Origin: Thermoanaerobaculia bacterium
GTDB lineage: Bacteria > Acidobacteriota > Thermoanaerobaculia > Gp7-AA8
DNA: 64,000 nucleotides
Assembly (NCBI GenBank): GCA_036389275.1
Contig: DASVQE010000106.1
Coordinates: forward strand, 10,178 to 74,177
Reading direction: 5' to 3'
How positions within the stretch are numbered: the first letter of the stretch is position 1; every line of letters starts with the position of its first letter. Below are positions 1 through 64,000 of this stretch, in pieces. The position numbers and the translations under genes are program-made. Below the pieces are notes generated by a model that was not told where the DNA came from, made no database searches, and worked only from the letters and a program-made list of their open reading frames with translations.

Positions 1-174
1 CGCGATCTGAACCGCCGGAACGCCGGCCTTCAATGCCGCTTCGGCCGCCTGATGTGCCGCCGTCACGATCGCCGCCGGCACGACCGCCGGTGGCGCGTGC
101 ACGGGCCGCGTGCGCGTCGCCGCGGTGAGAGAAAACTGTACGAAGATCAGAAGGGCAAGGAGTGTTCGTCTCAT
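1..174 (-). CDS. secreted protein, N-terminal part (gene continues beyond window start)
   Basis: Minus-strand ATG at 172-174 followed by signal-peptide-like MRRTLLALLIFVQFSLTAA; frame open to position 1; supersedes overlapping + ORF 110..415. Confidence 0.4.
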   Translation of the reverse strand, partial: MRRTLLALLIFVQFSLTAATRTRPVHAPPAVVPAAIVTAAHQAAEAALKAGVPAVQIA

Positions 175-317
175 TGGAGGCCGCATGAATTGTCAAGGCG
201 GCCTGCCGTTCGTCGAGCGACTTTGTGACGGCATTGTGATCAGGTGGACGCGGCGGCACTCGAATGTCGCACGAGGTGCCTTGAAGCATCACGATCCATG
301 CACCACAATCACTCCCG

Positions 318-1064
318 ATGCAGATCACCGCGCTCATCGTCGACGACGAGCCGCTCGCGCGGAAGCGCATTCGCAGGCTCCTGCGCGCCGCGCCCGACGT
401 GACGGTCGTCGGTGACGCGGCCGATGGCGAAGAAGCGTTGCGCCTCGTCGAGGAACAGGCCCCTCAAGTGATGTTTCTCGACGTGCAGATGCCGCGGATG
501 GACGGCTTCGAGGTGGTACGGCGCATCCCGCCGGAGTCGCGACCGCTGATCGTCTTCGTCACGGCGTATCAGCAGTACGCGCTCGAGGCGTTCCGCGCGT
601 CAGCCGTGCAGTACCTTCTGAAGCCGGTCGAGCGAGAGCCGCTCCGGCTGGCGCTGACGCGCGTGCGCGAACTGGTGGCGGCGCGATCGAGCCCGTCGCT
701 GACGGCGTTTCTCGAGCGCGTCAAGCAGAGACCTGCGTTCATGCAGCACGTCGCGGTGAAGTCGAAAGAGCGCGTGCGGCTCGTCCCGGTCGAGCAGATC
801 GACTGGTTCGAATCTGCCGGCAACTACGTGCGCCTCCACGTCGGCGGCGAGCGCTTTCTGCTGCGACAGACGATGAATGGGCTCGAGGAGAAGCTCGACC
901 CGACTCAATTCGTGCGGATCCATCGCACCACGATCGTCAACCTGCAACGCATCGGAGACACCCGGCCGGCGTCTCACGGGGACCACGTCGTCGTGCTGCA
1001 CGACGGGACGCAACTGCAGATGTCGCGCGCCTACCGCGAGCGCCTGGACGGCGCGCCGCAGTGA
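318..1064 (+). CDS. LytTR-family two-component response regulator (receiver + LytTR DNA-binding domain)
   Basis: N-terminal receiver (IVDDEPLARKRI...FLDVQMPRMDGFEV...KPV) and C-terminal LytTR-like region (VKSKERVRLVPVEQIDWFESAGNYVRLHV...FVRIHRTTIVNLQRI). Confidence 0.85.
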   Translation: MQITALIVDDEPLARKRIRRLLRAAPDVTVVGDAADGEEALRLVEEQAPQVMFLDVQMPRMDGFEVVRRIPPESRPLIVFVTAYQQYALEAFRASAVQYLLKPVEREPLRLALTRVRELVAARSSPSLTAFLERVKQRPAFMQHVAVKSKERVRLVPVEQIDWFESAGNYVRLHVGGERFLLRQTMNGLEEKLDPTQFVRIHRTTIVNLQRIGDTRPASHGDHVVVLHDGTQLQMSRAYRERLDGAPQ

Positions 1065-2761
1065 GGTACGTAGCCGTCATCGCCGGCATCTCGCTGCTTC
1101 TGCAAGAGGTGCTGGTGCGACTTGCATTCGGTCTCGGATTGCCGTCGGGCATCGGCTGGCTCGCGTTGGGCTGGGCGGAGTGGATCGTCCTCACTCCGCT
1201 GGTGATTCGCGTGGCCACCGCCGTCCCGTATCGCCGCCGCCAGACGTGGCGATTCCTCGGCATCCATCTGGTCGCCGCTCTCGTCTTCCATGCGGTTCAC
1301 CTGGCCGTCTACACGGCCATATTCGTGGCCGTTTGCGGGCCGCCACCTTCGCCGGGACCATCGCTGTGGCAGATTCTGCTGTGGTGGATCCCCGTCCACA
1401 TGCTGATGGATTTCCTTGTCTATGGCGTGACGGTGGTGGCCACGCAGATGTCGCTCTATCTGCGAGCGTCGGCACGGCGGGAACAGGAACGGCTCGCGCT
1501 GGAGCGGTCGCTGGCGCAGGCCGCCCTCGATCGGCTCCATCTCGAATTACCAGTCCACGTCGTCAGCGAGCGGCTCCTGCAGATCGAACGAACCATCGCC
1601 GTCGACGCCGACCGCGCCGAACTGATGATCGAGGAGTTCGCCGCGTCACTGCGTGAGTCGCTGAACGTCGCCACTGTGCATGCAGCGATCGAGGAAGTGG
1701 CGCAGGACGAAGCGGAATGGGAAGAGGAGCTCGCGCCAGCCGGGCGGCAATGGTCGCTTCCACTCCGCCTCCTGCTGTTGTTCAGCATCCTTCCCGCGTA
1801 CGAGTTCCTCTGGAGCGTGCTTCAGGCGGTGTTTGCGATCTGGAGAAACCAACCGCTGTCGTGGGCGCCGGTGCTTTGGGCGGCCACGCTGGCAGTCGAG
1901 TTCTTCCCCGTAACGCTGGCCATGGTATGGCTGGGCAGGCGCGTGCAACGCGTCTGGCCGCTGATCCTGATCGCAACCTTCGCCCCATGGTTGTGGGGCG
2001 CAACACTCGCGAGCCTGTGGCAAGCCGTCGGGTTTCCGCGCGACCCCGACCGTGCGCTCTTCGGTCCCTTCGATCCGGTCTTCTTCCTCGGCGTCGGGCT
2101 GGCGACCCTGGCGCACTCGCGCTACCGCGAGGCCGCCGCCGCGGCCGCGAAGGTCGCGGAGTTGGAAACGTCGATGCTGCGTACGCGCGGGACCCTTCTT
2201 CGATTGCAACTGAACCCTCACTTCCTCTTCAACTCGCTCAACTCCGTCGCCGCGCTGCTCGAGGACGACGCCTCCACCGCCCAGCGCATGGCCGCGGAGC
2301 TGCGGCACTTCGTCGTGCGCGTGCTCGAGCGCTCGGATCGGGAGGAAGTGCCGCTCCGCGAGGAGCTCGACTCGCTCGCCGCGTACCTCGCCATCGAGAA
2401 CATCCGCTTCGACGGACGCGCGGAGCTCGCCATCGACGCGAGCGACGCCGCCGAAGGTGCGCTCGTGCCCAGCTTCCTCCTGCAGCCGCTCGTGGAAAAC
2501 GCCCTGCGCCACGGCCTCCCACCCGAGACCGGCGGCTGCGTGTCCGTGCAGGCGACGGTCCGTCACGACCGAGTGCACATCGCCGTCGAAGACGACGGCC
2601 GCGGAAACGGCAGCGACCTACCAGCCCGCGAAGGCCTCGGCCTCTCGAACACGCGAGCGCGCCTGGAGCAAATGTACGGCGGCGAGTTCTCCCTCGACAT
2701 CTCCGCGCGCCGGGACGGATTCGCACTCGCGATCGCGCTTCCGTACCGCATCGCGTCGTGA
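1061..2761 (+). CDS. membrane sensor histidine kinase (LytS/YehU-type His_kinase + HATPase_c)
   Basis: ATGA start/stop overlap with upstream regulator; multiple TM helices; His-kinase region LQLNPHFLFNSLNSVAALL; HATPase_c motifs (LLQPLVENALRHG ... DDGRGNG ... GLGLSNTRARL). Confidence 0.8.
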   Translation: MRYVAVIAGISLLLQEVLVRLAFGLGLPSGIGWLALGWAEWIVLTPLVIRVATAVPYRRRQTWRFLGIHLVAALVFHAVHLAVYTAIFVAVCGPPPSPGPSLWQILLWWIPVHMLMDFLVYGVTVVATQMSLYLRASARREQERLALERSLAQAALDRLHLELPVHVVSERLLQIERTIAVDADRAELMIEEFAASLRESLNVATVHAAIEEVAQDEAEWEEELAPAGRQWSLPLRLLLLFSILPAYEFLWSVLQAVFAIWRNQPLSWAPVLWAATLAVEFFPVTLAMVWLGRRVQRVWPLILIATFAPWLWGATLASLWQAVGFPRDPDRALFGPFDPVFFLGVGLATLAHSRYREAAAAAAKVAELETSMLRTRGTLLRLQLNPHFLFNSLNSVAALLEDDASTAQRMAAELRHFVVRVLERSDREEVPLREELDSLAAYLAIENIRFDGRAELAIDASDAAEGALVPSFLLQPLVENALRHGLPPETGGCVSVQATVRHDRVHIAVEDDGRGNGSDLPAREGLGLSNTRARLEQMYGGEFSLDISARRDGFALAIALPYRIAS

Positions 2762-2925
2762 AAGAGCACACGCGCCGGTTCGCACGAACTCCGTAACTCT
2801 GCATTCCAGCGCCGCAGCCCGTCCCCAGCAGCCCCAACCGGATGTCATTCTCGTTCGGGCCGCTTTCTTTTTATTGCGGTGGGTGTGGAAAACCTGACGG
2901 CCGTCACTCCTACGGTATACCCCCA

Positions 2926-4083
2926 ATGGATCTCCTTACCTATTTGAACGAATGCCGTGGGCTCGTGACGGAGGAGATCTGCAAGATCATCCCTGCCGAT
3001 GAGCGGTACCAGTCGATCCTCTACGACCTGATGCTCGATTACCCGTTGCGCGAGGGAAAAGCGCTGCGGCCGGCCCTATGCATCGCCGTGTGCCGCGCCC
3101 TCGGCGGGAAGCTCGACTCGGTGCTGCGGTCCGCGGCGGTGCTCGAGCTCTACCACAACGCGTTCCTCATTCATGACGACATCGAAGACGAGTCGCTGAT
3201 GCGTCGCGGGTCGCCGACGCTACAGCGGCAGCACGGCGTTCCCATCGCCGTGAATGTGGGCGACGCCATGCTCGCACTCACGCTGAAGCCGTTGCTCGAC
3301 AACATCGCCCTGCTCGGACTCGGGCCGGCGCTGCGCATCCTCGAAGCGGTTTCGCACATGGTGCAGGAGTCCGTTCACGGACAGGCCCTGGAGCTCGACT
3401 GGGTGCGCCGCTCGGAGTGGGACATCGACGAAGACGACTACGTGCGCATGGTCGTCCTCAAGACCGGCTGGTACAGCTTCATCACGCCCGTGCTCATCGG
3501 CGGCATTGCCGGAAAGCTCGACGCGGAGCGCCTCGGCGAGCTCGCAGAGTTCGCGCGGCTGCTCAGCGTTGCCTTTCAGATCCAGGACGACATCCTCAAC
3601 CTCGACGGCGATCTGGCCGGCTACGGAAAAGAGATCGGCGGCGACTTGTGGGAAGGCAAGCGCACGGTCGTTCTGCTTCATCTCATGAGATGTGCGGACG
3701 AGGAAGCGCGCGCGGAGGTGCGGCGCATCCTGGAGTTGCCGCGGCCGGCCGATCCGCGGTCGAACGGCAACGGTCACGACGCGATCTCCGAGGCGTTGCT
3801 CAGCGAGCTCGTTGACGACGGCCAGCTCACCGAACAGGGGAGCGCGCGTCTTCGCGAGGCGATCGATCGCAATCGTCCGCGCCACAAGACCGAAGAGGAG
3901 ATCGAGCGGCTGATGGCGCTCATCCGCCGTCACGGCAGCATCGAGTACGCGCGCGGCGTCGCGCGCCGCTGGACCGAGGAAGCGCGCGCCCAGCTCGAGA
4001 AATGCAGCGCATGGATGATTCCGTCGGTTCACCGCAGTGTCCTCGAGGAGCTCGTGGCCTATGTCTACTCTCGGATACGTTGA
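2926..4083 (+). CDS. polyprenyl diphosphate synthase (GGPP synthase-like, trans-IPPS family)
   Basis: First aspartate-rich motif LIHDDIEDES and second FQIQDDILNL; ORF track starts at 2842 but conserved region begins near M at 2926; ~40-aa insertion before C-terminus. Confidence 0.8.
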   Translation: MDLLTYLNECRGLVTEEICKIIPADERYQSILYDLMLDYPLREGKALRPALCIAVCRALGGKLDSVLRSAAVLELYHNAFLIHDDIEDESLMRRGSPTLQRQHGVPIAVNVGDAMLALTLKPLLDNIALLGLGPALRILEAVSHMVQESVHGQALELDWVRRSEWDIDEDDYVRMVVLKTGWYSFITPVLIGGIAGKLDAERLGELAEFARLLSVAFQIQDDILNLDGDLAGYGKEIGGDLWEGKRTVVLLHLMRCADEEARAEVRRILELPRPADPRSNGNGHDAISEALLSELVDDGQLTEQGSARLREAIDRNRPRHKTEEEIERLMALIRRHGSIEYARGVARRWTEEARAQLEKCSAWMIPSVHRSVLEELVAYVYSRIR

Positions 4084-4702
4084 CGTCCTGCGGCTGCTCG
4101 ACGAAGTCAACCGCATCGGTCAAACGCAGACGCTGAAGATCGTTCTCGACTCGATCGCCGGCGCATCGCCGCGCGTCGAAACGGAAACGGCGGCCGCAGG
4201 TGCGCCGGTCAATGCGGCCACGCCGACGTTCGACGTCATCCGCACGCAGAGTCTTCTGTATGAGGAGACGCAGCGCTTGCGGAACGTTCTGCTGCAACGT
4301 CTTCACGAGATCCATCGGGGCGCGGCTCCTGCGCCTCCGCCGCCACCCGTCGCGCCCGAACCGGGCGAATGGACCGACGCCGACATCCTCGAGCTTCTCA
4401 ATGACGCGCAGATGGCGCTGCTCAAACATCCCACCGCCGCACAAGCCGCGTTCGCGGCGCTCGTGCGCGAGGGACGTCGCTACGCGGAGACCGAGAGCGG
4501 AAAAAAGTGGCTGGAAGTGCTCGGCGCGTCCGACCTCATGCGCCGCGCGCGATGGGTGTGGGAGACCACATCGCTGAACATGCTCGAAGAGGATGCTGAA
4601 ACGATCGTGCCGTCGACATACCTCGAAGCACTTCTCCGCGCAGCCGACGCGCTGAGCATGGAGGATCTCCTCGGCAAAGTGAAGGGGATGGGACATGAGT
4701 GA
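4061..4702 (+). CDS. hypothetical protein (Pro-rich linker), translationally coupled in the isoprenoid operon
   Basis: ORF 4037..4702; ATG at 4061 overlaps upstream stop; no recognisable motifs. Confidence 0.35.
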   Translation: MSTLGYVDVLRLLDEVNRIGQTQTLKIVLDSIAGASPRVETETAAAGAPVNAATPTFDVIRTQSLLYEETQRLRNVLLQRLHEIHRGAAPAPPPPPVAPEPGEWTDADILELLNDAQMALLKHPTAAQAAFAALVREGRRYAETESGKKWLEVLGASDLMRRARWVWETTSLNMLEEDAETIVPSTYLEALLRAADALSMEDLLGKVKGMGHE

Positions 4703-4994
4703 CGCGCCTGCCGGCATCGGCGAGCTGCGTTACGACTTCGTCGAGCGCAACACCGCGTTGTTCCTGCTTCTCGGCATTCTGTCGGTGGGGGAGCGTCTCG
4801 AGAGAACCGTTCTGTCCGGCGGCGTGCGAGACGGACGACCGGCAGCCGCCAACACCAGGCTCGATTACTTCACTCTCGGCCTGATCGCGCTCACCGAGCG
4901 CATCTCCGCGATGGCCGCGCATTTCGCGCAAGCGGTGCCTGAGCGTGAAGCGAGCGACGAGGTCCCGCGCGTGGATGGGGATCTGATGCGATGA
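4695..4994 (+). CDS. hypothetical small protein (99 aa) with hydrophobic segment
   Basis: ORF overlaps neighbours at both ends (4695 vs 4702; ATGA with 4991 gene), suggesting coupling; no motif. Confidence 0.3.
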   Translation: MSDAPAGIGELRYDFVERNTALFLLLGILSVGERLERTVLSGGVRDGRPAAANTRLDYFTLGLIALTERISAMAAHFAQAVPEREASDEVPRVDGDLMR

Positions 4995-6031
4995 CCGCCC
5001 GCATTTCCAACATGCTCACCAGGAGCGACTACTTCCGCCGCTCTCCCTCGCGGCTGGCCGGGCCGGCCGAGCATAAGGAGTGGCAGCACTTCATCCTCCA
5101 TACGCAGGACGTGCACCTGCTCATCAACTTCAGTCTCGTCGACGACCGCTACGCGCCCGACCGCAGGCGCGGCGAGATCGCCCGCCTGATCGTTCTGGCG
5201 CGCGGGACGGAGTGGGATGGCGACGTCGACACGTTCCAGGCCGCCGAGGTGGCCGTGCCGGCGGGACGGATCGAGGCGCGATTCGGTGAGAGCTGGATGC
5301 GCTTCGAAGACGGTCGCTATCACCTCAAGGTCGTCCTGCGCGACCGGCCCATTACGGCGGAGCTGGAGATGGAGCCGACCATCGTGCCGACCATGTCCAG
5401 CAATCAGCCGCTCTCGCGCACACGAAACATCTCGTGGCTCTTCGTGCCGCGGCTCGTGTGCCGCGGCCGCGTCACGGTCGGCGACCGCACCATCGAAGTC
5501 GACAACGCGCCCGGCTATCACGATCACAACTGGGGTCACTTCCGCTGGGACGACGACTTCTCCTGGGAGTGGGGCTCCGCACTGCCGCTCGATCCCGCCA
5601 ATCCCTGGAGCGTGGTCTACATGCGCATGTGCGATCGCGGCCGCTCGCTCTGCCGTTCGCAGGCGCTCTACATCGGATACGGCGAAGAGCAGTTCCGCTT
5701 CTTCCGCGATCAGGATCTGCGCGTGACCCTGATCGGCCGGCTCGAGCAGGAGCGTTGCCTCAAGGTCCCGCGGGTGATGGCGATGCTTTCTCCCGGCACG
5801 GCGAAGGATCTGCCGGCGGAGCTGATCGTCACCGCGCGCGCCGGAGGTGATCACGTGGAGATGCACTTCCGTCTCGAGGATGTCTCGCAACTGGTCCTGC
5901 CGAGTGAGATGCGTCTCGACGGCGTAACCACGATCAACGAAGTGAGCGGCAACGTAACGATGCGCGGAACCATCAAAGGCCGGACGGTCGAGATGGATGG
6001 TCCCGGCGTCTTCGAGTTCATCCGTGACTGA
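4991..6031 (+). CDS. CrtC/AttH-like lipocalin-fold protein (hydroxyneurosporene synthase / carotenoid 1,2-hydratase family-like)
   Basis: 346-aa ORF with YHDHNWGHFRWDDDFSWEWG region resembling the His-x-Trp core reported for CrtC-type hydratases; sits between polyprenyl synthase and FAD oxidoreductase; family assignment from memory, not searched. Confidence 0.45.
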   Translation: MTARISNMLTRSDYFRRSPSRLAGPAEHKEWQHFILHTQDVHLLINFSLVDDRYAPDRRRGEIARLIVLARGTEWDGDVDTFQAAEVAVPAGRIEARFGESWMRFEDGRYHLKVVLRDRPITAELEMEPTIVPTMSSNQPLSRTRNISWLFVPRLVCRGRVTVGDRTIEVDNAPGYHDHNWGHFRWDDDFSWEWGSALPLDPANPWSVVYMRMCDRGRSLCRSQALYIGYGEEQFRFFRDQDLRVTLIGRLEQERCLKVPRVMAMLSPGTAKDLPAELIVTARAGGDHVEMHFRLEDVSQLVLPSEMRLDGVTTINEVSGNVTMRGTIKGRTVEMDGPGVFEFIRD

Positions 6032-6443
6032 GCCGAGCGTACAGGGTCTTCTCGCCGAATCGTTCGCCGTGCTGGCGGCCGAGACGCCGCCGGCGTGGCG
6101 GCGCTTCGTCGCGTCTCTCGACGGACGCGTGGTCGAGTTGCACGTCGATGACGAGCGCTTCGCGGTGGTCTTTGCGCGCGGCGACGCGGTGATCGAGGCT
6201 GCCGGCCGCGTCGCGGACGCGCGCATCGCCACGTCGCGCCAGACGATCCTCGACGTCCTCGACGCGCGCCTCAGTCTGCGCGACGCCGTGCTCGGCGACC
6301 GCCTCGAGGTCATCGCCCCGATGTCGATGATGGAGCCGTTGCACGAGGGCATCCTCGCCTACGTCCACGGCGGAGTGCGTTCGCCGTCGTTTCCCTCGCT
6401 GCTGATGCGCTTTCGCGGTTTGACCGAATGGAGGACAGCATGA
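6024..6443 (+). CDS. SCP2 (sterol carrier)-like domain protein
   Basis: IATSRQTILDVLDARLSLRDAVLGDRLEVIAPMSMM resembles the SCP2 motif D-x-L-x-G-K-L-x-x-A-F-x-G-K-L-K-I; GTG start at 6024 is a guess (ORF track ATG at 5997 lies inside upstream gene). Confidence 0.35.
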   Translation: MTEPSVQGLLAESFAVLAAETPPAWRRFVASLDGRVVELHVDDERFAVVFARGDAVIEAAGRVADARIATSRQTILDVLDARLSLRDAVLGDRLEVIAPMSMMEPLHEGILAYVHGGVRSPSFPSLLMRFRGLTEWRTA

Positions 6444-8977
6444 CTGCAATCGATCCCGGTCCCGCCGAAGGCAATCGGCGATTTCTCGCCAGCGTGAATG
6501 TGTACGGCGCCGGCATCGCCGGCCTCTCGGCCGCGCACGAGCTGATCGAGCGCGGCTTCCGCGTCCGCATCATCGAATACGACCGGGCGATCGGGCCGGA
6601 CGGAGACGAAGGACCGGCCATCGGCGGCCTCGCCCGCAATCAATACGTTCGCGCGCCGAAGCTCCTCTCGCCGCGATGGTGGGAGATCGACGCCGACGCG
6701 ATCTGGACGGCTGAAGAATCGGACGATGCGCTGCTGCCGATCTACTTCGACCGCCAGAGCGCCGAGTTGACCGACGAGGCCAGGACATCGCTGCAGCGCG
6801 CCGCTACGGCGATCCAACGGAAGTTCGGAATGGTGGGCGTGCAGATCAGTAGCTCCGCCCGCGACGCCAAGAGCCCGAAACAGAATCGCACGCTCGGCGC
6901 GGCGCGCGCCGAAGCCATCAAAGCGACGTTGCGCGACGCGCTTCCCGGCATGACCGACGAACACTTCGCCGTCATCGAGGACGAGGCGCTGTACGAGACG
7001 TCCGACGAGCGCGGCGTGGCCATGGTCGGCATCGTCAAAGTGATCCTGCCGGGCGAGCACGGCTTTCACTTCTTTCCCGGGTACTACCGGCATCTCTTCG
7101 ACACCATGCGCCGCACGCCGATCCTCGACGATCACGGACGCGAGACCACCCGCACGGTCTACGACAACCTGACCGTGGCGCCCGACCAGAGCTTCGCCGT
7201 CGAGTCTCCGCAGCCGACCTCGCCCGACGAATCGCAGGACTACCTGCAGGTGGCGATGCGCCTGCAGCGCTACCTCGTGACCTCTCCGGCGCGGCGCGCA
7301 GCCGAGCTCGAAGACATCTCCTGGTGGCAGTACCTGCAGGGCTGGAATCCGGCCACGGGCGTGCCGCTGTACATCTACTCGCCTGCGTTCGCGCAGAACG
7401 TGAAGTTCTCCGGGCGCGTCCTGGCGGCGTTCGACGCGGAATGGGGCGACGCGCGCACGAACGGCGATACGTACATCCAGTTGCAGATGAACACATGGAC
7501 GGGCGGGAAGACGTTCGACGGCATTCTCAACGGCGGCGAGACCGACGCCTGGTTTCTGCCGTGGAGGCGCTATCTCGAGTCGCGCGGCGTGACGTTCGTC
7601 AACGCCCGCCTTCAGGGTTTCGAGGTGGAAGGCGGCGTGTTGCGGGCGATGGTCACTCCCTGGGGCGCGGACACCGCAGTCGCTGATGACGACGCGGACT
7701 ATTTCATCTCCGCGACCGACGTCGCCAGCGCGGAGACGGTGACCTCGAAGCTTCCGGCGATCGGAGTGCCGGGAAGTCTGCGCGGCTACACGACCATCGT
7801 CGCGCCGTTTCCGCCGCTGATGGGCGAGGCCGATCCGGCGTGGGCGCGGGAAAAGATCGTCCGCGATCCGCTCACCCAACCCGGTCTGCGCTACTGGGAT
7901 CGCCTGCAGACGCTCTCGGGCATTCAGTATTTCTTTGCCAACGAGTTCAAGCTCGTGAGCGGCTACATGTACTTCACCGACGCGCCGTGGGCGCTGTCGT
8001 CGATCAATCCGCAACAATTCTGGACGCACCGTCCGACGCTCGAAACGGACGGATACGTTTCCGTGATGAGCGTTGACATCGGCGACTGGCGCGCGCCGTC
8101 CAGAACGCCCACACTGCTCGGGCGAACGGCATGGAATTGCACGGAAGAAGAGATCGCGCGCGAAGTGTGGCGGCAGGTCACCACATCGTTGCTACGAAAC
8201 ACGCCCGACCTCATCCTCCCGCAGCCGGTCTGGTACAACGTCGATCAGAACATCGTCTTTGGCAAACCACCCTCCGGAACGCCCCGGAAAAACCTCACGC
8301 CTTATCAGATCCCGATCGTGGGCGACTGGAAGCGCCGTCCTGTCGGCGATCCGTGGGATCCGACTCCGACTCTGACGAATCTCAACGGTCCGATCGCCAA
8401 ACTTCCTTCGGGCGTCACGCAAGCAAAGCACGGCGGCTACCTCGTGCATTGGGACAAGCTCGTCTTCGCCGGAACGTACATGCGCACGTTCACGCGCATG
8501 ACCACCATGGAATCGGCCAATGAGTCCGCGCGCCATGCGGTGAACGCGGTCATCGATCATCTGGTCGACAAGCGCTATTGGACCGAGGTCGTCGCACGCG
8601 TCGCCCCTGCGACGGCGAATGCCGGCGAGCCGAACCTCAATAGCAATTTCACGCGCGAGTTCCCGCGGCCCAGTCCCGTCGGCGACTACTGCCGCATCTG
8701 GAATCCGGAGGAGAACGAGCTGCCGAGCGCAAGCGCGGCCCGCGACGAGGACGCGATTCGATTCGCGTGCGGACTTCCGCACATCTGGGACGTCCTTGGT
8801 ATCGAGCTGCCGGCTTCGACGGCGAGTTATCAACGCGCCATTCTCAAAGGCTGGTGGCCTCCGCCGTTCGATCCCGACGCCGCCGCCCGCGTGGCGGCGG
8901 CAATGCCGACGACCGAGTCGCTTTTCGAATCACTGGCGCGCATCCGACAAACTCTCGAGGACTCTTCCCATGAATGA
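6440..8977 (+). CDS. FAD-dependent oxidoreductase (amine oxidase / carotenoid desaturase-like) with inserted OmpA-like segment
   Basis: N-terminal dinucleotide-binding fold VNVYGAGIAGLSAAHELIERGFRVRIIE; ~130-aa insertion containing OmpA-C-like signature IYFDRQSAELTDEARTSLQRAA...NRTLGAARAEAIKATLRDAL before the fold resumes (GEHGFHFFPGYYRH); 845 aa from the ATGA-coupled ATG at 6440 (849-aa ORF in track), unusually long. Confidence 0.7.
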   Translation: MTAIDPGPAEGNRRFLASVNVYGAGIAGLSAAHELIERGFRVRIIEYDRAIGPDGDEGPAIGGLARNQYVRAPKLLSPRWWEIDADAIWTAEESDDALLPIYFDRQSAELTDEARTSLQRAATAIQRKFGMVGVQISSSARDAKSPKQNRTLGAARAEAIKATLRDALPGMTDEHFAVIEDEALYETSDERGVAMVGIVKVILPGEHGFHFFPGYYRHLFDTMRRTPILDDHGRETTRTVYDNLTVAPDQSFAVESPQPTSPDESQDYLQVAMRLQRYLVTSPARRAAELEDISWWQYLQGWNPATGVPLYIYSPAFAQNVKFSGRVLAAFDAEWGDARTNGDTYIQLQMNTWTGGKTFDGILNGGETDAWFLPWRRYLESRGVTFVNARLQGFEVEGGVLRAMVTPWGADTAVADDDADYFISATDVASAETVTSKLPAIGVPGSLRGYTTIVAPFPPLMGEADPAWAREKIVRDPLTQPGLRYWDRLQTLSGIQYFFANEFKLVSGYMYFTDAPWALSSINPQQFWTHRPTLETDGYVSVMSVDIGDWRAPSRTPTLLGRTAWNCTEEEIAREVWRQVTTSLLRNTPDLILPQPVWYNVDQNIVFGKPPSGTPRKNLTPYQIPIVGDWKRRPVGDPWDPTPTLTNLNGPIAKLPSGVTQAKHGGYLVHWDKLVFAGTYMRTFTRMTTMESANESARHAVNAVIDHLVDKRYWTEVVARVAPATANAGEPNLNSNFTREFPRPSPVGDYCRIWNPEENELPSASAARDEDAIRFACGLPHIWDVLGIELPASTASYQRAILKGWWPPPFDPDAAARVAAAMPTTESLFESLARIRQTLEDSSHE

Positions 8978-9569
8978 CGACCGCCGCGTTTCTTTCGACG
9001 ACGAGCCGCTGATCGTCGTGGACGAGCACGACTCCGTTCTCGGCTTCCGCTCGAAGGCGGAGGTGCACAAAGGCGACGGCATTCTCCACCGCGCCTTTTC
9101 CGTGTTTCTCTTCAACGAGCGCGGAGAAATCCTCATGCAACAGCGCAGCGAGGGAAAGCCGCTCTGGCCGAATTACTGGTCGAACAGTTGTTGCAGTCAT
9201 CCGCGCCGCGGCGAGGCCATGGCGGAGGCGATCCAGCGCCGGGTGGTTGAGGAGCTGGGCGTATCGGCCGAGGTCGAGTTTCTCTTTCGCTTTCAGTACC
9301 ACGCGCCGTTCGGCGAGCGCGGCAGCGAGCGTGAGTTGTGCTCTGTCTTTTTCGGGCGCTGCGATGATGAGCTGGCGGTGAACGCGAACGAAATCGGGGA
9401 GTGGGAGTGGACCTCGGTCCGCCAGTTCGAATCGTGTCTCGCGCGCTGGCCGCACCTGTACACGCCGTGGCTGAAGCTGGAATGGGCCCAAATCCGCCAG
9501 TCGCATTGGAATTTTGTCGAACGCTATGCGATGTATGTCGAGAAGGAATGCCACCCGTCCCGAGCGTAG
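8970..9569 (+). CDS. idi: isopentenyl-diphosphate delta-isomerase, type 1 (Nudix)
   Basis: HRAFSVFLFNERGEILMQQRSEGKPLWPNYWSNSCCSHP matches type-1 IDI signature (…WTNSCCSHP…E…E); start overlaps upstream stop by 8 nt. Confidence 0.85.
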   Translation: MNDDRRVSFDDEPLIVVDEHDSVLGFRSKAEVHKGDGILHRAFSVFLFNERGEILMQQRSEGKPLWPNYWSNSCCSHPRRGEAMAEAIQRRVVEELGVSAEVEFLFRFQYHAPFGERGSERELCSVFFGRCDDELAVNANEIGEWEWTSVRQFESCLARWPHLYTPWLKLEWAQIRQSHWNFVERYAMYVEKECHPSRA

Positions 9570-10333
9570 CGAAGCTGATCGTCGGATTTGTTGTGATGGC
9601 GCTCGTCTTCATGACTCTGGAGCGCTTCGCGGCCGCGACGCCGCGCAAGCCGCTCTTTCGCCGTGAGCGCGCGGTCGACTTCGCCTGGTGGTTCTTCACA
9701 CCGTGGGTGACGAAGACCGCATCGACCCTCGCGGCGATCTTTGCCATCATCGTCGCAACGCTGTTCGTCCGTCTGATCAGCGGCGCCGATCCGTCGGCGC
9801 GTTGGATCGAGGCCCAGCCGCGGGCGTTGCAGATCGTGGAGATGCTCGTCCTCGCCGACCTCCTCGGATACGGCGCCCATCGACTGTTTCACGGACGGAG
9901 CTTGTGGCGGTTCCACGCCATCCATCACAGCGCCGAGGATCTGGATTGGCTGGCTGCGACTCGGATGCATCCGGTGAACGATGTGGTGATGACGGTGCTG
10001 CAGTTCGTTCCGCTCTATCTCATCGGATTCCGCGGCGAGACCCTCACGGCACTCGTTCCGCTGCTCAGCGTCTACGCGCTCCTGCTGCATGCGAACCTGC
10101 GCTGGGACTTTGGTCCGCTGCGATATGTCATCGCCAGCCCCGCTTATCACCGCTGGCATCACACGAGCGAGGCGGAAGGTCTTCAACGCAACTTTGCCGG
10201 GCTCTTTCCGTGGATCGACATGCTCTTCGGAACGCTCTACCTTCCGCGCGATCGCCACGCGCAGCGTTTCGGACTCGAAGGCGATCAGGTCCCGCGCTCG
10301 CTCCTCGCGCAGCTCGCCTATCCGTTCCGCTGA
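9548..10333 (+). CDS. fatty acid hydroxylase superfamily protein (sterol desaturase / carotenoid hydroxylase-like di-iron membrane enzyme)
   Basis: TM helices plus three histidine boxes HRLFH, HAIHH, HRWHH in canonical spacing; start overlaps idi end. Confidence 0.75.
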   Translation: MPPVPSVAKLIVGFVVMALVFMTLERFAAATPRKPLFRRERAVDFAWWFFTPWVTKTASTLAAIFAIIVATLFVRLISGADPSARWIEAQPRALQIVEMLVLADLLGYGAHRLFHGRSLWRFHAIHHSAEDLDWLAATRMHPVNDVVMTVLQFVPLYLIGFRGETLTALVPLLSVYALLLHANLRWDFGPLRYVIASPAYHRWHHTSEAEGLQRNFAGLFPWIDMLFGTLYLPRDRHAQRFGLEGDQVPRSLLAQLAYPFR

Positions 10334-11520
10334 GGCTCAGGATTCTCGAGCACGCGCCTGACTTCCTCGATCACTCCGGGCGTGCGCGGATCGTCGGCTC
10401 CGCCAGGCATCTCCACCACTGACTGTCCGATGACGAGCACGCGCGCGCCGGTCGTCGCTGTGGTCACCTTCGAGGCGTGAGGAGGAGGAGGCGGAATCGC
10501 GAGTGGCGCGGCCGGAATCGCCACCGACGGAAGGCCGAAGGCGATGTAGTAGGCCGTCGTGTGCTGGTAGCCCATCTGAGCCAACCAGTTCGCTTCCGCG
10601 GTTGCGGCAGGATTGATGAGCGAGGAGTTCACGGTTCCGATGATCGGCTGCACGTCCGGCATGATCGGCGCGTAATTTCCCTTCGCTGCGACGGCGGTGG
10701 CGAGCTCCACCAGCGAATCGATGCCGCGGCTCTCTGGGATCGCCGGCGCAAAGAGTGTCGGCAGCGCGGCCATCGTCTGCAGAGCCCACCAGTGTTGAAC
10801 CGGGTCGAGCGTGTTGATGAAACGCCGCGTCGTGCCGCCGAGGCGCGAAGCATAATAGTTCGCGAACTCCAGGTTGCCGGGCGTGGCGCCGGCGGTGGGC
10901 ATCGTCGACACCGTGGCGACGCGGTTCGGGTCCCAGCCCATCGCCGTTCCCTGCTGGTCGGCAAGCCAGAGCGCGAGCGCCGGCGCGAGCGCGCCGCCGA
11001 GGCTGTGTCCAGTGGTCTCGACCTGCACGCGGTTGGAGGAGCGGGTTACCTGCTCCAGGAATTGCGGCAACGTCAGGCCTGCGCCTTGAAGTCCTGCGGA
11101 CGGCGTCATCGTCAGCAGAATCGACACGCCGCTGGCGGTGGCCATGGAAATGGCGGCACCTTCCGCCGCCTGCGCGGGCCACGGCACCTGCACGGCGACA
11201 TTGAAGTCTTCGAGGAACCAGTCCATGGGTGAAGGGATGTTGGTGCCGGCCATGGCCACGACGAAGCGCGTCGGCTGTCCGATCGGGCTGGCCACATACA
11301 TCGCATTGAGCGCATACCCGTCGGCCGGGTACTGCATCACCGCAGGTCCCCAAACCACCTGCCACGGCGTATTCGTCTTCGCCAGACCCTCCGCCACGGA
11401 GTACGCGAGGCGATAGTCCAGACCGGGCCCGGTCAGAAACGAAACGAGGTTGGAGAGATAAGAAAGAAGAAAAACAACCTTGTCGTCCGGAGTGATCGTC
11501 GAGCCCTTCGCTATCGCCAT
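10318..11520 (-). CDS. class 3 lipase (alpha/beta hydrolase)
   Basis: Nucleophile elbow TGHSLGGALAPALALWLA typical of Lipase_3 family; start chosen at internal ATG (MAIAKG...) ~80 nt downstream of terminator copy A. Confidence 0.7.
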   Translation of the reverse strand: MAIAKGSTITPDDKVVFLLSYLSNLVSFLTGPGLDYRLAYSVAEGLAKTNTPWQVVWGPAVMQYPADGYALNAMYVASPIGQPTRFVVAMAGTNIPSPMDWFLEDFNVAVQVPWPAQAAEGAAISMATASGVSILLTMTPSAGLQGAGLTLPQFLEQVTRSSNRVQVETTGHSLGGALAPALALWLADQQGTAMGWDPNRVATVSTMPTAGATPGNLEFANYYASRLGGTTRRFINTLDPVQHWWALQTMAALPTLFAPAIPESRGIDSLVELATAVAAKGNYAPIMPDVQPIIGTVNSSLINPAATAEANWLAQMGYQHTTAYYIAFGLPSVAIPAAPLAIPPPPPHASKVTTATTGARVLVIGQSVVEMPGGADDPRTPGVIEEVRRVLENPEPQRNG

Positions 11521-11602
11521 TCGGCCATCATGACATAAAGACGCAATTCCGTATATGCCGCAAGACAGCGTTTGTGGAATGGCGTTACGGCGAGTCTGCT
11601 CT

Positions 11603-11631
11603 GAAAACACGAAAGCCGCCCAAGTGGCGGC
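11603..11631 (-). terminator. rho-independent terminator-like hairpin (copy A of repeated tRNA-Asp trailer)
   Basis: On minus strand: GCCGCCACTTGGGCGGC hairpin followed by TTTCGTGTTTTCAG; near-identical to element downstream of intact tRNA-Asp at 25180-25208. Confidence 0.5.
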
Positions 11632-11650
11632 TGATCAGCGCAACGAAATT

Positions 11651-11687
11651 TGGCGGGCCGACGGGGCTCGAACGCGCGACCTCGAGG
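11651..11687 (-). repeat. degenerate copy of tRNA-Asp 3' end (T-arm + acceptor 3' strand + CCA), copy A
   Basis: Minus strand reads GAGGTCGCGCGTTCGAGCCCCGTCGGCCCGCCA vs genuine GGAGGTCGCGGGTTCGAGCCCCGTCGGCCCCGCCA; no matching 5' half, so not a functional tRNA. Confidence 0.5.
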
Positions 11688-11950
11688 TCTAACGGATCAG
11701 GCACGCTCGCAGGCGCGACTTTGGCTGAGCCGCGGAACCGCATAACCAACTCGCTACCAATTCGGCATCGGCTAAGTAGCGCCACGGCTCGCGCGAGGCC
11801 GTCCGCCGGCCATCGCGCTCTAGCAGTAGATCGCCGCAGAGCTCATGGCCGCAGACGTAGCGGCAATCATGGGGCCACCTCCTGATGTTGCGTTCTTGGG
11901 GGTCGGGGATAGGAGCGAAGAAGGGAGAATTGGGAGCGAGAAGTCCATTC

Positions 11951-14900
11951 TCAATTCTCAGCAGCCTGCAGCCACCAGGATAGCGCCGCCGCGACGTCGC
12001 TCACGGGCGAGCCACGGAAACGCTGGCGGATCGCTTCGACGAGCTGGCGGTAGTGATCGGCGCGATGCATGCGCGCCCGAATGACGGACGATTGCGTGCG
12101 CCGGCGAATCGCGCGGCCGCCGGCGCCCGGAATCAACAGCGCGGCGCGAATGAGTGCGAACGCGGCATAGCTACGCTCGAGAAGCGCCCGGTCGAGCCGG
12201 AGCAATGTCTCGTTTCCCGACAGAGCCGCGAGATCGCCGAGGTATGCGGTCATGAGCGCATGGCGCCCGGTCCAGCCGGCGGCATCGGGCGGCAATAACC
12301 CCTGGTCTTCCAGGAGCTGGGCAACCTCGTAAAAAATCGGAAAACGCGCCGACTCGCTCGCTTCGAGGTCGAGCATCACAACGGATTGATCGCGCGTCAC
12401 GAGCCAGTTTTCGGCGTGCGCGTCCTTCTTGGCCACGGTCGGCAGCTCGGCATGGAGAGCGGCGCGAAGCATCTCCGCGACGCGCAACCTCTCCTCGCGA
12501 GGAACGTTGCAGAGCGACGCCAGCTCCTTAAGGCTATCGCGGATCACATCCGACAATGACGCCGCGGCCATGAGACCGCTTCCGACGCTGCGCCATGCGT
12601 GGAAACGCGCGAGAAACTGCACGGCGCGATCCAGCAGCACGCTCATTGCCGCCGCCGGATCGGAGCGGCGGAGGACGGCGATTCCGAGCTCGATGCCCGA
12701 TTCGCGGCGCATCACGTATGCAGTATTGCGCGCGGATTCGATCGTGGTGAGAGGTTCCGGCAGACGCATCCACGCCGGAGCTTGCGTCGCGGAGAGATAG
12801 TCGCGAAAAGCGCGGATCGTCGTGACCTCCCTCTCCGCGTTGTCTTTCGGGGTCTCTTTGACGATGAGTGTCGTGCTCAACAGCCGGTGCGGATCGTCGA
12901 TCGTATAGACCTTCGAGCGCCCGCTGTAATTGAAGTCGCGGCGGAAGCCGACCCGATTCTCCACGGCGATGCGACAAGCCTCGTGCAGGAGCTTGCCTGC
13001 CTCGCCGTTCACAGTCATTGCGACCAGCGGTTCCATTGCCGTCTCGCCCAAATGTTGTCGTGCAATCCCGCGCTCTCGCTCGGGCGCGCGCGACGCTTCG
13101 GCGAGCTGCATGACCGGCCACGCCCACGTGGGATCGGTCTGCGCCGCATCGGCCGCGGCACGAATGGCGGTGGTGAGGTCGGCGGCGGAATGCGTAATGG
13201 ACCAGATCTGTAATGCGGCATTGGCCGTGACGCTGAGATTCTCGCGCCAGCTCACGGCGTCGCCGGCGCCTGCCGAAGCACGCGCCCGATTCTTCCACTG
13301 CACCGCGGCCCGCAGATCTTCGACGTCGCGCCGCGCCCTCCCGCGCCGGAAATAGACGTCGCCCACGAGTCCGAACAACTCGGGGGTAGTATTTCCAAGC
13401 TCGTGCGCCTTCTCCAGATGGCGGATCGCCTCCGCCGCGTCGGGATCGTCACCGGTCAGGCCGTGAAGACGCGCATAAGCCTCGCCAGCGCGGCTATGCA
13501 CCGCCTTGACCGGGATTTTCTCCGAGAACGCGACGCCGGAAGAGTGGCGCGCAAATGCGTGCTCCATGAAATCGGCCGCGTCACGCAACAGAAGAACGGC
13601 GGCGGCGTCATGACCTTCCGCGAGCTCATTTCTGGCGAGCCGCAACGCCACCTCGCCGGCATGGCCATAAAGCTCCGGCGCGGCGGGCTCCTCGGTGGCA
13701 TCGATTGCCTCCATATACAACGCGTACGCCTCCCGATAGAGCGCGACGTCCTTTCGCGCCTTCGCGAGGAGCAGGGTCAGGCTGGCCGCGTGTCCTAGTG
13801 CAAAGCGGCGCGCCGGTCCCGAATGTGCTGGCTGCGCGGCGACACGCGTAAATATTGCCACGACGGGATGGACATACTCACGCCATTTCGGGTGGTCGCG
13901 CCTGACGAGAAACCGCAATGCATTGCTGAGCACCGGAACCAAGACGACGGTCTCGGGCGCTCGCTCGCGGATCCACCATTCGAGTTGCCGTGCGGTTTCT
14001 TCGAGATCCTCCGCGGCCATGCTGATCGCGAGCTCCGTATTGGCGACGCCGTACTTCGCTCGCTCCCTCAACCCCTCGGCGCCCTGAACCTCCTCGGCCG
14101 CGACCGCGCGATCCAGCGCCTCGCGCGCGTCCACGAGTGATCCCTGCAGCTCATTGCGTTTGTGCCGCAACTCCGCGCGGGCAACGAGGGCGGCCGGCAG
14201 CCACAGGTTCCTGAAGCTGGCGTTGTTCTCCCGTTCCACGTGCCGTAGGTCGTCGATGGCCCGCTCGAGCACGGCTTCTTCACGCGCGGGGTCGTCAATC
14301 ATGTACGTCCATCGCACAGCGGCGGCGGCGCGATTGAGGCGAAGGTACGGCTCCGCATGCGCGTGATGCGGCGGAAGCTCGAGCCCTTCCGTAAATGCAG
14401 CCATGGAGGATTCGAGTAGCGCAATCGCCTTCTCCGAATCTCCCTGCTCGGAGAGTCGATCCGCAAGTGCGGACGCAACAGTGCCGCGCAGACTGGAGAG
14501 CGCGCGCGTGCGCAATCCGCGTCCTCGCGCTTCGTCCAGCACCGCGGATGCGGCATGCAATTCGGTTATGTCGCGTGAGGTCTCATAGTGGTATAGCCAG
14601 GCTTCCACGAGATACTCCGAACGCTGCGGCGAGGAATCGCCAAGCAATCCGCTTTCCTGCAGATCCGCGATGGCGCGGACGAACAGTTCCGGCTGCGCTT
14701 GCGACCTGCCGAGAAAAACGGAAGTGACGCCGCGCATCCCGAGATAGCGGCGCCGCACGTGAGGATTCATCCGCGCTGCGTCCGCGGTCAGAAGGAAATC
14801 GAAATCGCGCAGGCACGCCTGCAGAGCCGCGACCTTTTCCGGGGTAATCGTCCCGCGGCGCCCGTAATGAAATTCGCGAGACGCCATGCTGCGCCTCGAT

Positions 14901-15277
14901 TCGAAATAGCATCCGGAAAGCGACATCGGACGGCCGGAGTTTGTCGCGGTACTCGTGGCGAGAAACCGGTGCAGGGTGCGCTCCCAAGGCATTCCGCGCT
15001 CGAACGCGCTCCGGAAGACTCCGAGCAGCAGCAGCACCGGGCGGTCCCACATTTCTTCGTCCGGCACTCGACGGTTGTCCAAAAACGTTTTCCATGCGCG
15101 GCCGAACACCACGCCGTCCGCTGGCGGACTCAATAAATCTGCAATGGTGACCGGGGCGATCAGCTCATTCGCGCGCGCGACGAGCTCCGCGTCGTCAAGA
15201 GCAATGCCGAGGGAGCGAAACGTCTCTTGTACGTCAGCATGAATGAAGGATGAGCTTACTTCTCTTACAGTATACAT
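11951..15277 (-). CDS. giant helical-repeat (TPR-like) protein with C-terminal APH/choline-kinase-like phosphotransferase domain
   Basis: 1108 aa; C-terminal ~300 aa carries kinase-fold landmarks: Gly-rich stretch then lysine (NYSGRSKVYTI...TLIVKETP), catalytic-loop-like DAHAENWLVTRD, and LDLE (cf. APH HGDxxxxN and IDxE); N-terminal ~750 aa alpha-helical repeats; no P-loop. Confidence 0.7.
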   Translation of the reverse strand: MYTVREVSSSFIHADVQETFRSLGIALDDAELVARANELIAPVTIADLLSPPADGVVFGRAWKTFLDNRRVPDEEMWDRPVLLLLGVFRSAFERGMPWERTLHRFLATSTATNSGRPMSLSGCYFESRRSMASREFHYGRRGTITPEKVAALQACLRDFDFLLTADAARMNPHVRRRYLGMRGVTSVFLGRSQAQPELFVRAIADLQESGLLGDSSPQRSEYLVEAWLYHYETSRDITELHAASAVLDEARGRGLRTRALSSLRGTVASALADRLSEQGDSEKAIALLESSMAAFTEGLELPPHHAHAEPYLRLNRAAAAVRWTYMIDDPAREEAVLERAIDDLRHVERENNASFRNLWLPAALVARAELRHKRNELQGSLVDAREALDRAVAAEEVQGAEGLRERAKYGVANTELAISMAAEDLEETARQLEWWIRERAPETVVLVPVLSNALRFLVRRDHPKWREYVHPVVAIFTRVAAQPAHSGPARRFALGHAASLTLLLAKARKDVALYREAYALYMEAIDATEEPAAPELYGHAGEVALRLARNELAEGHDAAAVLLLRDAADFMEHAFARHSSGVAFSEKIPVKAVHSRAGEAYARLHGLTGDDPDAAEAIRHLEKAHELGNTTPELFGLVGDVYFRRGRARRDVEDLRAAVQWKNRARASAGAGDAVSWRENLSVTANAALQIWSITHSAADLTTAIRAAADAAQTDPTWAWPVMQLAEASRAPERERGIARQHLGETAMEPLVAMTVNGEAGKLLHEACRIAVENRVGFRRDFNYSGRSKVYTIDDPHRLLSTTLIVKETPKDNAEREVTTIRAFRDYLSATQAPAWMRLPEPLTTIESARNTAYVMRRESGIELGIAVLRRSDPAAAMSVLLDRAVQFLARFHAWRSVGSGLMAAASLSDVIRDSLKELASLCNVPREERLRVAEMLRAALHAELPTVAKKDAHAENWLVTRDQSVVMLDLEASESARFPIFYEVAQLLEDQGLLPPDAAGWTGRHALMTAYLGDLAALSGNETLLRLDRALLERSYAAFALIRAALLIPGAGGRAIRRRTQSSVIRARMHRADHYRQLVEAIRQRFRGSPVSDVAAALSWWLQAAEN

Positions 15278-15610
15278 ACCGCCGGATTATAGAAGCTCGT
15301 GCCCCGGATCGATGTGGGTCATCTCGGCGATGACCATGCATTCGGGTGCGCCTCGCCGCTCCTGCCGCCGGGAAGAGGCAACACCGAGGCCGCAGACGAT
15401 GGCGCAGGTCCAAAAGATGTCGCGCAGGGTGCCTTCGAGGCGCCCTGCAACTGCGCGAGCTCGGCGCGAGCGATGTGCGATCGCACCAATGACCTCGTTC
15501 GCGTGGAACATTCGCGATTTGCACCGTTATTCAGTGCTTTCCGCAGCCTCTCGAAACGCCTACCTTGTGCGGAACGTTGTGCAGCTCGTTCGTCGCTTTT
15601 TCGTGTATGC

Positions 15611-15636
15611 AAACGAAAACGCCGCCAAGTGGCGGC
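15611..15636 (-). terminator. terminator-like hairpin (copy B of tRNA-Asp trailer), 3' of TPR-CHAT gene
   Basis: GCCGCCAAGTGGCGGC palindrome preceded on + strand by aaacgaaaac (U-run on minus strand). Confidence 0.5.
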
Positions 15637-15653
15637 GAGTGAATCACTTAGAT

Positions 15654-15713
15654 TGGCGGGGGCGACGGGGCTCGAACCCGCGACCTCCGGCGTGACAGGC
15701 CGGAGGGCTAACG
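15654..15713 (-). repeat. partial tRNA-Asp copy B (anticodon arm through CCA), pseudo-tRNA
   Basis: Minus strand CCGGCCTGTCACGCCGGAGGTCGCGGGTTCGAGCCCCGTCGCCCCCGCCA matches 3' ~50 nt of tRNA-Asp at 25228-25304 incl. GTC anticodon loop; D-arm and 5' acceptor absent. Confidence 0.6.
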
Positions 15714-15893
15714 ATTTGTGCATGCCGGGACCATCCGTATACGGCCGCGCAATGCCCCTCGATGTGTCCCGTTCATACAATCAATTGCCCAATGCGCGCA
15801 CCTCAGCCGTATTCGCTCGACATAGCCACCCCTTGGTCGCGATCTCCGAGGACCCAACGTGAAGAGATTCAAATCGAGGGCTGGCGTGCGACC

Positions 15894-18800
15894 TCACGAA
15901 GAGGTAACGAAGGCGTTGGGGGGCAGCTCGTTCGGATCGCCGATACAAATGAAACCCGCCCACAAATAGGGCGCTTCGTAGTCCTTCGCGACGGTGCGTT
16001 GCGCCAGCCGGAGCGCCTCCACGCGCCGGGCGCCGCGTTTCAGATGGACGTAGAAATGCTCCATCAGCTCGCGTGTCGCGTCGTCCGGTACGGGCCACAG
16101 GCTGACGATCAGCGTCCGTGCCCCGGCGAGTAGGAAGACGCGGCGGAGTCCGAAGACGCCTTCGCCAATCTGGTACTCACCGAGTCCCGTTTCGCAGGCC
16201 GAGAGCACGACCAATTCGGTGCTGGTGAGGTCCATCGAAAGCACATCTTCGGCGAACAGCACGCCGTCATCGAGGTCGTCGACGGCCGACATCCCTTCTA
16301 GCCACGTATTCGCGCCGGCGAGGACCACGCCGGAGCGAAGCAGCGCGTCTTTGCCGCCCAGCGGCCGGGGAGTGCTGCGGGCGTTTCGCAGAAGCGACTC
16401 CGCGGCGGCGGACTGGTCTTCCACGAAGAAACCATGCGTCGCGAGGTGGAGGATGAGAGGAGAGCGCCGTGATTTCACGGCCCGCTCCGTTGCCTCGGCG
16501 CCGAGAAGCGGCCGCACGTTGAGGAGTGTGGCCACGGCTTCTCCTTCCGCGCGCGTTCCGGCGAGCGGAAGGAAGACCGGAGACGTGATCTCGCGGTTCG
16601 CTCCGGCGTCGTAGTCCGGATCCGCTATTACCAGCGGGGCTGATGCGGGAGCGCCGGAAGCGTGCTGCACTCGCAGCAGATCGCGTGCTGTGGGGAGATA
16701 GCTGATCTCGAATAGGTCTCCGATGGAATCGCCGGTCTCCGTCTGCAGAATCCCGAACGGTAAGCGATGCAGCGCGCCGTCCGGAACGATGAACAGACGG
16801 TCGCGGCCGGCCAGCGCGGGCGCGAACGAATTCCACAGATGCTGCCACAGGTTCGCGCTCAGTCGGGTCCATTGGGCGCGGATCGGAATCGCCAGGTGGG
16901 GGAGGGCCGATTCCGCCTCGAGATCCTTCCGGATCTGTTCGATCAGCGGATCGATGTTCTCGGCTGAGCCGAGCACACACATTGTCACGCGCTCCGGCGC
17001 GCCGTTCGGCAGGATGAAGCCGAAATAGGCGCGCACCCGTCGGTCGGTGCCGGCCGCAAACATGTCGAGGGTGAGGAATTCGAGCAACGCGGCACCGAGA
17101 GGAAGCGCGGCAGCGAGCGAGGCGCGGTCGGCGCGCCGCAAACGCTCGGCCAGAGCGATTTCCGGGACGACGCGTGCGAGATCGAGTTCCAGCTTGCGCC
17201 GCTGCGATTTCAGCTCCCCGATCTGGTCTGCCGCGCCGTCCGCGGCATCCAGCGTCAGCCGGGCGATCTTGGCGCGCACCGCGAGCAGCTCGTCGAACTT
17301 CGGCCGCAGCTCCGAGCGGGTGTTGAGCGCGAGCAGCTCGCGCTCCGACGCGATCGTCTCCGCGAGGATGGCCTTCCGCTGCACGGCCATGTCGAACATC
17401 ACCATGGCGATGGCGGGATGCTCGTCGATGTGCGGCAGCAGCATCATGCCCGCGGTTGCGACACGCTCGAGGATCTCGCGCAGAAACGCAGCGCGCTCCT
17501 CTTCCGACGTCGCACCGAACGCGGCATCGATGGCCAGGTTTTCTTCGCGAAGGCTCTCCGACAGCATGACCACGGCATCGTCGACCCGCCCCGCGTCGAT
17601 GAGAGCCATCGCCAGGTTGAAGGCTGACTGGGCGCGGAACGGATGACCCTCTGGAAGAACGCGTTTGCGGATCGACAGCGCCTCGGTCTGCAGATCGATG
17701 GCGTCCTGCCCGCGCCCGGTTCGCGCATACGCGTTCGAAAGGTTATTCGCATTCGCCGTCCACTGGATGTCGCGCTCCTTCTTGAGCGCAAGCGCTTCTT
17801 CGAGATGCTCGATGGCTCGCCTGTCGTCGCCGCAATTGAGAAAGAAAAGTCCCGCGTTGTTGAGCGCGGCGGACAACTCCAGCGGCTCCTCGGCCGCTGT
17901 GCGAAGAATCGCCAAGGCCTCCTTGAACAGAGCCTCGGCCGCATCGCGCCGTTTCTCGAACTCATGCACGCTCGCTTGGTGCATCAGCGCCATGGCATAC
18001 CAGCGCGATCTCTTTCCTTCCTTCTCCGCGCGCGCACGGAACTGTGCAACGAGCGGCTTCATGGCCTCGATGTTGCCCATACGGTGATAGACATCGATGA
18101 GCTGATTGAGCGGAGTCCCGATGCGGTCGAAGGGCTGATCGTCGGGGTTCTCGATGCGCATGAGCCGTTCGAGGGCGCGCTTTGCTTCCGGGTCGTTGTG
18201 CTCCGCGAGCTCGAGACCGGAAAGGTGCTCGATCGTGTTGCGCAGATCGGAGTCCGTTGCGTCCTCCCGGCTCTCCTTCGCGGCAACCGACCGGCGGTAG
18301 TGTTCGCGGGCCTGTGTGGCATCGCCGGAGATGTTATGTAGCGCGCCGAGGTTGTGCAGTGTTCCGGCGATCTCCCGATGATCGGGTGGAAGAACCTGTT
18401 GCTGGATCTGCAACGCCTCGCGGAGCAGCTCGCCGGCTCTCGGAAGGTCGGTCCGCAGGGTGATCAGCGCGTAAGCCACATTCCCCAGCATTCGCGCCAA
18501 GCCCGCATCGGGGGCCGCCGTCTCGCGATGGATGCGAACGGCGTGCTCGAAGAGCGTGCGCGCGCCGTGGAGATCTCCACGCTCGCGGAAGGCGATCCCG
18601 GTGTTGTTCAGCTCCGCCGAGAGTTGCGGTGCCCATTCGCGGATCGCCGCGGGATCGCCCATCTTGAGGCAAGCTACGACGTTGTCGACGCTTACGGGCT
18701 CTTCGCGTTCGGTTGCACCGCGCAGCCTCGTGAGCAGAGCCAGGACGGAGACACGCTGGCCCTTCGCGGCGACCGCCGGATCGACTGCGCCGGGATCCTC

Positions 18801-19448
18801 ACCGGCGGCACCGCGGATGAGGATGATGTTCTCCGCATAGATTCGCTCTCCTTCGGCATCGCCGAAGCGGCGGCAATGTTCGTACGCCGCCGTAGTCGCC
18901 TCGAGCGCGCCGCGATGATCGTCCGCCGCCAAGCGGCATTCGCCGATACGGCCGAGAACCATTGATCGCAGGTGATCGACGGCCGGACCGTCGGCGGCGT
19001 CCATCTCGCGCAGCACGGAAGCAAGCATCCGCTCCGCGCGCTGGCCGTCGCCGTTCTCGAGTATGGAGGATGCCTCCTCCATCATGTGCTGCCAGCGCTC
19101 GGTAGGGTCGTCGTCTTCTTCGCCCTCCTCCTCGTCATCGCCGGGCTGCGACATCAGCAGCTCGCGCGGGCCGGTGTCCCCCAGGTAATCGGCGAAGAAC
19201 TTCGCGATCGTGCCGAGGACCATGCCGTGGAGCTGGACCTCGGATCCATCGGTGCCTTCCTTGATCTCGATGACCCGCCATTGTGGTAGCTCGCGTTTGA
19301 TCAGCTCGCGATGCTTGCGGCAGAGATCGAGGAACGCCTGTGCGTCACCCCGCGCGGCGGCCTTGCGCAGTTCTTTCCACACTTTTTCGGGCGACGCGGC
19401 GCGGAAGAAATCAAACACGGGGCCTCCTGATGACGGACTCCACGTCAT
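15894..19448 (-). CDS. giant TPR-repeat protein with C-terminal CHAT (caspase-like) peptidase domain
   Basis: 1184 aa; C-terminal CHAT signature with catalytic dyad context PLILHLATHGFF (His) and ELVVLSACETGLGE (Cys); long TPR-like repeats upstream; acidic Glu/Asp run near N-terminus. Confidence 0.8.
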   Translation of the reverse strand: MTWSPSSGGPVFDFFRAASPEKVWKELRKAAARGDAQAFLDLCRKHRELIKRELPQWRVIEIKEGTDGSEVQLHGMVLGTIAKFFADYLGDTGPRELLMSQPGDDEEEGEEDDDPTERWQHMMEEASSILENGDGQRAERMLASVLREMDAADGPAVDHLRSMVLGRIGECRLAADDHRGALEATTAAYEHCRRFGDAEGERIYAENIILIRGAAGEDPGAVDPAVAAKGQRVSVLALLTRLRGATEREEPVSVDNVVACLKMGDPAAIREWAPQLSAELNNTGIAFRERGDLHGARTLFEHAVRIHRETAAPDAGLARMLGNVAYALITLRTDLPRAGELLREALQIQQQVLPPDHREIAGTLHNLGALHNISGDATQAREHYRRSVAAKESREDATDSDLRNTIEHLSGLELAEHNDPEAKRALERLMRIENPDDQPFDRIGTPLNQLIDVYHRMGNIEAMKPLVAQFRARAEKEGKRSRWYAMALMHQASVHEFEKRRDAAEALFKEALAILRTAAEEPLELSAALNNAGLFFLNCGDDRRAIEHLEEALALKKERDIQWTANANNLSNAYARTGRGQDAIDLQTEALSIRKRVLPEGHPFRAQSAFNLAMALIDAGRVDDAVVMLSESLREENLAIDAAFGATSEEERAAFLREILERVATAGMMLLPHIDEHPAIAMVMFDMAVQRKAILAETIASERELLALNTRSELRPKFDELLAVRAKIARLTLDAADGAADQIGELKSQRRKLELDLARVVPEIALAERLRRADRASLAAALPLGAALLEFLTLDMFAAGTDRRVRAYFGFILPNGAPERVTMCVLGSAENIDPLIEQIRKDLEAESALPHLAIPIRAQWTRLSANLWQHLWNSFAPALAGRDRLFIVPDGALHRLPFGILQTETGDSIGDLFEISYLPTARDLLRVQHASGAPASAPLVIADPDYDAGANREITSPVFLPLAGTRAEGEAVATLLNVRPLLGAEATERAVKSRRSPLILHLATHGFFVEDQSAAAESLLRNARSTPRPLGGKDALLRSGVVLAGANTWLEGMSAVDDLDDGVLFAEDVLSMDLTSTELVVLSACETGLGEYQIGEGVFGLRRVFLLAGARTLIVSLWPVPDDATRELMEHFYVHLKRGARRVEALRLAQRTVAKDYEAPYLWAGFICIGDPNELPPNAFVTSS

Positions 19449-19504
19449 TGATGGAACGACGTACTCACCTCGTGGAGCCTCGATATTAAGTGCCTGGACA
19501 GTGA

Positions 19505-19693
19505 CCGTACAGGGGTTTCACCGACGCCACGCTCTGCATCGGCTGCAAGGCGTGCGAAGTGCCGTGTAAGGAGTGGAATGACGTGCCGGCGGTGGGTATG
19601 CGCTTCCGGCAGCTCGTACGACGGCCGGTTCGGCAGACCGGGCGAGTGACCCTCTGGTGCGGATGCTCTTGCATCAATTCGGCGCACCCTTGA
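19505..19693 (+). pseudogene. remnant of 4Fe-4S ferredoxin-type oxidoreductase subunit (FdnH/DmsB/HybA-family N-terminus)
   Basis: Startless 62-codon open frame encoding TDATLCIGCKACEVPCKEWNDV, resembling conserved N-terminal first-cluster motif of formate dehydrogenase-N beta-type subunits; remainder of frame unrelated. Confidence 0.3.
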
Positions 19694-19990
19694 ATCTTCT
19701 GGTTGTGTTGCGACACCGCCACTGGATCTTGATCCGGGACGGGACTTCCGTTGGCAGCAAGCGAAGTGTGTACGATTATCGGACGCGCGTCCTTCATATC
19801 AAGGGAGTTCCGCGGAAACGCCAAACCCTACCCACGGATCGGCGCCTGCCCCGGCGATATTTTCCGTGGAGCATCCGTGCGAAAGCTTGAAACATGCAGT
19901 TTTTGGTCGCGGGCCCGCGGGCGACGTTCGCTCGCCAAATTGGCGACCTTGCGAGTCACTTTGCGAGTCTCCAGTTTTAAGTTACCCGCT

Positions 19991-20090
19991 GAAACACGAA
20001 GCGCCGAAGTGGCGTCTGCTGAGTGCTTTAGATTGGCGAGGCCGACGGGCTCGAACCCGCGACATCCGGCATCAGGCCGGCGGTCTTGGC
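19991..20090 (-). repeat. degenerate tRNA-Asp 3' fragment + degenerate terminator hairpin (copy C)
   Basis: Minus strand CCGGCCTGATGCCGGATGTCGCGGGTTCGAGCCCGTCGGCCTCGCCA plus GCGCCGAAGTGGCGTC hairpin; ~230 nt toward lower coordinates also resemble region 25070-25180 next to genuine tRNA. Confidence 0.5.
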
Positions 20091-20142
20091 ATAGAGCGAG
20101 GCAGTCAAGACGATCCTGTAACTCGTCGCACCGCTCCTATTC

Positions 20143-23100
20143 TTGTACCCTCTGAGAATGCTTTCTTTCGTGTCTGACAACGCAATTCCGTGTGGGATGT
20201 GTGGCTTTCCGCTACCGCGCACCACGGTCTATCGCGTCGTCCGTGACGACTCGGATCCTGTGGCCGTCGCGTCGGTGATGGATGGCAACGTCAATTGCAT
20301 TGTCTGTCCGAACTGTGAATACAAGGGCTGGATCACGATCCCGCTGCTGTGGGTTGATCGCGCCCACAAACGCGCCGTTTTCGTAGAGAACGCTGCGTCA
20401 CATCCCGGTCAAAGCGAAACTGTATTCAACGAGCTTGCAGAGATCGCATTCGGTGGCGTGGATCCCGAGGATCGCGAGGCGATTCTCGGCCGGTTGCAAC
20501 AAGTGAAATGGCCGACGGAGATTCGGGCGGCGCTGAAACTCTCACCTGAGCAGGCAGAAGCGGAACGGAAGGCTTACGACGCGTTCCTGCGCCGCGACAT
20601 TCTCCCGCTGCCGGAGCGGCTCGAGCAGGCGATCCGCGACATGATTCAATCCGGCGCGTTTTACGCCGAGGGCCGAGAGCTGTCGCGGGAATTCCTCGCG
20701 CTCGCCGAAGGCGAACTTGCAAAGATCGCCGAGAACGACATGAGCTCGCGCGCGCAGTCGCTGCGGCAGTTGGTGCCGAATCTTGCGGAACGGATCAAGA
20801 CGACCTCCCCACAGGAGACGCCTCCTGTCCCCGCCGCGGATTGGGAGGCGGAGGGTGGCCCGAAGTTCGAGGGCTTCACCGCATGGATAAACGTTGCGTC
20901 GCGCGACTCCGGCGAACAGGGTACGACTGGGAAACGGGGAAGCGCCGAGGCCGCACCAGTCGTCGATTTCGCAGGTCTCGCCGGTCGCGCTGCATCGGAG
21001 AATGACGCCTCGGAGCGTGTTGCCGTGCTACGTGAACTCACGTCCGGTTACCTGAACGCCGGACTACCGCACGAAGCCGCCGCCGCGGCGCGCGAGTTCC
21101 TCAAGGCAGCGGGGGCGGCAAACGATCAGGCGGCGGGCGTGGATGCACTCGTCTTCGCCGCGGCCGCTGCAGCACGCTCCGGCGACGGCCAAGCGGCGAT
21201 CAACTATCTTGCGCATGCCGAGGCGGAGATCCACAAGATGTCCTCTGTCTCGATTCAGACTCTGGCTTACGGAGCGGAGATAGGCGGCGATGCATACATG
21301 CTCGTTCGCCGTTTTCCCGACGCTTGCCGGCAGTACCAGCGTGCCCTCGAGTTGTACGAGCGCGACGGTCGAGCGGATGGCATACGCGTGGCTCTGGGAC
21401 GCTTGGCCAACGCGTGCATGCGTGCCGGCGATCTCGATCAGGCGATCGCCGCCGACCGGCGGCTCGTCGATGAATTGGGCGATACGGCCGACGGCATCAG
21501 GACCCGCCTCAATCTAGGGGGCGCGCTCGCTACCGCCAGTCCGCCACCCGAGCTAACCGTGGACATCGGATTCACCGTCGCTCCCAAATCGAGCCCGGAG
21601 ACGCAAACGGCCGAGAGACTCGATGCACCGGCCCCCGCGGCGCCGCCGGGACTGCGATGTCGCATCGAAGCGAAGCTGCGGACGGAGGTTGGGCGGGAGC
21701 GAGTGCTTTTCGAAACCATCGTGGGCGACGAGGCCATCGATCAGATGACCCGCGCGCGTAACGATGCAATCCGCATCGGCGCCGACGACCTAGAGCTCAG
21801 TGCGTACGACTTCATGGTGAACGCCTTTCTCGGCTATCACATGCGCAGGGCCGCGCGAGACGTTCTTCAACTCTCGATCAAGCGGCACGAAGAGCTCGGA
21901 CGTTCCGTTCGCCCGTACACCGTGGCGCTCCTCGGGGCGGTGTGGGAAGCGACGGCGCAGGATGCGGGAGTCGCCGGTGATCAGGACGAAGCGCGAAATG
22001 CGTGGACGCGGGCACTGGGCGTCTTCGAGCGCGCGGAGCGCGAGTCCGCCGCGCGGGGAGAGCTCGACGCCGCGGATGAGATCCGATCGATGTCGAAGGC
22101 CGGTCAGTCGATCTGTCTCGAAGCGCTCGGCCGACATGCCGAAGCCCGCGACGGATATCGCCGGGCGATGGGGATGTTCGAAGGCGCGCGGCAATATCTG
22201 ATCGAGCGCGACCAGAAGGAGTTCGTGCAGGGACGCTCGATGATCCTGTTTTCGCGTGCGCAGCGGAACAATCTCGCGCTCTACGCCTCCACCGGTGACG
22301 CTGCGCTGCTCGAGGAATCCTTCTATTTCGCCGACGCGGGACGTTCCCGAATTCTCCTCGATGAAATCGGCGCCGCCGGAATCGCGCGGCCGGTCACGGT
22401 CGAGGACATCGCCGGCGGCCTTCCGCACGGCGCGGCGCTTGTGCAGTACTCACTGATGCCAACCTACCCGAACTGCGCCGGAAGCTGGGCGATCTACACC
22501 ATCGTTCCCCGAACGGGACTGGCGCCGTTCGTCATTCAGCAGAATCTCGATCAGGTGCTGAAGGCGCGCGACGCACTCTACTCCGCAATCGACACTTTCC
22601 AGGCCGGGCAATGGCACGATTTCGGGAGTTTCAATGCCGCGTTGGAGGATCTCGGATCTCTTCTGCTTCCTCCGCAACTCGTCGAATTCCTCCGCAGAAG
22701 CGGCGTCACCCGGATCATCTTTGCTCCGGAGGCGTATTTGATGGATGTGCCGTTCGCGGCGCTGCGCGTTCGGTGGAACGGAACGTTGGACGATCTGAGC
22801 CGCGGCGGTATCGAGACGATCGTCGTTCCCAGCGCGAGCGTCTATGTCTCGGCAGGCGAGCGCCGGGCGAAAGAGAGTGCCGCGCACTCGCTGCTCTGCA
22901 TCAGCGATCCGAACGAAGATCTCCCCGGAGTGACGGAGTGGATCGACCAGAACGTACGCTCCACCTGGCCAGGAAAATCGGAGCATCTCTCGAAAACGAA
23001 TGCGGTGCGAAGCGGTGTCTTCGGCGCGCTTCCGCAGGCGCGGGTGGTCTTTTATTTCGGCCATGGGGATTATGAACAGAACGACATCGACAGTTCCGGG

Positions 23101-23469
23101 CTGCTGCTGCACGACGATCCACTGACGTTCAACGATCTTTTGGACACCGAGCTGAAGCTCGACTGCGACCTCTTTCTCGCGCTCGCATGTTTCGGGGCGC
23201 GTGTGGATGCCGACTGGCATTCGCGCGAGACCGTCGGTTTTTCCAGCGCGCTGCTGCAATCGGGCGTGCGCAATGTGGTCGCAGGACTGTGGCCGATGAC
23301 GGTGGGCTTCGCAACGGCGTTCGGGGCCGCGATCATGCGGCACCTCGCCGCTCGAGTGCCGATCGCCGACGCCTGCCGGCGTGCACTGATCGAGACGCGC
23401 GACGCCGATCCGCGCTGGGCCCATCCGTGGTCGTGGGCCGGTGTGAGGCTGACCGGCACCGGCTCCTGA
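20143..23469 (+). CDS. giant zinc-ribbon + TPR-like protein with C-terminal CHAT peptidase domain
   Basis: 1108 aa; N-terminal Cys4 ribbon (CGMCG ... CIVCPNC); helical repeats; C-terminal CHAT context VVFYFGHGDY (His) and LFLALACFGARVD (Cys). Confidence 0.75.
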   Translation: MYPLRMLSFVSDNAIPCGMCGFPLPRTTVYRVVRDDSDPVAVASVMDGNVNCIVCPNCEYKGWITIPLLWVDRAHKRAVFVENAASHPGQSETVFNELAEIAFGGVDPEDREAILGRLQQVKWPTEIRAALKLSPEQAEAERKAYDAFLRRDILPLPERLEQAIRDMIQSGAFYAEGRELSREFLALAEGELAKIAENDMSSRAQSLRQLVPNLAERIKTTSPQETPPVPAADWEAEGGPKFEGFTAWINVASRDSGEQGTTGKRGSAEAAPVVDFAGLAGRAASENDASERVAVLRELTSGYLNAGLPHEAAAAAREFLKAAGAANDQAAGVDALVFAAAAAARSGDGQAAINYLAHAEAEIHKMSSVSIQTLAYGAEIGGDAYMLVRRFPDACRQYQRALELYERDGRADGIRVALGRLANACMRAGDLDQAIAADRRLVDELGDTADGIRTRLNLGGALATASPPPELTVDIGFTVAPKSSPETQTAERLDAPAPAAPPGLRCRIEAKLRTEVGRERVLFETIVGDEAIDQMTRARNDAIRIGADDLELSAYDFMVNAFLGYHMRRAARDVLQLSIKRHEELGRSVRPYTVALLGAVWEATAQDAGVAGDQDEARNAWTRALGVFERAERESAARGELDAADEIRSMSKAGQSICLEALGRHAEARDGYRRAMGMFEGARQYLIERDQKEFVQGRSMILFSRAQRNNLALYASTGDAALLEESFYFADAGRSRILLDEIGAAGIARPVTVEDIAGGLPHGAALVQYSLMPTYPNCAGSWAIYTIVPRTGLAPFVIQQNLDQVLKARDALYSAIDTFQAGQWHDFGSFNAALEDLGSLLLPPQLVEFLRRSGVTRIIFAPEAYLMDVPFAALRVRWNGTLDDLSRGGIETIVVPSASVYVSAGERRAKESAAHSLLCISDPNEDLPGVTEWIDQNVRSTWPGKSEHLSKTNAVRSGVFGALPQARVVFYFGHGDYEQNDIDSSGLLLHDDPLTFNDLLDTELKLDCDLFLALACFGARVDADWHSRETVGFSSALLQSGVRNVVAGLWPMTVGFATAFGAAIMRHLAARVPIADACRRALIETRDADPRWAHPWSWAGVRLTGTGS

Positions 23470-23482
23470 CCGGGCCTGCCTG

Positions 23483-24922
23483 TCATCCTCCGATCAGCCA
23501 GTACTGCTCGTCGGTCTCGGTCCTCGCCTCGCGGAGACCGAACCGATCCTGCGGCGGATGGCCGTGCCGAATCAGCGCGTGCATGTCGGTGAGCACGTCG
23601 CGCGCCGCCGCGACATACCCGTGCCCGAGCATGGTCAGGTCGGCGTTGGTCACGTTGATCGTGTCGATCTCCGGCAGGACCAGCACCGGCGGGATGAGAC
23701 CGGCCCGCGGAAAGTGGTGGAGCCAGCGCGAAGCTTCGACCGCGCGGTCGCGCTCCGAAACGTACAACGTTGTCCGCTGCGCGAGCCGCGTATAGGCGGT
23801 GCTGAGCGAACGGAACGTGTCGGCGTCCACATCGGCCGCCGCGAGGATGAACTGCCCGAAGCGAATGCCGGATCGTTTGTGGGCCGCCGCGGCGATCCGG
23901 TTCACCGCCCGGAGCACTGCGCGATTGCCCATGCTGTGGGCGATCACGTGGACCATGCGTGCGCCGCTCTGCATCGCGAAGTCGGAGAGATAGTCCGCGA
24001 TCGCTCCTTCGCTGGCCTCGATCGTCGCGGCGTCGGCCAGGTAGCCGTCGAGCGTTCCCTGCGAGGGCCAGCTGAAGAACGCCATCGCGCCTTTGACCTG
24101 GAGGTCGAAGCCGATCTGCGCGGCGCGAAGCGCTGCCTCCTCGAAGGAAACGTTGTAGCCGTGCACGAACACCAGCGCGTCCCGTTCCTCAGCGGCGAAC
24201 GCCGCCAAGCGATCACGAATCTGTTTCCAGTGATCCTCCGCCGATGTTGCCGAGATGCCGAGGAGCCGCAGGCGGTCGTCGGACATCGTCAGGAGCCGCT
24301 TCCACCAGCGCGAGCCAATCGAGCCAATCTTGTGGGACTTCGGAATGAACACGCGGCAGGAGCCGTAGTCGACACTGCTTGCGCGCTCGGACGAATACCC
24401 TTTGCTGACATCCTCCGGATAGATCCGCTTGCGGTTCGTGGCGTACGAGACGACGTATTCCGCGCGGTCTCCGGCGGCCGCGGAGCGCGATCTCGTCTCG
24501 CGGCGGCGAGCGAGAAGGGCTTCGTCCGATGGCTCCGGCTGTCCAGACGTAGGAGCGGGTCCAGCGCGTGCCACCGGCTCGCTCGGCACCTCGATTGCCA
24601 TATGGTCCGTGACGGACATCGTGCCCGATGAAGGAAGCGTTCCCACGAAGACCATGGAGGCGAGCTTCGACCCGCGCTGCAACACATCTAGCCGACCGGA
24701 GTACCCCGTTCCAGGCTGGCCTTCTGCCCGCCAATCGATGTGTATGTCCATCGTGTCGCCGCCCGCGAGCGTCAACAGCACCATTCCGGGCGAGTCGAAC
24801 CGGTACATACCCATCTGCGCGTCCGGTCGGTGAACGGATACAGTTGCTGTTACGCTCGCCGGAGGCTCGGCCGTGAACGTCACCTCCAGCGGGAGATTCC
24901 GATCTGCAAGGACACGCATCAT
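23483..24922 (-). CDS. alpha/beta hydrolase (DUF900/PF05990-like) with ~220-aa N-terminal domain of unknown function
   Basis: ALVFVHGYNVSFEEAALRAAQ and VIAHSMGNRAVL (nucleophile elbow) typical of DUF900 hydrolases; N-terminal region without recognisable motifs; lies just after tRNA-Asp terminator on same strand. Confidence 0.65.
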   Translation of the reverse strand: MMRVLADRNLPLEVTFTAEPPASVTATVSVHRPDAQMGMYRFDSPGMVLLTLAGGDTMDIHIDWRAEGQPGTGYSGRLDVLQRGSKLASMVFVGTLPSSGTMSVTDHMAIEVPSEPVARAGPAPTSGQPEPSDEALLARRRETRSRSAAAGDRAEYVVSYATNRKRIYPEDVSKGYSSERASSVDYGSCRVFIPKSHKIGSIGSRWWKRLLTMSDDRLRLLGISATSAEDHWKQIRDRLAAFAAEERDALVFVHGYNVSFEEAALRAAQIGFDLQVKGAMAFFSWPSQGTLDGYLADAATIEASEGAIADYLSDFAMQSGARMVHVIAHSMGNRAVLRAVNRIAAAAHKRSGIRFGQFILAAADVDADTFRSLSTAYTRLAQRTTLYVSERDRAVEASRWLHHFPRAGLIPPVLVLPEIDTINVTNADLTMLGHGYVAAARDVLTDMHALIRHGHPPQDRFGLREARTETDEQYWLIGG

Positions 24923-25179
24923 TCAAGGGTAGCGGGTCCGGCCAGTCGCTGGAAGTCCTGAGCGCCGTCGTGCTAGGACCGGGTATGGTCGTAGGCAGCC
25001 GTGGCGCCGTTCAGCGAGCGGAGGGAGCTCGGCGTTGTAACAGGTTTTCCCGTGGAACATCGACGCAGAAGCGCGCAACATTTTGCAATTCTGGTCGCGG
25101 GTCTGCGGCAAAATTCGCTCGCGGAAATCGCGACCTTGCGAGTGAGCTTGCGAGACACAACTTTCTAAGCCAACCCACT

Positions 25180-25208
25180 GAAAACACGAAAGCCGCCGAA
25201 GTGGCGGC
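25180..25208 (-). terminator. rho-independent terminator of tRNA-Asp
   Basis: Minus strand GCCGCCACTTCGGCGGC hairpin followed by TTTCGTGTTTTC immediately 3' of tRNA. Confidence 0.55.
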
Positions 25209-25227
25209 TGATCAGCGCAACGAAATT

Positions 25228-25304
<77 letters not shown>

Positions 25305-25322
25305 GCGTCGTAGGGACTTTCG

Positions 25323-25925
25323 CTAACCGCGGGAGGGGGTGGGGCATTCCCTTGGCGGCGGCGCATGGTACTCGAAGGTCTCGGCTTCGCGCAACGGGGT
25401 ACCGGCGGCGTCTTTCGCGGAGATGATGGCGTCCGCGCCGACGCGCCAGTCGATGGCGAGGTCGGGGTCGTTCCAGAGGATGGTGCGGTCGCTGGGCTGG
25501 TGCCACGGCGTCGTGCATTTGTAGATGACTTCCGCCTCTTCCAGGACCGAGAAGCCGTGGGCGAAGCCGGGGGGGATCCAGAGCATGCGGCGGTTGTCGG
25601 CGGTGAGCTCGGCGAAGGCAGTCTTCCCGAACGTCGGCGAGCCGCGGCGGATGTCGACGGCGACGTCGAGGATCGCGCCGCGCGCGCAGCGGACGAGTTT
25701 TCCCTGCGGCTGGATGAGTTGATAGTGCAGGCCTCGCACGACGTTGCGCGCGGAGGCGGAGTGGTTGTCCTGGGCGAAATCGATCGGCAGGCCGAGGCGG
25801 GCGAAGAGCGTGGCGTTGAACGTCTCCATGAACCAGCCGCGCGAGTCGCGGAACACGCGCGGCTCGAGAATCAGCACGCCGGGAAGAGAAGTCTCGACGA
25901 TCTCCAAGCGGCGCGGATGATACAC
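25323..25925 (-). CDS. rmlC: dTDP-4-dehydrorhamnose 3,5-epimerase
   Basis: 200 aa; RmlC cupin signature (PGVLILEPRVFRDSRGWFMETF ... HYQ ... KLVRC ... GFAHGF). Confidence 0.85.
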   Translation of the reverse strand: MYHPRRLEIVETSLPGVLILEPRVFRDSRGWFMETFNATLFARLGLPIDFAQDNHSASARNVVRGLHYQLIQPQGKLVRCARGAILDVAVDIRRGSPTFGKTAFAELTADNRRMLWIPPGFAHGFSVLEEAEVIYKCTTPWHQPSDRTILWNDPDLAIDWRVGADAIISAKDAAGTPLREAETFEYHAPPPRECPTPSRG

Positions 25926-25950
25926 GCTTACACTGAGGCGGGAGGCGCGT

Positions 25951-27078
25951 GTGATCGATCAACCTGCAGAGAGCGATCTGGAGCGGCGGCCGCAGTGGCG
26001 GCTGGCCGGCATCATCTTCTTCGGCATCCTGGCGCTGCTGCTGTTGTACGCGGCGTTCCTGATCATCCGTCCGTTCCTGACGGCCATCCTGATCGCGGCC
26101 ATTCTGGTCACGCTCACGTTCAAGCACTTCCGCCGGCTGCGCGCGCGCATGCACGGCAGCTCGACCCGCGCGGCGTTGACCATGCTGCTGGCCATCACGC
26201 TGCTGATCGTGGTGCCCGCGGTCGTGCTCGGCGTGCTGCTCGTACAGCAGGCGAACGTCGTCGTGGAGAAACTGCAATCGGGCGAGGCGCAGGCGATGAT
26301 CCAGCGCATCGACCTCACGCACTCGCTGCAATGGGTCAAGCGGATCGCGCCGCAGTTCGATCCGGCCACGCTCCGGCCCGACCGCATGCTCCTGCCGGCC
26401 ATGCGGCAGATTCCCGGCTGGGTGGCGCGCAACGGCGGCGCGGTGCTCGGCGGGCTGGCCGGCGTCGTGATCGGCTTCGCGCTGGTGCTGCTCTCGATGT
26501 TCTTCTTCTATGTCGAAGGAGAATCGATCGTGCGGCAGCTCACGATCCTCTCGCCGCTGCCGCGCCGATACGACATCGAGTTCTTCACCCGCTTCAAAGA
26601 CGTCATCGATGCGACGTTCCGAGGACAGCTCTTCACCGGCATCGCCCAAGGCATCGTCACCGGCATCGGACTGGCGATCGCGCGCGTGCCGGGCGCCGGA
26701 TTCTGGGGCGCGGTCGCGGCGCTGCTCGCGCTCGTGCCGATGGTCGGCGCGGCGGCGGTGTGGGTGCCGGCGGCGATCTATCTCTGCATCGCCGCATCGA
26801 TGGGGCAGCGGCCGTGGTGGCAGGCCATCTTCCTCATCATCTGGGGCGCGCTGCCGGTGTCGCTGGTCGACAACATCGTGCGGCCGTGGGCGATGAAAGG
26901 CAAAGCGCAACTGCCGGCCATTCCACTGCTCTTCGCCGTCCTCGGCGGATTGCAGGCGTTCGGATTCGTCGGCCTCGTCATCGGACCGCTGGTCTTCTCG
27001 CTGCTGATGTCGATCATCGACATCTATAAACATTCGTTTCCAATGGCCACGCCGGCCGTCGTCACGACCGACGTCTAG
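25951..27078 (+). CDS. AI-2E family transporter (PerM/UPF0118)
   Basis: 375 aa, ~8 TM segments, conserved C-terminal block (ALLALVPMVGAAAVWVP...LPVSLVDNIVRP) typical of AI-2E family. Confidence 0.8.
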   Translation: MIDQPAESDLERRPQWRLAGIIFFGILALLLLYAAFLIIRPFLTAILIAAILVTLTFKHFRRLRARMHGSSTRAALTMLLAITLLIVVPAVVLGVLLVQQANVVVEKLQSGEAQAMIQRIDLTHSLQWVKRIAPQFDPATLRPDRMLLPAMRQIPGWVARNGGAVLGGLAGVVIGFALVLLSMFFFYVEGESIVRQLTILSPLPRRYDIEFFTRFKDVIDATFRGQLFTGIAQGIVTGIGLAIARVPGAGFWGAVAALLALVPMVGAAAVWVPAAIYLCIAASMGQRPWWQAIFLIIWGALPVSLVDNIVRPWAMKGKAQLPAIPLLFAVLGGLQAFGFVGLVIGPLVFSLLMSIIDIYKHSFPMATPAVVTTDV

Positions 27079-27575
27079 ACCTTCTTCTCGTAAAACTCCT
27101 GAATGTGCTCGTAGACCTGCTCGGGAAATTTGAGGTCGCGATAGACATTGCAGGCGCCGGGATCGTCTGTCGGGCAGATCGGGAACGACTGCTCGCGCTG
27201 CCATTCGAGGATGCGCTCGCGGCGCGGCGGATTGTAGTCGCGCCCTTCGACCTGGCGGCAGAGCAGGCGCGCGTCGTGGTCGCTGACGCCGGGATTGCGG
27301 CAGAGCCAGGCGCAAAGCTCATCCTCGGAGAGGAAGTGCCGCGCCACCATGGCGAACGTCAGCCGGCCGTAGTGACCGATGTCTTCGCCCCGTTCCAGGG
27401 CGTCGAGCAGGTGGAACATCATCGCGTTGTTGCGGAGGTCTTCGATTGCCATGCCTCGGACGATTTGCGGGATATGTTCCATGCCGTCTACGACTTGTGG
27501 AGTATGACGGAAGGATGGAAATGCGCCCACTTTCACGCTCGTTTGACACATCTTTGGCAGATTATTTGTAACCAC
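27075..27575 (-). CDS. hypothetical protein (lower-GC than neighbours)
   Basis: 166-aa ORF, start uncertain (MVTNN / MCQTSV / MEHIPQ alternatives); no motif; visibly AT-richer codons. Confidence 0.35.
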   Translation of the reverse strand: MVTNNLPKMCQTSVKVGAFPSFRHTPQVVDGMEHIPQIVRGMAIEDLRNNAMMFHLLDALERGEDIGHYGRLTFAMVARHFLSEDELCAWLCRNPGVSDHDARLLCRQVEGRDYNPPRRERILEWQREQSFPICPTDDPGACNVYRDLKFPEQVYEHIQEFYEKKV

Positions 27576-27583
27576 ATCTACCG

Positions 27584-28006
27584 ATGGAAGGCGAGCTCGG
27601 ACCGCGCGTGCTCATCGCCGATGGCGACGCGACCCTGCGCCAGCGGCTCTACGGGGCGTTGCTGGAGCGGGACATCTTCTCCGACTGCTCCGCGAGCGTC
27701 GACGACAGCGTCGAGAAGCTCGACGGCACCGTCTACGCCGTGGTGGTGCTCGACATCGCGCTCGCCGGCGAGCTGCATCGCGTCCTCGACCGCATCGGCG
27801 CGATCACGCACGCCGAGCGGCCGGTGGTGCTGGTGCTCGCGCCGAACGTCGAAGCGGCGCGCGCGCTCGACGTCGAGATCGTGCAGATCGTGTTGCGCAA
27901 GCCGGTGCTCCTGCCGCAGCTCGTCGATCTGATCCGCAGTTGCATCCGCAGCGCCACGCGCCGCGCGCTCGCGGCCGTGCCGCGCGATCAGCACGCGTCG
28001 TCTTGA
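27584..28006 (+). CDS. receiver (CheY-like) domain protein, possibly atypical
   Basis: VLIADGD acidic pocket, VVVLDI phosphoacceptor-like Asp, LRKPV lysine; conserved Thr/Ser position appears replaced. Confidence 0.45.
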   Translation: MEGELGPRVLIADGDATLRQRLYGALLERDIFSDCSASVDDSVEKLDGTVYAVVVLDIALAGELHRVLDRIGAITHAERPVVLVLAPNVEAARALDVEIVQIVLRKPVLLPQLVDLIRSCIRSATRRALAAVPRDQHASS

Positions 28007-28371
28007 ACGTCGTGGCCGGCGCCGCGCAGCGCCTGCACGCTTTCCTCGAGCCGCTGCACCAGCAGGTAATCGGTGTCGAACGTGGCGATGAGGAAGACGC
28101 TGATGCGTGCCGCGGCGAGCGGTGCGACGAGCGCGGCGGCGACGCCGGTGGTCTCGAACGGAATCGGCCCATGCACGCGCAGCGCGCGCCAGCCGTGCTC
28201 CGACTGCACGTTCGCCGGCACGGCCGCGCTGTCGCAGACGACGGAGAGCTCGTCGGGCGTGCGCGTGATCGAGACGAACGGACCTTGCGGCCAGTCGGGC
28301 AGCGGCGCATCGGCGGCGAGTCGGCAGACGGAGAGCAGTTGCGGAAGGATGGAGATGCGGAGCTGCATCAC
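27988..28371 (-). CDS. ACT-like small-ligand-binding domain protein
   Basis: 127-aa ORF translationally coupled (ATGA) to upstream receiver gene; pattern (SVVCDS...RALRVHGPIPF...GVAAALVAPLAAARISVFLIATFDTDYLLV) resembles ACT_7-type domains. Confidence 0.45.
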   Translation of the reverse strand: MMQLRISILPQLLSVCRLAADAPLPDWPQGPFVSITRTPDELSVVCDSAAVPANVQSEHGWRALRVHGPIPFETTGVAAALVAPLAAARISVFLIATFDTDYLLVQRLEESVQALRGAGHDVQDDAC

Positions 28372-28748
28372 TCGGCGAGGAGACGGTCGATGGTGTCGAC
28401 CAGCTCGTGCGCGTCGAACGGTTTTCGGACGACGGCGTAGACCTCGCCGGCGATGTTCTTGAGGATCGAATCGGGCGAGGCGGTGACGAGCACGACGCGC
28501 TTGAGCAGCGCCGGCTGCGCCTCGCGCAGATGGCGGATCACGGTCATGCCGCCCTGGGTCGGCGTCATCAGATCGAGCAGCAATCCGTCGTACTCGGTCT
28601 GGCTGATCTTCTCGATCGCGGTGAGCCCGTCGGCTACGACGTCGGCGCGGTGGCCCTGACGCTTGAGGAGCGTTGCCACCAGGCGCTGCATCGACGGATC
28701 GTCGTCGAGCACGAGCAGGCGCGCCTTCTTTCGGAGTAACGGGAGCAT
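28368..28748 (-). CDS. single-domain response regulator (receiver)
   Basis: LLVLDDDPSM..., LLLDLMTPTQGG, VVRKPF: canonical receiver landmarks (DD pocket, phospho-Asp, Thr, Lys). Confidence 0.75.
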   Translation of the reverse strand: MLPLLRKKARLLVLDDDPSMQRLVATLLKRQGHRADVVADGLTAIEKISQTEYDGLLLDLMTPTQGGMTVIRHLREAQPALLKRVVLVTASPDSILKNIAGEVYAVVRKPFDAHELVDTIDRLLAE

Positions 28749-28777
28749 TGGCGCGCGAGTCTATAACGGGGCGGGAG

Positions 28778-28852
28778 TGGTGCGGAGTAAGGGATTCGAA
28801 CCCCTGACTTCCTCGGTGTAAGCGAGATGCTCTACCGCTGAGCTAACTCCGC
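28778..28852 (-). tRNA. tRNA-Val (anticodon TAC), 75 nt with encoded CCA
   Basis: Minus strand GCGGAGTTAGCTCAGCGGTAGAGCATCTCGCTTACACCGAGGAAGTCAGGGGTTCGAATCCCTTACTCCGCACCA; 7-bp acceptor, D-arm GCTC/GAGC, anticodon loop CTTACAC, T-loop TTCGAAT. Confidence 0.85.
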
Positions 28853-28877
28853 AACCGGACGACGAGAATACCACGCG

Positions 28878-29369
28878 CTATGGAGCGGCCAGGGCGGTGA
28901 GCGCGTCGCCGGTGACGCGGAAGATCGTCCACTCGTCGACGCTGCGCGCGCCGACGGAGCGATAGAAGCGGATGGCCGGCTCGTTCCAGTCGAGCACCGC
29001 CCATTCGAGGCGTCCGCAGCGGCGCTCGACGGCGAGCTGCGCGAGGTGGCGCAGCAGCGCGCGTCCGTATCCGCGGCCGCGCAGCTCGGGACGGACGTAG
29101 AGGTCTTCGAGGTAAATCCCGGGGCGGCCGAGGAACGTTGAGTAGTTGTGAAAGAAAAGGGCGAAGCCGGCGGGCTCGGAGTCTTCCTCGGCGATCACTA
29201 CCTCGGCGTACGGCGCGTCGCCGAACAGCGTCTCGGTCAGCGACTCGGTCGTGGCGACGACCTCGTGCGCGAGACGCTCGTAGTCGGCGAGCTCGCGGAT
29301 GAAGCGGAGGATCAGCGGGACATCGCCGGAAGTCGCGGCGCGGATGCGGAGCTGCGGCATGGCCGGCAT
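28878..29369 (-). CDS. GNAT family N-acetyltransferase
   Basis: Acetyl-CoA-binding pattern (RGRGYGRALL) and GNAT fold in C-terminal 164 aa of ORF 28878..29819; upstream Arg-rich extension judged non-coding, start at internal ATG. Confidence 0.75.
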   Translation of the reverse strand: MPAMPQLRIRAATSGDVPLILRFIRELADYERLAHEVVATTESLTETLFGDAPYAEVVIAEEDSEPAGFALFFHNYSTFLGRPGIYLEDLYVRPELRGRGYGRALLRHLAQLAVERRCGRLEWAVLDWNEPAIRFYRSVGARSVDEWTIFRVTGDALTALAAP

Positions 29370-29423
29370 CGTAACTCGGCGCCGCAACTCCGCTACAATC
29401 GCGGGCGGTCCGTTCCCAACGCG

Positions 29424-32204
29424 ATGAAAACGAAGCCTCTGGTGATCCTCTGCTGGATTCAGGTCGCCGTGGCGTCGCTGCTGGTGCTGCTCAACTTCCA
29501 CAACATGGTCACGCGCCCGGCGCTCGGCCTGTCGTGGGCGCCGGACGGACGGGTGCGAAGCGTGGTGCCGGAGAGCCCGGCCGCGCGCGCCGGAATCGTC
29601 ACCGGCGATCGTCTGCTGCGCGTCGGCGGACACGACATCGCGCCGGACGTGGTGCCGCTCTACTTTGCGAAAGCGGGCGAGCGCGTGACGGTGCAGCTCG
29701 CGCGCGGCGCGGTGGACGTGGTCACGGTGACGAACGAAACGTCGCGCCGCGAGGCGTTGCGCGCCGGCGGCGAGCGCGCGGTCGGCGCGATCAGCAACTA
29801 CCTCGCGTTTCCGCTGCACGTCTGGATGATGGGACTCGGCATCGCGCTACTCCTGCTGCGGCCGGGAAACAAGGATGCGCGTTTGTCGGCGCTGTCGTTC
29901 GTCTACTGGGCGGGCAGCTCGTTCATCTATCGCGCGCCGGGCATGGGCGCGGTGCTCGCGCGAATGCCCGACGGGCTGCACCTCGCGCTGCTGAGCGTCG
30001 ACGCGATTTTCGCGGCGGCGTTCTTTGCCGTCTGCGTGCAGTTCGCGCTCGTCTTTCCGAGCGATCGCACGCGCGGGCTGCGCGGCGAGTGGCAGCTCGT
30101 GCCGTGGATCGTGGCCACGCCGATTTTCATCGAGACGCTGGCGAACAATCTGCGGCGGCTGCATGGCGACGTCACGCCGGCGCCGCTGCCGTTCCGCGAT
30201 GCGTATTCGACGGTGGGCACGCTGCTGCTGGCCAGCTCGCTGGTAATTCTGGGCGTGCGCTTCGCGCGCATGCGCGACTCGAATGCGCGGCGGCGGCTGC
30301 AACTGATTTTTCTGGCGCTGCTGCCTGGCAGCGCGGCGTTCATCGCCGGCTATCTGGTGAACGTGCTCGACCTCGGCTACGCGTGGGACACGGCCGCGCA
30401 TCTGCTGCACACGCCGGCGACGATGCTGGGGTCGGGCATCTTCGCGTACGCGGTGGTGCGCCATCGCATCTTCAACATCCGCGTGCTGCTGCGGCGCAGC
30501 CTGCAGTACGCGCTGGCGCGGCGCACGCTGCTCGTGCTGATGTCGCTGCCGGTGATCGGCCTCGCCGCGTTTCTGTACGCGCACCGCCGCGACACGCTGG
30601 CGGCGCTGCTCACCGGAACGCCGGCGGTGTACGTGCTGGTGATCCTGCCGCTGGTGCTGGTGATCCGCTATCGCAAGCGGCTGCTCGAGTCGCTCGATCG
30701 TCGGTTCTTCCGCGAGCAGTACGATCAGCGGCGGCTGCTGCTGCACGTCGTGTCGATCGTGCGCGGCGGCTCGGACATGCTCACGCTCTCGCGCGCGGCG
30801 CTCGAGGAGATCGACAAGGCGCTCCATCCGAAGCACATCTCGCTCTGGCAGACGGACCTCGAGGGCGGCGAGATCCATCGCGGCTTCGCGCGCGGCGAAG
30901 GGATCTCCTCGGATGCGGCGGCGCTGAGCGCGTCGGGCACGCTGGCCACGCTGCTGTCGGCGGACGAGGAGCCGCTCGACGTGTACAGCCGTCACTCGCG
31001 CGCATTGCTGCAACGGCTGCCGGAGCAGGAGCGCGACTGGTTGCGTCAAACGGGCGCGCATTTGATCGTGCCGCTGCTGATCGAGAAGCGTCTCGCCGGA
31101 CTGATGCTCCTCGGCGAACGGAAATCGGAAGAGCCGTACAGCCGCGAGGATCGCGAGCTGCTGCGGATGCTCGGCGCGCAACTGGCCATGACTCTCGACT
31201 ACTCGCGGCTCAAGCAGTCGCCGTCGCTGGTGTGGGCGCCGTCGTCGGGCGTGCATCTGCATCTGAGCGACGTGGTGCAGCTCTGTCCGCGCTGCGGCCG
31301 CTGTTACGCGCCCGATGCGACGACGTGCGAGAACGACGCGCAGGCGCTCGTGCCGGAGTCGGGCGTGCCGCGGATGATCGAGGACAAGTATGTGATCACG
31401 CGGCTCCTCGGGCGCGGCGGCATGGGCTCGGTCTATCTGGCGACGCAGAAGCGGCTCAACCGGCCGGTGGCGATCAAGGTGCTGCTCGCACATCTGGTCG
31501 GCAGCTCGTCGATGCGCACGCGGTTCGAGCGCGAGGCGCGGATCGTGGCGCGGCTGCGGCATCCGGCCATCGTCACGGTGCACGACTTCGGCGTGCTGCC
31601 GTCGGGCCACGCGTATCTGGTGATGGAGTATCTCGACGGCGAGACGCTGCGGCGGACGATCGAGTCGGGTCCGCAATCGCTGCCGGCGGCGCTGCAGATT
31701 CTCGCGCCGGTCGGGCAGGCCATCGATGCGGCGCATCGTGCGGGCGTCGTGCATCGCGACTTGAAGCCGGAGAACATCATGATCGTGCGCGAGCAGCATT
31801 CGGCGCCGGCGCCGCGCGTGCTCGACTTCGGCCTGGCGAAGATGGCCGTGCCGCTCGGCGAGGATGAGGCGACGATGGTGCAGTCGGGCCACAGTGCCGG
31901 CGTGGTTGGGACGCTGATGTACATGGCGCCCGAGGTGCTGAGCGGCCATGTGGCGGACGCGCGCGCGGATCAGTACAGCCTGGCGCTGATCGCGTACGAG
32001 CTGCTGGCCGGCGAGCATCCGTTCGGCACCGCGACCGATCTCGCTTCGGTGGTGCGCGGCCACACGGAAACGCCGGTGATTCCGATCCGGGAGCGCGTCA
32101 ACGTGCCGCGGTCGGTGTCGGATGCCATCGGCCGCGCGCTGTCGAAGAAAGCGGAGGAGCGTTTCGCGACGGTGGCCGAATTCGTCGAGGCGCTCGGCGT
32201 CTGA
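29424..32204 (+). CDS. membrane-anchored Ser/Thr protein kinase with PDZ, multi-TM sensor, GAF-like and Zn-ribbon modules
   Basis: C-terminal Hanks kinase (LGRGGMGSVYLA...VAIKVL, HRDLKPENIM, DFGLAK, APE); upstream CPRCGRC ribbon; GAF-like block; >=8 TM helices; N-terminal PDZ-like segment (GIVTGDRLLRVGGHDI). Confidence 0.8.
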   Translation: MKTKPLVILCWIQVAVASLLVLLNFHNMVTRPALGLSWAPDGRVRSVVPESPAARAGIVTGDRLLRVGGHDIAPDVVPLYFAKAGERVTVQLARGAVDVVTVTNETSRREALRAGGERAVGAISNYLAFPLHVWMMGLGIALLLLRPGNKDARLSALSFVYWAGSSFIYRAPGMGAVLARMPDGLHLALLSVDAIFAAAFFAVCVQFALVFPSDRTRGLRGEWQLVPWIVATPIFIETLANNLRRLHGDVTPAPLPFRDAYSTVGTLLLASSLVILGVRFARMRDSNARRRLQLIFLALLPGSAAFIAGYLVNVLDLGYAWDTAAHLLHTPATMLGSGIFAYAVVRHRIFNIRVLLRRSLQYALARRTLLVLMSLPVIGLAAFLYAHRRDTLAALLTGTPAVYVLVILPLVLVIRYRKRLLESLDRRFFREQYDQRRLLLHVVSIVRGGSDMLTLSRAALEEIDKALHPKHISLWQTDLEGGEIHRGFARGEGISSDAAALSASGTLATLLSADEEPLDVYSRHSRALLQRLPEQERDWLRQTGAHLIVPLLIEKRLAGLMLLGERKSEEPYSREDRELLRMLGAQLAMTLDYSRLKQSPSLVWAPSSGVHLHLSDVVQLCPRCGRCYAPDATTCENDAQALVPESGVPRMIEDKYVITRLLGRGGMGSVYLATQKRLNRPVAIKVLLAHLVGSSSMRTRFEREARIVARLRHPAIVTVHDFGVLPSGHAYLVMEYLDGETLRRTIESGPQSLPAALQILAPVGQAIDAAHRAGVVHRDLKPENIMIVREQHSAPAPRVLDFGLAKMAVPLGEDEATMVQSGHSAGVVGTLMYMAPEVLSGHVADARADQYSLALIAYELLAGEHPFGTATDLASVVRGHTETPVIPIRERVNVPRSVSDAIGRALSKKAEERFATVAEFVEALGV

Positions 32205-32231
32205 AGAACGGCGCTGTGCGATGATCGCGAC

Positions 32232-32639
32232 ATGGCAAACTCAGAGCCTCTAGCCGGTATCGCGCTCTCCGCTTCGCTCACCGTGAACGATCTCGAGAAA
32301 AGCGTGGCGTGGTATCGCGACGTTCTCGGTTTCGGGATCGACCGGCAGCACGAGCGCGATGGGAAATTGATGGCCGTGTCACTCATGGCCGGGAACGTGC
32401 GCATCCTGCTCGCTCAGGACGACGGTGCAAAGGGATCGGACCGTGCGAAAGGCGCCGGCTTCTCGCTGATGATCACCACCCCGCAGAATATCGACGCGGT
32501 GGCGAATCGGATCAAAACCCACGGCGGAACGCTGGCCAGCGAACCTGCGGATATGCCGTGGGGTATGAGGATGTTTCGGGTGGTCGATCCGGATGGGTTC
32601 AAGCTGACGATTTCTTCGGAGGTTCGTCGGGAGGCGTGA
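32232..32639 (+). CDS. VOC (glyoxalase/bleomycin-resistance) family protein
   Basis: 135 aa with paired beta-alpha-beta-beta-beta modules (VNDLEKSVAWYRDVLGF ... FRVVDPDGFKL). Confidence 0.75.
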   Translation: MANSEPLAGIALSASLTVNDLEKSVAWYRDVLGFGIDRQHERDGKLMAVSLMAGNVRILLAQDDGAKGSDRAKGAGFSLMITTPQNIDAVANRIKTHGGTLASEPADMPWGMRMFRVVDPDGFKLTISSEVRREA

Positions 32640-32713
32640 GGGCGGCCATTCCTGCGGCGGGATAAACTACTGCCACGAAAACCGCGAAGGAGCAGGTTCA
32701 GGAGATTCTCGGA

Positions 32714-32863
32714 ATGCTCCCGGAGGACGCCTCGCTCGAGGACATCCAGTACCACATCTACGTCCGCCAGAAAATCGAGCAAGGGGTGGCGGATGCAGAG
32801 GCGGGACGCGTGCTGACGCACGCGGAAGTGCAGCAACGACTGGCTAAATGGCTTACCAAGTAG
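32714..32863 (+). CDS. small antitoxin-like addiction-module component
   Basis: 49-aa ORF MLPEDASLEDIQYHIYVRQKIEQGVADAEAGRVLTHAEVQQRLAKW; conserved-looking frame continues 16 codons upstream to an in-frame TAA at 32663-32665, so possibly N-terminally truncated; followed by ParE-like remnant. Confidence 0.45.
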   Translation: MLPEDASLEDIQYHIYVRQKIEQGVADAEAGRVLTHAEVQQRLAKWLTK

Positions 32864-33080
32864 ACTGGACGGAATCGGCTTTCACCAGTCTGGTCGCAAT
32901 CGAGTACATCGCGCGGGACTCTCCCAGTTATGCGGCGTCCCGGAGTTCAACGACCCCGCGGTACGTGAGATCGCCGTCGGTAGTCATCGTCTGATCTATC
33001 GCGTCGCACAGGACAGAGTGCTCCTGCTTGCGTTCGTTTATCGAGCCCGAGATCTCGCGAACCTGCTCGAAGACGGGCGA
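32848..33080 (+). pseudogene. frameshifted/internally deleted ParE/RelE-family toxin remnant
   Basis: ATG at 32848 overlapping antitoxin end gives ParE-like N-terminus MAYQVDWTESAFTSLVAIEYIARDSPSYAA, stops at 32994; C-terminal ParE-like block (PEFNDPAVREIAVGSHRLIYRVAQDRVLLLAFVYRARDL) lies in different frame to 33080; total span not a multiple of 3. Confidence 0.4.
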
Positions 33081-33102
33081 TCGTCTTAAGCGGCACCACT
33101 CC

Positions 33103-33882
33103 CTACGGCACGATCATCACCGGCACCGGTGCGTGCCGGATGATGTCGAGCTTGCGTTCGCTCGGGTCGCGGTGGGCGTTGAGGAAGATGGCGTCGGCTT
33201 CGGCGGCGGTGGCGTAGCGGACGATTTCTTTTTCGGCGTCGCTGCCGCGCACGATTTTCGTCGTTGCGCCGGGGATGGTGGCGGCTAACGCGCGCAGGTG
33301 TTGCTCGGCGCGGGATTGGTTGGCTTCGTCGCAGACCGTTAGCAGATGCACCTCGGCGCCGAGGCGGGCGGCGAGGTCAAGGGCGGCGCGGCCGTGCTGT
33401 TCGGGATGGGCGGGCACGACCACGCGCTGGAGCGCCTCGCGGCGGCGGATGCCGTAGCGGATGGCGAGCACCGGCGCGGGCGGCTCGATGAGGACCGAGA
33501 GGGTGGTCGAGCCGACGAAGAGGTGCGCCACGTGATGGCGTGCGTGCGTGGCGATCACGATCAGGTCGGCGCCTTCCTCTTTCGCGGTGCGGCAGATCTC
33601 GTCGCCGGCGCTCGGCGCCTGGCGCACGATGAGGCGCGTGTTCAGCGATGCATTGGCGTTGCGCACGCGCGCGCGCAGCCGCTCGAGCTCCTGCTGTTCC
33701 GCATATTCGTAGAGCGCCGGATCCGCGGGAAAGCGCAGCTCGCCGGGATGCGAGGCCCAGGTCATGCGCACGTGGAGGATGACCAGCTCGGCGCCGCTGC
33801 CGCCGGCGATGCGCACGGCATCATCGAAGACCCACTCGGAGGCGGTCGAGAAGTCGGTCGGAATCAGGATCCGCTGAAACAT
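33103..33882 (-). CDS. universal stress protein (tandem UspA domains)
   Basis: Two USP-like halves each beginning with ILIPTDFS / VVVPAHP-type motifs and G-x2-G-x9-G-S ATP-binding-like patterns. Confidence 0.8.
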   Translation of the reverse strand: MFQRILIPTDFSTASEWVFDDAVRIAGGSGAELVILHVRMTWASHPGELRFPADPALYEYAEQQELERLRARVRNANASLNTRLIVRQAPSAGDEICRTAKEEGADLIVIATHARHHVAHLFVGSTTLSVLIEPPAPVLAIRYGIRRREALQRVVVPAHPEQHGRAALDLAARLGAEVHLLTVCDEANQSRAEQHLRALAATIPGATTKIVRGSDAEKEIVRYATAAEADAIFLNAHRDPSERKLDIIRHAPVPVMIVP

Positions 33883-33903
33883 GCGCTGCCTGCTGCAGCA
33901 ACT

Positions 33904-34548
33904 CTAGCGCGCTACGGGCGTGGCCGGTGCAGGATTTGCGGCCGTCGCGGCCGGCGCGGCCGTCGTCACCGGCGCGCCCGCCGGAGGCGGCGGCGTGACG
34001 ATGTAGCGGATGACCGTGCTCGGCTCCGCTTCCGTCTCCGCGATCTGCAGCGTCACCTGTTGCCCGTGCGGGTCGAGCGCCTCACCGGGGATGAAGGGGT
34101 CCTGCATGGCCTGGTTGAGCTGCACTTCCAGCGTGCGCCAGTTCTGCTGCTCCGGCGGATAGGTGTCCTGCGCCGGGAAGGCGCGGAACTGGGCCAGGTA
34201 CGTGGTGTAGTAGTGATAGACCTGCGGGAACGAGTCGTCGGTGGCGAGGGTGTAGACCTTCGCGCCGGCGCCGTACTTGTTGCGGATCATCACCTCGTCG
34301 CGGCCGGTGAGGTCACTGCGGAATGCCGCACCTTCATAAATCGGGATGGCCGGATTGATGGAGGTGAGGAGTTGCGTCGCGTCGACCTGCTGCCCGGCCG
34401 CCTGCGCCGCCGGGGCTTCTTTCGACGGCCGCTGCTCCTCGGCCGCACTCGACTCCGTCCCGCCCGTGCAGGCGGTGGTCACGAGGGCAGCGAAGAGGAT
34501 CGCCGCGGCGGCTCCGGTGCGAGTCGTCATCAGCGTCCGATACAGCAA
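33904..34548 (-). CDS. lipoprotein, hypothetical
   Basis: Signal peptide with lipobox-like LVTTAC; low-complexity Ala/Pro-rich linker; no catalytic motif. Confidence 0.5.
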   Translation of the reverse strand: MLYRTLMTTRTGAAAAILFAALVTTACTGGTESSAAEEQRPSKEAPAAQAAGQQVDATQLLTSINPAIPIYEGAAFRSDLTGRDEVMIRNKYGAGAKVYTLATDDSFPQVYHYYTTYLAQFRAFPAQDTYPPEQQNWRTLEVQLNQAMQDPFIPGEALDPHGQQVTLQIAETEAEPSTVIRYIVTPPPPAGAPVTTAAPAATAANPAPATPVAR

Positions 34549-34559
34549 TCGATATGCCT

Positions 34560-35063
34560 TCAGTTGTTTTCCGCGTGCGTGACCACGACGCGGCGCCGCT
34601 TGGCGTTGCTCCGGAGGCGCTCGAGCGCGGTCTGGCCGCCGTAGCGGGCCACCAGCTTCTCATCGTAGAGGTCGGAGATGCTGGCCACGCTGTCGAGCGA
34701 GGCGATCAGTTGCTCGGGCCGCAGGCGGCGGCCGAGGAACGAGTGCGAGTAGTAGATGTCACCTTCGACCATGCTGAAGGCGCCGAGCGGCACTTCGGCG
34801 TTGAGGCGCAGCAGCTCCTGCATCAGCTCGAACGACGTTTCGACGCCTTGCACGCAGAAGGCGAGGATCTCGATGACCGCGTCGTCTTCCTCGTACGCGT
34901 CGATGGAGATCTCCAGCACCGTGGAGCCATATTTCAGATAGAAGTCGCAATGGTCGGCGTCATCGAAGTGCTCGTCGACCAGTTCGTCGAGGTACGACTT
35001 CACCTGACGATAGACTTCCTCCTGGCAGTGGCTGTGGAACTCCCGCTTGCGTACCGGTGACAT
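34560..35063 (-). CDS. YbjN-like putative sensory transduction regulator
   Basis: C-terminal 167 aa of long spurious ORF 34560..36164; pattern resembles YbjN (PF10722-like); start ATG 35061-35063. Confidence 0.55.
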   Translation of the reverse strand: MSPVRKREFHSHCQEEVYRQVKSYLDELVDEHFDDADHCDFYLKYGSTVLEISIDAYEEDDAVIEILAFCVQGVETSFELMQELLRLNAEVPLGAFSMVEGDIYYSHSFLGRRLRPEQLIASLDSVASISDLYDEKLVARYGGQTALERLRSNAKRRRVVVTHAENN

Positions 35064-35081
35064 TGGAGGCGGATTATAGCG

Positions 35082-36227
35082 ATGAACAGGATGCTCACGC
35101 TGAAACGTGGCAAGGAGCGGATGGCGGCGCACCGGCACCCGTGGATTTTCGCCGGCGCGATTCACGCCGAGCGCGGTCCGGAAGAGGCGCCGTTCGGCGA
35201 GCTGCTCGATGCGGACGGCACGCGCATCGCCTCCGGGTTCTACTCGAAGCCGTCGCAGATCCGGCTGCGCGCGCTGACGTTCGGCAGCGAGCCGGTGACG
35301 GAGGAGCTGATCGCCGAGCGATTGCGCGCCGCGATCCGCCGCCGCGCGCCGATCTTCGACGACGATACGAACGCCGCGCGGGTCGTGCACGCCGAAGGCG
35401 ACGAGTTGAGCAGCATCGTGGTCGATCGCTACAACGATCTGGCCGTCGTGGAGATCTCCAATCGCGGCGCCGAGCAGCTCAAGCCGCTCATCACCGAAGT
35501 GCTGCAGCAGGAGCTCGCGCCGCGGGCGATCTTCTTCAAGAACGATCTGCCGGCGCGCAAGCTGGAAGGCCTGCCGACGGCCGAGGAGCCGGTCGAAGGG
35601 ACGATCATCCGCGAGTCGGGGCTGCAGTTCCGCGTGAATCCATCGGAAGGGCAGAAGACCGGCTTCTTTCTCGATCAGCGCGAGAACCGGCGCCTCACGC
35701 GCACACTCGGCGCAGGCAAACGCGTGCTGAATCTCTTCTCGTACAGCGGCGCGTTCGGCGTCTATGCCGCGGCCGGCGGCGCAACCAGCGTCACCAACGT
35801 CGACGTCTCCGACAAAGCGATCGCGCTGGCGCGCGAGAACCACGCGCTCAACGATTCGGCGGCGGAGTTTCTCGTGGCGGACGCGTTTCAGTACGTGCGG
35901 CAGACGCGCGAGCGCTTCGAGCTTTTGATCTGCGATCCGCCGGCGTTCGCGAAGAGCCGCGGCGACGTCGATCGCGCGGCGCGCGGCTACAAGGACATCA
36001 ACCTGCACGCCATGCGCATGGTCGAAGCGGGCGGACATCTGATGACGTTCTCCTGCTCCGGCCACATGTCGCTCGACCTCTTCCAGAAGGTGATCTTCGC
36101 CGCCGCCCTCGATGCGGGACGGCGCGTGTCGTTCGTGCGGCGCCTCACCGCCGGACCCGATCACCCGGTGTCGATCTACTGTCCCGAAGGGGAGTATTTG
36201 AAGGGGTTTCTACTGGAAGTGCGCTAG
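35082..36227 (+). CDS. rlmI: 23S rRNA m5C1962 methyltransferase RlmI (class I SAM-dependent, PUA-like N-terminus)
   Basis: N-terminus MNRMLTLKRGKERMAAHRHPWIFAGAI typical of RlmI; SAM-binding VLNLFSYSGAFGV and catalytic DPPAFAKS. Confidence 0.85.
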   Translation: MNRMLTLKRGKERMAAHRHPWIFAGAIHAERGPEEAPFGELLDADGTRIASGFYSKPSQIRLRALTFGSEPVTEELIAERLRAAIRRRAPIFDDDTNAARVVHAEGDELSSIVVDRYNDLAVVEISNRGAEQLKPLITEVLQQELAPRAIFFKNDLPARKLEGLPTAEEPVEGTIIRESGLQFRVNPSEGQKTGFFLDQRENRRLTRTLGAGKRVLNLFSYSGAFGVYAAAGGATSVTNVDVSDKAIALARENHALNDSAAEFLVADAFQYVRQTRERFELLICDPPAFAKSRGDVDRAARGYKDINLHAMRMVEAGGHLMTFSCSGHMSLDLFQKVIFAAALDAGRRVSFVRRLTAGPDHPVSIYCPEGEYLKGFLLEVR

Positions 36228-36848
36228 CACGCGGCGGGCGGCATCGGCGGTCGGCGTCCAGCGCAGCCGCAACGCGCGCAGTTTCGCGAGCGCCTCGATG
36301 ATCGGCATCACCGCGCGCCACAAGGCGGGATGCGGCGGCACGACGGCGACGGCGACGAGCGCGCGCATGGCCTCGCGCGCATTGAGAGGCTCGAGCGCGA
36401 CGTCGTCGCCGCGCCCGAGCTCGACGAGCGCGTGCAGCGGAAAGGAGCCCGCCGTCGCCGCGCGCGATTCGAGCTCGCCCCAGAAGCCGCTGGCGCGCGC
36501 GACGAACGCGTCGCCGCGCCGCTCGATGGCGATCAACTCGTCCGACAGCAGCGGCGCGTCGACGAGTGAGGCGAAGGTGCTTTTGCCGGCGCCGGAGCGG
36601 CCGTAGAAGGCGACGGCGCGCCCGCCGATCACGACGCCGGCGCTGTGCAGCAGCAGTCCGCCTGCGAGCGGAAGAAAGCAGGACAGGGCCGTGCGCTCGA
36701 CGATGGCGTCGGCGAACGGACGATCGTCGTCGGAGCAGTCGACGGAGATCGCGCGCGTGAATGGATCGATCGAGGCGTCGAAGCGGGCGTGCTGCACGAC
36801 GACGCGGTCGCCGTCGACGCGGATCTGCGCCGGCTCGCCGTCGTTCAT
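36210..36848 (-). CDS. HprK-related kinase (HPr kinase C-terminal-domain-like P-loop protein) of RiPP-like operon
   Basis: GRSGAGKSTFASL Walker-A in HprK-like context; start (ATGA) coupled to stop of upstream radical SAM gene; ORF track places start at 37100 inside rSAM gene, judged too far upstream. Confidence 0.6.
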   Translation of the reverse strand: MNDGEPAQIRVDGDRVVVQHARFDASIDPFTRAISVDCSDDDRPFADAIVERTALSCFLPLAGGLLLHSAGVVIGGRAVAFYGRSGAGKSTFASLVDAPLLSDELIAIERRGDAFVARASGFWGELESRAATAGSFPLHALVELGRGDDVALEPLNAREAMRALVAVAVVPPHPALWRAVMPIIEALAKLRALRLRWTPTADAARRVLAHFQ

Positions 36849-37849
36849 CCGCGCAGCTCCGCCGCGAGCGTGGCGCGGGCGACGAAGCCGGCGTCGGGCA
36901 GGAGCGGATCGCCGGTCTCCTGCATGGCCAGGGCCGGGCAGTAGGGGAACTGCGCGAGCGGACCGCCGGTGGCGACGAAGTGATCGTTGACGGCGGTCGA
37001 CATCGCGGCCGCTTCGGCGCGGACCTCCGAGGTGTGCCACAGCTCGCGCAGCGGCCGCTCGCGCACGTTGCCGAGGGCGCGATGGCGCCATTGCATGCAC
37101 GGAAAAACGTTGCCTTCGGGATCGATGGCCAGCGTGATGCGGCCGAGGCCGCAGTTCGCGCCGCCGGAGACGCGCTCCATCGGTTCGACGCCGCCGATGA
37201 GAAGCGCGCGGCGCACGGCCTCGCGCGACGGCGCGTAGGTGAGCGGCGAGAGGTCGCCGTCGTCGCGCGGCGTGAGATGGGGATCGATCTGCAGCGGCAG
37301 CTCGCGCGCCGCGGCGAGTGCGACGACGTCATCGAACTGCGTTTCGTTGAGGCGCGTGAGCGGCATCTTCAGCACCACCGGAACCTGGCGCGCGCGGAGC
37401 CGTGCGACGCCGGCGAGCATGGCCTCGAATGATCCCCGGCGCGCCGTCGCCGCCTCATGCACCTCGGCCGTCGCCCCGTGGATGCTCACTTCGACGGCGA
37501 GCACGCGCAGCGCTGCGATGGTGTCGGCGGCGGCGTCGTCGACGAGCGTGGCGTTCGTGAAGATGCGCAGCGCGAAGGCCTGCTCGCGCGCCGCGGCGGC
37601 GATGCGGAAAAACTCCGGATGGGCGAGCGGCTCGCCGCCGGTGAGGACGACGTTGAGCGTGCCGAGCGCGCGCAGCTCGCCGAGGACGGCGATCCACTCG
37701 TCGCCGCAAAGCGCGGCGCGGTCGAAGTGGCGCGGGTTGTAGCAGAAGACGCAGCGCCAGTTGCAGCGATACGTCAGCTCGAGCTGCACGTTCAGCGGCT
37801 GCGCCGCGGCGAGCGCTTTCTGTTTGAGGCGGACGAAGGGATCGCTCAT
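36845..37849 (-). CDS. radical SAM / SPASM-domain peptide-modifying enzyme
   Basis: CNWRCVFC (Cx3Cx2C cluster motif), glycine-rich VLTGGEPL SAM motif, C-terminal SPASM-like CGLGRITLAIDPEGNVFPC ... YCPA; coupled to PqqD-like gene upstream. Confidence 0.8.
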   Translation of the reverse strand: MSDPFVRLKQKALAAAQPLNVQLELTYRCNWRCVFCYNPRHFDRAALCGDEWIAVLGELRALGTLNVVLTGGEPLAHPEFFRIAAAAREQAFALRIFTNATLVDDAAADTIAALRVLAVEVSIHGATAEVHEAATARRGSFEAMLAGVARLRARQVPVVLKMPLTRLNETQFDDVVALAAARELPLQIDPHLTPRDDGDLSPLTYAPSREAVRRALLIGGVEPMERVSGGANCGLGRITLAIDPEGNVFPCMQWRHRALGNVRERPLRELWHTSEVRAEAAAMSTAVNDHFVATGGPLAQFPYCPALAMQETGDPLLPDAGFVARATLAAELRG

Positions 37850-38097
37850 GACTCGGTGAGCAGCCGGCGCTCGCGCAGGAGCGAGAGAAACTCGCGCACG
37901 TCGCGCGAGGCCGATTCCTGGTCGACGTCGAACTTTGCGGCGAGCGCGGCGGCGAGCTCGTGCTCGTCGCGGCCGTCGAGCTGCGTCCAGAGGTACGTGC
38001 CGGTTGGATTGAGACCAATGGTTTTGCCGCTGGCGAGATCGACGATGATCGCCTCACCGTCGACGACCTGCCAGGCGATCTCTTTGGCGACGTGCAT
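37846..38097 (-). CDS. PqqD-family RiPP recognition element (peptide chaperone)
   Basis: IAWQVVDGEAIIVDLASGKTIGLNPTGTYLWTQLDGRDEHELAAALAAKFDV...VREFLSLLRERRLL fits PqqD pattern; start at internal ATG (MHVAKE). Confidence 0.65.
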   Translation of the reverse strand: MHVAKEIAWQVVDGEAIIVDLASGKTIGLNPTGTYLWTQLDGRDEHELAAALAAKFDVDQESASRDVREFLSLLRERRLLTES

Positions 38098-38119
38098 CTT
38101 CACCGCTCGATCCGCCGCG

Positions 38120-38290
38120 TCAACTCGTCGGCGCCGCGTTGCAGATGCCGGCGCGGCCGGCGGTCTTGCCGCAGGCGACCGCAAGCGTCTTGCGCACGTC
38201 GAGCTCCTCTTCCCAGAGGATGGACGGCTTCTCGTATTCGGCTCGCGTCACGTCGCCCGCTGGTGCGGGTTTGTTGTCCTGCTCCGCCAT
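38120..38290 (-). CDS. candidate RiPP precursor peptide (56 aa)
   Basis: MAEQDNKPAPAGDVTRAEYEKPSILWEEELDVRKTLAVACGKTAGRAGICNAAPTS; AGGAA Shine-Dalgarno 5 nt upstream; first gene of operon directly 5' of PqqD/rSAM/kinase; Cys-containing C-terminal core ending in Ser. Confidence 0.45.
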   Translation of the reverse strand: MAEQDNKPAPAGDVTRAEYEKPSILWEEELDVRKTLAVACGKTAGRAGICNAAPTS

Positions 38291-38304
38291 GATTCCTGCC
38301 TCGC

Positions 38305-38329
38305 CCGGCCGGTGCAAAAAACCGGCCGG
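38305..38329 (-). promoter_or_regulatory. perfect 8-bp GC hairpin with oligo-U loop just upstream of precursor gene
   Basis: CCGGCCGG-TTTTTTGCA-CCGGCCGG on minus strand, 7 nt after stop of preceding gene and 15 nt before precursor ATG. Confidence 0.3.
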
Positions 38330-38336
38330 AGCATCC

Positions 38337-38852
38337 TTACTCCGTCACCCGGAAGGTCGCCGGCTTGCTGCAGGCGATCGGCGCGTCGTCGACGTACGCC
38401 TGGGCGCTCCAGGTGCCGTAGATCGAGCTCGTCACGATCGGCGTGCCGGCGACCGGCAGCCGCACGAAGGCGCGGAGCTGCTTGCCGCTCGCGGTGGTCA
38501 CTTCCTCGAGCAGTTGCGTCTCGAGCGTCTGCGGATAGCCTTCGATCGCGACGTGCGAGCCTTTGCGCGACGCGTCGGCGGTGAACGGCACGGTCATCGA
38601 CTGATACAGATGGCCGCGCGGTGTGTAGATCCGCACTTCCACCTTGTGGTTGCCGGCGTACTGCTTGACGGTGCCGGGATGGAAGAGCACGGAGAGATCG
38701 ACGTCGATGACCTGCGTGGCCGAGAAGACGGCGTCGAATTTTCCTTTGTTCTTCTGCTCGGAGCCGAAGGCGACCCCGACGCAGCCGCCCGACTGCGCGA
38801 AGAGCGGTGCGGCGAGGGCGAACGTTGCGAGTGCGAGCGCTAGCTTCTTCAT
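38337..38852 (-). CDS. secreted hypothetical protein
   Basis: Signal peptide MKKLALALATFALAAPLFAQ; 171 aa, no motif. Confidence 0.5.
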   Translation of the reverse strand: MKKLALALATFALAAPLFAQSGGCVGVAFGSEQKNKGKFDAVFSATQVIDVDLSVLFHPGTVKQYAGNHKVEVRIYTPRGHLYQSMTVPFTADASRKGSHVAIEGYPQTLETQLLEEVTTASGKQLRAFVRLPVAGTPIVTSSIYGTWSAQAYVDDAPIACSKPATFRVTE

Positions 38853-38861
38853 GACGGCTCC

Positions 38862-41800
38862 TTACGGCAGCGGCGCGACGACGGCGTAAATCCGTCCCGC
38901 ATCGGTGCCGACGTAAACCTGATTGGTGGAGTAATCGAAGGACGGACTGCCGACGGCGGCGTCGCCCGTGCCGAGGGTGAGCGACTTGATGGTCGGCGCC
39001 GCGGCGGTGAGATTCGTGAGCTGATAGAGCTTGCCGTCGGCGGAGCCGGTGAAGAGGTGACCGCTGCCGGTCAGCAGCGGAATCGACGGGAACGCAATCG
39101 TGCCGACCACCCAATGCTGCGCGGCCGAAGAACCGTTGTTCGTGATCGCCCAGACCTTGTTGGTCGTGGCGACATAGAGATCGTTCGAGCCGTTCGCGAA
39201 ATCGGGATTGACGAAGCCTTTGATCGGACCGTCAGCGGTATCGAAGACCCAATTCTGCGCGCCGGTGGTGGCATTGAACGAATAGACCTTGCCGCTGTTG
39301 TTGCCGACCAGAATGCTGCCGTTGTAGAGCGTGATGCTGGCGTCGGAGTCGCCGGCGCTGATCGGGAAGCCGGTGCATTTCGCGGCGCTGTTGGCGGTGT
39401 AATCGAGGCACCAGATCGTGCCACTGCTGCCGCCGCTCTTGCTGCGGCTGGTGAAATAGAGCTTGTGCGTCGTGCCGCCGAATTCGACCCACGGATCGCC
39501 GCTGATGATGCCGATGCCATTGACGCCGCCGCCGTTATTGAACGACCAGGCCGCCGCACCGGTGGCGGCATTGAGCGCGTAGACCATATTGTCGGCGGTG
39601 GCGTTGCGCGTGGCGGCGAAAATCAGATTGTAGGTGCCGCCGTAGGAGGTGAATTCGCCGACGGGAGCCGCCTGAATCATGCTGCTCGCCGGCTGCGACG
39701 GGTGATTGGCCTTCCAGATCTGCGCGCCGGTATCGCCGTTGACGCAATAGACGAAGCCGTCCTGCGAGCCGAGGTAGAGCACCTTGCGGAGCGTGCCGCT
39801 GATGTCCACCGTCGGCACGGCCGGACGCCCTTGCGAGGCGCCGCCCATGAGGAACGGCAGCCACGTCGACGGCGAGGTCGGCCAGGTGCCGCTGGCCGCG
39901 TTCATCGAATGCAGGAAGCGGTCATTGGCTACTGAATAGACCGACCCGACGCCGGGAGGCGTCATCGACGCGGCGGTGGTGTTGTAGATCCACTTCACCT
40001 GCCCATTCACCGTGTCCTGCGGCCGCGCGGCAATCATGCGGCCATTGGAGACGGCCGTGCCGGCGCCGGTGTCGGTGTAGGCGGAGTAGTAGTAGGTCGT
40101 GCCGTTCTGCAGGCCGGTGACCGTGGTCGAGCTTTTGCCGCCCGGCGTGATGGCGAACGGCGAGCCGGCGACGGCGGTGCCGTCATTGATGCCGTTGGGG
40201 AACTGATCGGTGCGATAGCGGACGTGCAGACGCGAGCCGCTCGCGCCGGCCACCCACTCGATGGTGTTCTGATTGTTGCCCGAGGTCACGGTCATGATTT
40301 GCGAGGTGGCCGCCGGCGCATTACAGGTATTCGACGTGCTCGTGAGCACCTGCAGGTCGTCGATGAACCAGCCGAGATCGTTCGTGGCCGTGCAATTGGA
40401 GAGGCCGGTGAAATAGAACTTCACGCTCTTGCCGGCGCACGTGCCGCCGCACACCTGATCGAGATCGACCAGCGTGTTCTTCATCGTGTTCTGCTGGCCG
40501 CCCCAGATGCCGAGGTTCGCGTAGGGAAGTGCGGTGCCGCAGCCGTCGCCGTTGTCGGCCAGGCGAGTGCCCGTATAGCCGCCGTTGAGGAACGCGGCCG
40601 TCGGGATTTCGATCGCCGCGGCGCCGTTGACGGAGACGCGCAGATGCAGGCCGTCGCGCACGGTGCCGGCCATGTTCCAGCGGTGCCACATCGAGAAGCG
40701 GGCCCGCGTGGTGCCGGCCGGAATGTTGATGGTCGGCGAGGTGAGGTCGTCGTTCGCGCTGGCGCTGTACTGGCCGCCGCAGGTATTGGCGCCCCAGTGC
40801 AGGACGTTGCTGCCGCTGTAGGCAGGCGCGCAGTTCATCGCGCCGCGCCACTGTCCGGCGGCAGTCCAGCCGCTCGGCAGCGAGCCGGCGGTCGTCGTGT
40901 CGAAATTCTCGTAATAGACCGAGGAGAAATTGCCCGGCGACGCGCTCTGCACGACGGTGTTCTTATCTTCATTACCGCCGTTGCAGAGACCGCCGTTGCC
41001 GGTGGTGGAGTCTTCCGCGCGCACCTTGTAGTAGTAGGTCGTGCCGCCGGTGAGGGTGCTGTTGTCGTCGAAGGTGAGCGTCGAAAGGCACTTGGCGATG
41101 TTGTTCGCCGCGGCCGGTGTGAACGTCGAGGTCGTGCCGCGATAGACGTTGTAGACCACCGCCGGCTGGTCGGGGCAGTTGCTGAGACCTTCGCTCCACT
41201 CGAGGTGAATGCTGCAGCTATTGTTGGCGATGACGCCGCCCGGCAGGATCGAGTATTCGGAGGCGCTCTCGATGCCGGCGAACGACGGCACCTGCGCGCA
41301 ACTGCCGGTCGTGCCGGAGACACAGGTCGAACGGATCGACTCGCAATTGCCGGTGGCGGAGTCGATGGCGCTGACCGAATACCAGTAGCTCGTGCCGGAG
41401 ACGGCGCTCGAGTCGGTATAGGAGAGATTGTTCGCCGCGCAGCCGGCGGTGCCGGGGCAGGTGGCGATTTTCACCGGCGTGCCCTGCGGGCAGGCGGCGG
41501 TATTGCGATAGACGCTGTAGCTGCCGGCGCCGGTCGATGCGGCCCAGCCCACCGTGTAGGAGGTATTGGAATTCTTCGTGGCCGTGACGCCGGTCGGCGT
41601 GGCCGGGGCGGTACACGTCAGACAGTCGGGGAAGCGGAATGCCGCGAAGGCGGTGCTCCAATTGAAATTGCCGTCGCTGGCGATGTGCTCGTTGGTATGC
41701 CAGAACGTGCAGTCGTCCATCGGATCGATCGACGTCTGCGAATAATCGCCCCAGCGTGCATTGCCGGCGCTGCCGTCGGGATTGGTGGCCGGCTTGATGC

Positions 41801-43469
41801 CGCCGCCCGGCTGCACGATGGTCTCACCCTTGAGCAGCGGCGCGGTGGTGTTGTCGCCCACCTGCCGTCCATTGACGGCCATGCCCGGTTTCACAGTGCC
41901 GGCGATGCTGTAGCCGATGCCGATGTTCTGGCGCTTGTCCATGGCGATGGAGCCGAGCCAGCGCGCTTTATTGTCGGGCGCGTAGGTTTCCTGCAGCACG
42001 ATGCGCGGCAGGAGGTTCGTGCCGGTGCCGAGGGTCGCTTTCGGAGTGGTATTGGACGGATTGTCGAACAGATACCAGCGGATGCCGGCCGCGGAGCCGC
42101 TGTTGGTCGTGGTTGTGTCGGTGACGGTGTGATTGACCACCAGTCGATCATTGGGCGCGGCCGGCGTGCCGTAATTGCGATAGGCGAGGCGATACATCAG
42201 ATTGTTCGCCAGCGTATCGAGCCTCTGGGTCGTGCCGGGCTGCGGCACGTTCGCGGGCACGGAGTATTGCGTCACGGTGACGTCCTGCGCCGCGCTCACA
42301 GTGAGCGTCGGCGAGGCCGGCCAGGAGCCGTCCGCGTTCGAATTGATCTTGAGCCAGTAGAAGCGGAGGAACCAGCCGCTGTAGCAACAGCCGGAGACGC
42401 TCCGATAGTACGCGGCCGCCGCGCCGGGCATGGCTTGCGGAGGCGCGGTGAAGCCGTCGAGGCTCATCGGGGTGAAGCCGTCGACGGGCGTGGTGGCGTT
42501 CTTGCCGTTGCCGCCGCAGGGCGCCACAGTGGTGGCTTCCTCGCAGAGATAGCCGCTGTCGAGCTGCGTGGCGTCGGGCGCGCCGATGAGGAGCTTGGCG
42601 CGGTCGAAGATCAGCACCTTCGCGCCTTGGAATGCGCCCGCGGTGGTGAAGGCGCGGATGGTCATGTAATAGCCGTCCGGCCAGAGACCGATTTTCTCGT
42701 AATCGCCCATCATCCCGCCGGGAATGGCGTAATCCCAGCGGTAGTAGGTTCCGAGCGGATCGCCGGAGGTGGAGACGGCCAGACATTGATAATCGCTGGT
42801 GGCGCCGGTCGGGCGGCTGACGTCGAACTGGCTCAGGACCCAGCGGTCGGCGAGCTGGTCGTAATAGACGATCGGATCGCCGTCATTATTTTTCGCGCAA
42901 CGGTTGCCGTCAGTAGTCGGAAATCCGTCGAAGAGCGTATTGATGTCGACCGGTCCGTACAGCACGTTTCCCGTCTTGTCGAACACGGTCATCGACGAAT
43001 TCACGAGCTGCACGAAGTGGTTTTTCCCGACCGCACCTTCGGTGTCGGGCGGCTCGCCGGTGATCACATAGCCGCCGCCGGGGAAGGTCGCTCCCTGTCC
43101 CTGATACGTGGTGTTGTTGAGCCAGGTCGGGCCGGAGTCGGTGGTGATGCCGCCGAATCTCCGCGGGCCGCTCTGCGGCGCCTTGATCTCGCGCTCCGAG
43201 GAATCGGTCGTCGGCTGCTGCGGCGTCTGCGTCGCGCGCTCGGTCGCATGGACGCTCGCCAGCGGACCGTAGATGCGCTGGATGGTGACGTGCCCGCTGC
43301 TCTTCATCTCACGCAGCGGCTTCGAGACGTCGTGAACGCCGGGATAGTGCCGCAGTTGCGACACGAACTCCGGCGGCCCGGGCGTCTGCGAGTTGCCTTG
43401 CGCCCACAGCGGCAGCGCGGCCATCGCCGCAACCGCCACTACGCACCACTGCTTTGCACGTCGTTTCAT
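38862..43469 (-). CDS. very large secreted repeat protein (Fn3/Ig-like modules + C-terminal PQQ-type beta-propeller repeats)
   Basis: Signal peptide MKRRAKQWCVVAVAAMAALPLWAQG; Thr/Ser/Gly-rich repetitive modules; C-terminal repeated (A/N)ATGAxxWxF motifs typical of PQQ/BamB-like propellers; start at internal ATG 43467-43469. Confidence 0.7.
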   Translation of the reverse strand: MKRRAKQWCVVAVAAMAALPLWAQGNSQTPGPPEFVSQLRHYPGVHDVSKPLREMKSSGHVTIQRIYGPLASVHATERATQTPQQPTTDSSEREIKAPQSGPRRFGGITTDSGPTWLNNTTYQGQGATFPGGGYVITGEPPDTEGAVGKNHFVQLVNSSMTVFDKTGNVLYGPVDINTLFDGFPTTDGNRCAKNNDGDPIVYYDQLADRWVLSQFDVSRPTGATSDYQCLAVSTSGDPLGTYYRWDYAIPGGMMGDYEKIGLWPDGYYMTIRAFTTAGAFQGAKVLIFDRAKLLIGAPDATQLDSGYLCEEATTVAPCGGNGKNATTPVDGFTPMSLDGFTAPPQAMPGAAAAYYRSVSGCCYSGWFLRFYWLKINSNADGSWPASPTLTVSAAQDVTVTQYSVPANVPQPGTTQRLDTLANNLMYRLAYRNYGTPAAPNDRLVVNHTVTDTTTTNSGSAAGIRWYLFDNPSNTTPKATLGTGTNLLPRIVLQETYAPDNKARWLGSIAMDKRQNIGIGYSIAGTVKPGMAVNGRQVGDNTTAPLLKGETIVQPGGGIKPATNPDGSAGNARWGDYSQTSIDPMDDCTFWHTNEHIASDGNFNWSTAFAAFRFPDCLTCTAPATPTGVTATKNSNTSYTVGWAASTGAGSYSVYRNTAACPQGTPVKIATCPGTAGCAANNLSYTDSSAVSGTSYWYSVSAIDSATGNCESIRSTCVSGTTGSCAQVPSFAGIESASEYSILPGGVIANNSCSIHLEWSEGLSNCPDQPAVVYNVYRGTTSTFTPAAANNIAKCLSTLTFDDNSTLTGGTTYYYKVRAEDSTTGNGGLCNGGNEDKNTVVQSASPGNFSSVYYENFDTTTAGSLPSGWTAAGQWRGAMNCAPAYSGSNVLHWGANTCGGQYSASANDDLTSPTINIPAGTTRARFSMWHRWNMAGTVRDGLHLRVSVNGAAAIEIPTAAFLNGGYTGTRLADNGDGCGTALPYANLGIWGGQQNTMKNTLVDLDQVCGGTCAGKSVKFYFTGLSNCTATNDLGWFIDDLQVLTSTSNTCNAPAATSQIMTVTSGNNQNTIEWVAGASGSRLHVRYRTDQFPNGINDGTAVAGSPFAITPGGKSSTTVTGLQNGTTYYYSAYTDTGAGTAVSNGRMIAARPQDTVNGQVKWIYNTTAASMTPPGVGSVYSVANDRFLHSMNAASGTWPTSPSTWLPFLMGGASQGRPAVPTVDISGTLRKVLYLGSQDGFVYCVNGDTGAQIWKANHPSQPASSMIQAAPVGEFTSYGGTYNLIFAATRNATADNMVYALNAATGAAAWSFNNGGGVNGIGIISGDPWVEFGGTTHKLYFTSRSKSGGSSGTIWCLDYTANSAAKCTGFPISAGDSDASITLYNGSILVGNNSGKVYSFNATTGAQNWVFDTADGPIKGFVNPDFANGSNDLYVATTNKVWAITNNGSSAAQHWVVGTIAFPSIPLLTGSGHLFTGSADGKLYQLTNLTAAAPTIKSLTLGTGDAAVGSPSFDYSTNQVYVGTDAGRIYAVVAPLP

Positions 43470-43489
43470 CTCTCTCTCCGGTGTCGGGA

Positions 43490-43942
43490 TCAATCGTTCT
43501 CGCGGAAGCCTTCCGGGGCAAAGGACTGCATGGTCACGCGCCACTCACCGCGCTCGCGTTTCCAGACGGCGAAGTAGCCGCCGTCTTCTTCGCGGAAATC
43601 GCCCGGTCCGGCCAGCACACGCAGTTTCCAGCGGCCCATCTGCACATACAGGTCGCCGGACTCCTCGGATTTTTCGGTGGTCAGCTCGAAGGTGCCGCGC
43701 TCGAGCATGGCGCGCCATTTGTCGCGCGCCTCTTCGCGGCTGCGGGTGATGCCCTGGCCGGCGAAGGCGATGATCGGCTCGGCGGCGTAGAAGCGGCGCA
43801 CGAGCGTCTCGACGTCGCCTTTGTTGGCGGTCGCGACCAGCGCTTCGCTTTTCTCGTCGAGCTCGCGGCACGGAGTCGTGGCGCAAGCCGCTCCGGCAAG
43901 CGTCGTCACGACGGCGAAGACCGCTACGAACCTCGAGGGCAT
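43490..43942 (-). CDS. SnoaL/NTF2-like (DUF4440-type) lipoprotein
   Basis: Signal/lipobox-like N-terminus (LAGAAC); NTF2-fold-like pattern (RRFYAAEPIIAFAG...YFAVWKRERGEWRV). Confidence 0.5.
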   Translation of the reverse strand: MPSRFVAVFAVVTTLAGAACATTPCRELDEKSEALVATANKGDVETLVRRFYAAEPIIAFAGQGITRSREEARDKWRAMLERGTFELTTEKSEESGDLYVQMGRWKLRVLAGPGDFREEDGGYFAVWKRERGEWRVTMQSFAPEGFREND

Positions 43943-44014
43943 CTAGCTCTCCAAATGGCAGCCGAACCATCCACGTGCACGATGCACGGGGACTTCATGC
44001 TTTGCGTCCCTGCC

Positions 44015-45040
44015 TCACGACAGGTTTGCTCTTTTCATCGGGGCGAACTGCGCTCGATGATGGACCTTGGCTGCGGATTGTACTGAATAACCAACCGGCG
44101 CGCGGAAAAGTCCCATCGCCCGGCGGCAATAGAGAAAGGGCAATAGCAGACGCGACGTTGCGCCGTATTTGTGCAGCACGTGCTCGGCCGGCGGCAAGGC
44201 GTGCTCGCGCACGAAACGGACGCGGTCGGCGACTCCGGAGAGCTCGCGAAAATCGGCCGCGAACTGGCGCATGGCCGAGGGACGTCCGGTGGCGCGCGTC
44301 TCCATGGCGGTGGCGGCGGCGAGGCCGCGGGCCAGCTCGCGCAGTACGCGTTTCTCGCGCGCGGTGCGCATCACTTCGGGCCAGTCGACGATGCCGGCCA
44401 AGAGGTGAATGTCGTGCAGCCAGATCAGCCGCTCTTCGCCGCAGTGATGCCCGGCCAGATGCACGGCCGCGAGCAGCAGCGCGTCGACGGCGCTCGGCAC
44501 GCGCACGCGCTGCGAATCGCGGAAGCGCTCGCCGCGCGCGCGCAGCGCGTCGAAGTCGAAGGCGCGGGCGAAGCGCGGGCGATTGGAAATCTCGAGATGC
44601 AGATCGACGCTGTGGCGCAGGCCGAGGGCGTCGACGCGCGTGAAGATCCGCTGGGCGTTGACGATCGTGCCGCTGTTGCCGCTCTCGGCCGTGTAGCCGA
44701 GGGCGGTCAGGATCTGTGCGGCCGCGCGGCCGTCGCCGCGACGCACGACCAGATCGGTGTCGCAGCGCGGGCGCAGCGACGGATGGTCGTAGAGCGTGTA
44801 GGCGAGGGCGGTTCCTTTGATGATGAGCGCGTCGACGGCGGCGCGATCGAACGCAGCGAGGAGCGCGTCGAGCTCGCGCTCGCGCAGCACCTCGACCGTG
44901 ACGAGCTGCCGCGACTCGGCGGCGAGCGCTTCCGGCACCGCCGCGCCGCGGCGGCGCAGCTCGCGCGCGACGAGCGGTCCGACGCCTTCGCGCGTGGCCA
45001 CGGCGGGATCGAGCGCGGCGTAAAAGTCGCCCGGATTCAT
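44015..45040 (-). CDS. uncharacterised nucleotidyltransferase-family protein (PF14907-like), RiPP-associated type
   Basis: RCDTDLVV (Asp pair after Gly/Ser stretch) and overall size/pattern similar to nucleotidyltransferases seen beside lasso-peptide-type machinery; ATGA-coupled to B2-like gene upstream. Confidence 0.5.
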   Translation of the reverse strand: MNPGDFYAALDPAVATREGVGPLVARELRRRGAAVPEALAAESRQLVTVEVLRERELDALLAAFDRAAVDALIIKGTALAYTLYDHPSLRPRCDTDLVVRRGDGRAAAQILTALGYTAESGNSGTIVNAQRIFTRVDALGLRHSVDLHLEISNRPRFARAFDFDALRARGERFRDSQRVRVPSAVDALLLAAVHLAGHHCGEERLIWLHDIHLLAGIVDWPEVMRTAREKRVLRELARGLAAATAMETRATGRPSAMRQFAADFRELSGVADRVRFVREHALPPAEHVLHKYGATSRLLLPFLYCRRAMGLFRAPVGYSVQSAAKVHHRAQFAPMKRANLS

Positions 45041-45483
45041 CGGCGGTACGCCAGCGCCAGGCCCTGCTCGGCGATGTGGATGGGTTGATAGCGGGAGACG
45101 AGCTCGGCGGAGTCGTTGACGACGGCGCCGTTCACTTCGAGCCAGGCGTGGCCCGGCAGCAGCGACGGCTTCGCGCCGAGGCCGATGCGCAGTCGGGCGC
45201 GCACACCGCGCCGCGCCAGCACCCGCTGCAGGGCGAGGCTGCGATGCATGCAGTTGTGCGCGAACGGCGCGCGCGCGGCGGCTCTCGCGAATGCCGCGAC
45301 CACGCGCGGATCGGCCGGCGCGGCGCTGGCTTCACCGTCGAGCGCGCCGCGCAGCGCGCGTTGCGGCGCGAGGCGAAGCGCGATGCGCGCGCAGGCGAGC
45401 GCCAGCAGGCACTCGGCCGCGAGGCCGGTCGTTCTGGGAATGGACACGATTGTGCGGAAGAACTTTCCTCCGCCTCTGTTCAT
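45037..45483 (-). CDS. transglutaminase-like Cys protease of lasso-peptide B2 type (PF13471-like)
   Basis: CMHRSLALQRVLARRGVRARLRIGLG...LLPGHAWLEVNGAVVND: Cys...His-Ala-Trp...Asp arrangement characteristic of lasso B2 leader peptidases; start taken at internal ATG to avoid overlap with divergent gspE start. Confidence 0.55.
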   Translation of the reverse strand: MNRGGGKFFRTIVSIPRTTGLAAECLLALACARIALRLAPQRALRGALDGEASAAPADPRVVAAFARAAARAPFAHNCMHRSLALQRVLARRGVRARLRIGLGAKPSLLPGHAWLEVNGAVVNDSAELVSRYQPIHIAEQGLALAYRR

Positions 45484-45509
45484 TTCCTGCGAGTACCATT
45501 CTTTCGGCC

Positions 45510-47315
45510 ATGACCACCGCTCCGACATCACCGCTGCAGAAGGCGCACGACCTCACCGTCGCCTACCTCGGCGAGCTGTTGTTCAACGCCGGCTTCATCG
45601 ACGAGCGGCAGCGCGCCGACGTCGAGGCCGCCGACCGGCAGTTCCGGCTCGCGCAGCGCGGCTCGCGCGGCCGCGGCGAAGAAGACGCGAGCCCGTTCCG
45701 CGTGATCGCCTCGATGAACCTCGTCGACGCCAGCGGCAACGCCACGCGCATCGACGACTTCCTGCTGGCGCGCCTGATCGCCGAGGACGCGCGCCTGCCG
45801 TTCCACAAAATTGACGCGCTCAAGCTCGACGTGCAGCTCGTCGAATCGAAGATCTCGCGTCCGTTCGCGCGCAAGCACAAGATGGTTCCGGTGGCCGTGC
45901 GCGACGGCAAGCTCGTCGTGGCCATGGTCAATCCGTTCGACCGCGTCGCGCTCGACTCCTACCGCCCGATGGCGAAGCAGGAGCTCGAGGTCGTCGTCGC
46001 CGCGGAGTCGGACGTGATGGGTGTGATCAACGAGCAGTACGGATTCCGCGCCTCGGTCACGAAGGCGGAGCGCGACCTGACGCGCGGCGCGATCGATCTC
46101 TCCAACCTCGAGCAGTACGTCAAGCTCAAGTCGGGCGCGGAGATCGAGACCAGCGACGCGCACATCGTCAACGCCGTCGATTTTCTTCTGCAGCACGCCT
46201 ACGACTCGCGCGCCTCCGACATCCACATCGAGCCGAAGCGCGAGCACGCCAACATCCGCTTCCGCATCGACGGCGTGCTGCACGAGATCCAGCGCGTGCC
46301 GAAGCTGGTGAATCTCGCCATCACCTCGCGCCTCAAGACGATGTGCCGGATGGACATCGCCGAGAAGCGCCGGCCGCAGGACGGCCGCATCAAGACCGAG
46401 CGCGAAGGAAAAGAGATCGAGCTGCGCGTCTCGACGCTGCCGACCGCGTTCGGCGAGAAAGTGGTGATGCGCATCTTCGATCCCGAGGTGATGATTCGCG
46501 ACCTCGGCGGCCTCGGGTTTTATGAGGACGAGCTGCGAGTCTTCGCCGACTGGATCAAGCGTCCGCACGGCATCATCCTCGTCACCGGACCGACCGGCTC
46601 CGGCAAGACCGTCACGCTCTACTCCGCGCTCAAGTCGCTGGCCTCGCCCGAGATCAACATCACCACCATCGAAGATCCGATCGAGATGGTGCACGACGAC
46701 TTCAACCAGACCTCGGTGCAGAACAAGATCGGGATCACCTTCGCGTCGGCGCTGCGCACCATCCTGCGGCAGGACCCCGACATCATCATGGTCGGCGAGA
46801 TCCGCGATCAGGAGACTGCACAGAATGCAGTGCAGGCCGCGCTGACCGGACATCTGGTCTTCTCGACGCTGCACACCAACGACGCCTCGACCTCGATCAC
46901 GCGCCTGGTCGATCTCGGCATCCAGCCCTTCCTGATCTCCTCGACGCTGATCGGCGCGATGGCGCAGCGGCTGGTGCGGAAGATCTGCGCCGACTGCCGC
47001 ACCAATCGTCCGCTGACGGTGGAAGAGGCGGCCATGCTCAACCTGCAGGCGCCGGCCGGCAAGCGGATCATCGTGAAGGAAGGCGCCGGCTGCATCCGCT
47101 GCCGCAACACCGGCTACTTCGGCCGCACCGGCATCTTCGAGATCCTGCCGGTCGACAACGCCATCCGCGATCTGGTCGACCGCGGCGAGGACTTTCTGAA
47201 GATCAAGGAGATGGCCATCAAGCGCGGCATGCGCACGCTGCGTCAGAGCGCGCTGCGGAAGCTCGCCGAAGGGCTGACCAGCTTCGAGGAAGTGGTGCGG
47301 GTGACCGGGATTTAA
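45510..47315 (+). CDS. type II secretion / type IV pilus assembly ATPase (GspE/PilB family)
   Basis: Walker A VTGPTGSGKTVTLYS, Asp box, Walker B IIMVGEIRD, His box, tetracysteine CADC...CIRC; N-terminal GspII_E_N-like region. Confidence 0.85.
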   Translation: MTTAPTSPLQKAHDLTVAYLGELLFNAGFIDERQRADVEAADRQFRLAQRGSRGRGEEDASPFRVIASMNLVDASGNATRIDDFLLARLIAEDARLPFHKIDALKLDVQLVESKISRPFARKHKMVPVAVRDGKLVVAMVNPFDRVALDSYRPMAKQELEVVVAAESDVMGVINEQYGFRASVTKAERDLTRGAIDLSNLEQYVKLKSGAEIETSDAHIVNAVDFLLQHAYDSRASDIHIEPKREHANIRFRIDGVLHEIQRVPKLVNLAITSRLKTMCRMDIAEKRRPQDGRIKTEREGKEIELRVSTLPTAFGEKVVMRIFDPEVMIRDLGGLGFYEDELRVFADWIKRPHGIILVTGPTGSGKTVTLYSALKSLASPEINITTIEDPIEMVHDDFNQTSVQNKIGITFASALRTILRQDPDIIMVGEIRDQETAQNAVQAALTGHLVFSTLHTNDASTSITRLVDLGIQPFLISSTLIGAMAQRLVRKICADCRTNRPLTVEEAAMLNLQAPAGKRIIVKEGAGCIRCRNTGYFGRTGIFEILPVDNAIRDLVDRGEDFLKIKEMAIKRGMRTLRQSALRKLAEGLTSFEEVVRVTGI

Positions 47316-47677
47316 ACGCGCCGCTGCTCGCGGACGACCTCACCGATGCCGCGGCGTGGCTCGGCACGCTGCCGACGCCGATCGCCTTCGACTACACCAA
47401 CGCCTGCAGCCCGCTGGTCGTGTCGAGCAGCCAAAAGTACGGATGCCGCCTGGCCGACTTCCCGCAGGCGGGCCTGCTGATCTGCAAGGATCGCTCGTGC
47501 AATCCGACCATCACCAGCGAGCTGACCGCGCTGCAGGCGCCGTGCTGAAGCTGCCGGAGCCGCAGCAACAGCTGACGAGCTTTCCGAAGCGGCCGTCGCT
47601 GGCGGACAAGGGAGCGCTCAAGCGTGTCTCCACCGCGATCTGCAAGAAGGAATGGGGGCGCTGCGAATGAGCGATCG

Positions 47678-50332
47678 CTAACGCTTCCAGTCGGTCACCA
47701 GCGTGATCGAGCGCAGATAGTCGTTGCGATCCTTGAGCAGGTAGACGAAGTGTTTGCCGTCGATGGTGGCGACGTTCTCGAGGTCAGGCGGATGGTTCAC
47801 GATCCGCTGCGGGTCGCCGACACGCACGGTGTTGCCGTCGAAGGTGAGGCGTACCAGGTCGAAGCCGTCCTTCTTGAGCAGCAGCAGCGCGTCGTTGCCG
47901 ATCCATTGCGCGCGATAAGCGGTGTCGAAAGTGATCTGCGTGCGCGCGGCGCCGTTCGGGTAGCGCGAGATGTAGACCTCCGGCTGGCCGGAGTCGTACG
48001 CGCGGTAGGCGAGCCAGCGGTCGTCGGGTGAGAGCACCGGCACGCTTGGTTCGGCGGCGCCCGTCACCAGCGCCTCGGGCTTCGCGCCGGGATGCAGCGC
48101 CAGACGGTCGATCTCCGCGTTGCCGTCGCGCTGCGTATCGTGCTTGACCACGATCGCGTAGGTGGCGTCGTGCGTGACGTCGGCGGTGTTGTACGAGTAC
48201 GGCATCTCGGCGCCGCGATAGAGCACTTCCTCCGGCGCGTCGGTATCGAGCGAGCGCAGCACGATCTGCTGCTCGTCGACGCCGAAGCCGTGGCTGCGCG
48301 TCAACACGATGCGCCGCGAGTCATGCAGCCACGCGGCGTCCCATTCGTTCACGTCCGCCGTCGAGGTGAGCCGCTTCGCGCCGCTGCGGTTCATGTCGAA
48401 GAGCCAGAGATCGCCGTAGCCGCTCTGCGCGTCGACGGCGCGCACGAGCATCTTCTGCCCGTCCGGCGAGAGCAGAAAGGCCTCGACGTCGAGCTGCGGG
48501 CGGAAGAGCTCCTTCTGCACGCCGCCGGCTTCGACCGAAACGAAGTGCAGCGATTCCGGACCGCCGCGCTGGTGATAGACGAGCGTGCCGTCGCCGGCCA
48601 CCGCGAACGCGGAGCGGAAGAGCGCGGTGTTGACCTCGACCGCCGCGCCGACGCGATACGGATCGCCGGTGAAGCGGAGTTCGCCGGCATCGAACGGCCG
48701 CGCCAGCAGCACGCCGTCCTTCTCGTACAGCAGATGTCCGCTCGCGTAGGCGACGTTCGATCGCGCGCGCAGCAGCAGCTTGCGCGACTTCGGCTCGTCG
48801 AGCGAGCTGACGTAGACGGCGTCGAGCTCGCGGTTCGTCGCCTCGCGATGCGAGCCGGCCAGGTAGAGGAAATGCTTTCCGTCGGGGAGGAACGTGGCCC
48901 AGCGATGGGTGGTCTCGTCCTTCGACGCGTCGAGTTGCGTCAGCGCCACCGGCTCGCCGCCGTCCTGCGACACGCGCGACAGACCGCTGACGGCGGTCGG
49001 CGCGAAGATGATCGTCCCGTCCGCGTTCCACCCGCCGCTGCGTCCTTTCGGCGCGTCGCAGAGCGTGACCGGCGGCGCGCCGTTGAGCGTCACTTTCTTC
49101 AGCTTGCCGCCGGCGAAGAAGGCGATCGACTTGCTGTCGGGCGACCAGAACGGCAGCGACGCATCTTCCGTCCCGTCGACCTGCCGCGCCTCGCCGCTGG
49201 CGATGTCGCGCACCCACAGCCGCCGGTCGCTCGTTGCGCGGTACGTCACCAGCCGGCCGTCGGGCGAGATCGAGAGCGCCGTCATCGGATCGTTGAGCTC
49301 TTTGCCCGCGGGCGCGAGGATCTGCGCCGTGACCGCGGTGCGCGCGATGTCGCGATGCGCGTTGCGCCACGCATACGCGCCGGCGATCGCCGCCAGCACC
49401 AGAGCGCAGGCGGCGGCGATCCACGGCAGCAGCGACGACCGCGGGCGCTGCGCCTCGACGCGCGCGTCGGCGTTCTTCGCCACCCATTCCAGCTCGAGCC
49501 GCACGTCGTGCGCCGACTGCCAGCGCGCCTCCTGATCTTTCTCGAGGCAGCGCTGCACGATGTGCTCGAGTCCCGCCGGCGTGACCGGCTGCAGCTCCGA
49601 CATCGGCCGCGGCGAGCCGGCCACGATCGCGGCGATGAGGCTCGTCTTGGTCTTGCCGGAGAAGGCGCGCCTTCCGGTGACCATCTCGTAGATCACCGCG
49701 CCGAGCGCGAACAGGTCGGTGCGCGGATCGACGTCGGCCGACTCGAGCTGCTCCGGCGCCATGTATTGAAAGGTCCCGACGATCGATCCCTCGGCGGTGA
49801 GCGGCGCTTTCTGCGCCACCGTCGGCGCGTCGACCGAGATCGCCGGCTGCGCCTCCGCCGCCGCTTTGGCCAGTCCGAAGTCGAGCAGCTTCGCGCCGCC
49901 GCGGGTGAGCATGACGTTGCCCGGCTTCAGATCGCGGTGCACCACGCCGTCGCGATGCGCGCGCTCGAGTGCCGCGGCGATGTCGATGGCGTAGCGCAGC
50001 GCCTCCTTGAGCGGCAGCGCGCCGCGCTCGAGCCGCTCGGCCAGCGTCTCTCCTTCGAGAAACTCCATCACCAGGAAATCGACGCCGTCCTGTTCGCCGA
50101 CGTCGTAGAGCGCGCAGATGTTCGGGTGGCTGAGCGCGGAGATCGCCTTCGCCTCGCGCTGGAACCGCAGCCGCAGTTGCGCGTCGCGCGCGAGCTCGGC
50201 CGGCAGCGTCTTCACCGCCACGGTGCGGTCGAGGCGCGTGTCGCGCGCGCGAAACACTTCACCCATGCCGCCCGCGCCGACGCGCGTCACGATCTCGTAC
50301 GGTCCCAAACGCGAGCCCGGCTGGATGGACAT
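47678..50332 (-). CDS. Ser/Thr protein kinase with TM segment and C-terminal TolB-like (PD40) beta-propeller
   Basis: N-terminal Hanks kinase (GAGGMGEVFRA, VAVKTL, HRDLKPGNVM, DFGLAK, APEQ); single TM (LLPWIAAACALVLAAIAGAY); repeated xDGxxxVY / SPDG propeller blades. Confidence 0.8.
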   Translation of the reverse strand: MSIQPGSRLGPYEIVTRVGAGGMGEVFRARDTRLDRTVAVKTLPAELARDAQLRLRFQREAKAISALSHPNICALYDVGEQDGVDFLVMEFLEGETLAERLERGALPLKEALRYAIDIAAALERAHRDGVVHRDLKPGNVMLTRGGAKLLDFGLAKAAAEAQPAISVDAPTVAQKAPLTAEGSIVGTFQYMAPEQLESADVDPRTDLFALGAVIYEMVTGRRAFSGKTKTSLIAAIVAGSPRPMSELQPVTPAGLEHIVQRCLEKDQEARWQSAHDVRLELEWVAKNADARVEAQRPRSSLLPWIAAACALVLAAIAGAYAWRNAHRDIARTAVTAQILAPAGKELNDPMTALSISPDGRLVTYRATSDRRLWVRDIASGEARQVDGTEDASLPFWSPDSKSIAFFAGGKLKKVTLNGAPPVTLCDAPKGRSGGWNADGTIIFAPTAVSGLSRVSQDGGEPVALTQLDASKDETTHRWATFLPDGKHFLYLAGSHREATNRELDAVYVSSLDEPKSRKLLLRARSNVAYASGHLLYEKDGVLLARPFDAGELRFTGDPYRVGAAVEVNTALFRSAFAVAGDGTLVYHQRGGPESLHFVSVEAGGVQKELFRPQLDVEAFLLSPDGQKMLVRAVDAQSGYGDLWLFDMNRSGAKRLTSTADVNEWDAAWLHDSRRIVLTRSHGFGVDEQQIVLRSLDTDAPEEVLYRGAEMPYSYNTADVTHDATYAIVVKHDTQRDGNAEIDRLALHPGAKPEALVTGAAEPSVPVLSPDDRWLAYRAYDSGQPEVYISRYPNGAARTQITFDTAYRAQWIGNDALLLLKKDGFDLVRLTFDGNTVRVGDPQRIVNHPPDLENVATIDGKHFVYLLKDRNDYLRSITLVTDWKR

Positions 50333-50352
50333 GGAGCCTCGATGATACGACG

Positions 50353-50817
50353 ATGGAAGCGATGCTTCGTTACGCGCCGGAGACGATCATGCGCGATGCC
50401 CGCGCGCAATACTTCCGCCGATCGGGATTTGCGGAAGACGGCGGTTATGGAGATCGGTGGGTCCGTCTGAAAAGCGGCTCGCGCACCGTCTTCGTTTTCC
50501 CGAACACTGAGCGCCGCGTCCGCGCGGTGCGGCTGCACGATCTGCATCACGTGCTCACCGAGTACGACACCACCTGGGTGGGCGAGGCGGAGATCGGCGC
50601 ATGGGAGCTCGGCGCCGGCTGCGGACGTCACTGGCCGGCCTGGGTGCTCAACTTCGGCGCGGTCGCCGTCGGCCTGCTGCTCGCGCCGCGACGCGTGGTG
50701 CGCGCGTTCGTGCGCGGCCGCCGCAGCGGCACGCTGTACGCCGGCGAGTTCGCCGAGGAGCTGCTCGATCGCACGGTGGGCGAGCTGCGCGCGTCGCTCC
50801 CCATCGCGCCGGGCTGA
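50353..50817 (+). CDS. hypothetical protein with Coq4-like HDxxH...E metal-binding motif
   Basis: HDLHHVLTEYDTTWVGEAE resembles Coq4-family HDxxH-x11-E zinc motif; two C-terminal hydrophobic helices; weak assignment. Confidence 0.3.
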   Translation: MEAMLRYAPETIMRDARAQYFRRSGFAEDGGYGDRWVRLKSGSRTVFVFPNTERRVRAVRLHDLHHVLTEYDTTWVGEAEIGAWELGAGCGRHWPAWVLNFGAVAVGLLLAPRRVVRAFVRGRRSGTLYAGEFAEELLDRTVGELRASLPIAPG

Positions 50818-50842
50818 GCGGCGGTGCTACTCTTTTCGGACT

Positions 50843-53149
50843 ATGACCGTCCAGGCCTCGCCGTCGTCCCTCGAGCGTGAGCTCGAGTACCGGAAGAAGC
50901 TCACCGCCATCGCCAATCAGATCAACTCCGCGGAGTCGATTCCGCACATCCTGATGACGCTCAAGGACCGCATCCTCGAGCTGCTCGATGCGGAACGGCT
51001 GACCATCTACGCCATTGACACGAAGAACCAGGAGCTCTACTCGCTCCAGAAGCTCGGCGAGGTGCCGAAGGAGATCCGCGTTCCGAAGTCGTTCGCCTCG
51101 ATCGCCGGCTTCACCGCGCTGGCGCGCAAGACCATCAACATCAAGGATGCGTACGACAACGCGGAGCTGCAGAAGTTCCACGCGAACCTCCGCTTCGACC
51201 AGCGCTGGGACAAGCAGACCGGCTTCCGCACGCGGGCCGTGCTCGCGGTGCCGATCCTGTTCGAGAAGTATCTGCTCGGCGTGGTGCAGTTGATCAACAA
51301 GCGCCACGGCGTGGCTTTCACCGCGCAGGACGAGGATGCCGCCGAGGAGATCGCGCGCATCCTCGGCATCGCCTTCTACAACCAGCATCGCGTGGCGCGG
51401 CAGGCCAAGCCGTCGAAGTTCGGCACGCTGATCGACAAGGGCGTGATCTCGGAGAAGGATCTCGAGCAGGCCGCCGGCAGCGCGCGCGTCAACAACACCA
51501 ACGTCGAGCGCGTGCTCATCGACGACTTCAACGTGCCGCGCGAGGAGATCGGCCGCTCGCTGGCCGCGTACTACTCGTCATCATGGTTCGACTACGACGG
51601 CACACAGACCATCGCCGCCGACCTGCGCGAGCGCGTCACCTCCGACATCTGGCGTAAGCATGGCGCCGCGCCGATCGACCGCAAGCCGGGGCTGCTCGTG
51701 ATCGCCGTCGAAGATCCGCACGACCTGACGCGCCTCGACGGCATCCGGGCCATGAACCTCGCGCCGCGGTACGAGTTCTGGGTCGGCATGAAGCACGACA
51801 TCCTCGCGTACATCGCCGCGTCGTACGGCGAAAAGCCGGAAGGCGGCGGCACCGAGGGCGTCGATCTGGCGAAGATCATCGACATGCTCGGCGACGGTGA
51901 GGCGGAGATCGAGGAAGAAGCGAAGAGCACCGAGCCGGAGATCGACGAGACCGACTCCGGCATCGTGCGGCTCGCCAATCAGCTCATCATCGAGGCCTTC
52001 AACCGCGGCGCGTCCGACATTCACGTCGAGCCCGACGGCGCGAAGAATCCGTGCCTGGTGCGGCTGCGCGTCGACGGCGAGTGCATGAAGTTCATGGAAG
52101 TCCCCGGCGCGCATCGCAACGCGCTCGTGCAGCGCCTCAAGATCATGTCGAAGCTCGACATCTCCGAGCGCCGCAAGCCGCAGGACGGCAAGATCCGATT
52201 CAAGTACGCCAAGGGCACCATCGAGCTGCGCGTGGCCACCATCCCGACCGCGAACGGGAACGAGGATGTGGTCATGCGTATCCTCGCCGCGTCGAAGCCG
52301 CTGCCGCTCGACAAGATGGGCTTCAGCGAGCGCAATCTGACGCGGTTCAAGGAGATTCTCGCCAAGCCTTACGGCATCTGCCTGGTGGTCGGTCCGACCG
52401 GTTCGGGCAAGACCACCACGCTGCACTCGGCCCTCGGATTCATCAACACCGAGGACATGAAAATCTGGACCGCGGAAGACCCGGTCGAGATCACGCAGAA
52501 AGGCTTGCGGCAGGTGCAGGTGCAGCCGAAGATCGACTTCACCTTCGCCGCGGCCATGCGCTCGTTCCTGCGCGCCGATCCCGACGTGATCATGGTCGGC
52601 GAGATGCGCGATCACGAGACCGCGGCCATCGGCATCGAGGCGTCGCTGACCGGCCACCTCGTCTTTTCGACGCTGCACACGAACTCGGCGCCGGAGACGA
52701 TCACGCGTCTGCTCGACATGAACATCGATCCCTTCAACTTCGCCGACGCGCTCCTCGGCATCATGGCCCAGCGCCTCGTGCGCACGCTCTGCCCGAAGTG
52801 CAAGGAAGGCTACAACCCGACGCCGGAAGAGTTCGAGGAGATCATCGAAGCCTACGGCTACGACTACTGGCCGGGCACCGGCATCACCTACTCGCCGCAG
52901 CTCACGCTCTATCGCCCGAAAGGCTGCAACCACTGCAGCGGCACCGGCTACAAGGGCCGCATGGGCGTCCACGAACTGCTGGTCGGCACGGACGAACTCA
53001 AGAAAGCGATCCAGCACCGCGCACCCATCGACGACCTCCGCCGCATGGCCATGGAGCAAGGCATGCGCACGCTCTTGCAGGACGCCGTGGAAAAAGCCTT
53101 CAGCGGCGTAACCGACATGAAGCAAGCCCGCGCCATCGCGGTCAAGTAA
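50843..53149 (+). CDS. GAF-domain-fused GspE/PilB-family secretion ATPase
   Basis: N-terminal GAF-like region; C-terminal ATPase: Walker A VVGPTGSGKTTTLHS, Walker B VIMVGEMRD, tetracysteine CPKC...CNHC. Confidence 0.8.
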   Translation: MTVQASPSSLERELEYRKKLTAIANQINSAESIPHILMTLKDRILELLDAERLTIYAIDTKNQELYSLQKLGEVPKEIRVPKSFASIAGFTALARKTINIKDAYDNAELQKFHANLRFDQRWDKQTGFRTRAVLAVPILFEKYLLGVVQLINKRHGVAFTAQDEDAAEEIARILGIAFYNQHRVARQAKPSKFGTLIDKGVISEKDLEQAAGSARVNNTNVERVLIDDFNVPREEIGRSLAAYYSSSWFDYDGTQTIAADLRERVTSDIWRKHGAAPIDRKPGLLVIAVEDPHDLTRLDGIRAMNLAPRYEFWVGMKHDILAYIAASYGEKPEGGGTEGVDLAKIIDMLGDGEAEIEEEAKSTEPEIDETDSGIVRLANQLIIEAFNRGASDIHVEPDGAKNPCLVRLRVDGECMKFMEVPGAHRNALVQRLKIMSKLDISERRKPQDGKIRFKYAKGTIELRVATIPTANGNEDVVMRILAASKPLPLDKMGFSERNLTRFKEILAKPYGICLVVGPTGSGKTTTLHSALGFINTEDMKIWTAEDPVEITQKGLRQVQVQPKIDFTFAAAMRSFLRADPDVIMVGEMRDHETAAIGIEASLTGHLVFSTLHTNSAPETITRLLDMNIDPFNFADALLGIMAQRLVRTLCPKCKEGYNPTPEEFEEIIEAYGYDYWPGTGITYSPQLTLYRPKGCNHCSGTGYKGRMGVHELLVGTDELKKAIQHRAPIDDLRRMAMEQGMRTLLQDAVEKAFSGVTDMKQARAIAVK

Positions 53150-53150
53150 C

Positions 53151-53175
53151 GTCATCCCGAGCGTAGCGAGGGACC
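53151..53175 (+). repeat. left 25-bp terminal inverted repeat flanking GIY-YIG gene
   Basis: GTCATCCCGAGCGTAGCGAGGGACC, 1 nt after gspE-like stop; exact reverse complement at 53532-53556. Confidence 0.8.
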
Positions 53176-53234
53176 CGGGCGGGCGGCGCGGCAGGGCCTG
53201 AGATTTTCTCACCGCCCGAGGTACCCTCGGCCCA

Positions 53235-53555
53235 ATGAAGCTGTACTACGTCTACATCCTAGCCAGCATCAAACGCGTCCTCTACATCGGCATCACGAGC
53301 AACCTCGATCAACGCCTGAACGAGCATCGCGCCCACAAGTACCCAGACTCATTCACCGCGCGCTACAACGTGACGCGGCTCGTTCACTGCGAGGAGTACA
53401 CGCGCGTCGAGGATGCGATTGCGCGAGAAAAGCAGCTCAAGGGGTGGCGGCGGTCGAAGAAGGTGGCGTTGATCGAGAGCGGGAATCCCGCGTGGGTCGA
53501 TCTGGCGGACGCGGCGCGCGCCGCCCACCCAGGTCCCTCGCTACGCTCGGGATGA
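53235..53555 (+). CDS. GIY-YIG nuclease superfamily protein (UPF0213/YhbQ-like)
   Basis: YYVYIL ... LYIGIT ... NEHR ... arrangement of GIY-YIG catalytic core in 106 aa; stop codon lies inside right inverted repeat. Confidence 0.75.
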   Translation: MKLYYVYILASIKRVLYIGITSNLDQRLNEHRAHKYPDSFTARYNVTRLVHCEEYTRVEDAIAREKQLKGWRRSKKVALIESGNPAWVDLADAARAAHPGPSLRSG

Positions 53556-53556
53556 C
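53532..53556 (+). repeat. right 25-bp terminal inverted repeat flanking GIY-YIG gene
   Basis: GGTCCCTCGCTACGCTCGGGATGAC = perfect reverse complement of 53151-53175. Confidence 0.8.
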
Positions 53557-53565
53557 ATGCGCGAG

Positions 53566-54597
53566 CTATTGTAGGCCGCGCTTCGTGACCAGGTACGTGG
53601 CGAAACTTCCGAGCCAGTGCCCGCCCTCGTAATGCTCGCCGGTGACGGAGGCGAGGCCCGCTTTGGTGTGCGCACGCGATGCGGCGAGAAGCGCCTTCAC
53701 GCGTGGGTCGCTTGGCGGCAGGCCGGAGGCGATGCCTTCCAGCATCCAGGCGCGGCTGAGATTGAGGCCGTCGAGGTGCGCGAGCTTCGGGTCGCTCGGA
53801 TCGGTGACGATCTCCGGCTTCAGCGTGAGCTCGCGCATGAAGCTGGTCAGCCACTTCGCGTACTCCTTCGGCGGCATCACGCGCCGCATCAGGTCGGCCT
53901 CGGCCAGACACGGTGAAAGAAAATCTTCGCCCGACGGCTCGTACGACAGCGGGCAGCGCACGTCCGATCCGTAGAAGGCGCGCGCCTTCTCGCGGATCAG
54001 CGGCGCGAGCTCGGGACTCGAGTCGAGCATCAGGCCGAGGGCGAACGCGGTCTGGCTGTGCTCACCGCTGCGGATCGGGTGGGAGAGCTTCGGCAGCCAG
54101 GCTTTGATGCGCGTCACCGCGGCGCGCTCGAGCGGCTGGATGACCGGGTAGAGCGGATCGCTCGACTCGCGCAGCTCGGCCGAGAGCTGCAGCAGCCACG
54201 CGAGCCCGTACGGACGCTCGAAGCTCGCGTTGCCGCTGCGCTCCATGTACTTCACTTCCTGCGCGATGTTCGCCGGCGTGATGCTCTCCGCGAGCGCCGT
54301 GCGCGCCGCCTTCGCGTACGGCGCATCGGGCGCGAGCCGCGCCAGCCGCGCCAGCAGCCAGTGCCCGTGCACCGACGAATGCCAGTCGTAGCAGCCGTAG
54401 AACGCCGGCGTCAGCACGTGCGGCACGGCCGCGTCGGCGTCGGAGCTCATCACGTGCGCGATCTTGTTCGGATACTCCTTGTGCACGCAGGCGAGAGCGA
54501 GATTCGCGAAGCGCTCGGCGGCATGCGGATCGAGCGAGAGCGTCGCGGCGAGAAGCAGCGAGGAGATCATCGCCGAAGGGTACACTGAGCGCCGCAT
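53566..54597 (-). CDS. DUF2891-like protein (six-hairpin glycosidase-like), probably exported
   Basis: Start at internal ATG giving signal-like [22 protein letters not shown]; conserved Trp/His-rich helical pattern ([17 protein letters not shown]). Confidence 0.5.
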
Positions 54598-57370
54598 GAC
54601 GGAGCGCGCCCGGATTTCCGGCGACCCGCACGAGGTCGCCCGCTGGCGCAAATGGGGTCCCTACCTCGCCGATCGCGCCTGGGGCACGGTGCGCGAGGAC
54701 TACAGCGCGAACGGCGATGCGTGGGCGTACTTTCCGCACGACCTCGCGCGCTCGAAAGCGTATCGCTGGGGCGAAGACGGCATCGCCGGCTTCTGCGATC
54801 GCTACCAGATTCTCTGCTGGTCGCTGGCGTTGTGGAACGAGCGCGACGCGATTCTGAAGGAGCGGCTGTTCGGGCTCGTGCCGTCCGAGGCCAACCACGG
54901 CGAGGACGTGAAGGAATGCTACTTCTACGTCGACGCGGTGCCGAGCCACGCGTATCAGCGGATGCTCTACAAGTATCCGCAGCGCGCCTTTCCGTACGCG
55001 CAGCTCATCGACGAAAACCGGCGCCGCGGCGCGCGCGATCCGGAGTTCGAGCTGATCGACACCGGCATCTTCGACGACCGCCGCTACTTCGACGTCGAGA
55101 TCGAGATCGCCAAGGAAGACGACGAGTCGCTGCTGTTCCGCATCACCGCGCACAACCGCGGGCCGGAGCGCGCGCCGCTGCATCTCGTGCCGCAGCTCTG
55201 GTTCCGCAACACCTGGAGCTGGAGCGGCGCCGAGGGGCCGCGGCCGTCGATCGTCGAGCGCGACGGCGATCTCGTCGCCGACGACACGCACGCGCAGCCG
55301 CTGGCCGGCCTGCTCGTCTCGGCGCGGCTCGGTCCGCGCGTGCTCGAGCTGCCGCGCGGCGCGCGCACGCTCTTCACCGAGAACGAGACCAACTGCGAGC
55401 GCCTCTACGGCACGCCGTCGCGCAGCCGCTTCGTGAAAGACGCCTTTCATCGACACATCATCGACGGCGAGCAGCAGGCGGTGAACGAGCGCCGCGGCAC
55501 GAAGGCGTGCGGTTGGGAGCGCGTCGAGATCGACGCCGGAGCCTCACACGTGATGCGCATGCGCTTCGCGCCGGCCGATCGCGCGCGCATGAGCGACGCC
55601 GAGATCGACGCGCTCGTCGACGCGCGGCGCGGCGAAGCGGACGAGTTCTACGCGTCGCTGCATCCGGCGCGTGCGACCGCCGAGGAGCGCAACGTCCAGC
55701 GGCAGGCCTTCGCCGGAATGATCTGGTCGAAGCAGAGCTACCTTTACGACGTCGACATCTGGCTCGACGGCGACGACGCGCGCACGCCGCCGCCGCAGTC
55801 GCGCGAGCGCGGCCGCAACTCCCGCTGGCGCCACCTCAACTCCATGCGGGTGATGTCGATGCCCGACAAATGGGAGTACCCCTGGTTCGCCGCCTGGGAT
55901 CTCGCCTTTCACGCGATCGTCTTCGCGCTGATCGATCCGCATTTCGCGAAAGAGCAGCTCTGGCTGATGCTCTTCGAGCAATTCCAGCATCCGAACGGGC
56001 AGATACCCGCCTACGAATGGGAGTTCTCCGATCTCAATCCGCCGGTGCACGCCTGGGCGGTCTGGCGCGTCTACAACATGGACCGCATCCGCGAGGGTCG
56101 CGCCGATCGCGACTTTCTCGAAAAATGCTTTCATAAATTACTGCTGAATTTCACCTGGTGGGTGAACAAGGTCGATCGCGAAGGGAACAACGTCTTCGAA
56201 GGCGGTTTCCTCGGCCTCGACAACATCACCGTCTTCGATCGCAGCGACCGCCTGCCCGGCGGCGCGACGCTCGAGCAGAGCGACGCCACCGGCTGGATGG
56301 GCATGTTCTCGCTCGTGATGATGCGCATGGCCCTCGAGCTGGCCAAGCAGGATCCGGTCTACGAAGGCCTGGCCACGAAGTTCTTCGAGCACTATGTCTA
56401 CATCGGCGCGGCCATGAAGATGGTGCGCGTCGACCGCACCTTGTGGGACGAAGAGGATCACTTCTTCTACGACCTGCTGCGCTTTCCCGACGGCGGCGCC
56501 GTGCCGTTCCGCGTCCGCTCGCTGGTCGGGCTGATTCCGCTCTACGCCATCGAACGGCTGGAGCGCTCGTGGGTCGAGCCGTTCCACGTGTTCCACGAAA
56601 ACCTTGAATGGTTCATCAAGCACCGCAGCGATCTGGTGCAAAGCTGCGTCACCACCGTGCACGACGGCCAGGACTACACGCACGTCCTCGCGGTCGTCGA
56701 TCAGAATCAGTTGCAGCATCTGCTCGCGCGCGTGGTCGATCCCGACGAGTTCCTCTCGCCGGCCGGCATCCGCAGCATGAGCAAGTTTCATCAGACGCAC
56801 CCATTCACGTTCGGCAACGCCTCGGTGTCCTACGAGCCGGCCGAGCCGGTCGAGAAGTTGAAAGGCGGCAACAGCAACTGGCGCGGGCCGGTCTGGTTCC
56901 CGACGGCGTTCCTCACCATCGAGTCGCTGCGCAAACTGGAGAAGGCGTTTCGCGGCAACGTGCGCGTGACGCTGGCCGACGACGAGACCACGCACGAGCG
57001 GATGCGCAGCACCGCCGACGCGCGCATGACCGAGGGCATCGGAGGCGGGACGGACGTGCGGGCGCGCGGCCGGACCATCGCCGCGACGCCGGCCGCGCCG
57101 CCGGAGGAGACAGTGTCCCTCGGCGGCGTGGCGGCGACGATCGCCGACCGGATGATCGGCATCTTCCTTCCCGACGAAGACGGCTACCGTCCGGTGTACG
57201 GCCCGCGCGGCACGCGCAAGGCGGAGCTCTTCGCGCATGACCCGCACTGGCGCGGGCTGGTGCTGTTCCACGAGTACTTCAACGGCGACAGCGGCGAAGG
57301 CCTCGGCGCGTCGCACCAGACCGGCTGGACGGGTCTGGTGGCGAACCTCATCGACGAGTGGCGGCGCTGA
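54596..57370 (+). CDS. glycoside hydrolase family 63-like enzyme (glucosylglycerate/mannosylglycerate hydrolase-type)
   Basis: N-terminus [34 protein letters not shown] matches GH63 bacterial hydrolases from memory; (alpha/alpha)6-barrel-like C-terminal half; start codon overlaps divergent DUF2891 start by 2 nt. Confidence 0.7.
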
Positions 57371-57933
57371 CGGCAGAAAATCTGCACAAGCAGCGCTCCA
57401 TGATCACTGCGCTCGTTCTCTCATCGGTCCTCGCGGCGACGCCGTCGTCGAGCGGTGTCGTCACGCTCGCGGCGAGCACGCGCAAGAACATCCTCGAGCT
57501 GCGCGTCGGCGGCAAGACCATCAAGCGTTACGACGTCTCGGTCGGCACGAAGGCGCATCCGACGCCGAACGGCACCTATCGCATCAATCACATCGTCTGG
57601 AATCCCGCCTGGAATCCTCCGAAGGAGAAGTGGGCGAAAGGGAAGAAGCCGACCGCGCCGGGCGATCCGAAGAATCCGATGAAGGTCGTGAAGATCTTCT
57701 TCAAGGAGCCCGACTACTACATTCACGGCACGGGCGACGAGGAGTCCCTCGGCGGCGCGGCGTCGCACGGCTGCATCCGGATGTCGCAGCGCGATGCCTT
57801 CGCGCTCGGCCGCTATCTGATGGATCACGGCGGCGCGCAGCACGACGACGCCTGGTACGACCGCGTCTTCACGCGCGGGACTTCCGCAGATGTGCATCTG
57901 CCGAAGTACGTCACGATCGTGATCGGACCGTGA
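57358..57933 (+). CDS. L,D-transpeptidase (YkuD domain), exported
   Basis: Catalytic [26 protein letters not shown]; signal peptide; GTG start at 57358 overlaps upstream stop (alternative ATG 57400). Confidence 0.65.
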
Positions 57934-58090
57934 TCGCTACTTCATCTGCATCACGACCCAGACGATGAGCGCGATGGCGAGAATGGCGATGATGGCGATC
58001 GTCACTCCGCTCTGTCTCGTCGAGCTGACGCTCACCGATTCGTGAACGACGCGGCGCTCGACGACATCGTCGTTGCTGTCGACTGGATCA

Positions 58091-59275
58091 TCAATTGGTT
58101 CCGGCATGCTCCGGGTCGCGAGCAACAGGAGTGCCACGCGCGAGCCGGCGCGAGGTGGTGACGAAGATCGGGATCGAGAGGCAGCCGATGGCCGCGGCGA
58201 AGAGGAACGCGTCGCGCAGTCCGTAGCGCTGGCCGATCGCGCCGATGGTCAGCGAGCCGAGGCCGATGCCGGTGTCGACGGCCCAGATCACGCTGCCGAA
58301 GGTGCGCCCGCGCGAGCGCGCCTCGGTGTTGGTGACGACGAAGGTCATGAAGGCCGGGAACGACGCGCCGATGCCGAGGCCGAAGAGGATGGCCGCGGCG
58401 ATCAGTTGCGTGCGCGTCTGGGCGAAGGCGAGCAGCGCGAAGGAGAGCGGCGTGGCGATGAAGGATGGGTAGAGGAGGACTTTCGGACCGAAGCGGTCGC
58501 CGAGGCGCGAGGTGAAGACGCGCACGACCACGATGGCGCCGGCGAAGACGGTGAAGAAAAGCGACTCCGGCGTGATGTGGCGCTCGCGCGCCAGAATGGC
58601 CACGTAGCTGGTGATGCCGCCGTAGCCGATGTTCAGGACCGCGAGCGCGAGCGTCGCCTTGACCACGGTCCAGTCCCAAAGCTCGGAGAGCGGCGGGAAT
58701 CCGCGGACCTGCTGCGGCTCGCTGATCACCGGAATGCGCACCGCCCAGAGCGCGGTGAGCGCGGACATCAGCGCGAGCTCCGCGCAGAGCACGAACCAGC
58801 CGTAGTGATGGACGAGCAGGCCGACGGCCGGAGCGATGCTGATGGCGCTGGTCGTGGCCAGACCCCAGTAGGCGAGTCCTTCGTTGCGCCGCGAGGCCGG
58901 GATGAAGTCGGTCATGATCGCGCTCGCCGACGCGAGGATCGACGACCAGATCGCGCCATGAATGACGGCGATCAGCAGCAACAGCGGCAGCCACGGGACC
59001 ACGCCGTAAGCGAGAGAGAAGAAGACGAAGAGGATGGAAGCGAGGATGAGCATGCGCTTCCGCCCGAAGTGGTCGGCGATCGTCCCCATCACCGGCGCCG
59101 CCGTCGCACTGGCCAGCGTGTACACGAACAGAAACGACCCCGCCGCCGCCTTCGACCCGCCCAGCTCCATGATCCGCAACGGAATCACCGGAAAGAGCTG
59201 AAACGCCGAGAAAAACGTCGCGAACTGAAACAACCAGAGCGTGACGAAACGGCGCGTAAAGAGCGGCTCGCGCAT
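58091..59275 (-). CDS. MFS transporter
   Basis: 12 predicted TM helices from internal ATG (MREPLFTRRFVTLWLFQFATFF); upstream part of ORF 58091..59497 derives from intergenic repeats and is rejected. Confidence 0.75.
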   Translation of the reverse strand: MREPLFTRRFVTLWLFQFATFFSAFQLFPVIPLRIMELGGSKAAAGSFLFVYTLASATAAPVMGTIADHFGRKRMLILASILFVFFSLAYGVVPWLPLLLLIAVIHGAIWSSILASASAIMTDFIPASRRNEGLAYWGLATTSAISIAPAVGLLVHHYGWFVLCAELALMSALTALWAVRIPVISEPQQVRGFPPLSELWDWTVVKATLALAVLNIGYGGITSYVAILARERHITPESLFFTVFAGAIVVVRVFTSRLGDRFGPKVLLYPSFIATPLSFALLAFAQTRTQLIAAAILFGLGIGASFPAFMTFVVTNTEARSRGRTFGSVIWAVDTGIGLGSLTIGAIGQRYGLRDAFLFAAAIGCLSIPIFVTTSRRLARGTPVARDPEHAGTN

Positions 59276-59304
59276 CGGCGCGGCATCATACGATGTGCCG
59301 ATGT

Positions 59305-59726
59305 CGCGCTGCGTGGCACGGGCACACCGTGAGGCCTCCGGCGGGCCGGCACGGCCGGCGGCGTCGGTCATGCAGCAAACGCGTTCGTGCCGAGACGCAT
59401 CCGTCCTGCCGGTGGCACGCGACGGTGCCGGCCATCCCGGCCCGCCGCAGACCTCGTGCGTCGAGTGCGCGAAGGCGGACAACGCAGCACGTGCCAATGA
59501 CGGCTGGCATCACGCGCCGAAAGGTCGCGGGCACGCAAACACTCTCGCCGAGCGCTGCGTCGCACACGCGCACCGAAAGACCTCCGGCGGACCGACACGG
59601 CCGGCAGCGTCACGTGCCACAGGCAGGACGGCTGCGTCTCGGATCGAGCGCATTCGCTGCATGACCGACGCCGCCGGCCGTGCCGGCCCGCCGGAGGCCT
59701 CACGGTGTGCACGTGCCACGCAGCGC
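59305..59726. repeat. cluster of four ~60-70-bp GC-rich intergenic repeats (R1 59305-59376 direct, R2 ~59413-59470 inverted/degenerate, R3 ~59553-59620 direct/degenerate, R4 59656-59726 inverted, near-identical to R1)
   Basis: R1 CGCGCTGCGTGGCACGGGCACACCGTGAGGCCTCCGGCGGGCCGGCACGGCCGGCGGCGTCGGTCATGCAGC; R4 is its reverse complement with 1-2 mismatches; each contains internal palindrome CCGGCGGGCCGG. Confidence 0.55.
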
Positions 59727-59770
59727 ACACGCAAGAATGTTGCGCCGCGCGCGAGCGTTTCGGGGACGGT

Positions 59771-60613
59771 ATGAAAGTCAAACGGGCGGCAAAGTATGGG
59801 TTCTGCTCGGGCGTGCGGATCGCCGATCTGAAGGTCAAGCGCTTCGCTGCCAAGGGTGGGCGTGGGGCCATCCTCGGGCAGGTCGTGCACAACGAGCGCG
59901 TGGTCGAGGAGATGGAGCGCCTCGGCGTGCGCACGGTGAACGAGATCACCGCGGTCGAGGAGCCGACCATCGTCTTCTCCGCGCACGGCGTGCCGCCGTC
60001 CTTTCACGAACGCGCCAAAGAGCGCGGCCTCGACGTCCTCGACACCACCTGCAAGTTCGTCTACGACATCCATCGCGAGTCGAAGCAGGCGCTCGCCGCC
60101 GGCGATCACCTCGTCTTCATCGGCGACCCGAAACATCGCGAGGTCATCGGCTACACCAACGATCTCGATCCGGCGAGCTATCACATCGTCTCGACGATGC
60201 AGGAGGCGGAGTCGATCGACTGGAGCGCCTATCCGTCGATCAAGATCTTCTACCAGACGACCCTCAACGCCGACGACTTCGAAGACGTGGTGCGCACCAT
60301 CGAGCGGCGCGCGGCGCGCGTCGAGCGCGGCGACACCATCTGCTACGCCACCAAAGAAAACCAGGACGCGGCCCGCGTACTCGCCCACGACCCCGAAATC
60401 GACCTCATCCTGGTGATCGGCGGCACGAAGAGCGCAAATACAAAACACCTGTGGGAGATCTGTCGCGAAACGAAGCCGGCCTATCTGGTTCAGGGTGCGG
60501 CCGACATCAACCCGGAGTGGCTGCGCGGCGCCGGGACGATCGGCCTCACGGCCGGCTCCTCGACGCCCGACTACGTCATCGACGAGGTCGAGCAGGCGCT
60601 CGCCACGCTGTGA
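59771..60613 (+). CDS. ispH: 4-hydroxy-3-methylbut-2-enyl diphosphate reductase
   Basis: N-terminal YGFCSGV cysteine motif, HNERVV, and conserved IspH/LytB blocks through C-terminal SSTPD. Confidence 0.85.
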   Translation: MKVKRAAKYGFCSGVRIADLKVKRFAAKGGRGAILGQVVHNERVVEEMERLGVRTVNEITAVEEPTIVFSAHGVPPSFHERAKERGLDVLDTTCKFVYDIHRESKQALAAGDHLVFIGDPKHREVIGYTNDLDPASYHIVSTMQEAESIDWSAYPSIKIFYQTTLNADDFEDVVRTIERRAARVERGDTICYATKENQDAARVLAHDPEIDLILVIGGTKSANTKHLWEICRETKPAYLVQGAADINPEWLRGAGTIGLTAGSSTPDYVIDEVEQALATL

Positions 60614-60650
60614 ATAACTATCCATCGTTCGTTGTTGATAGGCGACGACC

Positions 60651-61451
60651 ATGACCCTTTTCCGCAGAATCGCGACAGCCCTGCTGCTCACGCTCGTGAC
60701 CGCCTCCGGTTTCGCGACGGAGCTCAACTGCAGAGGCGCGAGCAATGTCGAGGAGTTCCGCTACTCCTGGCGGCTCCGCGGCGGGATCCGCTTTCTGGCC
60801 GGGATGATGTTCCCGACCTCGGGCGTCGGCAATCTGCGCACGGTCTATCCGAAAGCGGGTGAGGGCACGATCAACAGCGAGCTCCTCATTACCGCGCCGA
60901 CCGGCAAGAGCGGCGGGTTCTACGCGTACGAGTCGCAGATGGATCACGACGCCAGCCGCACGCTGATGACGTATCACGGCTACGCGTGGGGCGAGAAGGC
61001 GCGCAACGAGCGCACGGTGTTCGATTACGTGAAGGGTCTCGCGCGCATTCACAAGGTGACGACGGAGGAGACGGAGAATCGCGTCAAGAAGCTGCCGAGC
61101 GAGGATCAGCTCCGCGACGTGCTGACCGCGATTCAGTTCCTCCGGCAGAACGCGCAGACGATCCGCGGCCCGGTGACGACGAGCATCTACTCGGACGGCA
61201 AAGAGTACCCGGTCATCTTCCGGCCGGGCGAGCAGAAGGTGTTCGAGATGTCGGGCAAGCGCATCGCCGCGACGTCGTATCAGATCGTCGACGCGCCGGG
61301 CGGCAAGAAGTGGCCGGGCGGCGTGAAGGTGTGGCTCTCGAACGACGACCGCCGCATCCCGTTCCGCATCGAGATCCAACAGAGCGTCGCCACCATGCAG
61401 CTCGACCTCCAGTCGGTCGAAGCCTGCGCGTTCCTCGTCGCGACGAAGTAG
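60651..61451 (+). CDS. exported DUF3108-like protein
   Basis: Signal peptide MTLFRRIATALLLTLVTASGFA; beta-rich composition; family call from memory, low certainty. Confidence 0.45.
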   Translation: MTLFRRIATALLLTLVTASGFATELNCRGASNVEEFRYSWRLRGGIRFLAGMMFPTSGVGNLRTVYPKAGEGTINSELLITAPTGKSGGFYAYESQMDHDASRTLMTYHGYAWGEKARNERTVFDYVKGLARIHKVTTEETENRVKKLPSEDQLRDVLTAIQFLRQNAQTIRGPVTTSIYSDGKEYPVIFRPGEQKVFEMSGKRIAATSYQIVDAPGGKKWPGGVKVWLSNDDRRIPFRIEIQQSVATMQLDLQSVEACAFLVATK

Positions 61452-61469
61452 CGCTCTCGCGCGAAGGAG

Positions 61470-61886
61470 CTACGTCGCCATGTCGCGCGCCTCGGCCGGT
61501 GTGCCGAGGCCGCAGAAGAGGCCGACGATGTCGAGCAGTTCGGCGACGTGGAACGGCTTTTCGAGCACGACCGACGGATTGAGCTCCGCGTCGCTCGGCT
61601 CGAGCTTGTAGCCGGTGATGATCACCACCGGCGACTCCTTGCTCTTCGTGCGGAACCAGCGCAGCCATTGCCGGCCGTCCATGCGCGGCATGGAGAGGTC
61701 GAGGATCACGAGCTGGATGTCGGGATTCATCTCGACCAGTGGGATGGCCTGCTCGCCGTCGGCGGCGATCAGCACCTCGAACCCGTACGGAGTGAGGAGC
61801 TCTCGGTAGTAGCCCACGAGCCGTTCGTCGTCGTCGATCACGAGCAGCTTGCGGAGCTTGTACGGCGTCTTTCGGGCTCGAATCAC
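61470..61886 (-). CDS. single-domain response regulator (receiver), probable GTG start
   Basis: LLVIDDDERL, VILDLSMPRMDG, VIITG..., LEKPF; Arg-rich upstream portion of ORF 61470..62159 judged non-coding; GTG with GGGAG SD 8 nt upstream. Confidence 0.6.
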   Translation of the reverse strand: MIRARKTPYKLRKLLVIDDDERLVGYYRELLTPYGFEVLIAADGEQAIPLVEMNPDIQLVILDLSMPRMDGRQWLRWFRTKSKESPVVIITGYKLEPSDAELNPSVVLEKPFHVAELLDIVGLFCGLGTPAEARDMAT

Positions 61887-61950
61887 ATCACCACTCCCAC
61901 GTCGCGTATCCCGGCGTTCCGGTGCAAAGCGCGCACCATTGGCGTACCCG

Positions 61951-63036
61951 TCAGCGCGACTCGCGGAGCGGCGGCACGACGTCCGTCGGCACCGTCGCCT
62001 GGAGCGGCGCATTCTCGCGCGGCAGCAGCGTGAAACGGCTCGGGTCGTAACGCAGCGCGAGCAGTCGTCCCTTGTGGAGATTCGCCTCCGGCGGCAGTGC
62101 CACGCGCAGCGCCACGCCGCCGGTGAGGATGCCGCGCGCGATCCAGCGGCCGTCGGCAAAGCCCGCCTCTTCGACCCCGAACACGAAATCGGAATCTTCG
62201 CCCGGCGGCGTGATCGTGAAATCGGTGGGACGCACCAGCGCGATGCCGCTGCCCTGAAACGGCGGCGCGTCGAGCTCCCACGCGCCGATCACTGATTCGA
62301 CGAGCTTGCCGCGAATGGTGATCGGGACGACGTCGACGTCGCCGACTGCCGCCGCGGCCGCGTCGCTGGCCGGACGGGTGAAGAGCTCCGCCGCGCTGCC
62401 GCTCTGCACGATCGCGCCATCCTCGAGCACGACCACGCGGTCGGTGAACGGCAGCTCTTCGCGCGACGACAACGCGGAGATCACCGTCGCGCCGACCACG
62501 CGCAGCATGCGGTAGAGCGCGTCGGCGAGACGGGTGCGCTCCGACGCGGCCACGCGCTCGAGCAGGCGGTCGGCGACGACGATGCCGGGGCGCAGCAGCT
62601 CGATGCGCGCGATCTGCAGGCGCGCCTGTTCGGTCGACGACAGCGTGTCGATGCGGCGCTCGAGCAACGCGCCGAGGTCCCACTGCTCGATGGCCAGCGC
62701 ATACTCGCGATGGCGGTCTTCGCGGTCGAGCGTGCGCGCGCGCACCGCCGCCACGAGCGCGTGCTGCACGCTCCAGCGTCCCGATACTTCGAGCGCCGAA
62801 TTGATTGACAGCAATGGTCTGCGCGAAGGCTTGAGATCGTTGATCAGCCGCGCCCCGGCGATCACTTCGCCGCTGGCAGGACGGAGCGTGCCGTCGATGA
62901 GCCGCAGCAAGGTGGTCGTCCCGAGTCCGCTGACCGCGGTATGCGTGCTGCGCGCAAAGGTCACGTTCAACCCGCGCAGCGCAAACCCGCCGCGCGGATA
63001 GCGGAACGACACCTCACGCAGCGCGACATCGAGCAC
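61951..63036 (-). CDS. ABC-transporter ATPase-like protein with degenerate Walker A/signature motifs and C-terminal TOBE-like domain
   Basis: P-loop position reads SGLGTTTLL (no Lys), signature reads LSSTEQ (vs LSGGQ), Walker-B-like IVVADRLLE retained; C-terminal beta-rich TOBE-like region. Confidence 0.5.
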   Translation of the reverse strand: MLDVALREVSFRYPRGGFALRGLNVTFARSTHTAVSGLGTTTLLRLIDGTLRPASGEVIAGARLINDLKPSRRPLLSINSALEVSGRWSVQHALVAAVRARTLDREDRHREYALAIEQWDLGALLERRIDTLSSTEQARLQIARIELLRPGIVVADRLLERVAASERTRLADALYRMLRVVGATVISALSSREELPFTDRVVVLEDGAIVQSGSAAELFTRPASDAAAAAVGDVDVVPITIRGKLVESVIGAWELDAPPFQGSGIALVRPTDFTITPPGEDSDFVFGVEEAGFADGRWIARGILTGGVALRVALPPEANLHKGRLLALRYDPSRFTLLPRENAPLQATVPTDVVPPLRESR

Positions 63037-63077
63037 GCCGCGGATTGTAGCGGTCGTTCCGAGTTACGTCGCGACCG

Positions 63078-63542
63078 CTACGGCCGCGGCTTGCGACGCG
63101 GTGGCGGGCCGCCTCGCGGCGGGCCGGGGCGTCCGCGGTCGTGCTCGCGCATCTGCTCGAGGCGATCCCGCATCTGATTCCACTGCTGATTCGTCAGCAC
63201 GCCGCGCATGTCCACCAGCATCATCAACTCGCGCTCGAACAGCGTCGCGCGCGCATCGGAGAGCCGCGTGGCGATCCGTTGAATCTCCTGACGCCGCAGT
63301 TGGGAGCGGTCGATCTCGCCGCGCAGCGCCACCTGCAGCTTCTCGACCTCGGCCTTCGCGTCGATCAGCTCGTCCGCGGCGGCGCGGAACACCTCGTCGA
63401 GCCGCTCCTGCTGCTCGCCCGTGATCGCCAGCTCCTGCACGATCTCCGGACGCCGCCACCACTTGCCCGGCGGCAGCTCCTGCGCGTGTGCGATGACACT
63501 CGCGGCCAGCAGCGCTGCCGCGACGATGAGACGATTCCTCAA
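63078..63542 (-). CDS. periplasmic LTXXQ-motif protein (Spy/CpxP/ZraP-like stress chaperone), TTG start
   Basis: Signal peptide RNRLIVAAALLAASVIAHA; two LTXXQ-type motifs (ITGEQQ, LTNQQ); TTG with AAGGGAGA SD; stop/start coupling with upstream anti-sigma-like gene. Confidence 0.55.
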   Translation of the reverse strand: MRNRLIVAAALLAASVIAHAQELPPGKWWRRPEIVQELAITGEQQERLDEVFRAAADELIDAKAEVEKLQVALRGEIDRSQLRRQEIQRIATRLSDARATLFERELMMLVDMRGVLTNQQWNQMRDRLEQMREHDRGRPGPPRGGPPPRRKPRP

Positions 63543-64000
63543 GAGCGGTCTCCCTTGTTCTGCGTCGTGTCGACCCACGTTTCCCAGGCCACCATCGACT
63601 CGTAATCCTTCAGCTCCTCCGACTTCCACGGATCGGCCGGAACCGTTTCCTCGGACGACGTCGTCTTCGCCGGCGCGGCCGCCGTCTGCGTTACCGCGAC
63701 GCTCTGCGTCTTCGGCGCCTCGTCGATCTTCCACATCGTCACGCCGCCGACCACCACCGCGAAACAGGCCGCCGCGGCCATGCGATAGACGCGCGAGCCG
63801 GCGCGCTTCGCGTCGATCTTCCGCATCACGCCGATGCGTTGCCGCGACCAGAACGTCTCCGGCTTCTCATCGGAATGACAGGCGCTCATGCCGCGCAGCT
63901 TCCGCTCCAGCCGTTCGTAACGCGCTGCGCACTCGCTGCAATCGGCGAGATGCATCATCACCGGCAGCGACTCGCCCGGCTGCGTGTAGTACGTCTCGAG
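63539..64000 (-). CDS. zf-HC2 anti-sigma factor-like membrane protein (5' end probably beyond window)
   Basis: HLADCSEC (H-x3-C-x2-C), single TM MAAAACFAVVVGGVTMW, periplasmic Thr/Ala-rich tail; frame open to window end. Confidence 0.5.
   Translation of the reverse strand, partial: LETYYTQPGESLPVMMHLADCSECAARYERLERKLRGMSACHSDEKPETFWSRQRIGVMRKIDAKRAGSRVYRMAAAACFAVVVGGVTMWKIDEAPKTQSVAVTQTAAAPAKTTSSEETVPADPWKSEELKDYESMVAWETWVDTTQNKGDRS

What the first reader, a model, noticed from the sequence alone, without database searches (positions are those of the whole stretch)
11951..15277. Giant helical-repeat protein fused to an APH/choline-kinase-like phosphotransferase domain
The first island module encodes 1108 aa. 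Its last ~300 residues carry kinase-fold landmarks: a Gly-rich loop then Lys (TLIVKETP), the catalytic-loop-like DAHAENWLV, and LDLE. This domain sits behind ~750 aa of TPR-like repeats with no P-loop NTPase. A TPR + small-molecule-kinase-like fusion next to TPR-CHAT proteins is not a standard annotated architecture. It may be a sensor-effector of the same system.
Basis: partly seen in the sequence, partly recalled or inferred. Interest (0 to 1): 0.55.

Follow-up and report, generated by a model that had tools for sequence, protein, structure and literature searches.

The report
Solitary TPR-solenoid protein with active-looking APH-like kinase
This gene encodes a large helical-repeat (TPR) protein ending in an apparently active kinase related to antibiotic and choline kinases; it belongs to an unnamed, horizontally moving family found near defence genes, and it arrived here separately from the neighbouring CHAT protease genes.

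Summary
The ORF is real: window 11951-15277, minus strand, 1108 aa, with every quoted motif present. Residues 1-775 form a TPR-like superhelix (AlphaFold2 pLDDT 90; best fold matches Ski3, Ctr9, OGT/SPY). Residues 776-1108 form an APH/choline-kinase-like kinase (Foldseek: NahK, APH(3')-Ia, homoserine kinase II, choline kinase; E down to 6e-6).

No Pfam, NCBIfam, PADLOC or PDB sequence model detects the kinase in this protein. A profile search nevertheless finds 306 clusters of relatives. About 80 of the best 152 share this architecture. The catalytic Lys, Glu, Asp, Asn and Mg-binding Asp are essentially invariant.

A sister clade adds a C-terminal KptA/Tpt1 domain. An actinobacterial clade is operonic with a SMODS-associated NUDIX gene.

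The proposed link to the TPR-CHAT genes is not supported. Only 2 of 122 related loci have a CHAT gene nearby. In the window, the kinase gene and the CHAT genes lie in three separate cargo modules, divided by partial tRNA-Asp copies with terminator-like hairpins.

Best reading: a solitary, mobile sensor-effector kinase of a conflict system. The substrate is unknown; RNA or a nucleotide is the leading guess. It is a new variant of a known kind, of moderate interest.

The parts
11951..15277 (-). Complete gene for the 1108-aa TPR-kinase protein. It equals NCBI HEX8172967.1, a hypothetical protein of a Thermoanaerobaculia MAG.
12953..15277 (-). Residues 1-775: an all-helical TPR-like superhelix of about 36 helices. 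It is the least conserved part of the family. Proposed role: sensor or scaffold.
   Evidence: AlphaFold2 on the 42-sequence alignment gives pLDDT 90. Foldseek top matches are Ski3/TTC37, Ctr9, IFT-A TPR proteins, TTC7B and OGT/SPY TPR. The family profile hits consensus TPR proteins at E 3e-29 and OGT TPR at 2e-8. Conservation profile.
11954..12952 (-). Residues 776-1108: an APH/choline-kinase-like kinase domain with a C-terminal helical subdomain. Proposed role: effector.
   Evidence: Foldseek matches 4wh2 NahK at E 6e-6, plus APH(3')-Ia, 2ppq homoserine kinase, choline kinase and AmiN. Models. Pfam APH is hit by 12 of 42 relatives.
12905..12925 (-). Gly-rich nucleotide-binding loop, SGRSKVY (785-791).
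   Evidence: G786 is G in 120 of 131 relatives. Coordinates checked.
12857..12859 (-). K807, the beta-3 ATP-anchoring lysine.
   Evidence: 137 of 137 relatives
12827..12829 (-). E817, the alpha-C glutamate that partners K807.
   Evidence: E or D in 137 of 137 relatives
12404..12430 (-). Catalytic loop KKDAHAENW (950-958), containing D952 (catalytic base) and N957 (Mg ligand).
   Evidence: D952 150/151; H954, N957 and W958 151/151
12362..12370 (-). DLE (970-972), the DFG-equivalent metal-binding motif.
   Evidence: D970 151/151, E972 132/151
15620..15712 (-). Upstream module boundary: a partial copy of the tRNA-Asp 3' half (93% identical over 60 nt) followed by a 7-bp GC hairpin and a T run. 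It lies between the CHAT gene and the kinase gene.
11601..11708 (-). Downstream module boundary: a degenerate tRNA-Asp 3' fragment plus a 57-nt stretch 98% identical to the sequence just 3' of tRNA-Asp, which includes a terminator-like hairpin.
25228..25304 (-). Intact tRNA-Asp(GTC), the anchor of the serially accreted island.

Best explanation
The gene encodes a solitary, single-polypeptide sensor-effector of an undescribed family.

Shown:
- A fast-evolving ~775-aa TPR superhelix is fused to a conserved kinase domain of the APH/choline-kinase branch of the protein-kinase-like superfamily.
- The kinase keeps every residue needed for ATP binding and phosphotransfer.
- The gene has no conserved partner gene in bacteria. 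The exception is an actinobacterial clade that is operonic with a SMODS-associated NUDIX gene.
- The gene is a compositional outlier in most hosts.
- In this window it was acquired as a one-gene cargo module at tRNA-Asp, independently of the two TPR-CHAT modules next to it.

Inferred:
- It works in biological conflict (anti-phage or abortive-infection type).
- The TPR solenoid binds an invader- or stress-derived ligand. This either relieves autoinhibition of the kinase or recruits the substrate.
- The kinase then phosphorylates a cellular or invader target, causing growth arrest.

Most speculative step: the target is an RNA or nucleotide hydroxyl rather than a protein. The reason is that a sister clade fuses the same kinase to an apparently active KptA/Tpt1 domain. 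KptA/Tpt1 is only known to act on phosphomonoesters of nucleic acids. In addition, the actinobacterial clade is coupled to a NUDIX enzyme.
For: - Fold: the C-terminal model matches NahK, APH(3')-Ia, homoserine kinase II, choline kinase and AmiN. The full-length model has pLDDT 90 and pTM 0.74, and its N-terminal region matches TPR superhelices.
- Catalytic residues are invariant in about 150 cluster representatives.
- Family size: 306 representatives at E<=1e-3 and 253 at E<=1e-10. Of the best 152, 80 have this architecture and 22 carry a KptA tail.
- Pfam APH passes its threshold in divergent members, for example P0112 and L012.
- KptA is present in 44 of 122 loci and lies in the same ORF in 42. 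Its LRH / RA.YGHS / R..VHL motifs are kept.
- A Sa_NUDIX gene lies 4-nt overlapping to 48 nt upstream on the same strand in L002, L006, L008 and L009; L003 also has one upstream.
- No recurrent neighbour was found otherwise.
- Neighbours of type-A genes are often conflict genes: SIR2-TPR, NERD, Pycsar-type TIR, Fic, RelA_SpoT-like (twice), DNA methyltransferase, PDDEXK nuclease.
- The family gene's GC3 is 0.13-0.24 below that of its flanks in 7 of 10 loci. In the window it is 0.74 against 0.81-0.91.
- Module boundaries.
- Precedent for a kinase paired with KptA on RNA 2'-phosphate: ArkI/KptA (PMC9095486). KptA/Tpt1 also ADP-ribosylates 5'-phosphate ends (PMC8883491).
- APH-like kinases have been noted as effectors of prokaryotic conflict systems (PMC7159879, PMC8195603).
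Against: - No experiment exists for any family member.
- No PADLOC model hits the protein.
- The window protein lacks both KptA and a NUDIX partner, so the substrate inference is transferred from sister clades.
- Some relatives sit between housekeeping genes: nitroreductase and ABC-F in Novosphingobium, and OEP genes.
- Guilt by association with defence genes rests on about a dozen loci inspected by hand, not on a statistical test.
- A TPR solenoid next to a transferase, as in OGT/SPY, would equally suggest a protein substrate.
- Neither the window protein nor the family consensus reaches Pfam APH. Membership of that family therefore rests on fold and on transitive homology.
Confidence: 0.55

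Rival explanations
1. The TPR-kinase is one component of a multi-gene system with the adjacent TPR-CHAT proteins, for example as a sensor kinase that activates or is processed by the caspase-like CHAT proteases.
For: The genes are physically close. CHAT1 is 616 bp upstream on the same strand and CHAT2 lies just beyond. All three proteins carry TPR-like regions. All three have the lower GC3 of the island. One relative (L050) has a CHAT gene about 6 kb away.
Against: A CHAT gene lies within the flanks in only 2 of 122 loci. The closest relatives have unrelated neighbours. Each gene sits in its own module, bounded by a tRNA-Asp 3' fragment and a terminator-like hairpin, which implies separate acquisition and separate transcription.
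Confidence: 0.07
2. The architecture is the same but the substrate is a protein. The TPR superhelix recruits a protein, as in OGT/SPY, and the APH-fold domain phosphorylates it, as APH-fold protein kinases such as YihE/SrkA do (from my own knowledge). The role would be either toxin-like effector or regulator.
For: TPR solenoids usually bind peptides or proteins. Foldseek matches to OGT and SPY show the same 'TPR then transferase' layout. TvaE, a peptide-phosphorylating APH-fold enzyme, is among the fold matches (rank 30).
Against: The recurrent fusion to KptA in 42 loci and the NUDIX operon point to nucleic-acid or nucleotide chemistry. No FHA, phosphatase or other phosphoprotein-signalling partner recurs.
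Confidence: 0.22
3. It is a small-molecule kinase in the classical APH sense. It would inactivate an antibiotic or phosphorylate a metabolite, sugar or lipid head group, with the TPR part acting only as a scaffold.
For: The best fold matches are small-molecule kinases: NahK, APH(3'), homoserine kinase II, choline kinase and amicoumacin kinase. A Lipase_3 gene and a fatty-acid hydroxylase gene lie downstream in the window.
Against: No characterised resistance kinase known to me carries a 775-aa TPR solenoid (own knowledge). There is no biosynthetic or resistance gene cluster context in 122 loci. Sequence similarity to all curated APH-clan models is below detection. The lipase and hydroxylase genes lie outside the module boundary at 11.6 kb.
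Confidence: 0.1
4. It is a non-conflict regulatory protein of soil bacteria, acting in development or stress signalling. Its patchy distribution would reflect lineage-specific regulation rather than defence.
For: Many members occur in Streptomyces and other developmentally complex actinobacteria. Some loci have housekeeping neighbours.
Against: The family was found in only 49 loci among 185,579 species genomes with the motif scan. The gene is a compositional outlier. Here it is cargo of a tRNA-linked island. It is frequently adjacent to toxin or defence-type genes.
Confidence: 0.06

Closest known systems
APH / choline-kinase-like phosphotransferases (Pfam PF01636, protein-kinase-like clan), e.g. 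NahK 4wh2, APH(3')-Ia 4ej7, homoserine kinase II 2ppq, choline kinase alpha, AmiN 6sui
   Same: Bilobal kinase fold with a helical C-terminal substrate lobe. It has a Gly-rich loop, a beta-3 Lys, an alpha-C Glu, a D-x-x-x-x-N catalytic loop and a D-x-E metal-binding motif, all conserved. Some relatives pass the PF01636 threshold.
   Different: Sequence identity to solved structures is only 9-14%. Neither the window protein nor the family consensus reaches PF01636 or any PDB sequence. The catalytic loop reads K-K/R-D-A-H-x-x-N-W instead of H-G-D-x-x-x-x-N. A 775-aa TPR solenoid is fused N-terminally.
APH-like 'small-molecule kinase' effectors of prokaryotic NTP-dependent ternary conflict systems (VMAP, iSTAND, iSTAND2, TERNS3; Kaur et al. 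2020 PMC7159879 and 2021 PMC8195603)
   Same: An active APH-superfamily kinase used as an effector, combined with helical repeats, in bacteria with complex lifestyles and in variable genomic regions.
   Different: Those systems are defined by NTPase, vWA/MoxR and adaptor-domain partners. Here there is no NTPase, no Walker A and no conserved partner gene. I could not check whether this exact family is in their supplementary data.
ArkI (archaeal tRNA U47 2'-kinase) with KptA as eraser (Ohira et al. 2022, PMC9095486)
   Same: A protein-kinase-like-fold enzyme with a D-x-E metal motif is functionally paired with KptA. In the sister clade of this family the kinase and KptA are fused in one ORF.
   Different: ArkI is a small stand-alone ePK/COG2112-type kinase with an HGQ catalytic loop. 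It was not among the top 50 fold matches. The window protein has no KptA. RNA kinase activity for this family is only a hypothesis.
TPR-plus-catalytic-domain enzymes such as OGT/SPINDLY, and TPR-sensor defence proteins (Avs-type STAND proteins; the TPR-GreA/B-C-PIN system, Pfam TPR-S PF20308)
   Same: A long TPR superhelix is placed directly before or after a catalytic or effector domain. The repeat region is variable and the catalytic region is conserved.
   Different: The catalytic domain is a kinase, not a glycosyltransferase, nuclease or NTPase. TPR-S matches are sub-threshold and occur in only 4 of 42 relatives.

Membership tests
APH / choline-kinase-like phosphotransferase (PF01636, PKinase clan) | Significant match to the curated family profile | tested here: not met
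   The window protein and its C-terminal 362 aa have no APH-clan hit even at E<=10. The family consensus also fails. However, 12 of 42 relatives match PF01636 (best E 1.5e-16). P0112 scores 31.1 bits and L012 scores 32.2 bits against a cut-off of 23.2. These relatives are linked to the window domain at E 1e-33 and below.
APH / choline-kinase-like phosphotransferase (PF01636, PKinase clan) | Bilobal protein-kinase-like fold closest to APH/ChoK structures | tested here: met
   Foldseek probability is 1.00 with E 6e-6 to 1e-3 for NahK, APH(3')-Ia, homoserine kinase II, choline kinase and AmiN. TM-scores are 0.33-0.47 with the pLDDT-71 model. In the full-length model the kinase region is mostly pLDDT 80-96.
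APH / choline-kinase-like phosphotransferase (PF01636, PKinase clan) | ATP-anchoring Lys (beta-3) and its Glu partner (alpha-C) | tested here: met
   K807 is conserved in 137/137 relatives and E817 is E or D in 137/137. In the model they lie on strand 802-809 and helix 811-830.
APH / choline-kinase-like phosphotransferase (PF01636, PKinase clan) | Catalytic loop D-x-x-x-x-N and downstream metal-binding Asp (D-x-E / DFG equivalent) | tested here: met
   D952 150/151, N957 151/151, D970 151/151, E972 132/151. The His of the usual H-x-D is replaced by Lys/Arg at position 950.
APH / choline-kinase-like phosphotransferase (PF01636, PKinase clan) | ATP-dependent phosphotransfer to a hydroxyl substrate | not testable with these tools
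   This needs biochemistry.
TPR repeat proteins | Tandem helix-turn-helix repeats forming a superhelix, recognisable by TPR profiles | tested here: met
   The window protein alone gives only sub-threshold Sel1 and TPR_12 hits. The family profile hits consensus TPR proteins at E 3e-29 and OGT TPR at 2e-8. The model has about 36 paired helices. The best fold matches are Ski3, Ctr9, TTC7B and OGT/SPY.
TPR-S sensor domain (PF20308) of TPR-GreA/B-C-PIN type systems | Match to PF20308 above threshold; associated GreA/B-C and PIN domains | tested here: not met
   There is no hit in the window protein. Hits occur in 4 of 42 relatives (best E 6.7e-7). The two inspected score 18.5 and 19.4 bits against a cut-off of 27.6. 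No GreA/B-C or PIN domain was detected.
NTP-dependent ternary / STAND conflict systems (Kaur et al. 2020) | A STAND, MoxR or other NTPase plus vWA or adaptor partners, in the protein or the operon | tested here: not met
   There is no Walker A motif and no NTPase domain. No recurrent neighbour was found in 122 loci.
One system with the neighbouring TPR-CHAT proteins | Conserved co-occurrence and co-transcription with a CHAT gene | tested here: not met
   A CHAT gene lies near the family gene in 2 of 122 loci. Terminator-like hairpins and tRNA-Asp fragments separate the genes.
Kinase-KptA/Tpt1 fusion clade of the same family | C-terminal PTS_2-RNA (PF01885) domain after the kinase | tested here: not met
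   The window protein ends at residue 1108 after the helical tail and has no PF01885 hit. The fusion is present in 17 of 42 relatives, 22 of 152 representatives and 42 loci.
ArkI-type RNA 2'-kinase | COG2112-type ePK-like core with HGQ catalytic loop; tRNA 2'-OH phosphorylation | not tested
   No ArkI sequence was compared directly. ArkI is not among the top 50 fold matches. The catalytic loop here is KKDAH, not HGQ (PMC9095486).

The most novel reading that the evidence does not exclude
The family is a nucleic-acid-directed kinase toxin. On activation through its TPR sensor, the APH-fold domain phosphorylates an RNA hydroxyl: a 2'-OH as ArkI does, or a 5'-OH end. In the sister clade, the fused KptA would then ADP-ribosylate that new phosphate to make an unrepairable cap, or else erase it to reset the system. 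In actinobacteria, the SMODS-associated NUDIX would process the ADP-ribosylated or nucleotide product. If so, this would be a conflict system built on RNA phosphorylation by a protein-kinase-like enzyme, a mode of action I did not find described in the literature searched. The window protein would be its minimal, kinase-only form.
Probability: 0.2. Interest if true: 0.85.

Novelty: new variant of a known kind. Interest (0 to 1): 0.55.

Why it matters
The work defines a sizeable protein family that no curated library covers: at least 250 clusters at 50% identity, in Acidobacteriota, Actinomycetota, Novosphingobium (Alphaproteobacteria) and Methanothrix. The family joins a large TPR sensor directly to an apparently active APH-type kinase, with no NTPase switch.

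Kinase effectors are rare among characterised defence systems. The recurrent fusion of this kinase to KptA/Tpt1 and its operon with a SMODS-associated NUDIX give a concrete, testable lead towards phosphorylation-plus-ADP-ribosylation chemistry on RNA or nucleotides.

The window also gives a clean example of serial one-gene cargo accretion at a tRNA gene. This warns against reading adjacency in such islands as membership of one system.

Tried and rejected
- Direct sequence annotation failed. Pfam, NCBIfam and PADLOC on the full protein and on the C-terminal 362 aa found no kinase family even at E<=10.
- Searches of PDB sequences found no kinase. I tried the domain, the 5-sequence profile, the family consensus and a relative that does hit Pfam APH.
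- The family consensus does not reach Pfam APH.
- The word-indexed homolog search returned only 4 relatives, both with the single protein and with a 42-sequence alignment. The exhaustive representative search was needed to see the family.
- The idea that CHAT is a conserved partner was tested twice by tblastn and rejected.
- I looked for tRNA genes or the tRNA-Asp fragment near relatives and found none. The tRNA-linked island is therefore specific to this genome.
- The family was sought in IMG/VR, GenBank phages and PLSDB plasmids, with no match.
- The window's NUDIX gene (8619-9569) is not a Sa_NUDIX relative.
- RtcB and RtcA occur near relative P0002 but in no other locus, so I treat this as coincidence.
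- A weak tblastn hit of a KptA tail inside the target gene is out of frame and was discarded.
- TPR-S membership was considered and rejected as sub-threshold.
- Literature searches for a described TPR-APH-KptA family found nothing specific.


Full report
**1. Observation**

The quoted motifs are all present:
- SGRSKVY at 785-791
- TLIVKETP at 803-810 (K807)
- DAHAENWLV at 952-960
- LDLE at 969-972

There is no Walker A motif. The next two genes are TPR-CHAT proteins. One is at 15894-19448 (-), with CHAT at E 1e-72. The other is at 20143-23469 (+), with CpXC, TPR and CHAT domains.

The exact protein is NCBI HEX8172967.1, a 'hypothetical protein' of a Thermoanaerobaculia (Acidobacteriota) MAG. 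IMG calls it 'TPR repeat protein'.

Taken alone, the motifs are weak evidence. A loose D....N/D.E pattern arises in 6.6% of shuffles. The case therefore rests on conservation and structure.

**2. The kinase domain**

Sequence libraries are blind to it. Pfam, NCBIfam, PADLOC and PDB sequence searches give nothing for the C-terminal 362 aa, even at E<=10.

Structure prediction is clear.
- A five-sequence alignment gave a model with pLDDT 71 and pTM 0.74.
- Its best PDB matches are all APH/choline-kinase-type enzymes: N-acetylhexosamine 1-kinase 4wh2 (E 6e-6), APH(3')-Ia, homoserine kinase II 2ppq, choline kinase alpha and amicoumacin kinase AmiN. Probability is 1.00 and TM-scores are 0.33-0.47.
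- True protein kinases appear lower in the list, with TM-scores of 0.20-0.27.
- A 42-sequence full-length model reached pLDDT 90 and pTM 0.74. It shows the canonical order: strands, K807 strand, alpha-C helix, hinge, catalytic loop, DLE, then a helical C-lobe.

An exhaustive profile search found 306 cluster representatives at E<=1e-3 and 253 at E<=1e-10. In the best 152, the catalytic set is essentially invariant:

| Residue | Conservation |
|---|---|
| K807 | 137/137 |
| E817 | E or D, 137/137 |
| D952 | 150/151 |
| H954, N957, W958 | 151/151 |
| D970 | 151/151 |
| E972 | 132/151 |

Twelve of 42 diverse relatives pass Pfam APH (best E 1.5e-16). This links the family to PF01636 transitively. 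The family consensus itself does not reach PF01636.

The domain is therefore a divergent but catalytically competent-looking member of the APH/ChoK branch. Its catalytic loop, K-K/R-D-A-H-x-x-N-W, is family-specific.

**3. The N-terminal region**

Residues 1-775 are predicted as about 36 paired helices.
- Best fold matches are Ski3/TTC37, Ctr9, IFT-A TPR subunits, TTC7B and OGT/SPINDLY TPR domains.
- The family profile matches consensus TPR proteins at E 3e-29 and OGT TPR at 2e-8.
- This region is the least conserved part of the protein. Residues ~300-650 are missing in a shorter clade, while the kinase is the most conserved part. That pattern is expected for a variable sensor joined to a constant effector.
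- Pfam TPR-S hits are sub-threshold and occur only in a few relatives.

**4. Family architecture and distribution**

Among the best 152 representatives:
- 80 have the window's layout: at least 600 aa of helical region followed by a C-terminal kinase.
- 13 have a shorter N-terminal region.
- 38 are kinase-only or fragments.
- 22 carry a ~200-aa C-terminal extension.

That extension is an RNA 2'-phosphotransferase KptA/Tpt1 domain (PF01885, best E 1.8e-32). Its LRH, RA.YGHS and R..VHL motifs are conserved. By my own knowledge these correspond to the Tpt1 Arg-His-Arg-Arg catalytic tetrad.

In 122 loci fetched from genomes and metagenomes, KptA is present in 44 and lies in the same ORF as the kinase in 42.

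Hosts are Acidobacteriota, many Actinomycetota, Novosphingobium and Methanothrix. More distant TPR-kinases occur in Woesearchaeota and Methanosarcinales. None were found in IMG/VR, GenBank phages or PLSDB plasmids.

**5. Context**

The link to CHAT does not hold.
- A CHAT gene lies within the fetched flanks in only 2 of 122 loci.
- The closest relatives (95, 75 and 55% identity) sit in three unrelated settings. One is next to a DnaE-like gene. One is next to GyrB with RtcB/RtcA nearby. One is next to Mfd and small ORFs.
- All-against-all clustering of neighbours finds no recurrent partner for bacterial members.

There is one exception. A SMODS-associated NUDIX gene (PF18167, E 6e-32 and 4e-35) lies directly upstream on the same strand, from a 4-nt overlap to a 48-nt gap, in four actinobacterial loci. 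It is also present upstream in a fifth.

Neighbours of the solitary members are often conflict-type genes:
- SIR2-TPR
- NERD nuclease
- Pycsar-type TIR
- Fic
- RelA_SpoT-like, at two loci whose kinase proteins share only 31% identity
- DNA methyltransferase
- YhcG PDDEXK nuclease

The family gene is a compositional outlier. Its GC3 is 0.13-0.24 below that of its flanks in 7 of 10 loci.

**6. The island in the window**

tRNA-Asp lies at 25228-25304 on the minus strand. Three further partial copies of its 3' half are each followed by a GC hairpin and a T run. They lie at about 20007-20070, 15620-15712 and 11601-11708. They divide the low-GC3 stretch into three cargo modules:

| Module | Content |
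|---|---|
| 20.07-25.23 kb | CpXC-TPR-CHAT plus DUF900 hydrolase |
| 15.71-20.0 kb | TPR-CHAT |
| 11.71-15.65 kb | the TPR-kinase alone |

The kinase gene was therefore acquired as a one-gene module. It has its own upstream terminator-like boundary. This argues against a shared operon with CHAT.

**7. Mechanism**

Shown: a solitary TPR-solenoid protein with a conserved, complete kinase active site, which is mobile and often found in defence-like neighbourhoods.

Inferred: it is a sensor-effector in which ligand binding by the TPR region controls or targets the kinase, and phosphorylation of a target causes the output.

The substrate is the weakest step.
- KptA/Tpt1 is only known to act on phosphomonoesters of nucleic acids. 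These are RNA 2'-phosphate, including the tRNA Up47 written by the kinase ArkI (PMC9095486), and 5'-phosphate ends, which it ADP-ribosylates (PMC8883491).
- NUDIX enzymes act on nucleoside-diphosphate derivatives.
- The recurrent kinase-KptA fusion and the NUDIX operon therefore point to RNA or nucleotide chemistry.
- The OGT-like layout equally allows a protein substrate.

I put the overall reading at 0.55 and the RNA-kinase version at about 0.2.

**8. Comparison with what is known, and novelty**

APH-like small-molecule kinases have been listed as effectors of NTPase-centred ternary conflict systems (PMC7159879, PMC8195603). TPR sensors are common in defence proteins. This family differs in three ways: it has no NTPase, it has no obligate partner, and its kinase is too divergent for curated models.

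I found no description of a TPR-APH(-KptA) family in the searchable literature. That library is incomplete.

Verdict: the feature is real. It is a new variant of a known kind, with interest 0.55.

Noticed in passing
window 11601-11708, 15620-15712, 20007-20070, 25228-25304: An intact tRNA-Asp is accompanied by three partial copies of its 3' half, each followed by a terminator-like hairpin. They divide a low-GC3 stretch into three cargo modules of one or two genes, with no integrase seen inside them. This looks like serial accretion at a tRNA gene.
   Followed up: partly
L016 8486-11602 and 41 other loci (e.g. L017-L036, L079-L109): A sister clade fuses the same TPR-kinase to a C-terminal KptA/Tpt1 RNA 2'-phosphotransferase domain with its catalytic motifs kept. 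It is mostly found in Streptomyces and other actinobacteria.
   Followed up: partly
L006 7545-8309, L009 7485-8252, L008 7405-8256, L002 8394-9197: A SMODS-associated NUDIX gene (PF18167) lies immediately upstream of the TPR-kinase gene on the same strand, from a 4-nt overlap to a 48-nt gap, in an actinobacterial clade. The pair is likely a two-gene operon.
   Followed up: partly
L058 6276-7418 and L060 4078-5361: RelA_SpoT-domain (small alarmone synthetase or toxSAS-like) genes lie convergent and immediately downstream of two TPR-kinase genes that are only 31% identical to each other. This may be a second recurrent association.
   Followed up: partly
L033 8795-10897 and 10885-11814; also L037-L049, L105-L122: Distant, shorter TPR-kinase proteins (~550-1090 aa) occur in Woesearchaeota and Methanosarcinales. 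They keep a conserved neighbourhood that includes a MazE/AbrB-domain protein, which suggests a different, non-mobile subfamily.
   Followed up: no
window 20143-23469 (+): The second CHAT protein begins with a CpXC zinc-finger-like domain (E 7e-7). Its CHAT region has a weak PADLOC BovA match (E 5e-6). Its ORF as listed starts with TTG.
   Followed up: no
window 23483-24922 (-): A DUF900 alpha/beta-hydrolase gene (E 4e-42) lies convergent with the CpXC-TPR-CHAT gene, 13 bp from its end, inside the same cargo module. It may be that protein's partner.
   Followed up: no
window 8619-11610: NUDIX, fatty-acid hydroxylase and Lipase_3 genes lie just outside the last tRNA-fragment boundary. They also have low GC3 (0.73-0.77), so there may be older island material here.
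   Followed up: no
window 15278-15300 (- strand): A perfect TATAAT lies 8 nt upstream of the ATG of the TPR-kinase gene, with no obvious Shine-Dalgarno sequence. The transcript may be leaderless or have a very short leader.
   Followed up: no
window 38862-43544 (-): This 1560-aa ORF has unusual codon-position GC (0.54 / 0.55 / 0.86). It was not examined.
   Followed up: no

Follow-up and report, generated by a model that had tools for sequence, protein, structure and literature searches.

Two neighbouring genes in the genome of a soil acidobacterium encode large proteins that each end in a putative CHAT protease domain. The question raised by this locus is whether the two proteins act together and, if not, with what partner either of them might work. 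The window that we analysed is a stretch of 64,000 nucleotides from a Thermoanaerobaculia (Acidobacteriota) MAG (GCA_036389275.1, DASVQE010000106.1:10178-74177), and positions are counted from its first letter. The two genes are referred to as A and B. Their coordinates and those of the surrounding features are listed in Table 1.

Table 1. Features of the region around genes A and B (positions in the window).
Feature	Position	Strand	Description	Evidence
Lipase_3 gene	10318-11610			Pfam
Repeat copy A	11601..11708		leftmost tRNA-Asp 3' fragment; distal end of array	repeat search, alignment
Repeat copy B	15550..15712		tRNA-Asp 3'-half fragment and downstream region	repeat search, alignment
Gene A	15894..19448	-	predicted cytoplasmic TPR-CHAT protease, ORF of 1184 aa
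CHAT domain of A	15936..16865	-	aa 862-1171	Pfam E=1.3e-72
TPR array of A	17547..18629	-	~aa 274-634	Pfam TPR_12 (four) and TPR_10
Acidic run of A	19107-19139	-	DDEEEGEEDDD, aa 104-114
A-B intergenic gap	19449..20157		divergent; both start codons face the gap
Gene relic	19514-19588		FdnH-like, 25 codons, inside the A-B gap
Repeat copy C	19920..20090		decayed tRNA-Asp 3' half and downstream terminator region	repeat search, alignment
Gene B	20158..23469	+	predicted CpXC-helical-TPR-CHAT protease, 1103 aa
CpXC module of B	20158..20802	+	aa 1-215: zinc ribbon, small beta-sheet, helical bundle
CHAT domain of B	22639..23457	+	residues 833-1105	Pfam E=8e-28
DUF900 gene	23483..24922	-	alpha/beta-hydrolase	Pfam DUF900 (PF05990) E=4e-42
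Terminator of tRNA-Asp	25191-25209			terminator scan
Intact tRNA-Asp(GTC)	25228..25304	-	anchors cassette array	ARAGORN; Rfam 71 bits

Domain architecture of the two CHAT proteins

Both giant ORFs of the initial annotation exist, one of 1184 aa on the minus strand and one of 1108 aa on the plus strand. The latter opens with a TTG at 20143, but the start of B is most likely the ATG at 20158. The start called by JGI (20197) would cost the protein its first Cys.

Pfam searches confirmed a C-terminal CHAT domain (PF12770) in each protein. With scores of 245 bits for A and 98 bits for B, against a cut-off of 24 bits, the two domains span positions 2-289 and 3-288, respectively, of the 289-position profile. 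The His/Cys dyads suggested previously were found intact, with the motifs HLATHG and LSACETG in A (His1005, 16434-16436; Cys1085, 16194-16196) and FYFGHG and LALACFG in B (His969, 23062-23064; Cys1011, 23188-23190, counted from the ATG at 20158). These residues are invariant in alignment, and they match H862/C907 of DdvA and the 'CHG...ACE' region of Csx29. When A and B were compared with PDB chains by plain sequence, only TPRs were matched, whereas a CHAT-domain profile reached DdvA and Csx29; the best sequence-profile match in the PDB was DdvA (8rot_B, E=1e-11).

The fold was assessed from an AF2 model of B (mean pLDDT 75.7), which displays a caspase/separase-like fold behind helical repeats. 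The top Foldseek matches of the model were separase, Csx29 and DdvA, with E values from 1e-13 to 1e-9, and the modelled fold is separase/Csx29-like. As proposed in the initial annotation, A and B are both predicted to be TPR-CHAT cysteine proteases of clan CD, of the separase/Csx29-like type.

The N-terminal parts of the two proteins differ, also as described before. A carries the TPR array and the acidic stretch, and the PDB matches of the array are of the kinesin-light-chain type. No strong TM segment was found in A. B begins with a Cys4 zinc ribbon (Cys12 and Cys15, 20191-20202; Cys50 and Cys53, 20305-20316; pattern CxxC...CPxC), which corresponds to the Pfam domain CpXC (PF14353; 29.7 bits vs a cut-off of 25.4). 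The AF2 model of the CpXC module reached a pLDDT of 91.5 and a pTM of 0.81, and it had no match at E<=0.001 among PDB structures. Neither a TM-grade hydrophobic segment nor an export signal was found in B.

Homologs of A are numerous (93 at E<=1e-10; best non-self identity 34%) and are mostly annotated as 'CHAT domain-containing tetratricopeptide repeat protein'. On its own, A is an ordinary TPR-CHAT protein, solitary, generic and widely annotated.

Genes A and B in a tRNA-Asp-anchored array

A and B had been reported as convergent. Our analysis showed that they are divergent, lying head-to-head with their starts facing the gap. This gap had been suggested as a place for small partner or substrate genes. 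It contains only Arg-rich noise ORFs, none of them credible, and the JGI and ENA pipelines call no gene in it. Besides the FdnH-like relic, it holds back-to-back promoter-like hexamers at ~19751-19802, where a promoter scan gave 2 sites vs 0.8 expected.

The repeat copy noted previously between the two genes is real. It is one of three partial direct repeats of the 3' portion of the tRNA-Asp, which accompany the intact tRNA while none is expected by chance; the T-arm core likewise has four matches in the window vs 0 expected. The terminator hairpin of repeat copy A is 98% identical to that at 25178-25234. At a relaxed Rfam threshold only repeat copy B was tRNA-like (15665-15710; 22 bits, a weak, sub-threshold score), and the other copies were recognised by direct alignment.

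These decayed copies of the tRNA 3' half delimit three cassettes downstream of the intact tRNA-Asp. The first holds the gene of an uncharacterised 1108-aa protein and is separated by repeat copy B from the second, of which A is the sole gene. Repeat copy C separates the latter from the third cassette, where B and a DUF900 gene are the only genes up to the tRNA-Asp region (25107-25304). Housekeeping genes flank the array, and a scan of the ORFs from 1 to 30 kb gave no integrase. We interpret the locus as three small cassettes, probably acquired horizontally, in an array anchored by the tRNA-Asp. In agreement with the initial annotation, no CRISPR array or Cas gene was found in the 64-kb window, and PADLOC models recognised no defence system in it.

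A recent duplication was ruled out as the origin of A and B, which are barely alignable (BLASTP E=0.007). A and B do not form a convergent pair and are probably no pair of any kind, given that they share almost no sequence and that a tRNA-Asp fragment resembling a cassette boundary lies between them.

The CpXC-TPR-CHAT family and its neighbours

The CpXC-TPR-CHAT family to which B belongs is rare and uncharacterised, and the genes beside its members differ from locus to locus (DUF900, TIR, caspase C14). The family is patchy: a search of 1.84 billion representatives gave ~17 clusters at E<=1e-30, and 185,579 species genomes gave a single match. A word-indexed homolog search returned only B itself and its closest homolog, P0002 (56% identical), and the family alignment as query added nothing. 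A metagenome scan yielded just two extra loci, both poor (L007 and L008), and the census of B-family loci is small (~9). The catalytic His and Cys are invariant in the family alignment. The ribbon Cys residues are conserved in most relatives, but P0002 is without the fourth zinc-ligand Cys, so the ribbon may be dispensable.

At P0103, a TIR_2 gene overlaps the stop codon of the CHAT gene. A Peptidase_C14 gene lies directly upstream of the CpXC-CHAT genes of P0097, P0098 and the Variovorax homolog (loci Variovorax sp. E3, L009 and L006), and NUDIX and Abhydrolase_1 genes follow P0100. Downstream of P0002, DUF5984 and FGE-sulfatase genes take the place of DUF900; a 441-aa convergent ORF near P0002 was considered as a DUF900 gene and rejected, as it is not a DUF900 homolog. 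P0004, the best homolog of A, has a 249-aa Peptidase_C14 gene directly downstream. The neighbours of these relatives, which include TIR, nSTAND-WD40, caspase, PLD, a methylase gene and FGE-sulfatase fusions, are typical of conflict systems. From these gene contents, the B family appears to swap effectors between loci (TIR_2, Peptidase_C14, NUDIX with Abhydrolase_1), which we count in favour of a role in conflict. The tRNA-anchored cassettes here and the effector-rich neighbourhoods round the homologs support a setting like that of a conflict island.

A and B could instead be regulatory or housekeeping proteases outside defence, for instance in development or signalling as with cyanobacterial HetF or separase, with their neighbours as coincidental island cargo. 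Bacteria of complex lifestyle have TPR-CHAT proteins in great abundance (4657 CHAT-type matches), and the lack of a recognised defence system in the window and the housekeeping flanks fit this reading. The initial annotation regarded homologs consistently embedded in housekeeping contexts as evidence against its own view. Such a context was seen in one of the ~9 homologous loci (L011), where P0100 sits among pheST and aro genes, yet this gene heads an operon with the NUDIX and alpha/beta-hydrolase genes; the other loci are not of this kind. The placement of A and B in cassettes bounded by tRNA fragments, the patchiness and rarity of the B family and the conflict-type neighbours of its relatives also argue against a housekeeping role, which we consider unlikely.

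It is also quite unlikely that A and B form a two-protease cascade, in which a cue-sensing CHAT protease would activate the other and the latter would degrade many targets. There is a precedent in SAVED-CHAT and PCaspase (Steens et al., bioRxiv 10.1101/2023.06.23.546230), and genes of clan-CD proteases do recur in pairs, as in the C14 genes upstream of CpXC-CHAT, the one downstream of P0004 and a Sulfitobacter trio. However, an A-type gene stands beside a B-type gene only in this genome, and the second protease elsewhere is a C14 caspase rather than another TPR-CHAT protein. The divergent transcription of A and B and their lack of common sequence do not favour a cascade either, and the decayed tRNA-Asp fragment between them suggests separate acquisition.

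A DUF900 hydrolase gene adjoining gene B

While the initial annotation considered both genes to be without a partner, B is adjoined by the convergent gene of a DUF900 alpha/beta-hydrolase, and the two stop codons are 13 bp apart. The hydrolase is up to 479 aa long (441-443 aa as called by the pipelines). Its predicted triad of Ser330 (23933-23935), Asp364 (23831-23833) and His434 (23621-23623) is invariant in 10 homologs, and the catalytic residues are thus intact in this protein as in A and B. The N-terminal extension of the protein is variable, and a linker rich in Pro, Ser and Arg lies at ~aa 100-155.

The adjacency of CHAT and DUF900 genes is conserved. At P0099, which is 33% identical to B, the hydrolase gene is likewise convergent and its product is 61% identical to the DUF900 protein of the window. 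On plasmids, where our DUF900 census was small (14 loci), a repeat-CHAT gene was adjacent in three (Hymenobacter L014, Streptomyces L020 and Sulfitobacter L033), and the Sulfitobacter locus has Sel1-CHAT, caspase and DUF900 genes together. Trypsin-like and M12 proteases were adjacent in one further locus, and the remaining 10 of the 14 had no protease neighbour. In 72,556 plasmids, CHAT-like matches occupy just 357 places, so sparsely that adjacency to DUF900 by chance should be very rare. Other observations count against a B-DUF900 unit: wherever the two genes were seen together they lay on opposite strands and thus never formed one operon, most of the plasmid DUF900 genes have no protease beside them, and the closest homolog of B has other genes in the place of DUF900. 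The literature on CpXC, DUF900, Borvo and CHAT-hydrolase pairings yielded no account of a CHAT-DUF900 system.

In favour of an effector role, besides the invariant triad, homologs of the bactericidal archaeal phospholipase cinquedea carry DUF900 more often than any other Pfam domain (bioRxiv 10.64898/2026.06.10.730825), and algae have DUF900 in fusions with ROCO receptor candidates (PMC11378527). Since cinquedea is secreted and its homologs mostly carry DUF900, the DUF900 protein and the nearby Lipase_3 might be exported antibacterial toxins for competition between bacteria, with the CHAT proteins as maturation or immunity factors. Several plasmid DUF900 proteins do have lipoprotein-like N-termini, and several of those without a protease neighbour resemble secreted lipoproteins. 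But no signal peptide or TM segment was found in the DUF900 protein of the window or in those beside CHAT genes, the cassette contains no secretion-system or immunity-like gene, and B is without an export signal. We regard this possibility as highly improbable.

Comparison with known protease systems

The protease Csx29 of the type III-E Craspase is under allosteric control and has its own dedicated substrate, the partner protein Csx30. B resembles it in its TPR-CHAT architecture, in its modelled fold (Foldseek E ~5e-12 to 8eey_B) and in the aligned His/Cys dyad. However, the locus is without Cas7-11/gRAMP, a CRISPR array, Csx30/Csx31 or RpoE, and B is ~350-400 residues longer and has a CpXC module absent from Csx29. 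Separase (Peptidase C50), a eukaryotic cohesin protease under securin and Cdk control, also combines helical repeats with a CHAT-like protease and is among the top structural matches of B. The Variovorax homolog has a weak Pfam C50 match, but no sequence-level kinship of B with separase extends past the catalytic core.

Upon PADLOC search, the sole match of B was the single-gene system Borvo (BovA), a CHAT protein implicated in anti-phage defence. The match was weak (23.8 bits, E=5e-6) and covered 118 residues of the CHAT core, at profile positions 550-667 of 711. PADLOC gave no match for A or for the DUF900 protein.

DdvA, a transmembrane anti-sigma factor of Myxococcus with a periplasmic TPR-CHAT part (PMC11506125), similarly joins an N-terminal zinc module to TPR and CHAT. 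In DdvA, a TM helix follows the zinc module, which is an anti-sigma domain of the CHCC type, and the protein is paired with an ECF sigma factor, whereas B has CpXC, no TM helix and no sigma-factor neighbour. In the SAVED-CHAT/PCaspase systems (Haliangium type III-B/CBASS; bioRxiv 10.1101/2023.06.23.546230), two clan-CD proteases are encoded together, and relatives of A and B often have a Peptidase_C14 neighbour. Unlike those systems, A, B and their neighbours include no SAVED, cyclase or Cas10, and the second protease in the window is a TPR-CHAT protein in a separate cassette.

The bacterial gasdermin systems (Johnson et al.; bioRxiv 10.1101/2021.06.07.447441), whose gasdermins are cleaved and activated by CHAT and C14 proteases encoded next to them, are alike in placing a repeat-fused caspase-like protease beside a latent membrane-damaging effector. 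In them the protease class varies by locus while the effector is kept, and the DUF900 pattern matches this. The differences are that the effector here would be an alpha/beta-hydrolase with a Ser-Asp-His triad rather than a pore-former, that its cleavage is putative, and that B and the hydrolase gene lie on different strands and form no operon. No gasdermin family was found among the called neighbours of A and B.

A proposed B-DUF900 module and its possible function

Our preferred explanation, to which we give about an even chance, is that B and the DUF900 hydrolase form a two-gene conflict module, in which a sensor protease would gate a lipid-hydrolase effector; such a module would be analogous to protease-gasdermin systems. 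B would rest inactive until its CpXC/TPR region senses a cue, which may be derived from an invader or from stress. A conformational change in B would then bring His969 and Cys1011 into alignment. The activated protease would cut the DUF900 protein in its N-terminal extension or its linker, perhaps along with further targets. The freed lipid/ester hydrolase might damage the cell envelope and so lead to abortive infection or cell suicide.

A wider reading is possible, although we hold it as doubtful. DUF900 proteins could be a general class of protease-gated killing effectors, a lipase counterpart of the gasdermins, for which CHAT, caspase and trypsin-like partners would be interchangeable. CpXC-TPR-CHAT with DUF900 would then be an undescribed two-gene abortive-infection system, and the fold-orphan CpXC its invader sensor.

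A caspase-like protease that unleashes a death effector is a theme common to bacterial, fungal and animal immunity. To our knowledge, the substrates identified in bacteria to date comprise gasdermins, Csx30 and PCaspase, the last with further targets downstream of it. With two genes in ~5 kb and clear catalytic residues in both proteins, the proposed module lends itself to direct tests by heterologous expression. A functional CHAT-DUF900 pairing would add a lipid-hydrolase arm to this protease-effector logic, and would give a role to the large DUF900 family and to the uncharacterised CpXC domain.

Gene structure and catalytic domains of A and B

Our analysis showed that both large ORFs claimed in the initial annotation are present in the window, whose G+C is ~65%. 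Their start codons lie at 19448 (A) and ~20158 (B), so the two genes are head-to-head and divergent, not convergent as had been claimed. From the sequence, ATG 20158 is the most likely translation start of B, because a 56%-identical relative (P0002) aligns from this codon and because the JGI start, 20197, would remove the first zinc ligand. Proteins identical to those of the window were found on JGI contig Ga0334925_000034 and ENA k141_381297.

Features of the window, with positions in window coordinates
Feature	Position	Strand	Description
A	15894..19448	-	ORF, 1184 aa
B	20143..23469	+	ORF, 1108 aa; likely start ATG 20158
DUF900 alpha/beta-hydrolase	23483-24922	-	Pfam E=4e-42; 13 bp beyond B stop, opposite strand
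tRNA-Asp(GTC), intact	25228-25304	-	
Decayed direct copies (three)	~11601-11708, 15550-15712, 19920-20090		tRNA-Asp 3' half and downstream terminator region
Cassette 1			74-aa ORF and 1108-aa unknown protein
Cassette 2			A
Cassette 3			B and DUF900 hydrolase
74-aa ORF	15287-15511	-	precedes gene of 1108-aa protein
1108-aa protein	11951-15277	-	no Pfam family; TPR-like stretch, aa 594-674
Lipase_3 (class 3 lipase)	10318-11610	-	~400-430 aa
FdnH-like relic	19514-19588	+	25 codons, in frame
c-di-GMP-I riboswitch	43954-44040	-	54 bits
1560-aa protein	38862-43544	-	fn3, purple-acid-phosphatase-N and PQQ/beta-propeller domains
GspE/PilB-type secretion ATPases	45291-47315, 50843-53149	+	paralogs, 5.8 kb apart
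Inverted repeat, 167 nt	59306-59472 / 59560-59726		85% complementary, spacer 87 nt
Inverted repeat, 40 nt	53151-53190 / 53517-53556		95% complementary, 326 nt apart

Pfam identified a full-length C-terminal CHAT domain in A (residues 862-1171, E=1.3e-72) and in B (residues 833-1105, E=8e-28). Several TPR_12 and TPR_10 repeats were found in A, and weak TPR matches in B. The motifs quoted earlier for the two proteins and the acidic run of A were all recovered; the Cys4 ribbon described at the N-terminus of B is present as CxxC...CPxC pairs and is scored by Pfam as CpXC (29.7 bits; cut-off, 25.4). Going by its Pfam score, there is little doubt that A would be a CHAT protease.

A profile built from the CHAT domains of nine relatives together with those of A and B was searched against PDB sequences. 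It matched DdvA, an anti-sigma factor of Myxococcus (8rot_B, E=1e-11), as well as several chains of the Csx29/TPR-CHAT type (E ~2e-11 to 4e-9). Since its invariant His and Cys align onto H862 and C907 of DdvA, the reported catalytic dyad (PMC11506125), the putative dyads are His1005/Cys1085 in A and His969/Cys1011 in B. The structure of B modelled with AlphaFold2 from a 7-sequence alignment (mean pLDDT 75.7) matched human and yeast separase, Csx29 (8eey_B, 8eex_B, 7zoq_A) and DdvA in Foldseek at E=1e-13 to 1e-9. As the dyads are kept in a proper alignment, the protease assignment stands, and both proteins are CHAT-family members by all computable criteria.

A and B lie in separate cassettes of a tRNA-Asp array

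The T-arm core of tRNA-Asp occurs 4 times in the window, where zero would be expected by chance, and the tRNA-Asp copies split the interval into three cassettes. Judged by sequence, these copies are the signature of putative serial insertion at a tRNA gene; no integrase was found in or near the array. The repeat copy noted earlier between A and B is real and forms a cassette boundary. Outside the array, ordinary genes lie to the left (NUDIX, fatty-acid hydroxylase, Lipase_3 protein) and to the right (dTDP-sugar isomerase, AI-2E transporter).

The repeat unit, which at the intact tRNA spans 25107-25304, runs ~120 nt past the tRNA 3' end and includes a terminator hairpin. In the distal-most copy, the terminator is 98% identical to that of the intact tRNA, and no other copy has a tRNA part as diverged. 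The cassette of the 74-aa ORF and the 1108-aa protein holds no further gene; by eye, the C-terminus of the latter (KKDAHAENWLV...MLDLE) has the look of a kinase/APH catalytic loop. Just beyond the leftmost tRNA-Asp fragment, at the array edge, the Lipase_3 gene encodes a second lipase-like protein.

A and B appear not to be a pair in any demonstrable sense. They can hardly be aligned, the best BLASTP match having E=0.007 over 128 residues, and they sit in separate cassettes. In the 709-bp gap between them, an ORF search found no credible candidate, neither pipeline (JGI, ENA) called a gene, and back-to-back promoter-like hexamers were identified. The gap also holds a relic resembling the N-terminus of FdnH/NrfC-type 4Fe-4S subunits, which is probably debris within the cassette of A because no ORF surrounds it. 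A protease cascade running from A to B is a rival explanation. In its favour, paired clan-CD proteases are seen repeatedly, and SAVED-CHAT acting on PCaspase sets a precedent (bioRxiv 10.1101/2023.06.23.546230). The cassette boundary between the two genes, and the finding of an A-type gene next to a B-type gene in this locus alone, speak against it.

Relatives of A and B

A is an ordinary CHAT gene, with 93 homologs at E<=1e-10 (best non-self only 34% identical), mostly named "CHAT domain-containing tetratricopeptide repeat protein" and coming from Acidobacteriota, Planctomycetota, Myxococcota and others. Its two closest relatives lie in conflict-type neighbourhoods: P0004 is followed by a 249-aa Peptidase_C14 with a TIR-FGE-sulfatase gene close by, and P0007 has a NERD-kinase, a methylase and an integrase fragment in its vicinity.

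The B family is rare. A word-indexed search with B returned itself and P0002 only, and among 185,579 species genomes just that of Variovorax sp. E3 carried a relative. When 1.84 billion representatives were scanned exhaustively with an HMM, there were 4657 CHAT-level matches but just 17 at E<=1e-30, and ~10 of these 17 are full-length alignable with B, N-terminal module included. Further matches (P0101-P0105) share its CpXC-TPR-CHAT architecture. The N-terminal 215 residues of B were modelled with high confidence (pLDDT 91.5, pTM 0.81) as a predicted zinc ribbon, small sheet and helical bundle; no solved structure resembled this model (best E=0.3), and BFVD gave one weak match, an unnamed phage protein. 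The four ribbon Cys are kept in most family members, the fourth being lost in P0002.

The neighbourhoods of B-family genes show effector swapping. A 230-aa TIR_2 gene (9074-9766, +) overlaps the stop of P0103 in locus L026, an arrangement suggestive of a module of CpXC-CHAT and TIR. P0097, P0098 and the homolog from Variovorax each have a Peptidase_C14 directly upstream, the sizes being 562-806 aa; at the Variovorax locus there are in addition a small split CHAT, a C25-like peptidase and a giant nSTAND1-WD40 protein. Downstream of P0100, where the other genes are housekeeping ones, come NUDIX, a protein of 128 aa and Abhydrolase_1; the vicinity of P0096 holds a giant Mrr/STAND-like protein, a methylase gene and a PLD-like gene. 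In locus L006, the gene lying between those of the caspase and the CHAT protein encodes 288 aa and is homologous to the "serine peptidase" near the Streptomyces CHAT-DUF900 pair.

An SLFN/AlbA_2 gene also lies near P0103 and TIR_2. The small CHAT gene of the Variovorax locus (NZ_MOWM01000019, 14231-15975) appears to be split into two overlapping ORFs, possibly a frameshift or pseudogene, between the CpXC-CHAT and nSTAND1-WD40 genes.

A DUF900 hydrolase beside B

B had been described as unpaired, but a DUF900 hydrolase gene adjoins it and the arrangement recurs at P0099. This relative shares just 33% identity with B; a DUF900 gene again converges on it, with overlapping stop codons, and the two hydrolases are 61% identical over 328 residues. 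Ser330, Asp364 and His434 of the window's hydrolase are invariant in ten homologs.

Plasmid DUF900 homologs gave 428 records, and 14 loci were examined. DUF900 accompanies a divergent 1318-aa TPR-CHAT and a trypsin-like protease in Hymenobacter sp. GOD-10R, a divergent 1085-aa TPR-S/CHAT in Streptomyces canus, a Sel1-CHAT, a caspase and a WD40 giant in Sulfitobacter sp. SK012, and M12 and trypsin-like proteases, in one operon, in Bradyrhizobium. Because CHAT-like sequences occur at just 357 places in 72,556 plasmids, repeated CHAT-DUF900 adjacency by chance is implausible.

The Sulfitobacter locus (plasmid NZ_CP025805, 68395-80735) is a compact cluster amid metabolic genes, comprising Sel1-repeat CHAT (1289 aa), caspase C14 (722 aa), divergent DUF900 (578 aa) and WD40 (1388 aa) proteins, and unites both themes found around the window's genes.

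Several stand-alone DUF900 homologs have lipoprotein-like N-termini, whereas the CHAT-adjacent ones lack these and have variable cytoplasmic N-terminal extensions instead. Exported antibacterial lipases are a rival explanation. A Pro/Ser/Arg-rich stretch (~aa 100-155) was read from the sequence as a link between the extension and hydrolase core of the window's protein.

Other features of the window

The c-di-GMP-I riboswitch is directly upstream of the gene for the 1560-aa protein, which is probably a surface protein under c-di-GMP control. The two GspE/PilB paralogs have stretches of ~70-79% DNA identity in common. Two inverted repeats were also found.

B and the DUF900 hydrolase as a possible effector module

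We propose that B acts as a sensor protease that controls the DUF900 hydrolase, with an inferred trigger, cleavage step and outcome. Three findings agree on this: cassette 3 holds B and DUF900 only, the adjacency outlasts deep divergence of the protease, and several protease classes are represented among the neighbours of DUF900. Bacterial gasdermins show a similar pattern, mostly lying beside CHAT, C14 or other proteases, and are cleaved and activated by neighbouring proteases (bioRxiv 10.1101/2021.06.07.447441). Among homologs of an archaeal phospholipase that is bactericidal, the most frequent Pfam domain is DUF900 (bioRxiv 10.64898/2026.06.10.730825), and in algae DUF900 occurs in fusions with candidate ROCO receptors (PMC11378527); both facts would fit a membrane-damaging effector. 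A regulatory role of A and B outside defence is a further rival explanation.

Neither A nor B is a member of the Csx29/Craspase, gasdermin-protease, SAVED-CHAT, DdvA or Borvo systems, whose defining partners and domains were sought and were absent. B and the DUF900 hydrolase are plausibly a variant of protease-gated effector modules that has apparently not been described before.

Follow-up and report, generated by a model that had tools for sequence, protein, structure and literature searches.

On the minus strand of the window (the whole 64,000-nucleotide stretch of DNA analysed), the gene for a 56-aa peptide is followed by three more, which encode in turn a recognition protein of the PqqD type, a radical SAM/SPASM enzyme, and a P-loop protein whose fold is that of PEPCK/HprK kinases. 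We judge it on balance probable that the locus is an uncharacterised RiPP operon, in which the core peptide would be modified at Cys by the radical SAM enzyme and phosphorylated at its terminal Ser. Lasso-type recognition, leader-cutting and serine-kinase parts are here joined to a radical SAM enzyme. All four of the minus-strand ORFs claimed in the first-pass annotation are present, and the same four genes, including that for the 56-aa peptide, were predicted by the independent NCBI and JGI callers. The small-modified-peptide cluster is real as an observation; its RiPP-like interpretation is supported, the refutation tests proposed with it having been run and none having refuted it. Nine co-directional genes (45483-36210, minus strand) and one hairpin were distinguished in this part of the window:

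45037..45483, minus strand: lasso B2-type cysteine protease, 148 aa (Transglut_core3, Pfam 1.9e-21)
44015..45040, minus strand: NTP_transf_5 nucleotidyltransferase, 341 aa (Pfam PF14907, 123.9 bits)
43490..43942, minus strand: DUF4440 protein, 150 aa, with an N-terminal signal-like segment
38862..43469, minus strand: secreted protein, 1535 aa, with a C-terminal PQQ_2/BamB-like beta-propeller (residues ~1122-1534)
38337..38852, minus strand: p171, secreted Ig-like beta-sandwich protein, 171 aa, with a signal peptide
38300..38325, minus strand: GC-rich hairpin CCGGCCGG-TTTTTTGCA-CCGGCCGG, in the gap that separates the p171 stop from the precursor ribosome-binding site
38120..38290, minus strand: precursor gene, 56 aa plus stop, MAEQDNKPAPAGDVTRAEYEKPSILWEEELDVRKTLAVACGKTAGRAGICNAAPTS (ORF; NCBI and JGI gene calls)
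37846..38097, minus strand: discrete PqqD-type RiPP recognition element (RRE), 83 aa (Pfam PqqD, E=3.7e-20)
36845..37849, minus strand: radical SAM enzyme, 334 aa, with CX3CX2C, a reduced SPASM region and ATGA overlaps at both ends
36210..36848, minus strand: ScmC-like P-loop kinase, 212 aa, PEPCK/HprK fold, with invariant H68, G83-x-S-G-A-G-K-(S/T) and L-S-D-E104

Although the locus had been described as a four-gene unit joined throughout by ATGA overlaps, the functional unit reaches 45483, and the overlaps are confined to the PqqD/radical SAM and radical SAM/kinase junctions, the precursor and PqqD genes being separated by a 22-nt spacer. Beyond the four-gene core lie a lasso B2-type leader protease, the NTP_transf_5 nucleotidyltransferase and three secreted proteins, the genes for the latter standing between the core and the other two. 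The hairpin may act as a partial terminator or as a site of processing; a terminator-like match lies near it, and the regional number of such sites was not above that in shuffles. A search covering 10 kb on either side and the window's large ORFs found no exporter or immunity gene and no lasso cyclase (Asn-synthetase-like).

Precursor peptide and its recognition protein

The precursor reads MAEQ...NAAPTS*, with GAGG/AGGA 4-14 nt 5' of the ATG, and matched no NCBIfam or Pfam model. It comprises two predicted segments:

38186..38290, minus strand: predicted leader, residues 1-35 or 1-36, with the RRE-binding motif Y19-E-K-P22 (YxxP invariant)
38123..38185, minus strand: predicted core LAVACGKTAGRAGICNAAPTS, with C40, K42, C50 and C-terminal S56 (pattern in relatives)

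When conservation of the precursor was tested, tblastn returned a homolog in 43 loci, and of 65 related loci, 60 had a motif-matching peptide no more than 1.5 kb from the enzymes. Since the motif occurs only 0.12 times per shuffled window, yet stands beside the enzymes in these 60 loci, its presence is beyond chance; the precursor gene is real. Y19, P22, C40 and C50 are invariant among the homologs, and Ser is the last residue in every one. In a profile search, C-x-K-x(5-8)-C-x(5-8)-S-stop was found in all of the best 120 of 356 clusters, and these best 120 database relatives also matched the YxxP leader. The core sequence is unusually conserved, and its pattern, including the Lys between the two Cys, is kept in other phyla too.

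The best NCBIfam match of the PqqD-type protein was lasso_PqqD_Strm (5.5e-11), and its best solved relative was the lasso B1 protein TbiB1 (2.5e-9). The suggestion that it is RRE-like was borne out, as TbiB1, 'lasso peptide biosynthesis PqqD family chaperone' and TfuB1 all rank above PqqD itself. Among recognition elements, the protein is closest to those of the lasso B1 type. Lasso and linear polyphosphorylated peptide (LPP) RREs bind a [Y/W]xxP motif (PMC13381572), which the YxxP of the precursor fits, and the first step of the proposed pathway, in which the PqqD protein would bind the YEKP motif of the leader, is strongly supported. The leader/core boundary would fall after T35 or L36. The precursor has a Thr near this junction, as do lasso leaders, in which Thr is at -2 (PMC10368454), and LPP leaders, which are cut after T-1 (PMC13381572).

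Radical SAM enzyme, kinase and proposed modifications

The radical SAM enzyme carries the motif CNWRCVFC and matched Pfam Radical_SAM (4e-24) and SPASM (4.6e-9). Its CX3CX2C motif had been correctly noted, while the claimed SPASM C-terminus holds in part: only C233, C251 and C304 are conserved, and the CX2CX5CX3C block is missing. The three retained Cys correspond to auxiliary cluster I. A three-Cys auxiliary cluster would keep a site open for a substrate thiolate, and such an open site is known from CteB. The enzyme has no recognition domain of its own. Its best solved relatives were SkfB (thioether-forming) and PqqE, while its top NCBIfam match, the mycofactocin maturase, covered the generic radical SAM core only (residues 16-188). 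It reached no named family at NCBIfam cut-offs, and scored below those of the cofactor families (MftC, 113 vs 265; PqqE, 109 vs 381; NirJ, 112 vs 515). Since its NCBIfam distances to thioether-forming, C-C-forming and cofactor-forming families are about the same, a thioether is simply the likeliest of several outcomes. We propose that the radical SAM enzyme would receive the peptide from the PqqD protein and modify its core at the two invariant Cys, most likely yielding one or two Cys-to-carbon thioether cross-links of the sacti-/ranthipeptide kind. This proposal leaves the invariant Lys between the two Cys unaccounted for, a point that was counted against the RiPP reading.

The kinase retains its catalytic motifs. 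Its reported kinship with HPr kinase is upheld at the superfamily level but is only distant (NCBIfam HprK_rel_B, E=5e-4; HprK_rel_A, 2e-3), and it gave no match to Pfam Hpr_kinase_C. A PDB profile search returned ATP-PEPCK at 1.7e-6, and the top 50 Foldseek matches of its model (pLDDT 94) were all PEPCK or HprK/P. The parallel drawn earlier to lasso kinases is correct, in that lasso precursors have their C-terminal Ser phosphorylated by kinases of the HprK family (PMC6993621). By analogy with PadeK, PsmK and LppK, the ScmC-like enzyme may phosphorylate the invariant Ser56.

We also weighed a RiPP with another division of labour, which we regard as unlikely. Here the radical SAM enzyme would act on the invariant C-terminal Ser, by MftC-like chemistry, or on the invariant Lys, and the ScmC-like protein would be no Ser-O-kinase of the final product: either the Ser would be phosphorylated for elimination to dehydroalanine, leading to a lanthionine-type ring with Cys50 or to a C-terminal amide, or the protein would serve as an ATP-dependent scaffold. 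MftC, helped by a PqqD-like partner, acts on its peptide at the C-terminal residue, and the MftC family is the top NCBIfam match, although only through the generic core and at 113 of the 265 bits needed. The invariance of the Lys between the two Cys also speaks for it, and the radical SAM::ScmC fusion proteins that exist suggest tight coupling of both activities. In lanthipeptides, elimination after phosphorylation is established chemistry, but a lyase or elimination domain is absent here, characterised HprK-type RiPP kinases leave a stable (poly)phosphate on Ser, and NTP_transf_5 occurs together with the kinase, an association also seen in pathways that use it to decorate the phosphate. Also against this division, L028, the sole locus without the radical SAM gene, has a peptide that lacks Cys1 as well, but retains the Ser and the kinase. 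The joint loss of gene and Cys1 was counted in favour of the RiPP reading; as a single case, it may simply be decay of the system.

Accessory genes and secreted neighbours

The NTP_transf_5 enzyme clusters with the nucleotidyltransferase that Acidiferrales loci encode immediately upstream of the kinase, and such a gene stands beside the kinase in 27 of 65 loci. It is a candidate counterpart of PsmN/LppN and would further decorate the Ser phosphate, as PsmN does in pseudomycoidin by putting a hexose onto the phosphate (PMC6993621). The B2-type protease (NF033537 lasso_biosyn_B2, 61.5 bits; cut-off 33) has the Cys, His-Ala-Trp and Asp motifs and is a candidate leader peptidase that would cut near T35/L36. 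In sister loci an archaeal-type signal-peptidase-like (SpI) protease, the presumptive leader-cutting enzyme there, takes its place: an SpI-like gene lies beside the kinase in 30 of 65, the L033 protein scored 53.4 against TIGR02228 (cut-off 51.85), and one SpI::NTP_transf_5 fusion exists. B2 itself occurs in only 5 of 65 loci, adjoining the operon in L012, L018 and L024; this scarcity, the three genes that part B2 and NTP_transf_5 from the core, the exporter or immunity gene not found in the 10 kb and large ORFs covered, the unspecific family distances of the radical SAM enzyme and the distant HprK kinship were counted against the RiPP reading.

Homologs of p171, a conserved operon neighbour in Acidobacteriota, occur in 32 of 65 loci; its AF2 model (pLDDT 84) resembled CARDB, Wzt-CBD and RhoGDI weakly in fold. 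The propeller is the part of the 1535-aa protein conserved beside the operon, with homologs in 30 of 65 loci. The DUF4440 protein is confined to the lineage of the window, and its membership of the system is uncertain.

These neighbours bear on the idea, quite improbable in our estimate, that the peptide is no free natural product but serves the secreted beta-propeller protein, as precursor either of a peptide-derived cofactor or of a small cross-linked subunit, on the model of PqqA/PqqD/PqqE with PQQ propeller dehydrogenases or of QhpC/QhpD in quinohemoprotein amine dehydrogenase. The operon keeps both the PQQ_2-type propeller and p171 as neighbours across several classes of Acidobacteriota, in either gene order; its enzymes resemble PqqD and PqqE; and the conserved core and the exporter or immunity gene not found in the 10 kb and large ORFs searched would fit as well. 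QHNDH clusters too encode a subtilisin-like protease, and a 1680-aa neighbour at L004 combines a subtilisin (S8) domain with a propeller. However, outside Acidobacteriota the peptide/kinase/PqqD/radical SAM set occurs without propeller or p171, and both are therefore lineage-specific accessories. The propeller proteins are large and multidomain (fn3, disaggregatase-repeat) rather than dehydrogenase-like, and carry signal peptides where the peptide has none. The radical SAM enzyme falls far below all cofactor family cut-offs; the leader, RRE and B2/SpI peptidases belong with those of lasso peptides and LPPs, systems whose products are released as free peptides; and the core lacks the target residues of PqqA (Glu, Tyr) and MftA (C-terminal Val-Tyr). 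Under the RiPP reading, the product in Acidobacteriota probably acts with the co-conserved secreted beta-propeller and Ig-like proteins.

Distribution and comparison with known systems

The cluster recurs in many soil bacteria and probably represents a large, uncharacterised RiPP family, chiefly acidobacterial, whose relatives also occur in Chloroflexota, Gammaproteobacteria and other phyla; its product appears to have been characterised by nobody. The first-pass claim of an undescribed class stands insofar as the literature searched holds no description of the kinase and radical SAM combination, but similar parts have been catalogued or published.

NCBIfam already names a similar gene set, the SynChlorMet cassette (TIGR04248-04251), with a ScmC-type P-loop protein, the PqqD relative ScmD and the PqqE-like radical SAM/SPASM enzymes ScmE/F. 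That our locus is a mere member of this cassette, with nothing new, is very improbable. The same kinds of parts are present, a precomputed Pfam 'ScmC' match is on record for the kinase, and its Acidiferrales ortholog matched TIGR04249 ScmC at E=2.9e-11. In contrast, the equivalog cut-offs are missed widely (ScmC, 12.7 vs 125; ScmD, 34.7 vs 100; ScmE, 100 vs 400; ScmF, 65.5 vs 400), the locus has a single radical SAM gene and not two, the cassette name is absent from the literature searched, and the precursor falls outside the NCBIfam and Pfam models. To our knowledge no SynChlorMet precursor has been identified, whereas a conserved precursor family is defined here.

The gene content of the locus is that found at the core of phosphorylated lasso peptide and LPP clusters, minus the exporter and plus a radical SAM enzyme. 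The LPP family (Popov et al. 2026, Nat Commun, PMC13381572) likewise combines a discrete lasso-type RRE binding a YxxP leader, an HprK-superfamily kinase, an uncharacterised NTP transferase and a leader peptidase resembling signal peptidase I of the archaeal type, the last shared with many sister loci (30/65), and our leader spacing resembles the LPP YxxPxVLxHQxIxFET. LPPs, however, are reported from Bacillota only and without a radical SAM enzyme ('radical' occurs 0 times in PMC13381572). Their cores are long, variable and phosphorylated at Ser3, whereas the core here is short and has two Cys and a final Ser. They also include an MsbA-type exporter, not found here in 10 kb on either side or among the large ORFs. 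The window also has B2 rather than SpI, and its kinase falls in the ScmC family, not Hpr_kinase_C. With the phosphorylated lasso peptides paeninodin and pseudomycoidin (PadeK/PsmK, PsmN; PMC6993621), the locus shares split B1 (RRE) and B2 (Cys protease) proteins, an HprK-family kinase for the C-terminal Ser of the precursor, an NTP-transferase-like phosphate modifier and a [Y/W]xxP leader, but a radical SAM/SPASM enzyme stands in place of the cyclase and the core lacks an Asp/Glu acceptor. The sactipeptide and ranthipeptide maturases SkfB, AlbA, CteB and PapB, of which SkfB is the best solved relative, likewise pair a radical SAM enzyme bearing an auxiliary Fe-S domain with a Cys-containing core and RRE help. 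In contrast to these maturases, whose family cut-offs it does not reach, the enzyme described here has its RRE as a separate protein rather than an N-terminal domain, and has as partners a kinase, a nucleotidyltransferase and either a B2 or an SpI peptidase.

A conserved precursor gene within a longer gene run

The first-pass annotation described four minus-strand genes as a RiPP-like operon, and the ORFs found in the window, together with their Pfam domains, agreed with that description:

38290-38120, minus strand: precursor ORF, 56 aa, MAEQDNKPAPAGDVTRAEYEKPSILWEEELDVRKTLAVACGKTAGRAGICNAAPTS
38097-37846, minus strand: PqqD protein, 83 aa (Pfam PqqD, 3.7e-20)
37849-36845, minus strand: radical SAM (rSAM) protein, 334 aa, with CNWRCVFC (Pfam Radical_SAM, 4e-24; SPASM, 4.6e-9)
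36848-36210, minus strand: P-loop protein, 212 aa, referred to here as the ScmC-like kinase

The ATGA overlaps said to join these genes were present at 2 of the 3 junctions (PqqD/rSAM and rSAM/P-loop); at the precursor/PqqD junction there is a 22-nt spacer. A metagenome-assembled genome (MAG) of Thermoanaerobaculia (Acidobacteriota) encodes identical proteins, the 56-aa one included, each annotated as 'hypothetical protein'.

Related loci were sampled by scanning a profile of the P-loop protein (alignment A1) against one genome per species. This yielded 80 loci, mostly from acidobacterial MAGs, with Thermoanaerobaculia, Holophagales, Vicinamibacteria and Candidatus Acidiferrales as the main acidobacterial sources. 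Homologs of the 56-aa peptide were detected by tblastn in 43 distinct loci, each ending in Ser (43/43), and a motif-matching peptide lay within 1.5 kb of the enzymes in 60 of the 65 fetched loci that carry all three of them; in shuffled 64-kb sequences, the loose form of the motif is found 0.12 times per window. The same enzyme set thus accompanies precursor homologs in other genomes, a check that the first-pass annotation had proposed. When 5.8 billion proteins were searched with the peptide profile, 356 clusters matched, none of them named and none with a Pfam domain. The best 120 of these all have Ser as their last residue and fit Y..P...C.K.{5-8}C.{5-8}S-stop (120/120), bearing out the two Cys and terminal Ser noted originally. 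Y19, P22, C40 and C50 were invariant in an alignment of 19 diverse members, and the residues preceding the constant terminal Ser varied (PTS, PGS, VSS, QGS, RRS). The YxxP leader, two Cys flanking a Lys and terminal Ser likewise occur beside ScmC-like, PqqD and rSAM genes in Anaerolineae, Gammaproteobacteria and other phyla. Conservation across the tblastn loci, the 120 best relatives and the enzyme-bearing loci rules out a chance ORF and argues that the 56-aa peptide gene is real; as in RiPP systems, a short conserved precursor gene lies beside modifying enzymes. These results define, for ScmC-type kinase/PqqD/rSAM gene sets previously catalogued by name only, a family of conserved precursors with a YxxP leader, a C-x-K...C core and a terminal Ser that is obligatory.

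Curated models did not match the precursor, and no second copy was found in the window. A lipoprotein or signal-peptide reading of L-A-V-A-C was ruled out, the preceding segment being acidic and hydrophilic and having no hydrophobic h-region. Two related loci (L034:3761-4062 and L049:4273-4732) carry two tandem precursor genes with differing cores downstream of the rSAM gene. In the single locus without an rSAM gene, from Vicinamibacteria (L028:7350-8639), the precursor, PqqD and ScmC-like genes are present; its peptide has Arg in place of Cys1 (LMAARAK) and has lost the Tyr of YxxP, with Cys2 and the terminal Ser retained. This one anecdote fits a natural 'knock-out' in which Cys1 is linked with the rSAM enzyme; alternatively, the system may be decaying.

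The functional unit exceeds the four genes first reported. Nine co-directional genes, with gaps of no more than 73 nt, span 45483 to 36210 in the window. Their order from 45483 is a B2-type Cys protease (B2, the lasso leader protease; NF033537, 61.5 bits vs a cut-off of 33, with Cys, His-Ala-Trp and Asp motifs), an NTP_transf_5 nucleotidyltransferase, a DUF4440 protein, a secreted protein of 1535 aa with a C-terminal PQQ_2-type propeller, the secreted 171-aa protein p171, and the four core genes. A promoter/terminator scan of 35800-46200 gave no signal above shuffles, so that operon boundaries follow from gene spacing alone. At 38300-38344, after the p171 stop and ahead of the precursor ribosome-binding site, lie a perfect 8-bp GC hairpin (CCGGCCGG-TTTTTTGCA-CCGGCCGG) and a terminator-like site; the proportion of upstream to core-operon transcripts may depend on them.

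Upstream, the cluster is flanked by a pair of secretion ATPases of the T2SSE/MshEN type (45291-47315 and 50843-53149), of which one has a GAF domain, and by a PD40-repeat Ser/Thr protein kinase (47678-50332); other loci showed no link between these genes and the peptide system. Elsewhere, 11951-23469 holds three ORFs of ~1100-1180 aa with GC3 below the rest of the window; they may represent a caspase-like (CHAT) module gained by horizontal transfer:

11951-15277, minus strand: ORF without a Pfam match
15894-19448, minus strand: TPR+CHAT ORF
20143-23469, plus strand: CpXC+CHAT ORF

Recognition protein, radical SAM enzyme and kinase

The PqqD protein scored 72.5 bits against Pfam PqqD (cut-off 23.4), as expected of a PqqD-fold recognition element. 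Its top NCBIfam match was a lasso PqqD chaperone. Among solved relatives, TbiB1 (2.5e-9), a 'lasso peptide biosynthesis PqqD family chaperone' and TfuB1 ranked highest, and PqqD itself came after them. Assignment as a RiPP recognition element (RRE) therefore held, the closest solved relatives being lasso B1 recognition proteins. At the level of sequence, the locus combines a lasso-type RRE with a YxxP leader motif.

The rSAM enzyme reached no cut-off of the curated families, with MftC, NirJ, PqqE, ScmE and StsB matching the generic core only; SkfB and PqqE were its best solved relatives. Across 40 orthologs, CX3CX2C, C233, C251 and C304 were invariant. The CX3CX2C reported initially was thus confirmed, and the SPASM-like region was recovered by Pfam (4.6e-9) with three auxiliary Cys rather than the full block. 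That block (CX2CX5CX2C) is retained in the Acidiferrales branch, and the window's branch lacks exactly the cysteines that we take, by comparison with anSME-type SPASM domains, to be the ligands of auxiliary cluster II. By sequence, the window's enzyme has one three-Cys auxiliary site. Core peptides are near-identical between the two branches. That one branch has lost auxiliary cluster II while its core peptide stayed essentially the same is a natural experiment on the need for this cluster. The first-pass annotation had also raised cofactor maturation as a competing identity. No cofactor family cut-off was reached (PqqE 109.4 vs 381; MftC 113.1 vs 265), and the precursor has neither Glu-x3-Tyr nor a C-terminal Val-Tyr; cut-offs and precursor residues together ruled out a PQQ, mycofactocin or heme-d1 type enzyme.

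The top 50 Foldseek matches of the P-loop protein model (pLDDT 94) were all PEPCK or HprK/P. H68, G83-x-S-G-A-G-K-(S/T) and L-S-D-E104 were invariant and aligned with the ATP-PEPCK kinase-1a and kinase-2 motifs. Based on these fold matches and invariant motifs, we conclude that the protein is a PEPCK/HprK-fold P-loop kinase with catalytic motifs intact, and its active site, as read from the residues, is intact. It has the features of the HPr kinase/phosphorylase superfamily, namely the fold, Walker A GxSGxGK(S/T), a His upstream and an acidic pair downstream. The proposed HprK relatedness stands at the superfamily level and no closer. The equivalog cut-offs of the HPr-rel-A system (TIGR04352/04353) were missed (HprK_rel_A 17.3 vs 200; PqqD_rel_X 29.6 vs 35). 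NCBIfam matches to HprK-related kinases A/B and SynChlorMet ScmC were weak; the Acidiferrales ortholog matched ScmC at 2.9e-11 and HprK_rel_A at 9.6e-7. A precomputed match to PF27840 'ScmC' carries a 'weak' flag for the window protein and no such mark for a relative (P0077), and was absent from our Pfam scan at E<=0.1. The close subfamily comprises ~161 clusters at 50% identity, and ~5,800 reach E<=1e-10. We also found rSAM::ScmC fusion proteins: four metagenomic proteins of 497-627 aa (P0297, P0382, P0395 and P0399) carry Radical_SAM and/or SPASM followed by a ScmC-like kinase domain at the C-terminus. The fusions may be true, or read-through at the ATGA overlap may have produced them artefactually.

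Accessory genes and a proposed pathway

Across the 65 loci, a signal-peptidase-I-like protease of the archaeal type (SpI; G-S-S-M-x-P, H-R and K-G-D motifs) was encoded in 30, NTP_transf_5 in 27, p171 in 32, the propeller in 30 and B2 in 5, adjoining the operon in L012, L018 and L024. Peptidase and nucleotidyltransferase accompany the core across phyla. Gene order in Acidiferrales, e.g. in the complete chromosome L033, differs from that of the window. A Lentisphaerae MAG encodes a 503-aa ORF with an SpI-like N-terminus and an NTP_transf_5 C-terminus, adjoining ScmC-like, PqqD and rSAM genes (L071:10079-11590). In gammaproteobacterial SpI-like peptidases beside the kinase (L065:7159-7722, L072:1403-1840, L077:7163-7459), Cys replaces the presumed nucleophile Ser (GECMTP, GDCMAP and GDCMTP, respectively, vs GSSMxP elsewhere).

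Propeller and p171 are almost wholly confined to Acidobacteriota. The predicted structure of p171 is a generic Ig-like beta-sandwich, and its fold search returned generic matches of that type only (TM 0.3-0.5). In the closest sister clade (L004:1-5707), the neighboring secreted proteins lie on the opposite strand and measure 173, 1558 and 1680 aa; the 1680-aa protein combines a subtilisin S8 domain with a PQQ_2 propeller, and the 173-aa protein has no detectable similarity to p171. Two observations weaken the reading that the peptide is a cofactor or small subunit for the propeller protein encoded in the same run: propeller and p171 are absent outside Acidobacteriota, and the processing machinery is of the lasso/LPP type (LPP, linear polyphosphorylated peptides).

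We instead favor a maturation pathway in which the RRE would present the peptide to the rSAM enzyme, which would cross-link the core at its cysteines, most likely through thioethers. In CteB, a three-Cys cluster is reported to leave a site for the substrate thiolate, and the three-Cys cluster here would do likewise. The ScmC-like kinase would then phosphorylate Ser56, NTP_transf_5 would decorate the phosphate, and B2 (SpI in other loci) would remove the leader near T35/L36. By sequence, the B2 triad is intact, and C, K, C and terminal S are invariant in the peptide. Labor may also be divided differently: the terminal Ser or the Lys would be the target of the rSAM enzyme, and the kinase would take part in elimination chemistry. 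The favored pathway predicts mass shifts of -2 Da from cross-linking at Cys and of +80 Da, or multiples of it, at the terminal Ser.

Taken together, these findings uphold the overall RiPP-like reading: the locus belongs to a RiPP family that is widespread and uncharacterised and whose hosts are mainly uncultivated Acidobacteriota, organisms whose peptide natural products are almost unknown. Tentatively, and with somewhat less than even confidence, we propose a new RiPP class of short peptides that are rSAM-cross-linked at two invariant Cys, phosphorylated and possibly phospho-glycosylated at the C-terminal Ser, made by a hybrid of a lasso/LPP recognition-processing-kinase module and rSAM chemistry, and widespread in uncultivated soil phyla, the acidobacterial peptides being partners of secreted beta-propeller/Ig-like proteins rather than classical antibiotics.

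Relation to lasso, LPP and radical SAM peptide systems

The locus shares the B2 cysteine protease with lasso peptides. Called genes within 10 kb on either side, and the large ORFs of the window, include no lasso cyclase (Asn-synthetase-like C protein), and the core LAVACGKTAGRAGICNAAPTS has no Asp or Glu to act as acceptor at position 7-9; absence of both ruled out a lasso peptide. Zyubko et al. 2019 (PMC6993621) showed that PsmK, an HprK-family kinase, resembles PadeK in phosphorylating a lasso precursor at its C-terminal Ser, and that hexose is attached to this phosphate by PsmN, an uncharacterised NTP transferase.

SynChlorMet (the NCBIfam cassette ScmC/ScmD/ScmE/ScmF) has the same kinds of protein by name, but two rSAM genes compared to one here. 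An equivalog was ruled out by the scores (ScmC 12.7 vs 125, ScmD 34.7 vs 100, ScmE 100.2 vs 400, ScmF 65.5 vs 400). As in sactipeptides and ranthipeptides, an rSAM enzyme with auxiliary cluster(s) accompanies Cys donors in the core, the thioether itself being predicted.

The LPP family was defined in Bacillota, with a YxxPxVLxHQxIxFET leader, cleavage after T-1 and polyphosphorylation of Ser3; LPPs and paeninodins are stated to be restricted to Bacillota, and radical SAM enzymes are nowhere mentioned (Popov et al. 2026; PMC13381572). HprK-like kinase (at superfamily level only), NTP transferase, discrete RRE and YxxP leader are all matched at our locus. The SpI-like leader peptidase of LPPs is absent at the window locus and found in 30/65 related loci; no ABC transporter corresponding to their MsbA-like exporter was detected in called genes within 10 kb on either side or in the window's large ORFs. 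The first-pass annotation considered a kinase combined with an rSAM maturase to be an undescribed RiPP arrangement, and we likewise found no description of it in the literature searched (SynChlorMet, HprK + radical SAM, Acidobacteria + RiPP + kinase).

The present family and LPPs thus have a recognition, kinase, nucleotidyltransferase and peptidase module in common, to which the former adds an rSAM/SPASM enzyme and a short two-Cys core with terminal Ser. It is best described as a variant joining the lasso/LPP module to radical SAM chemistry. It connects three RiPP lines, namely lasso B1/B2 processing, the LPP family (2026) and rSAM/SPASM maturases, and shows that a primary modifying enzyme of another kind can be paired with the recognition-kinase-peptidase module.
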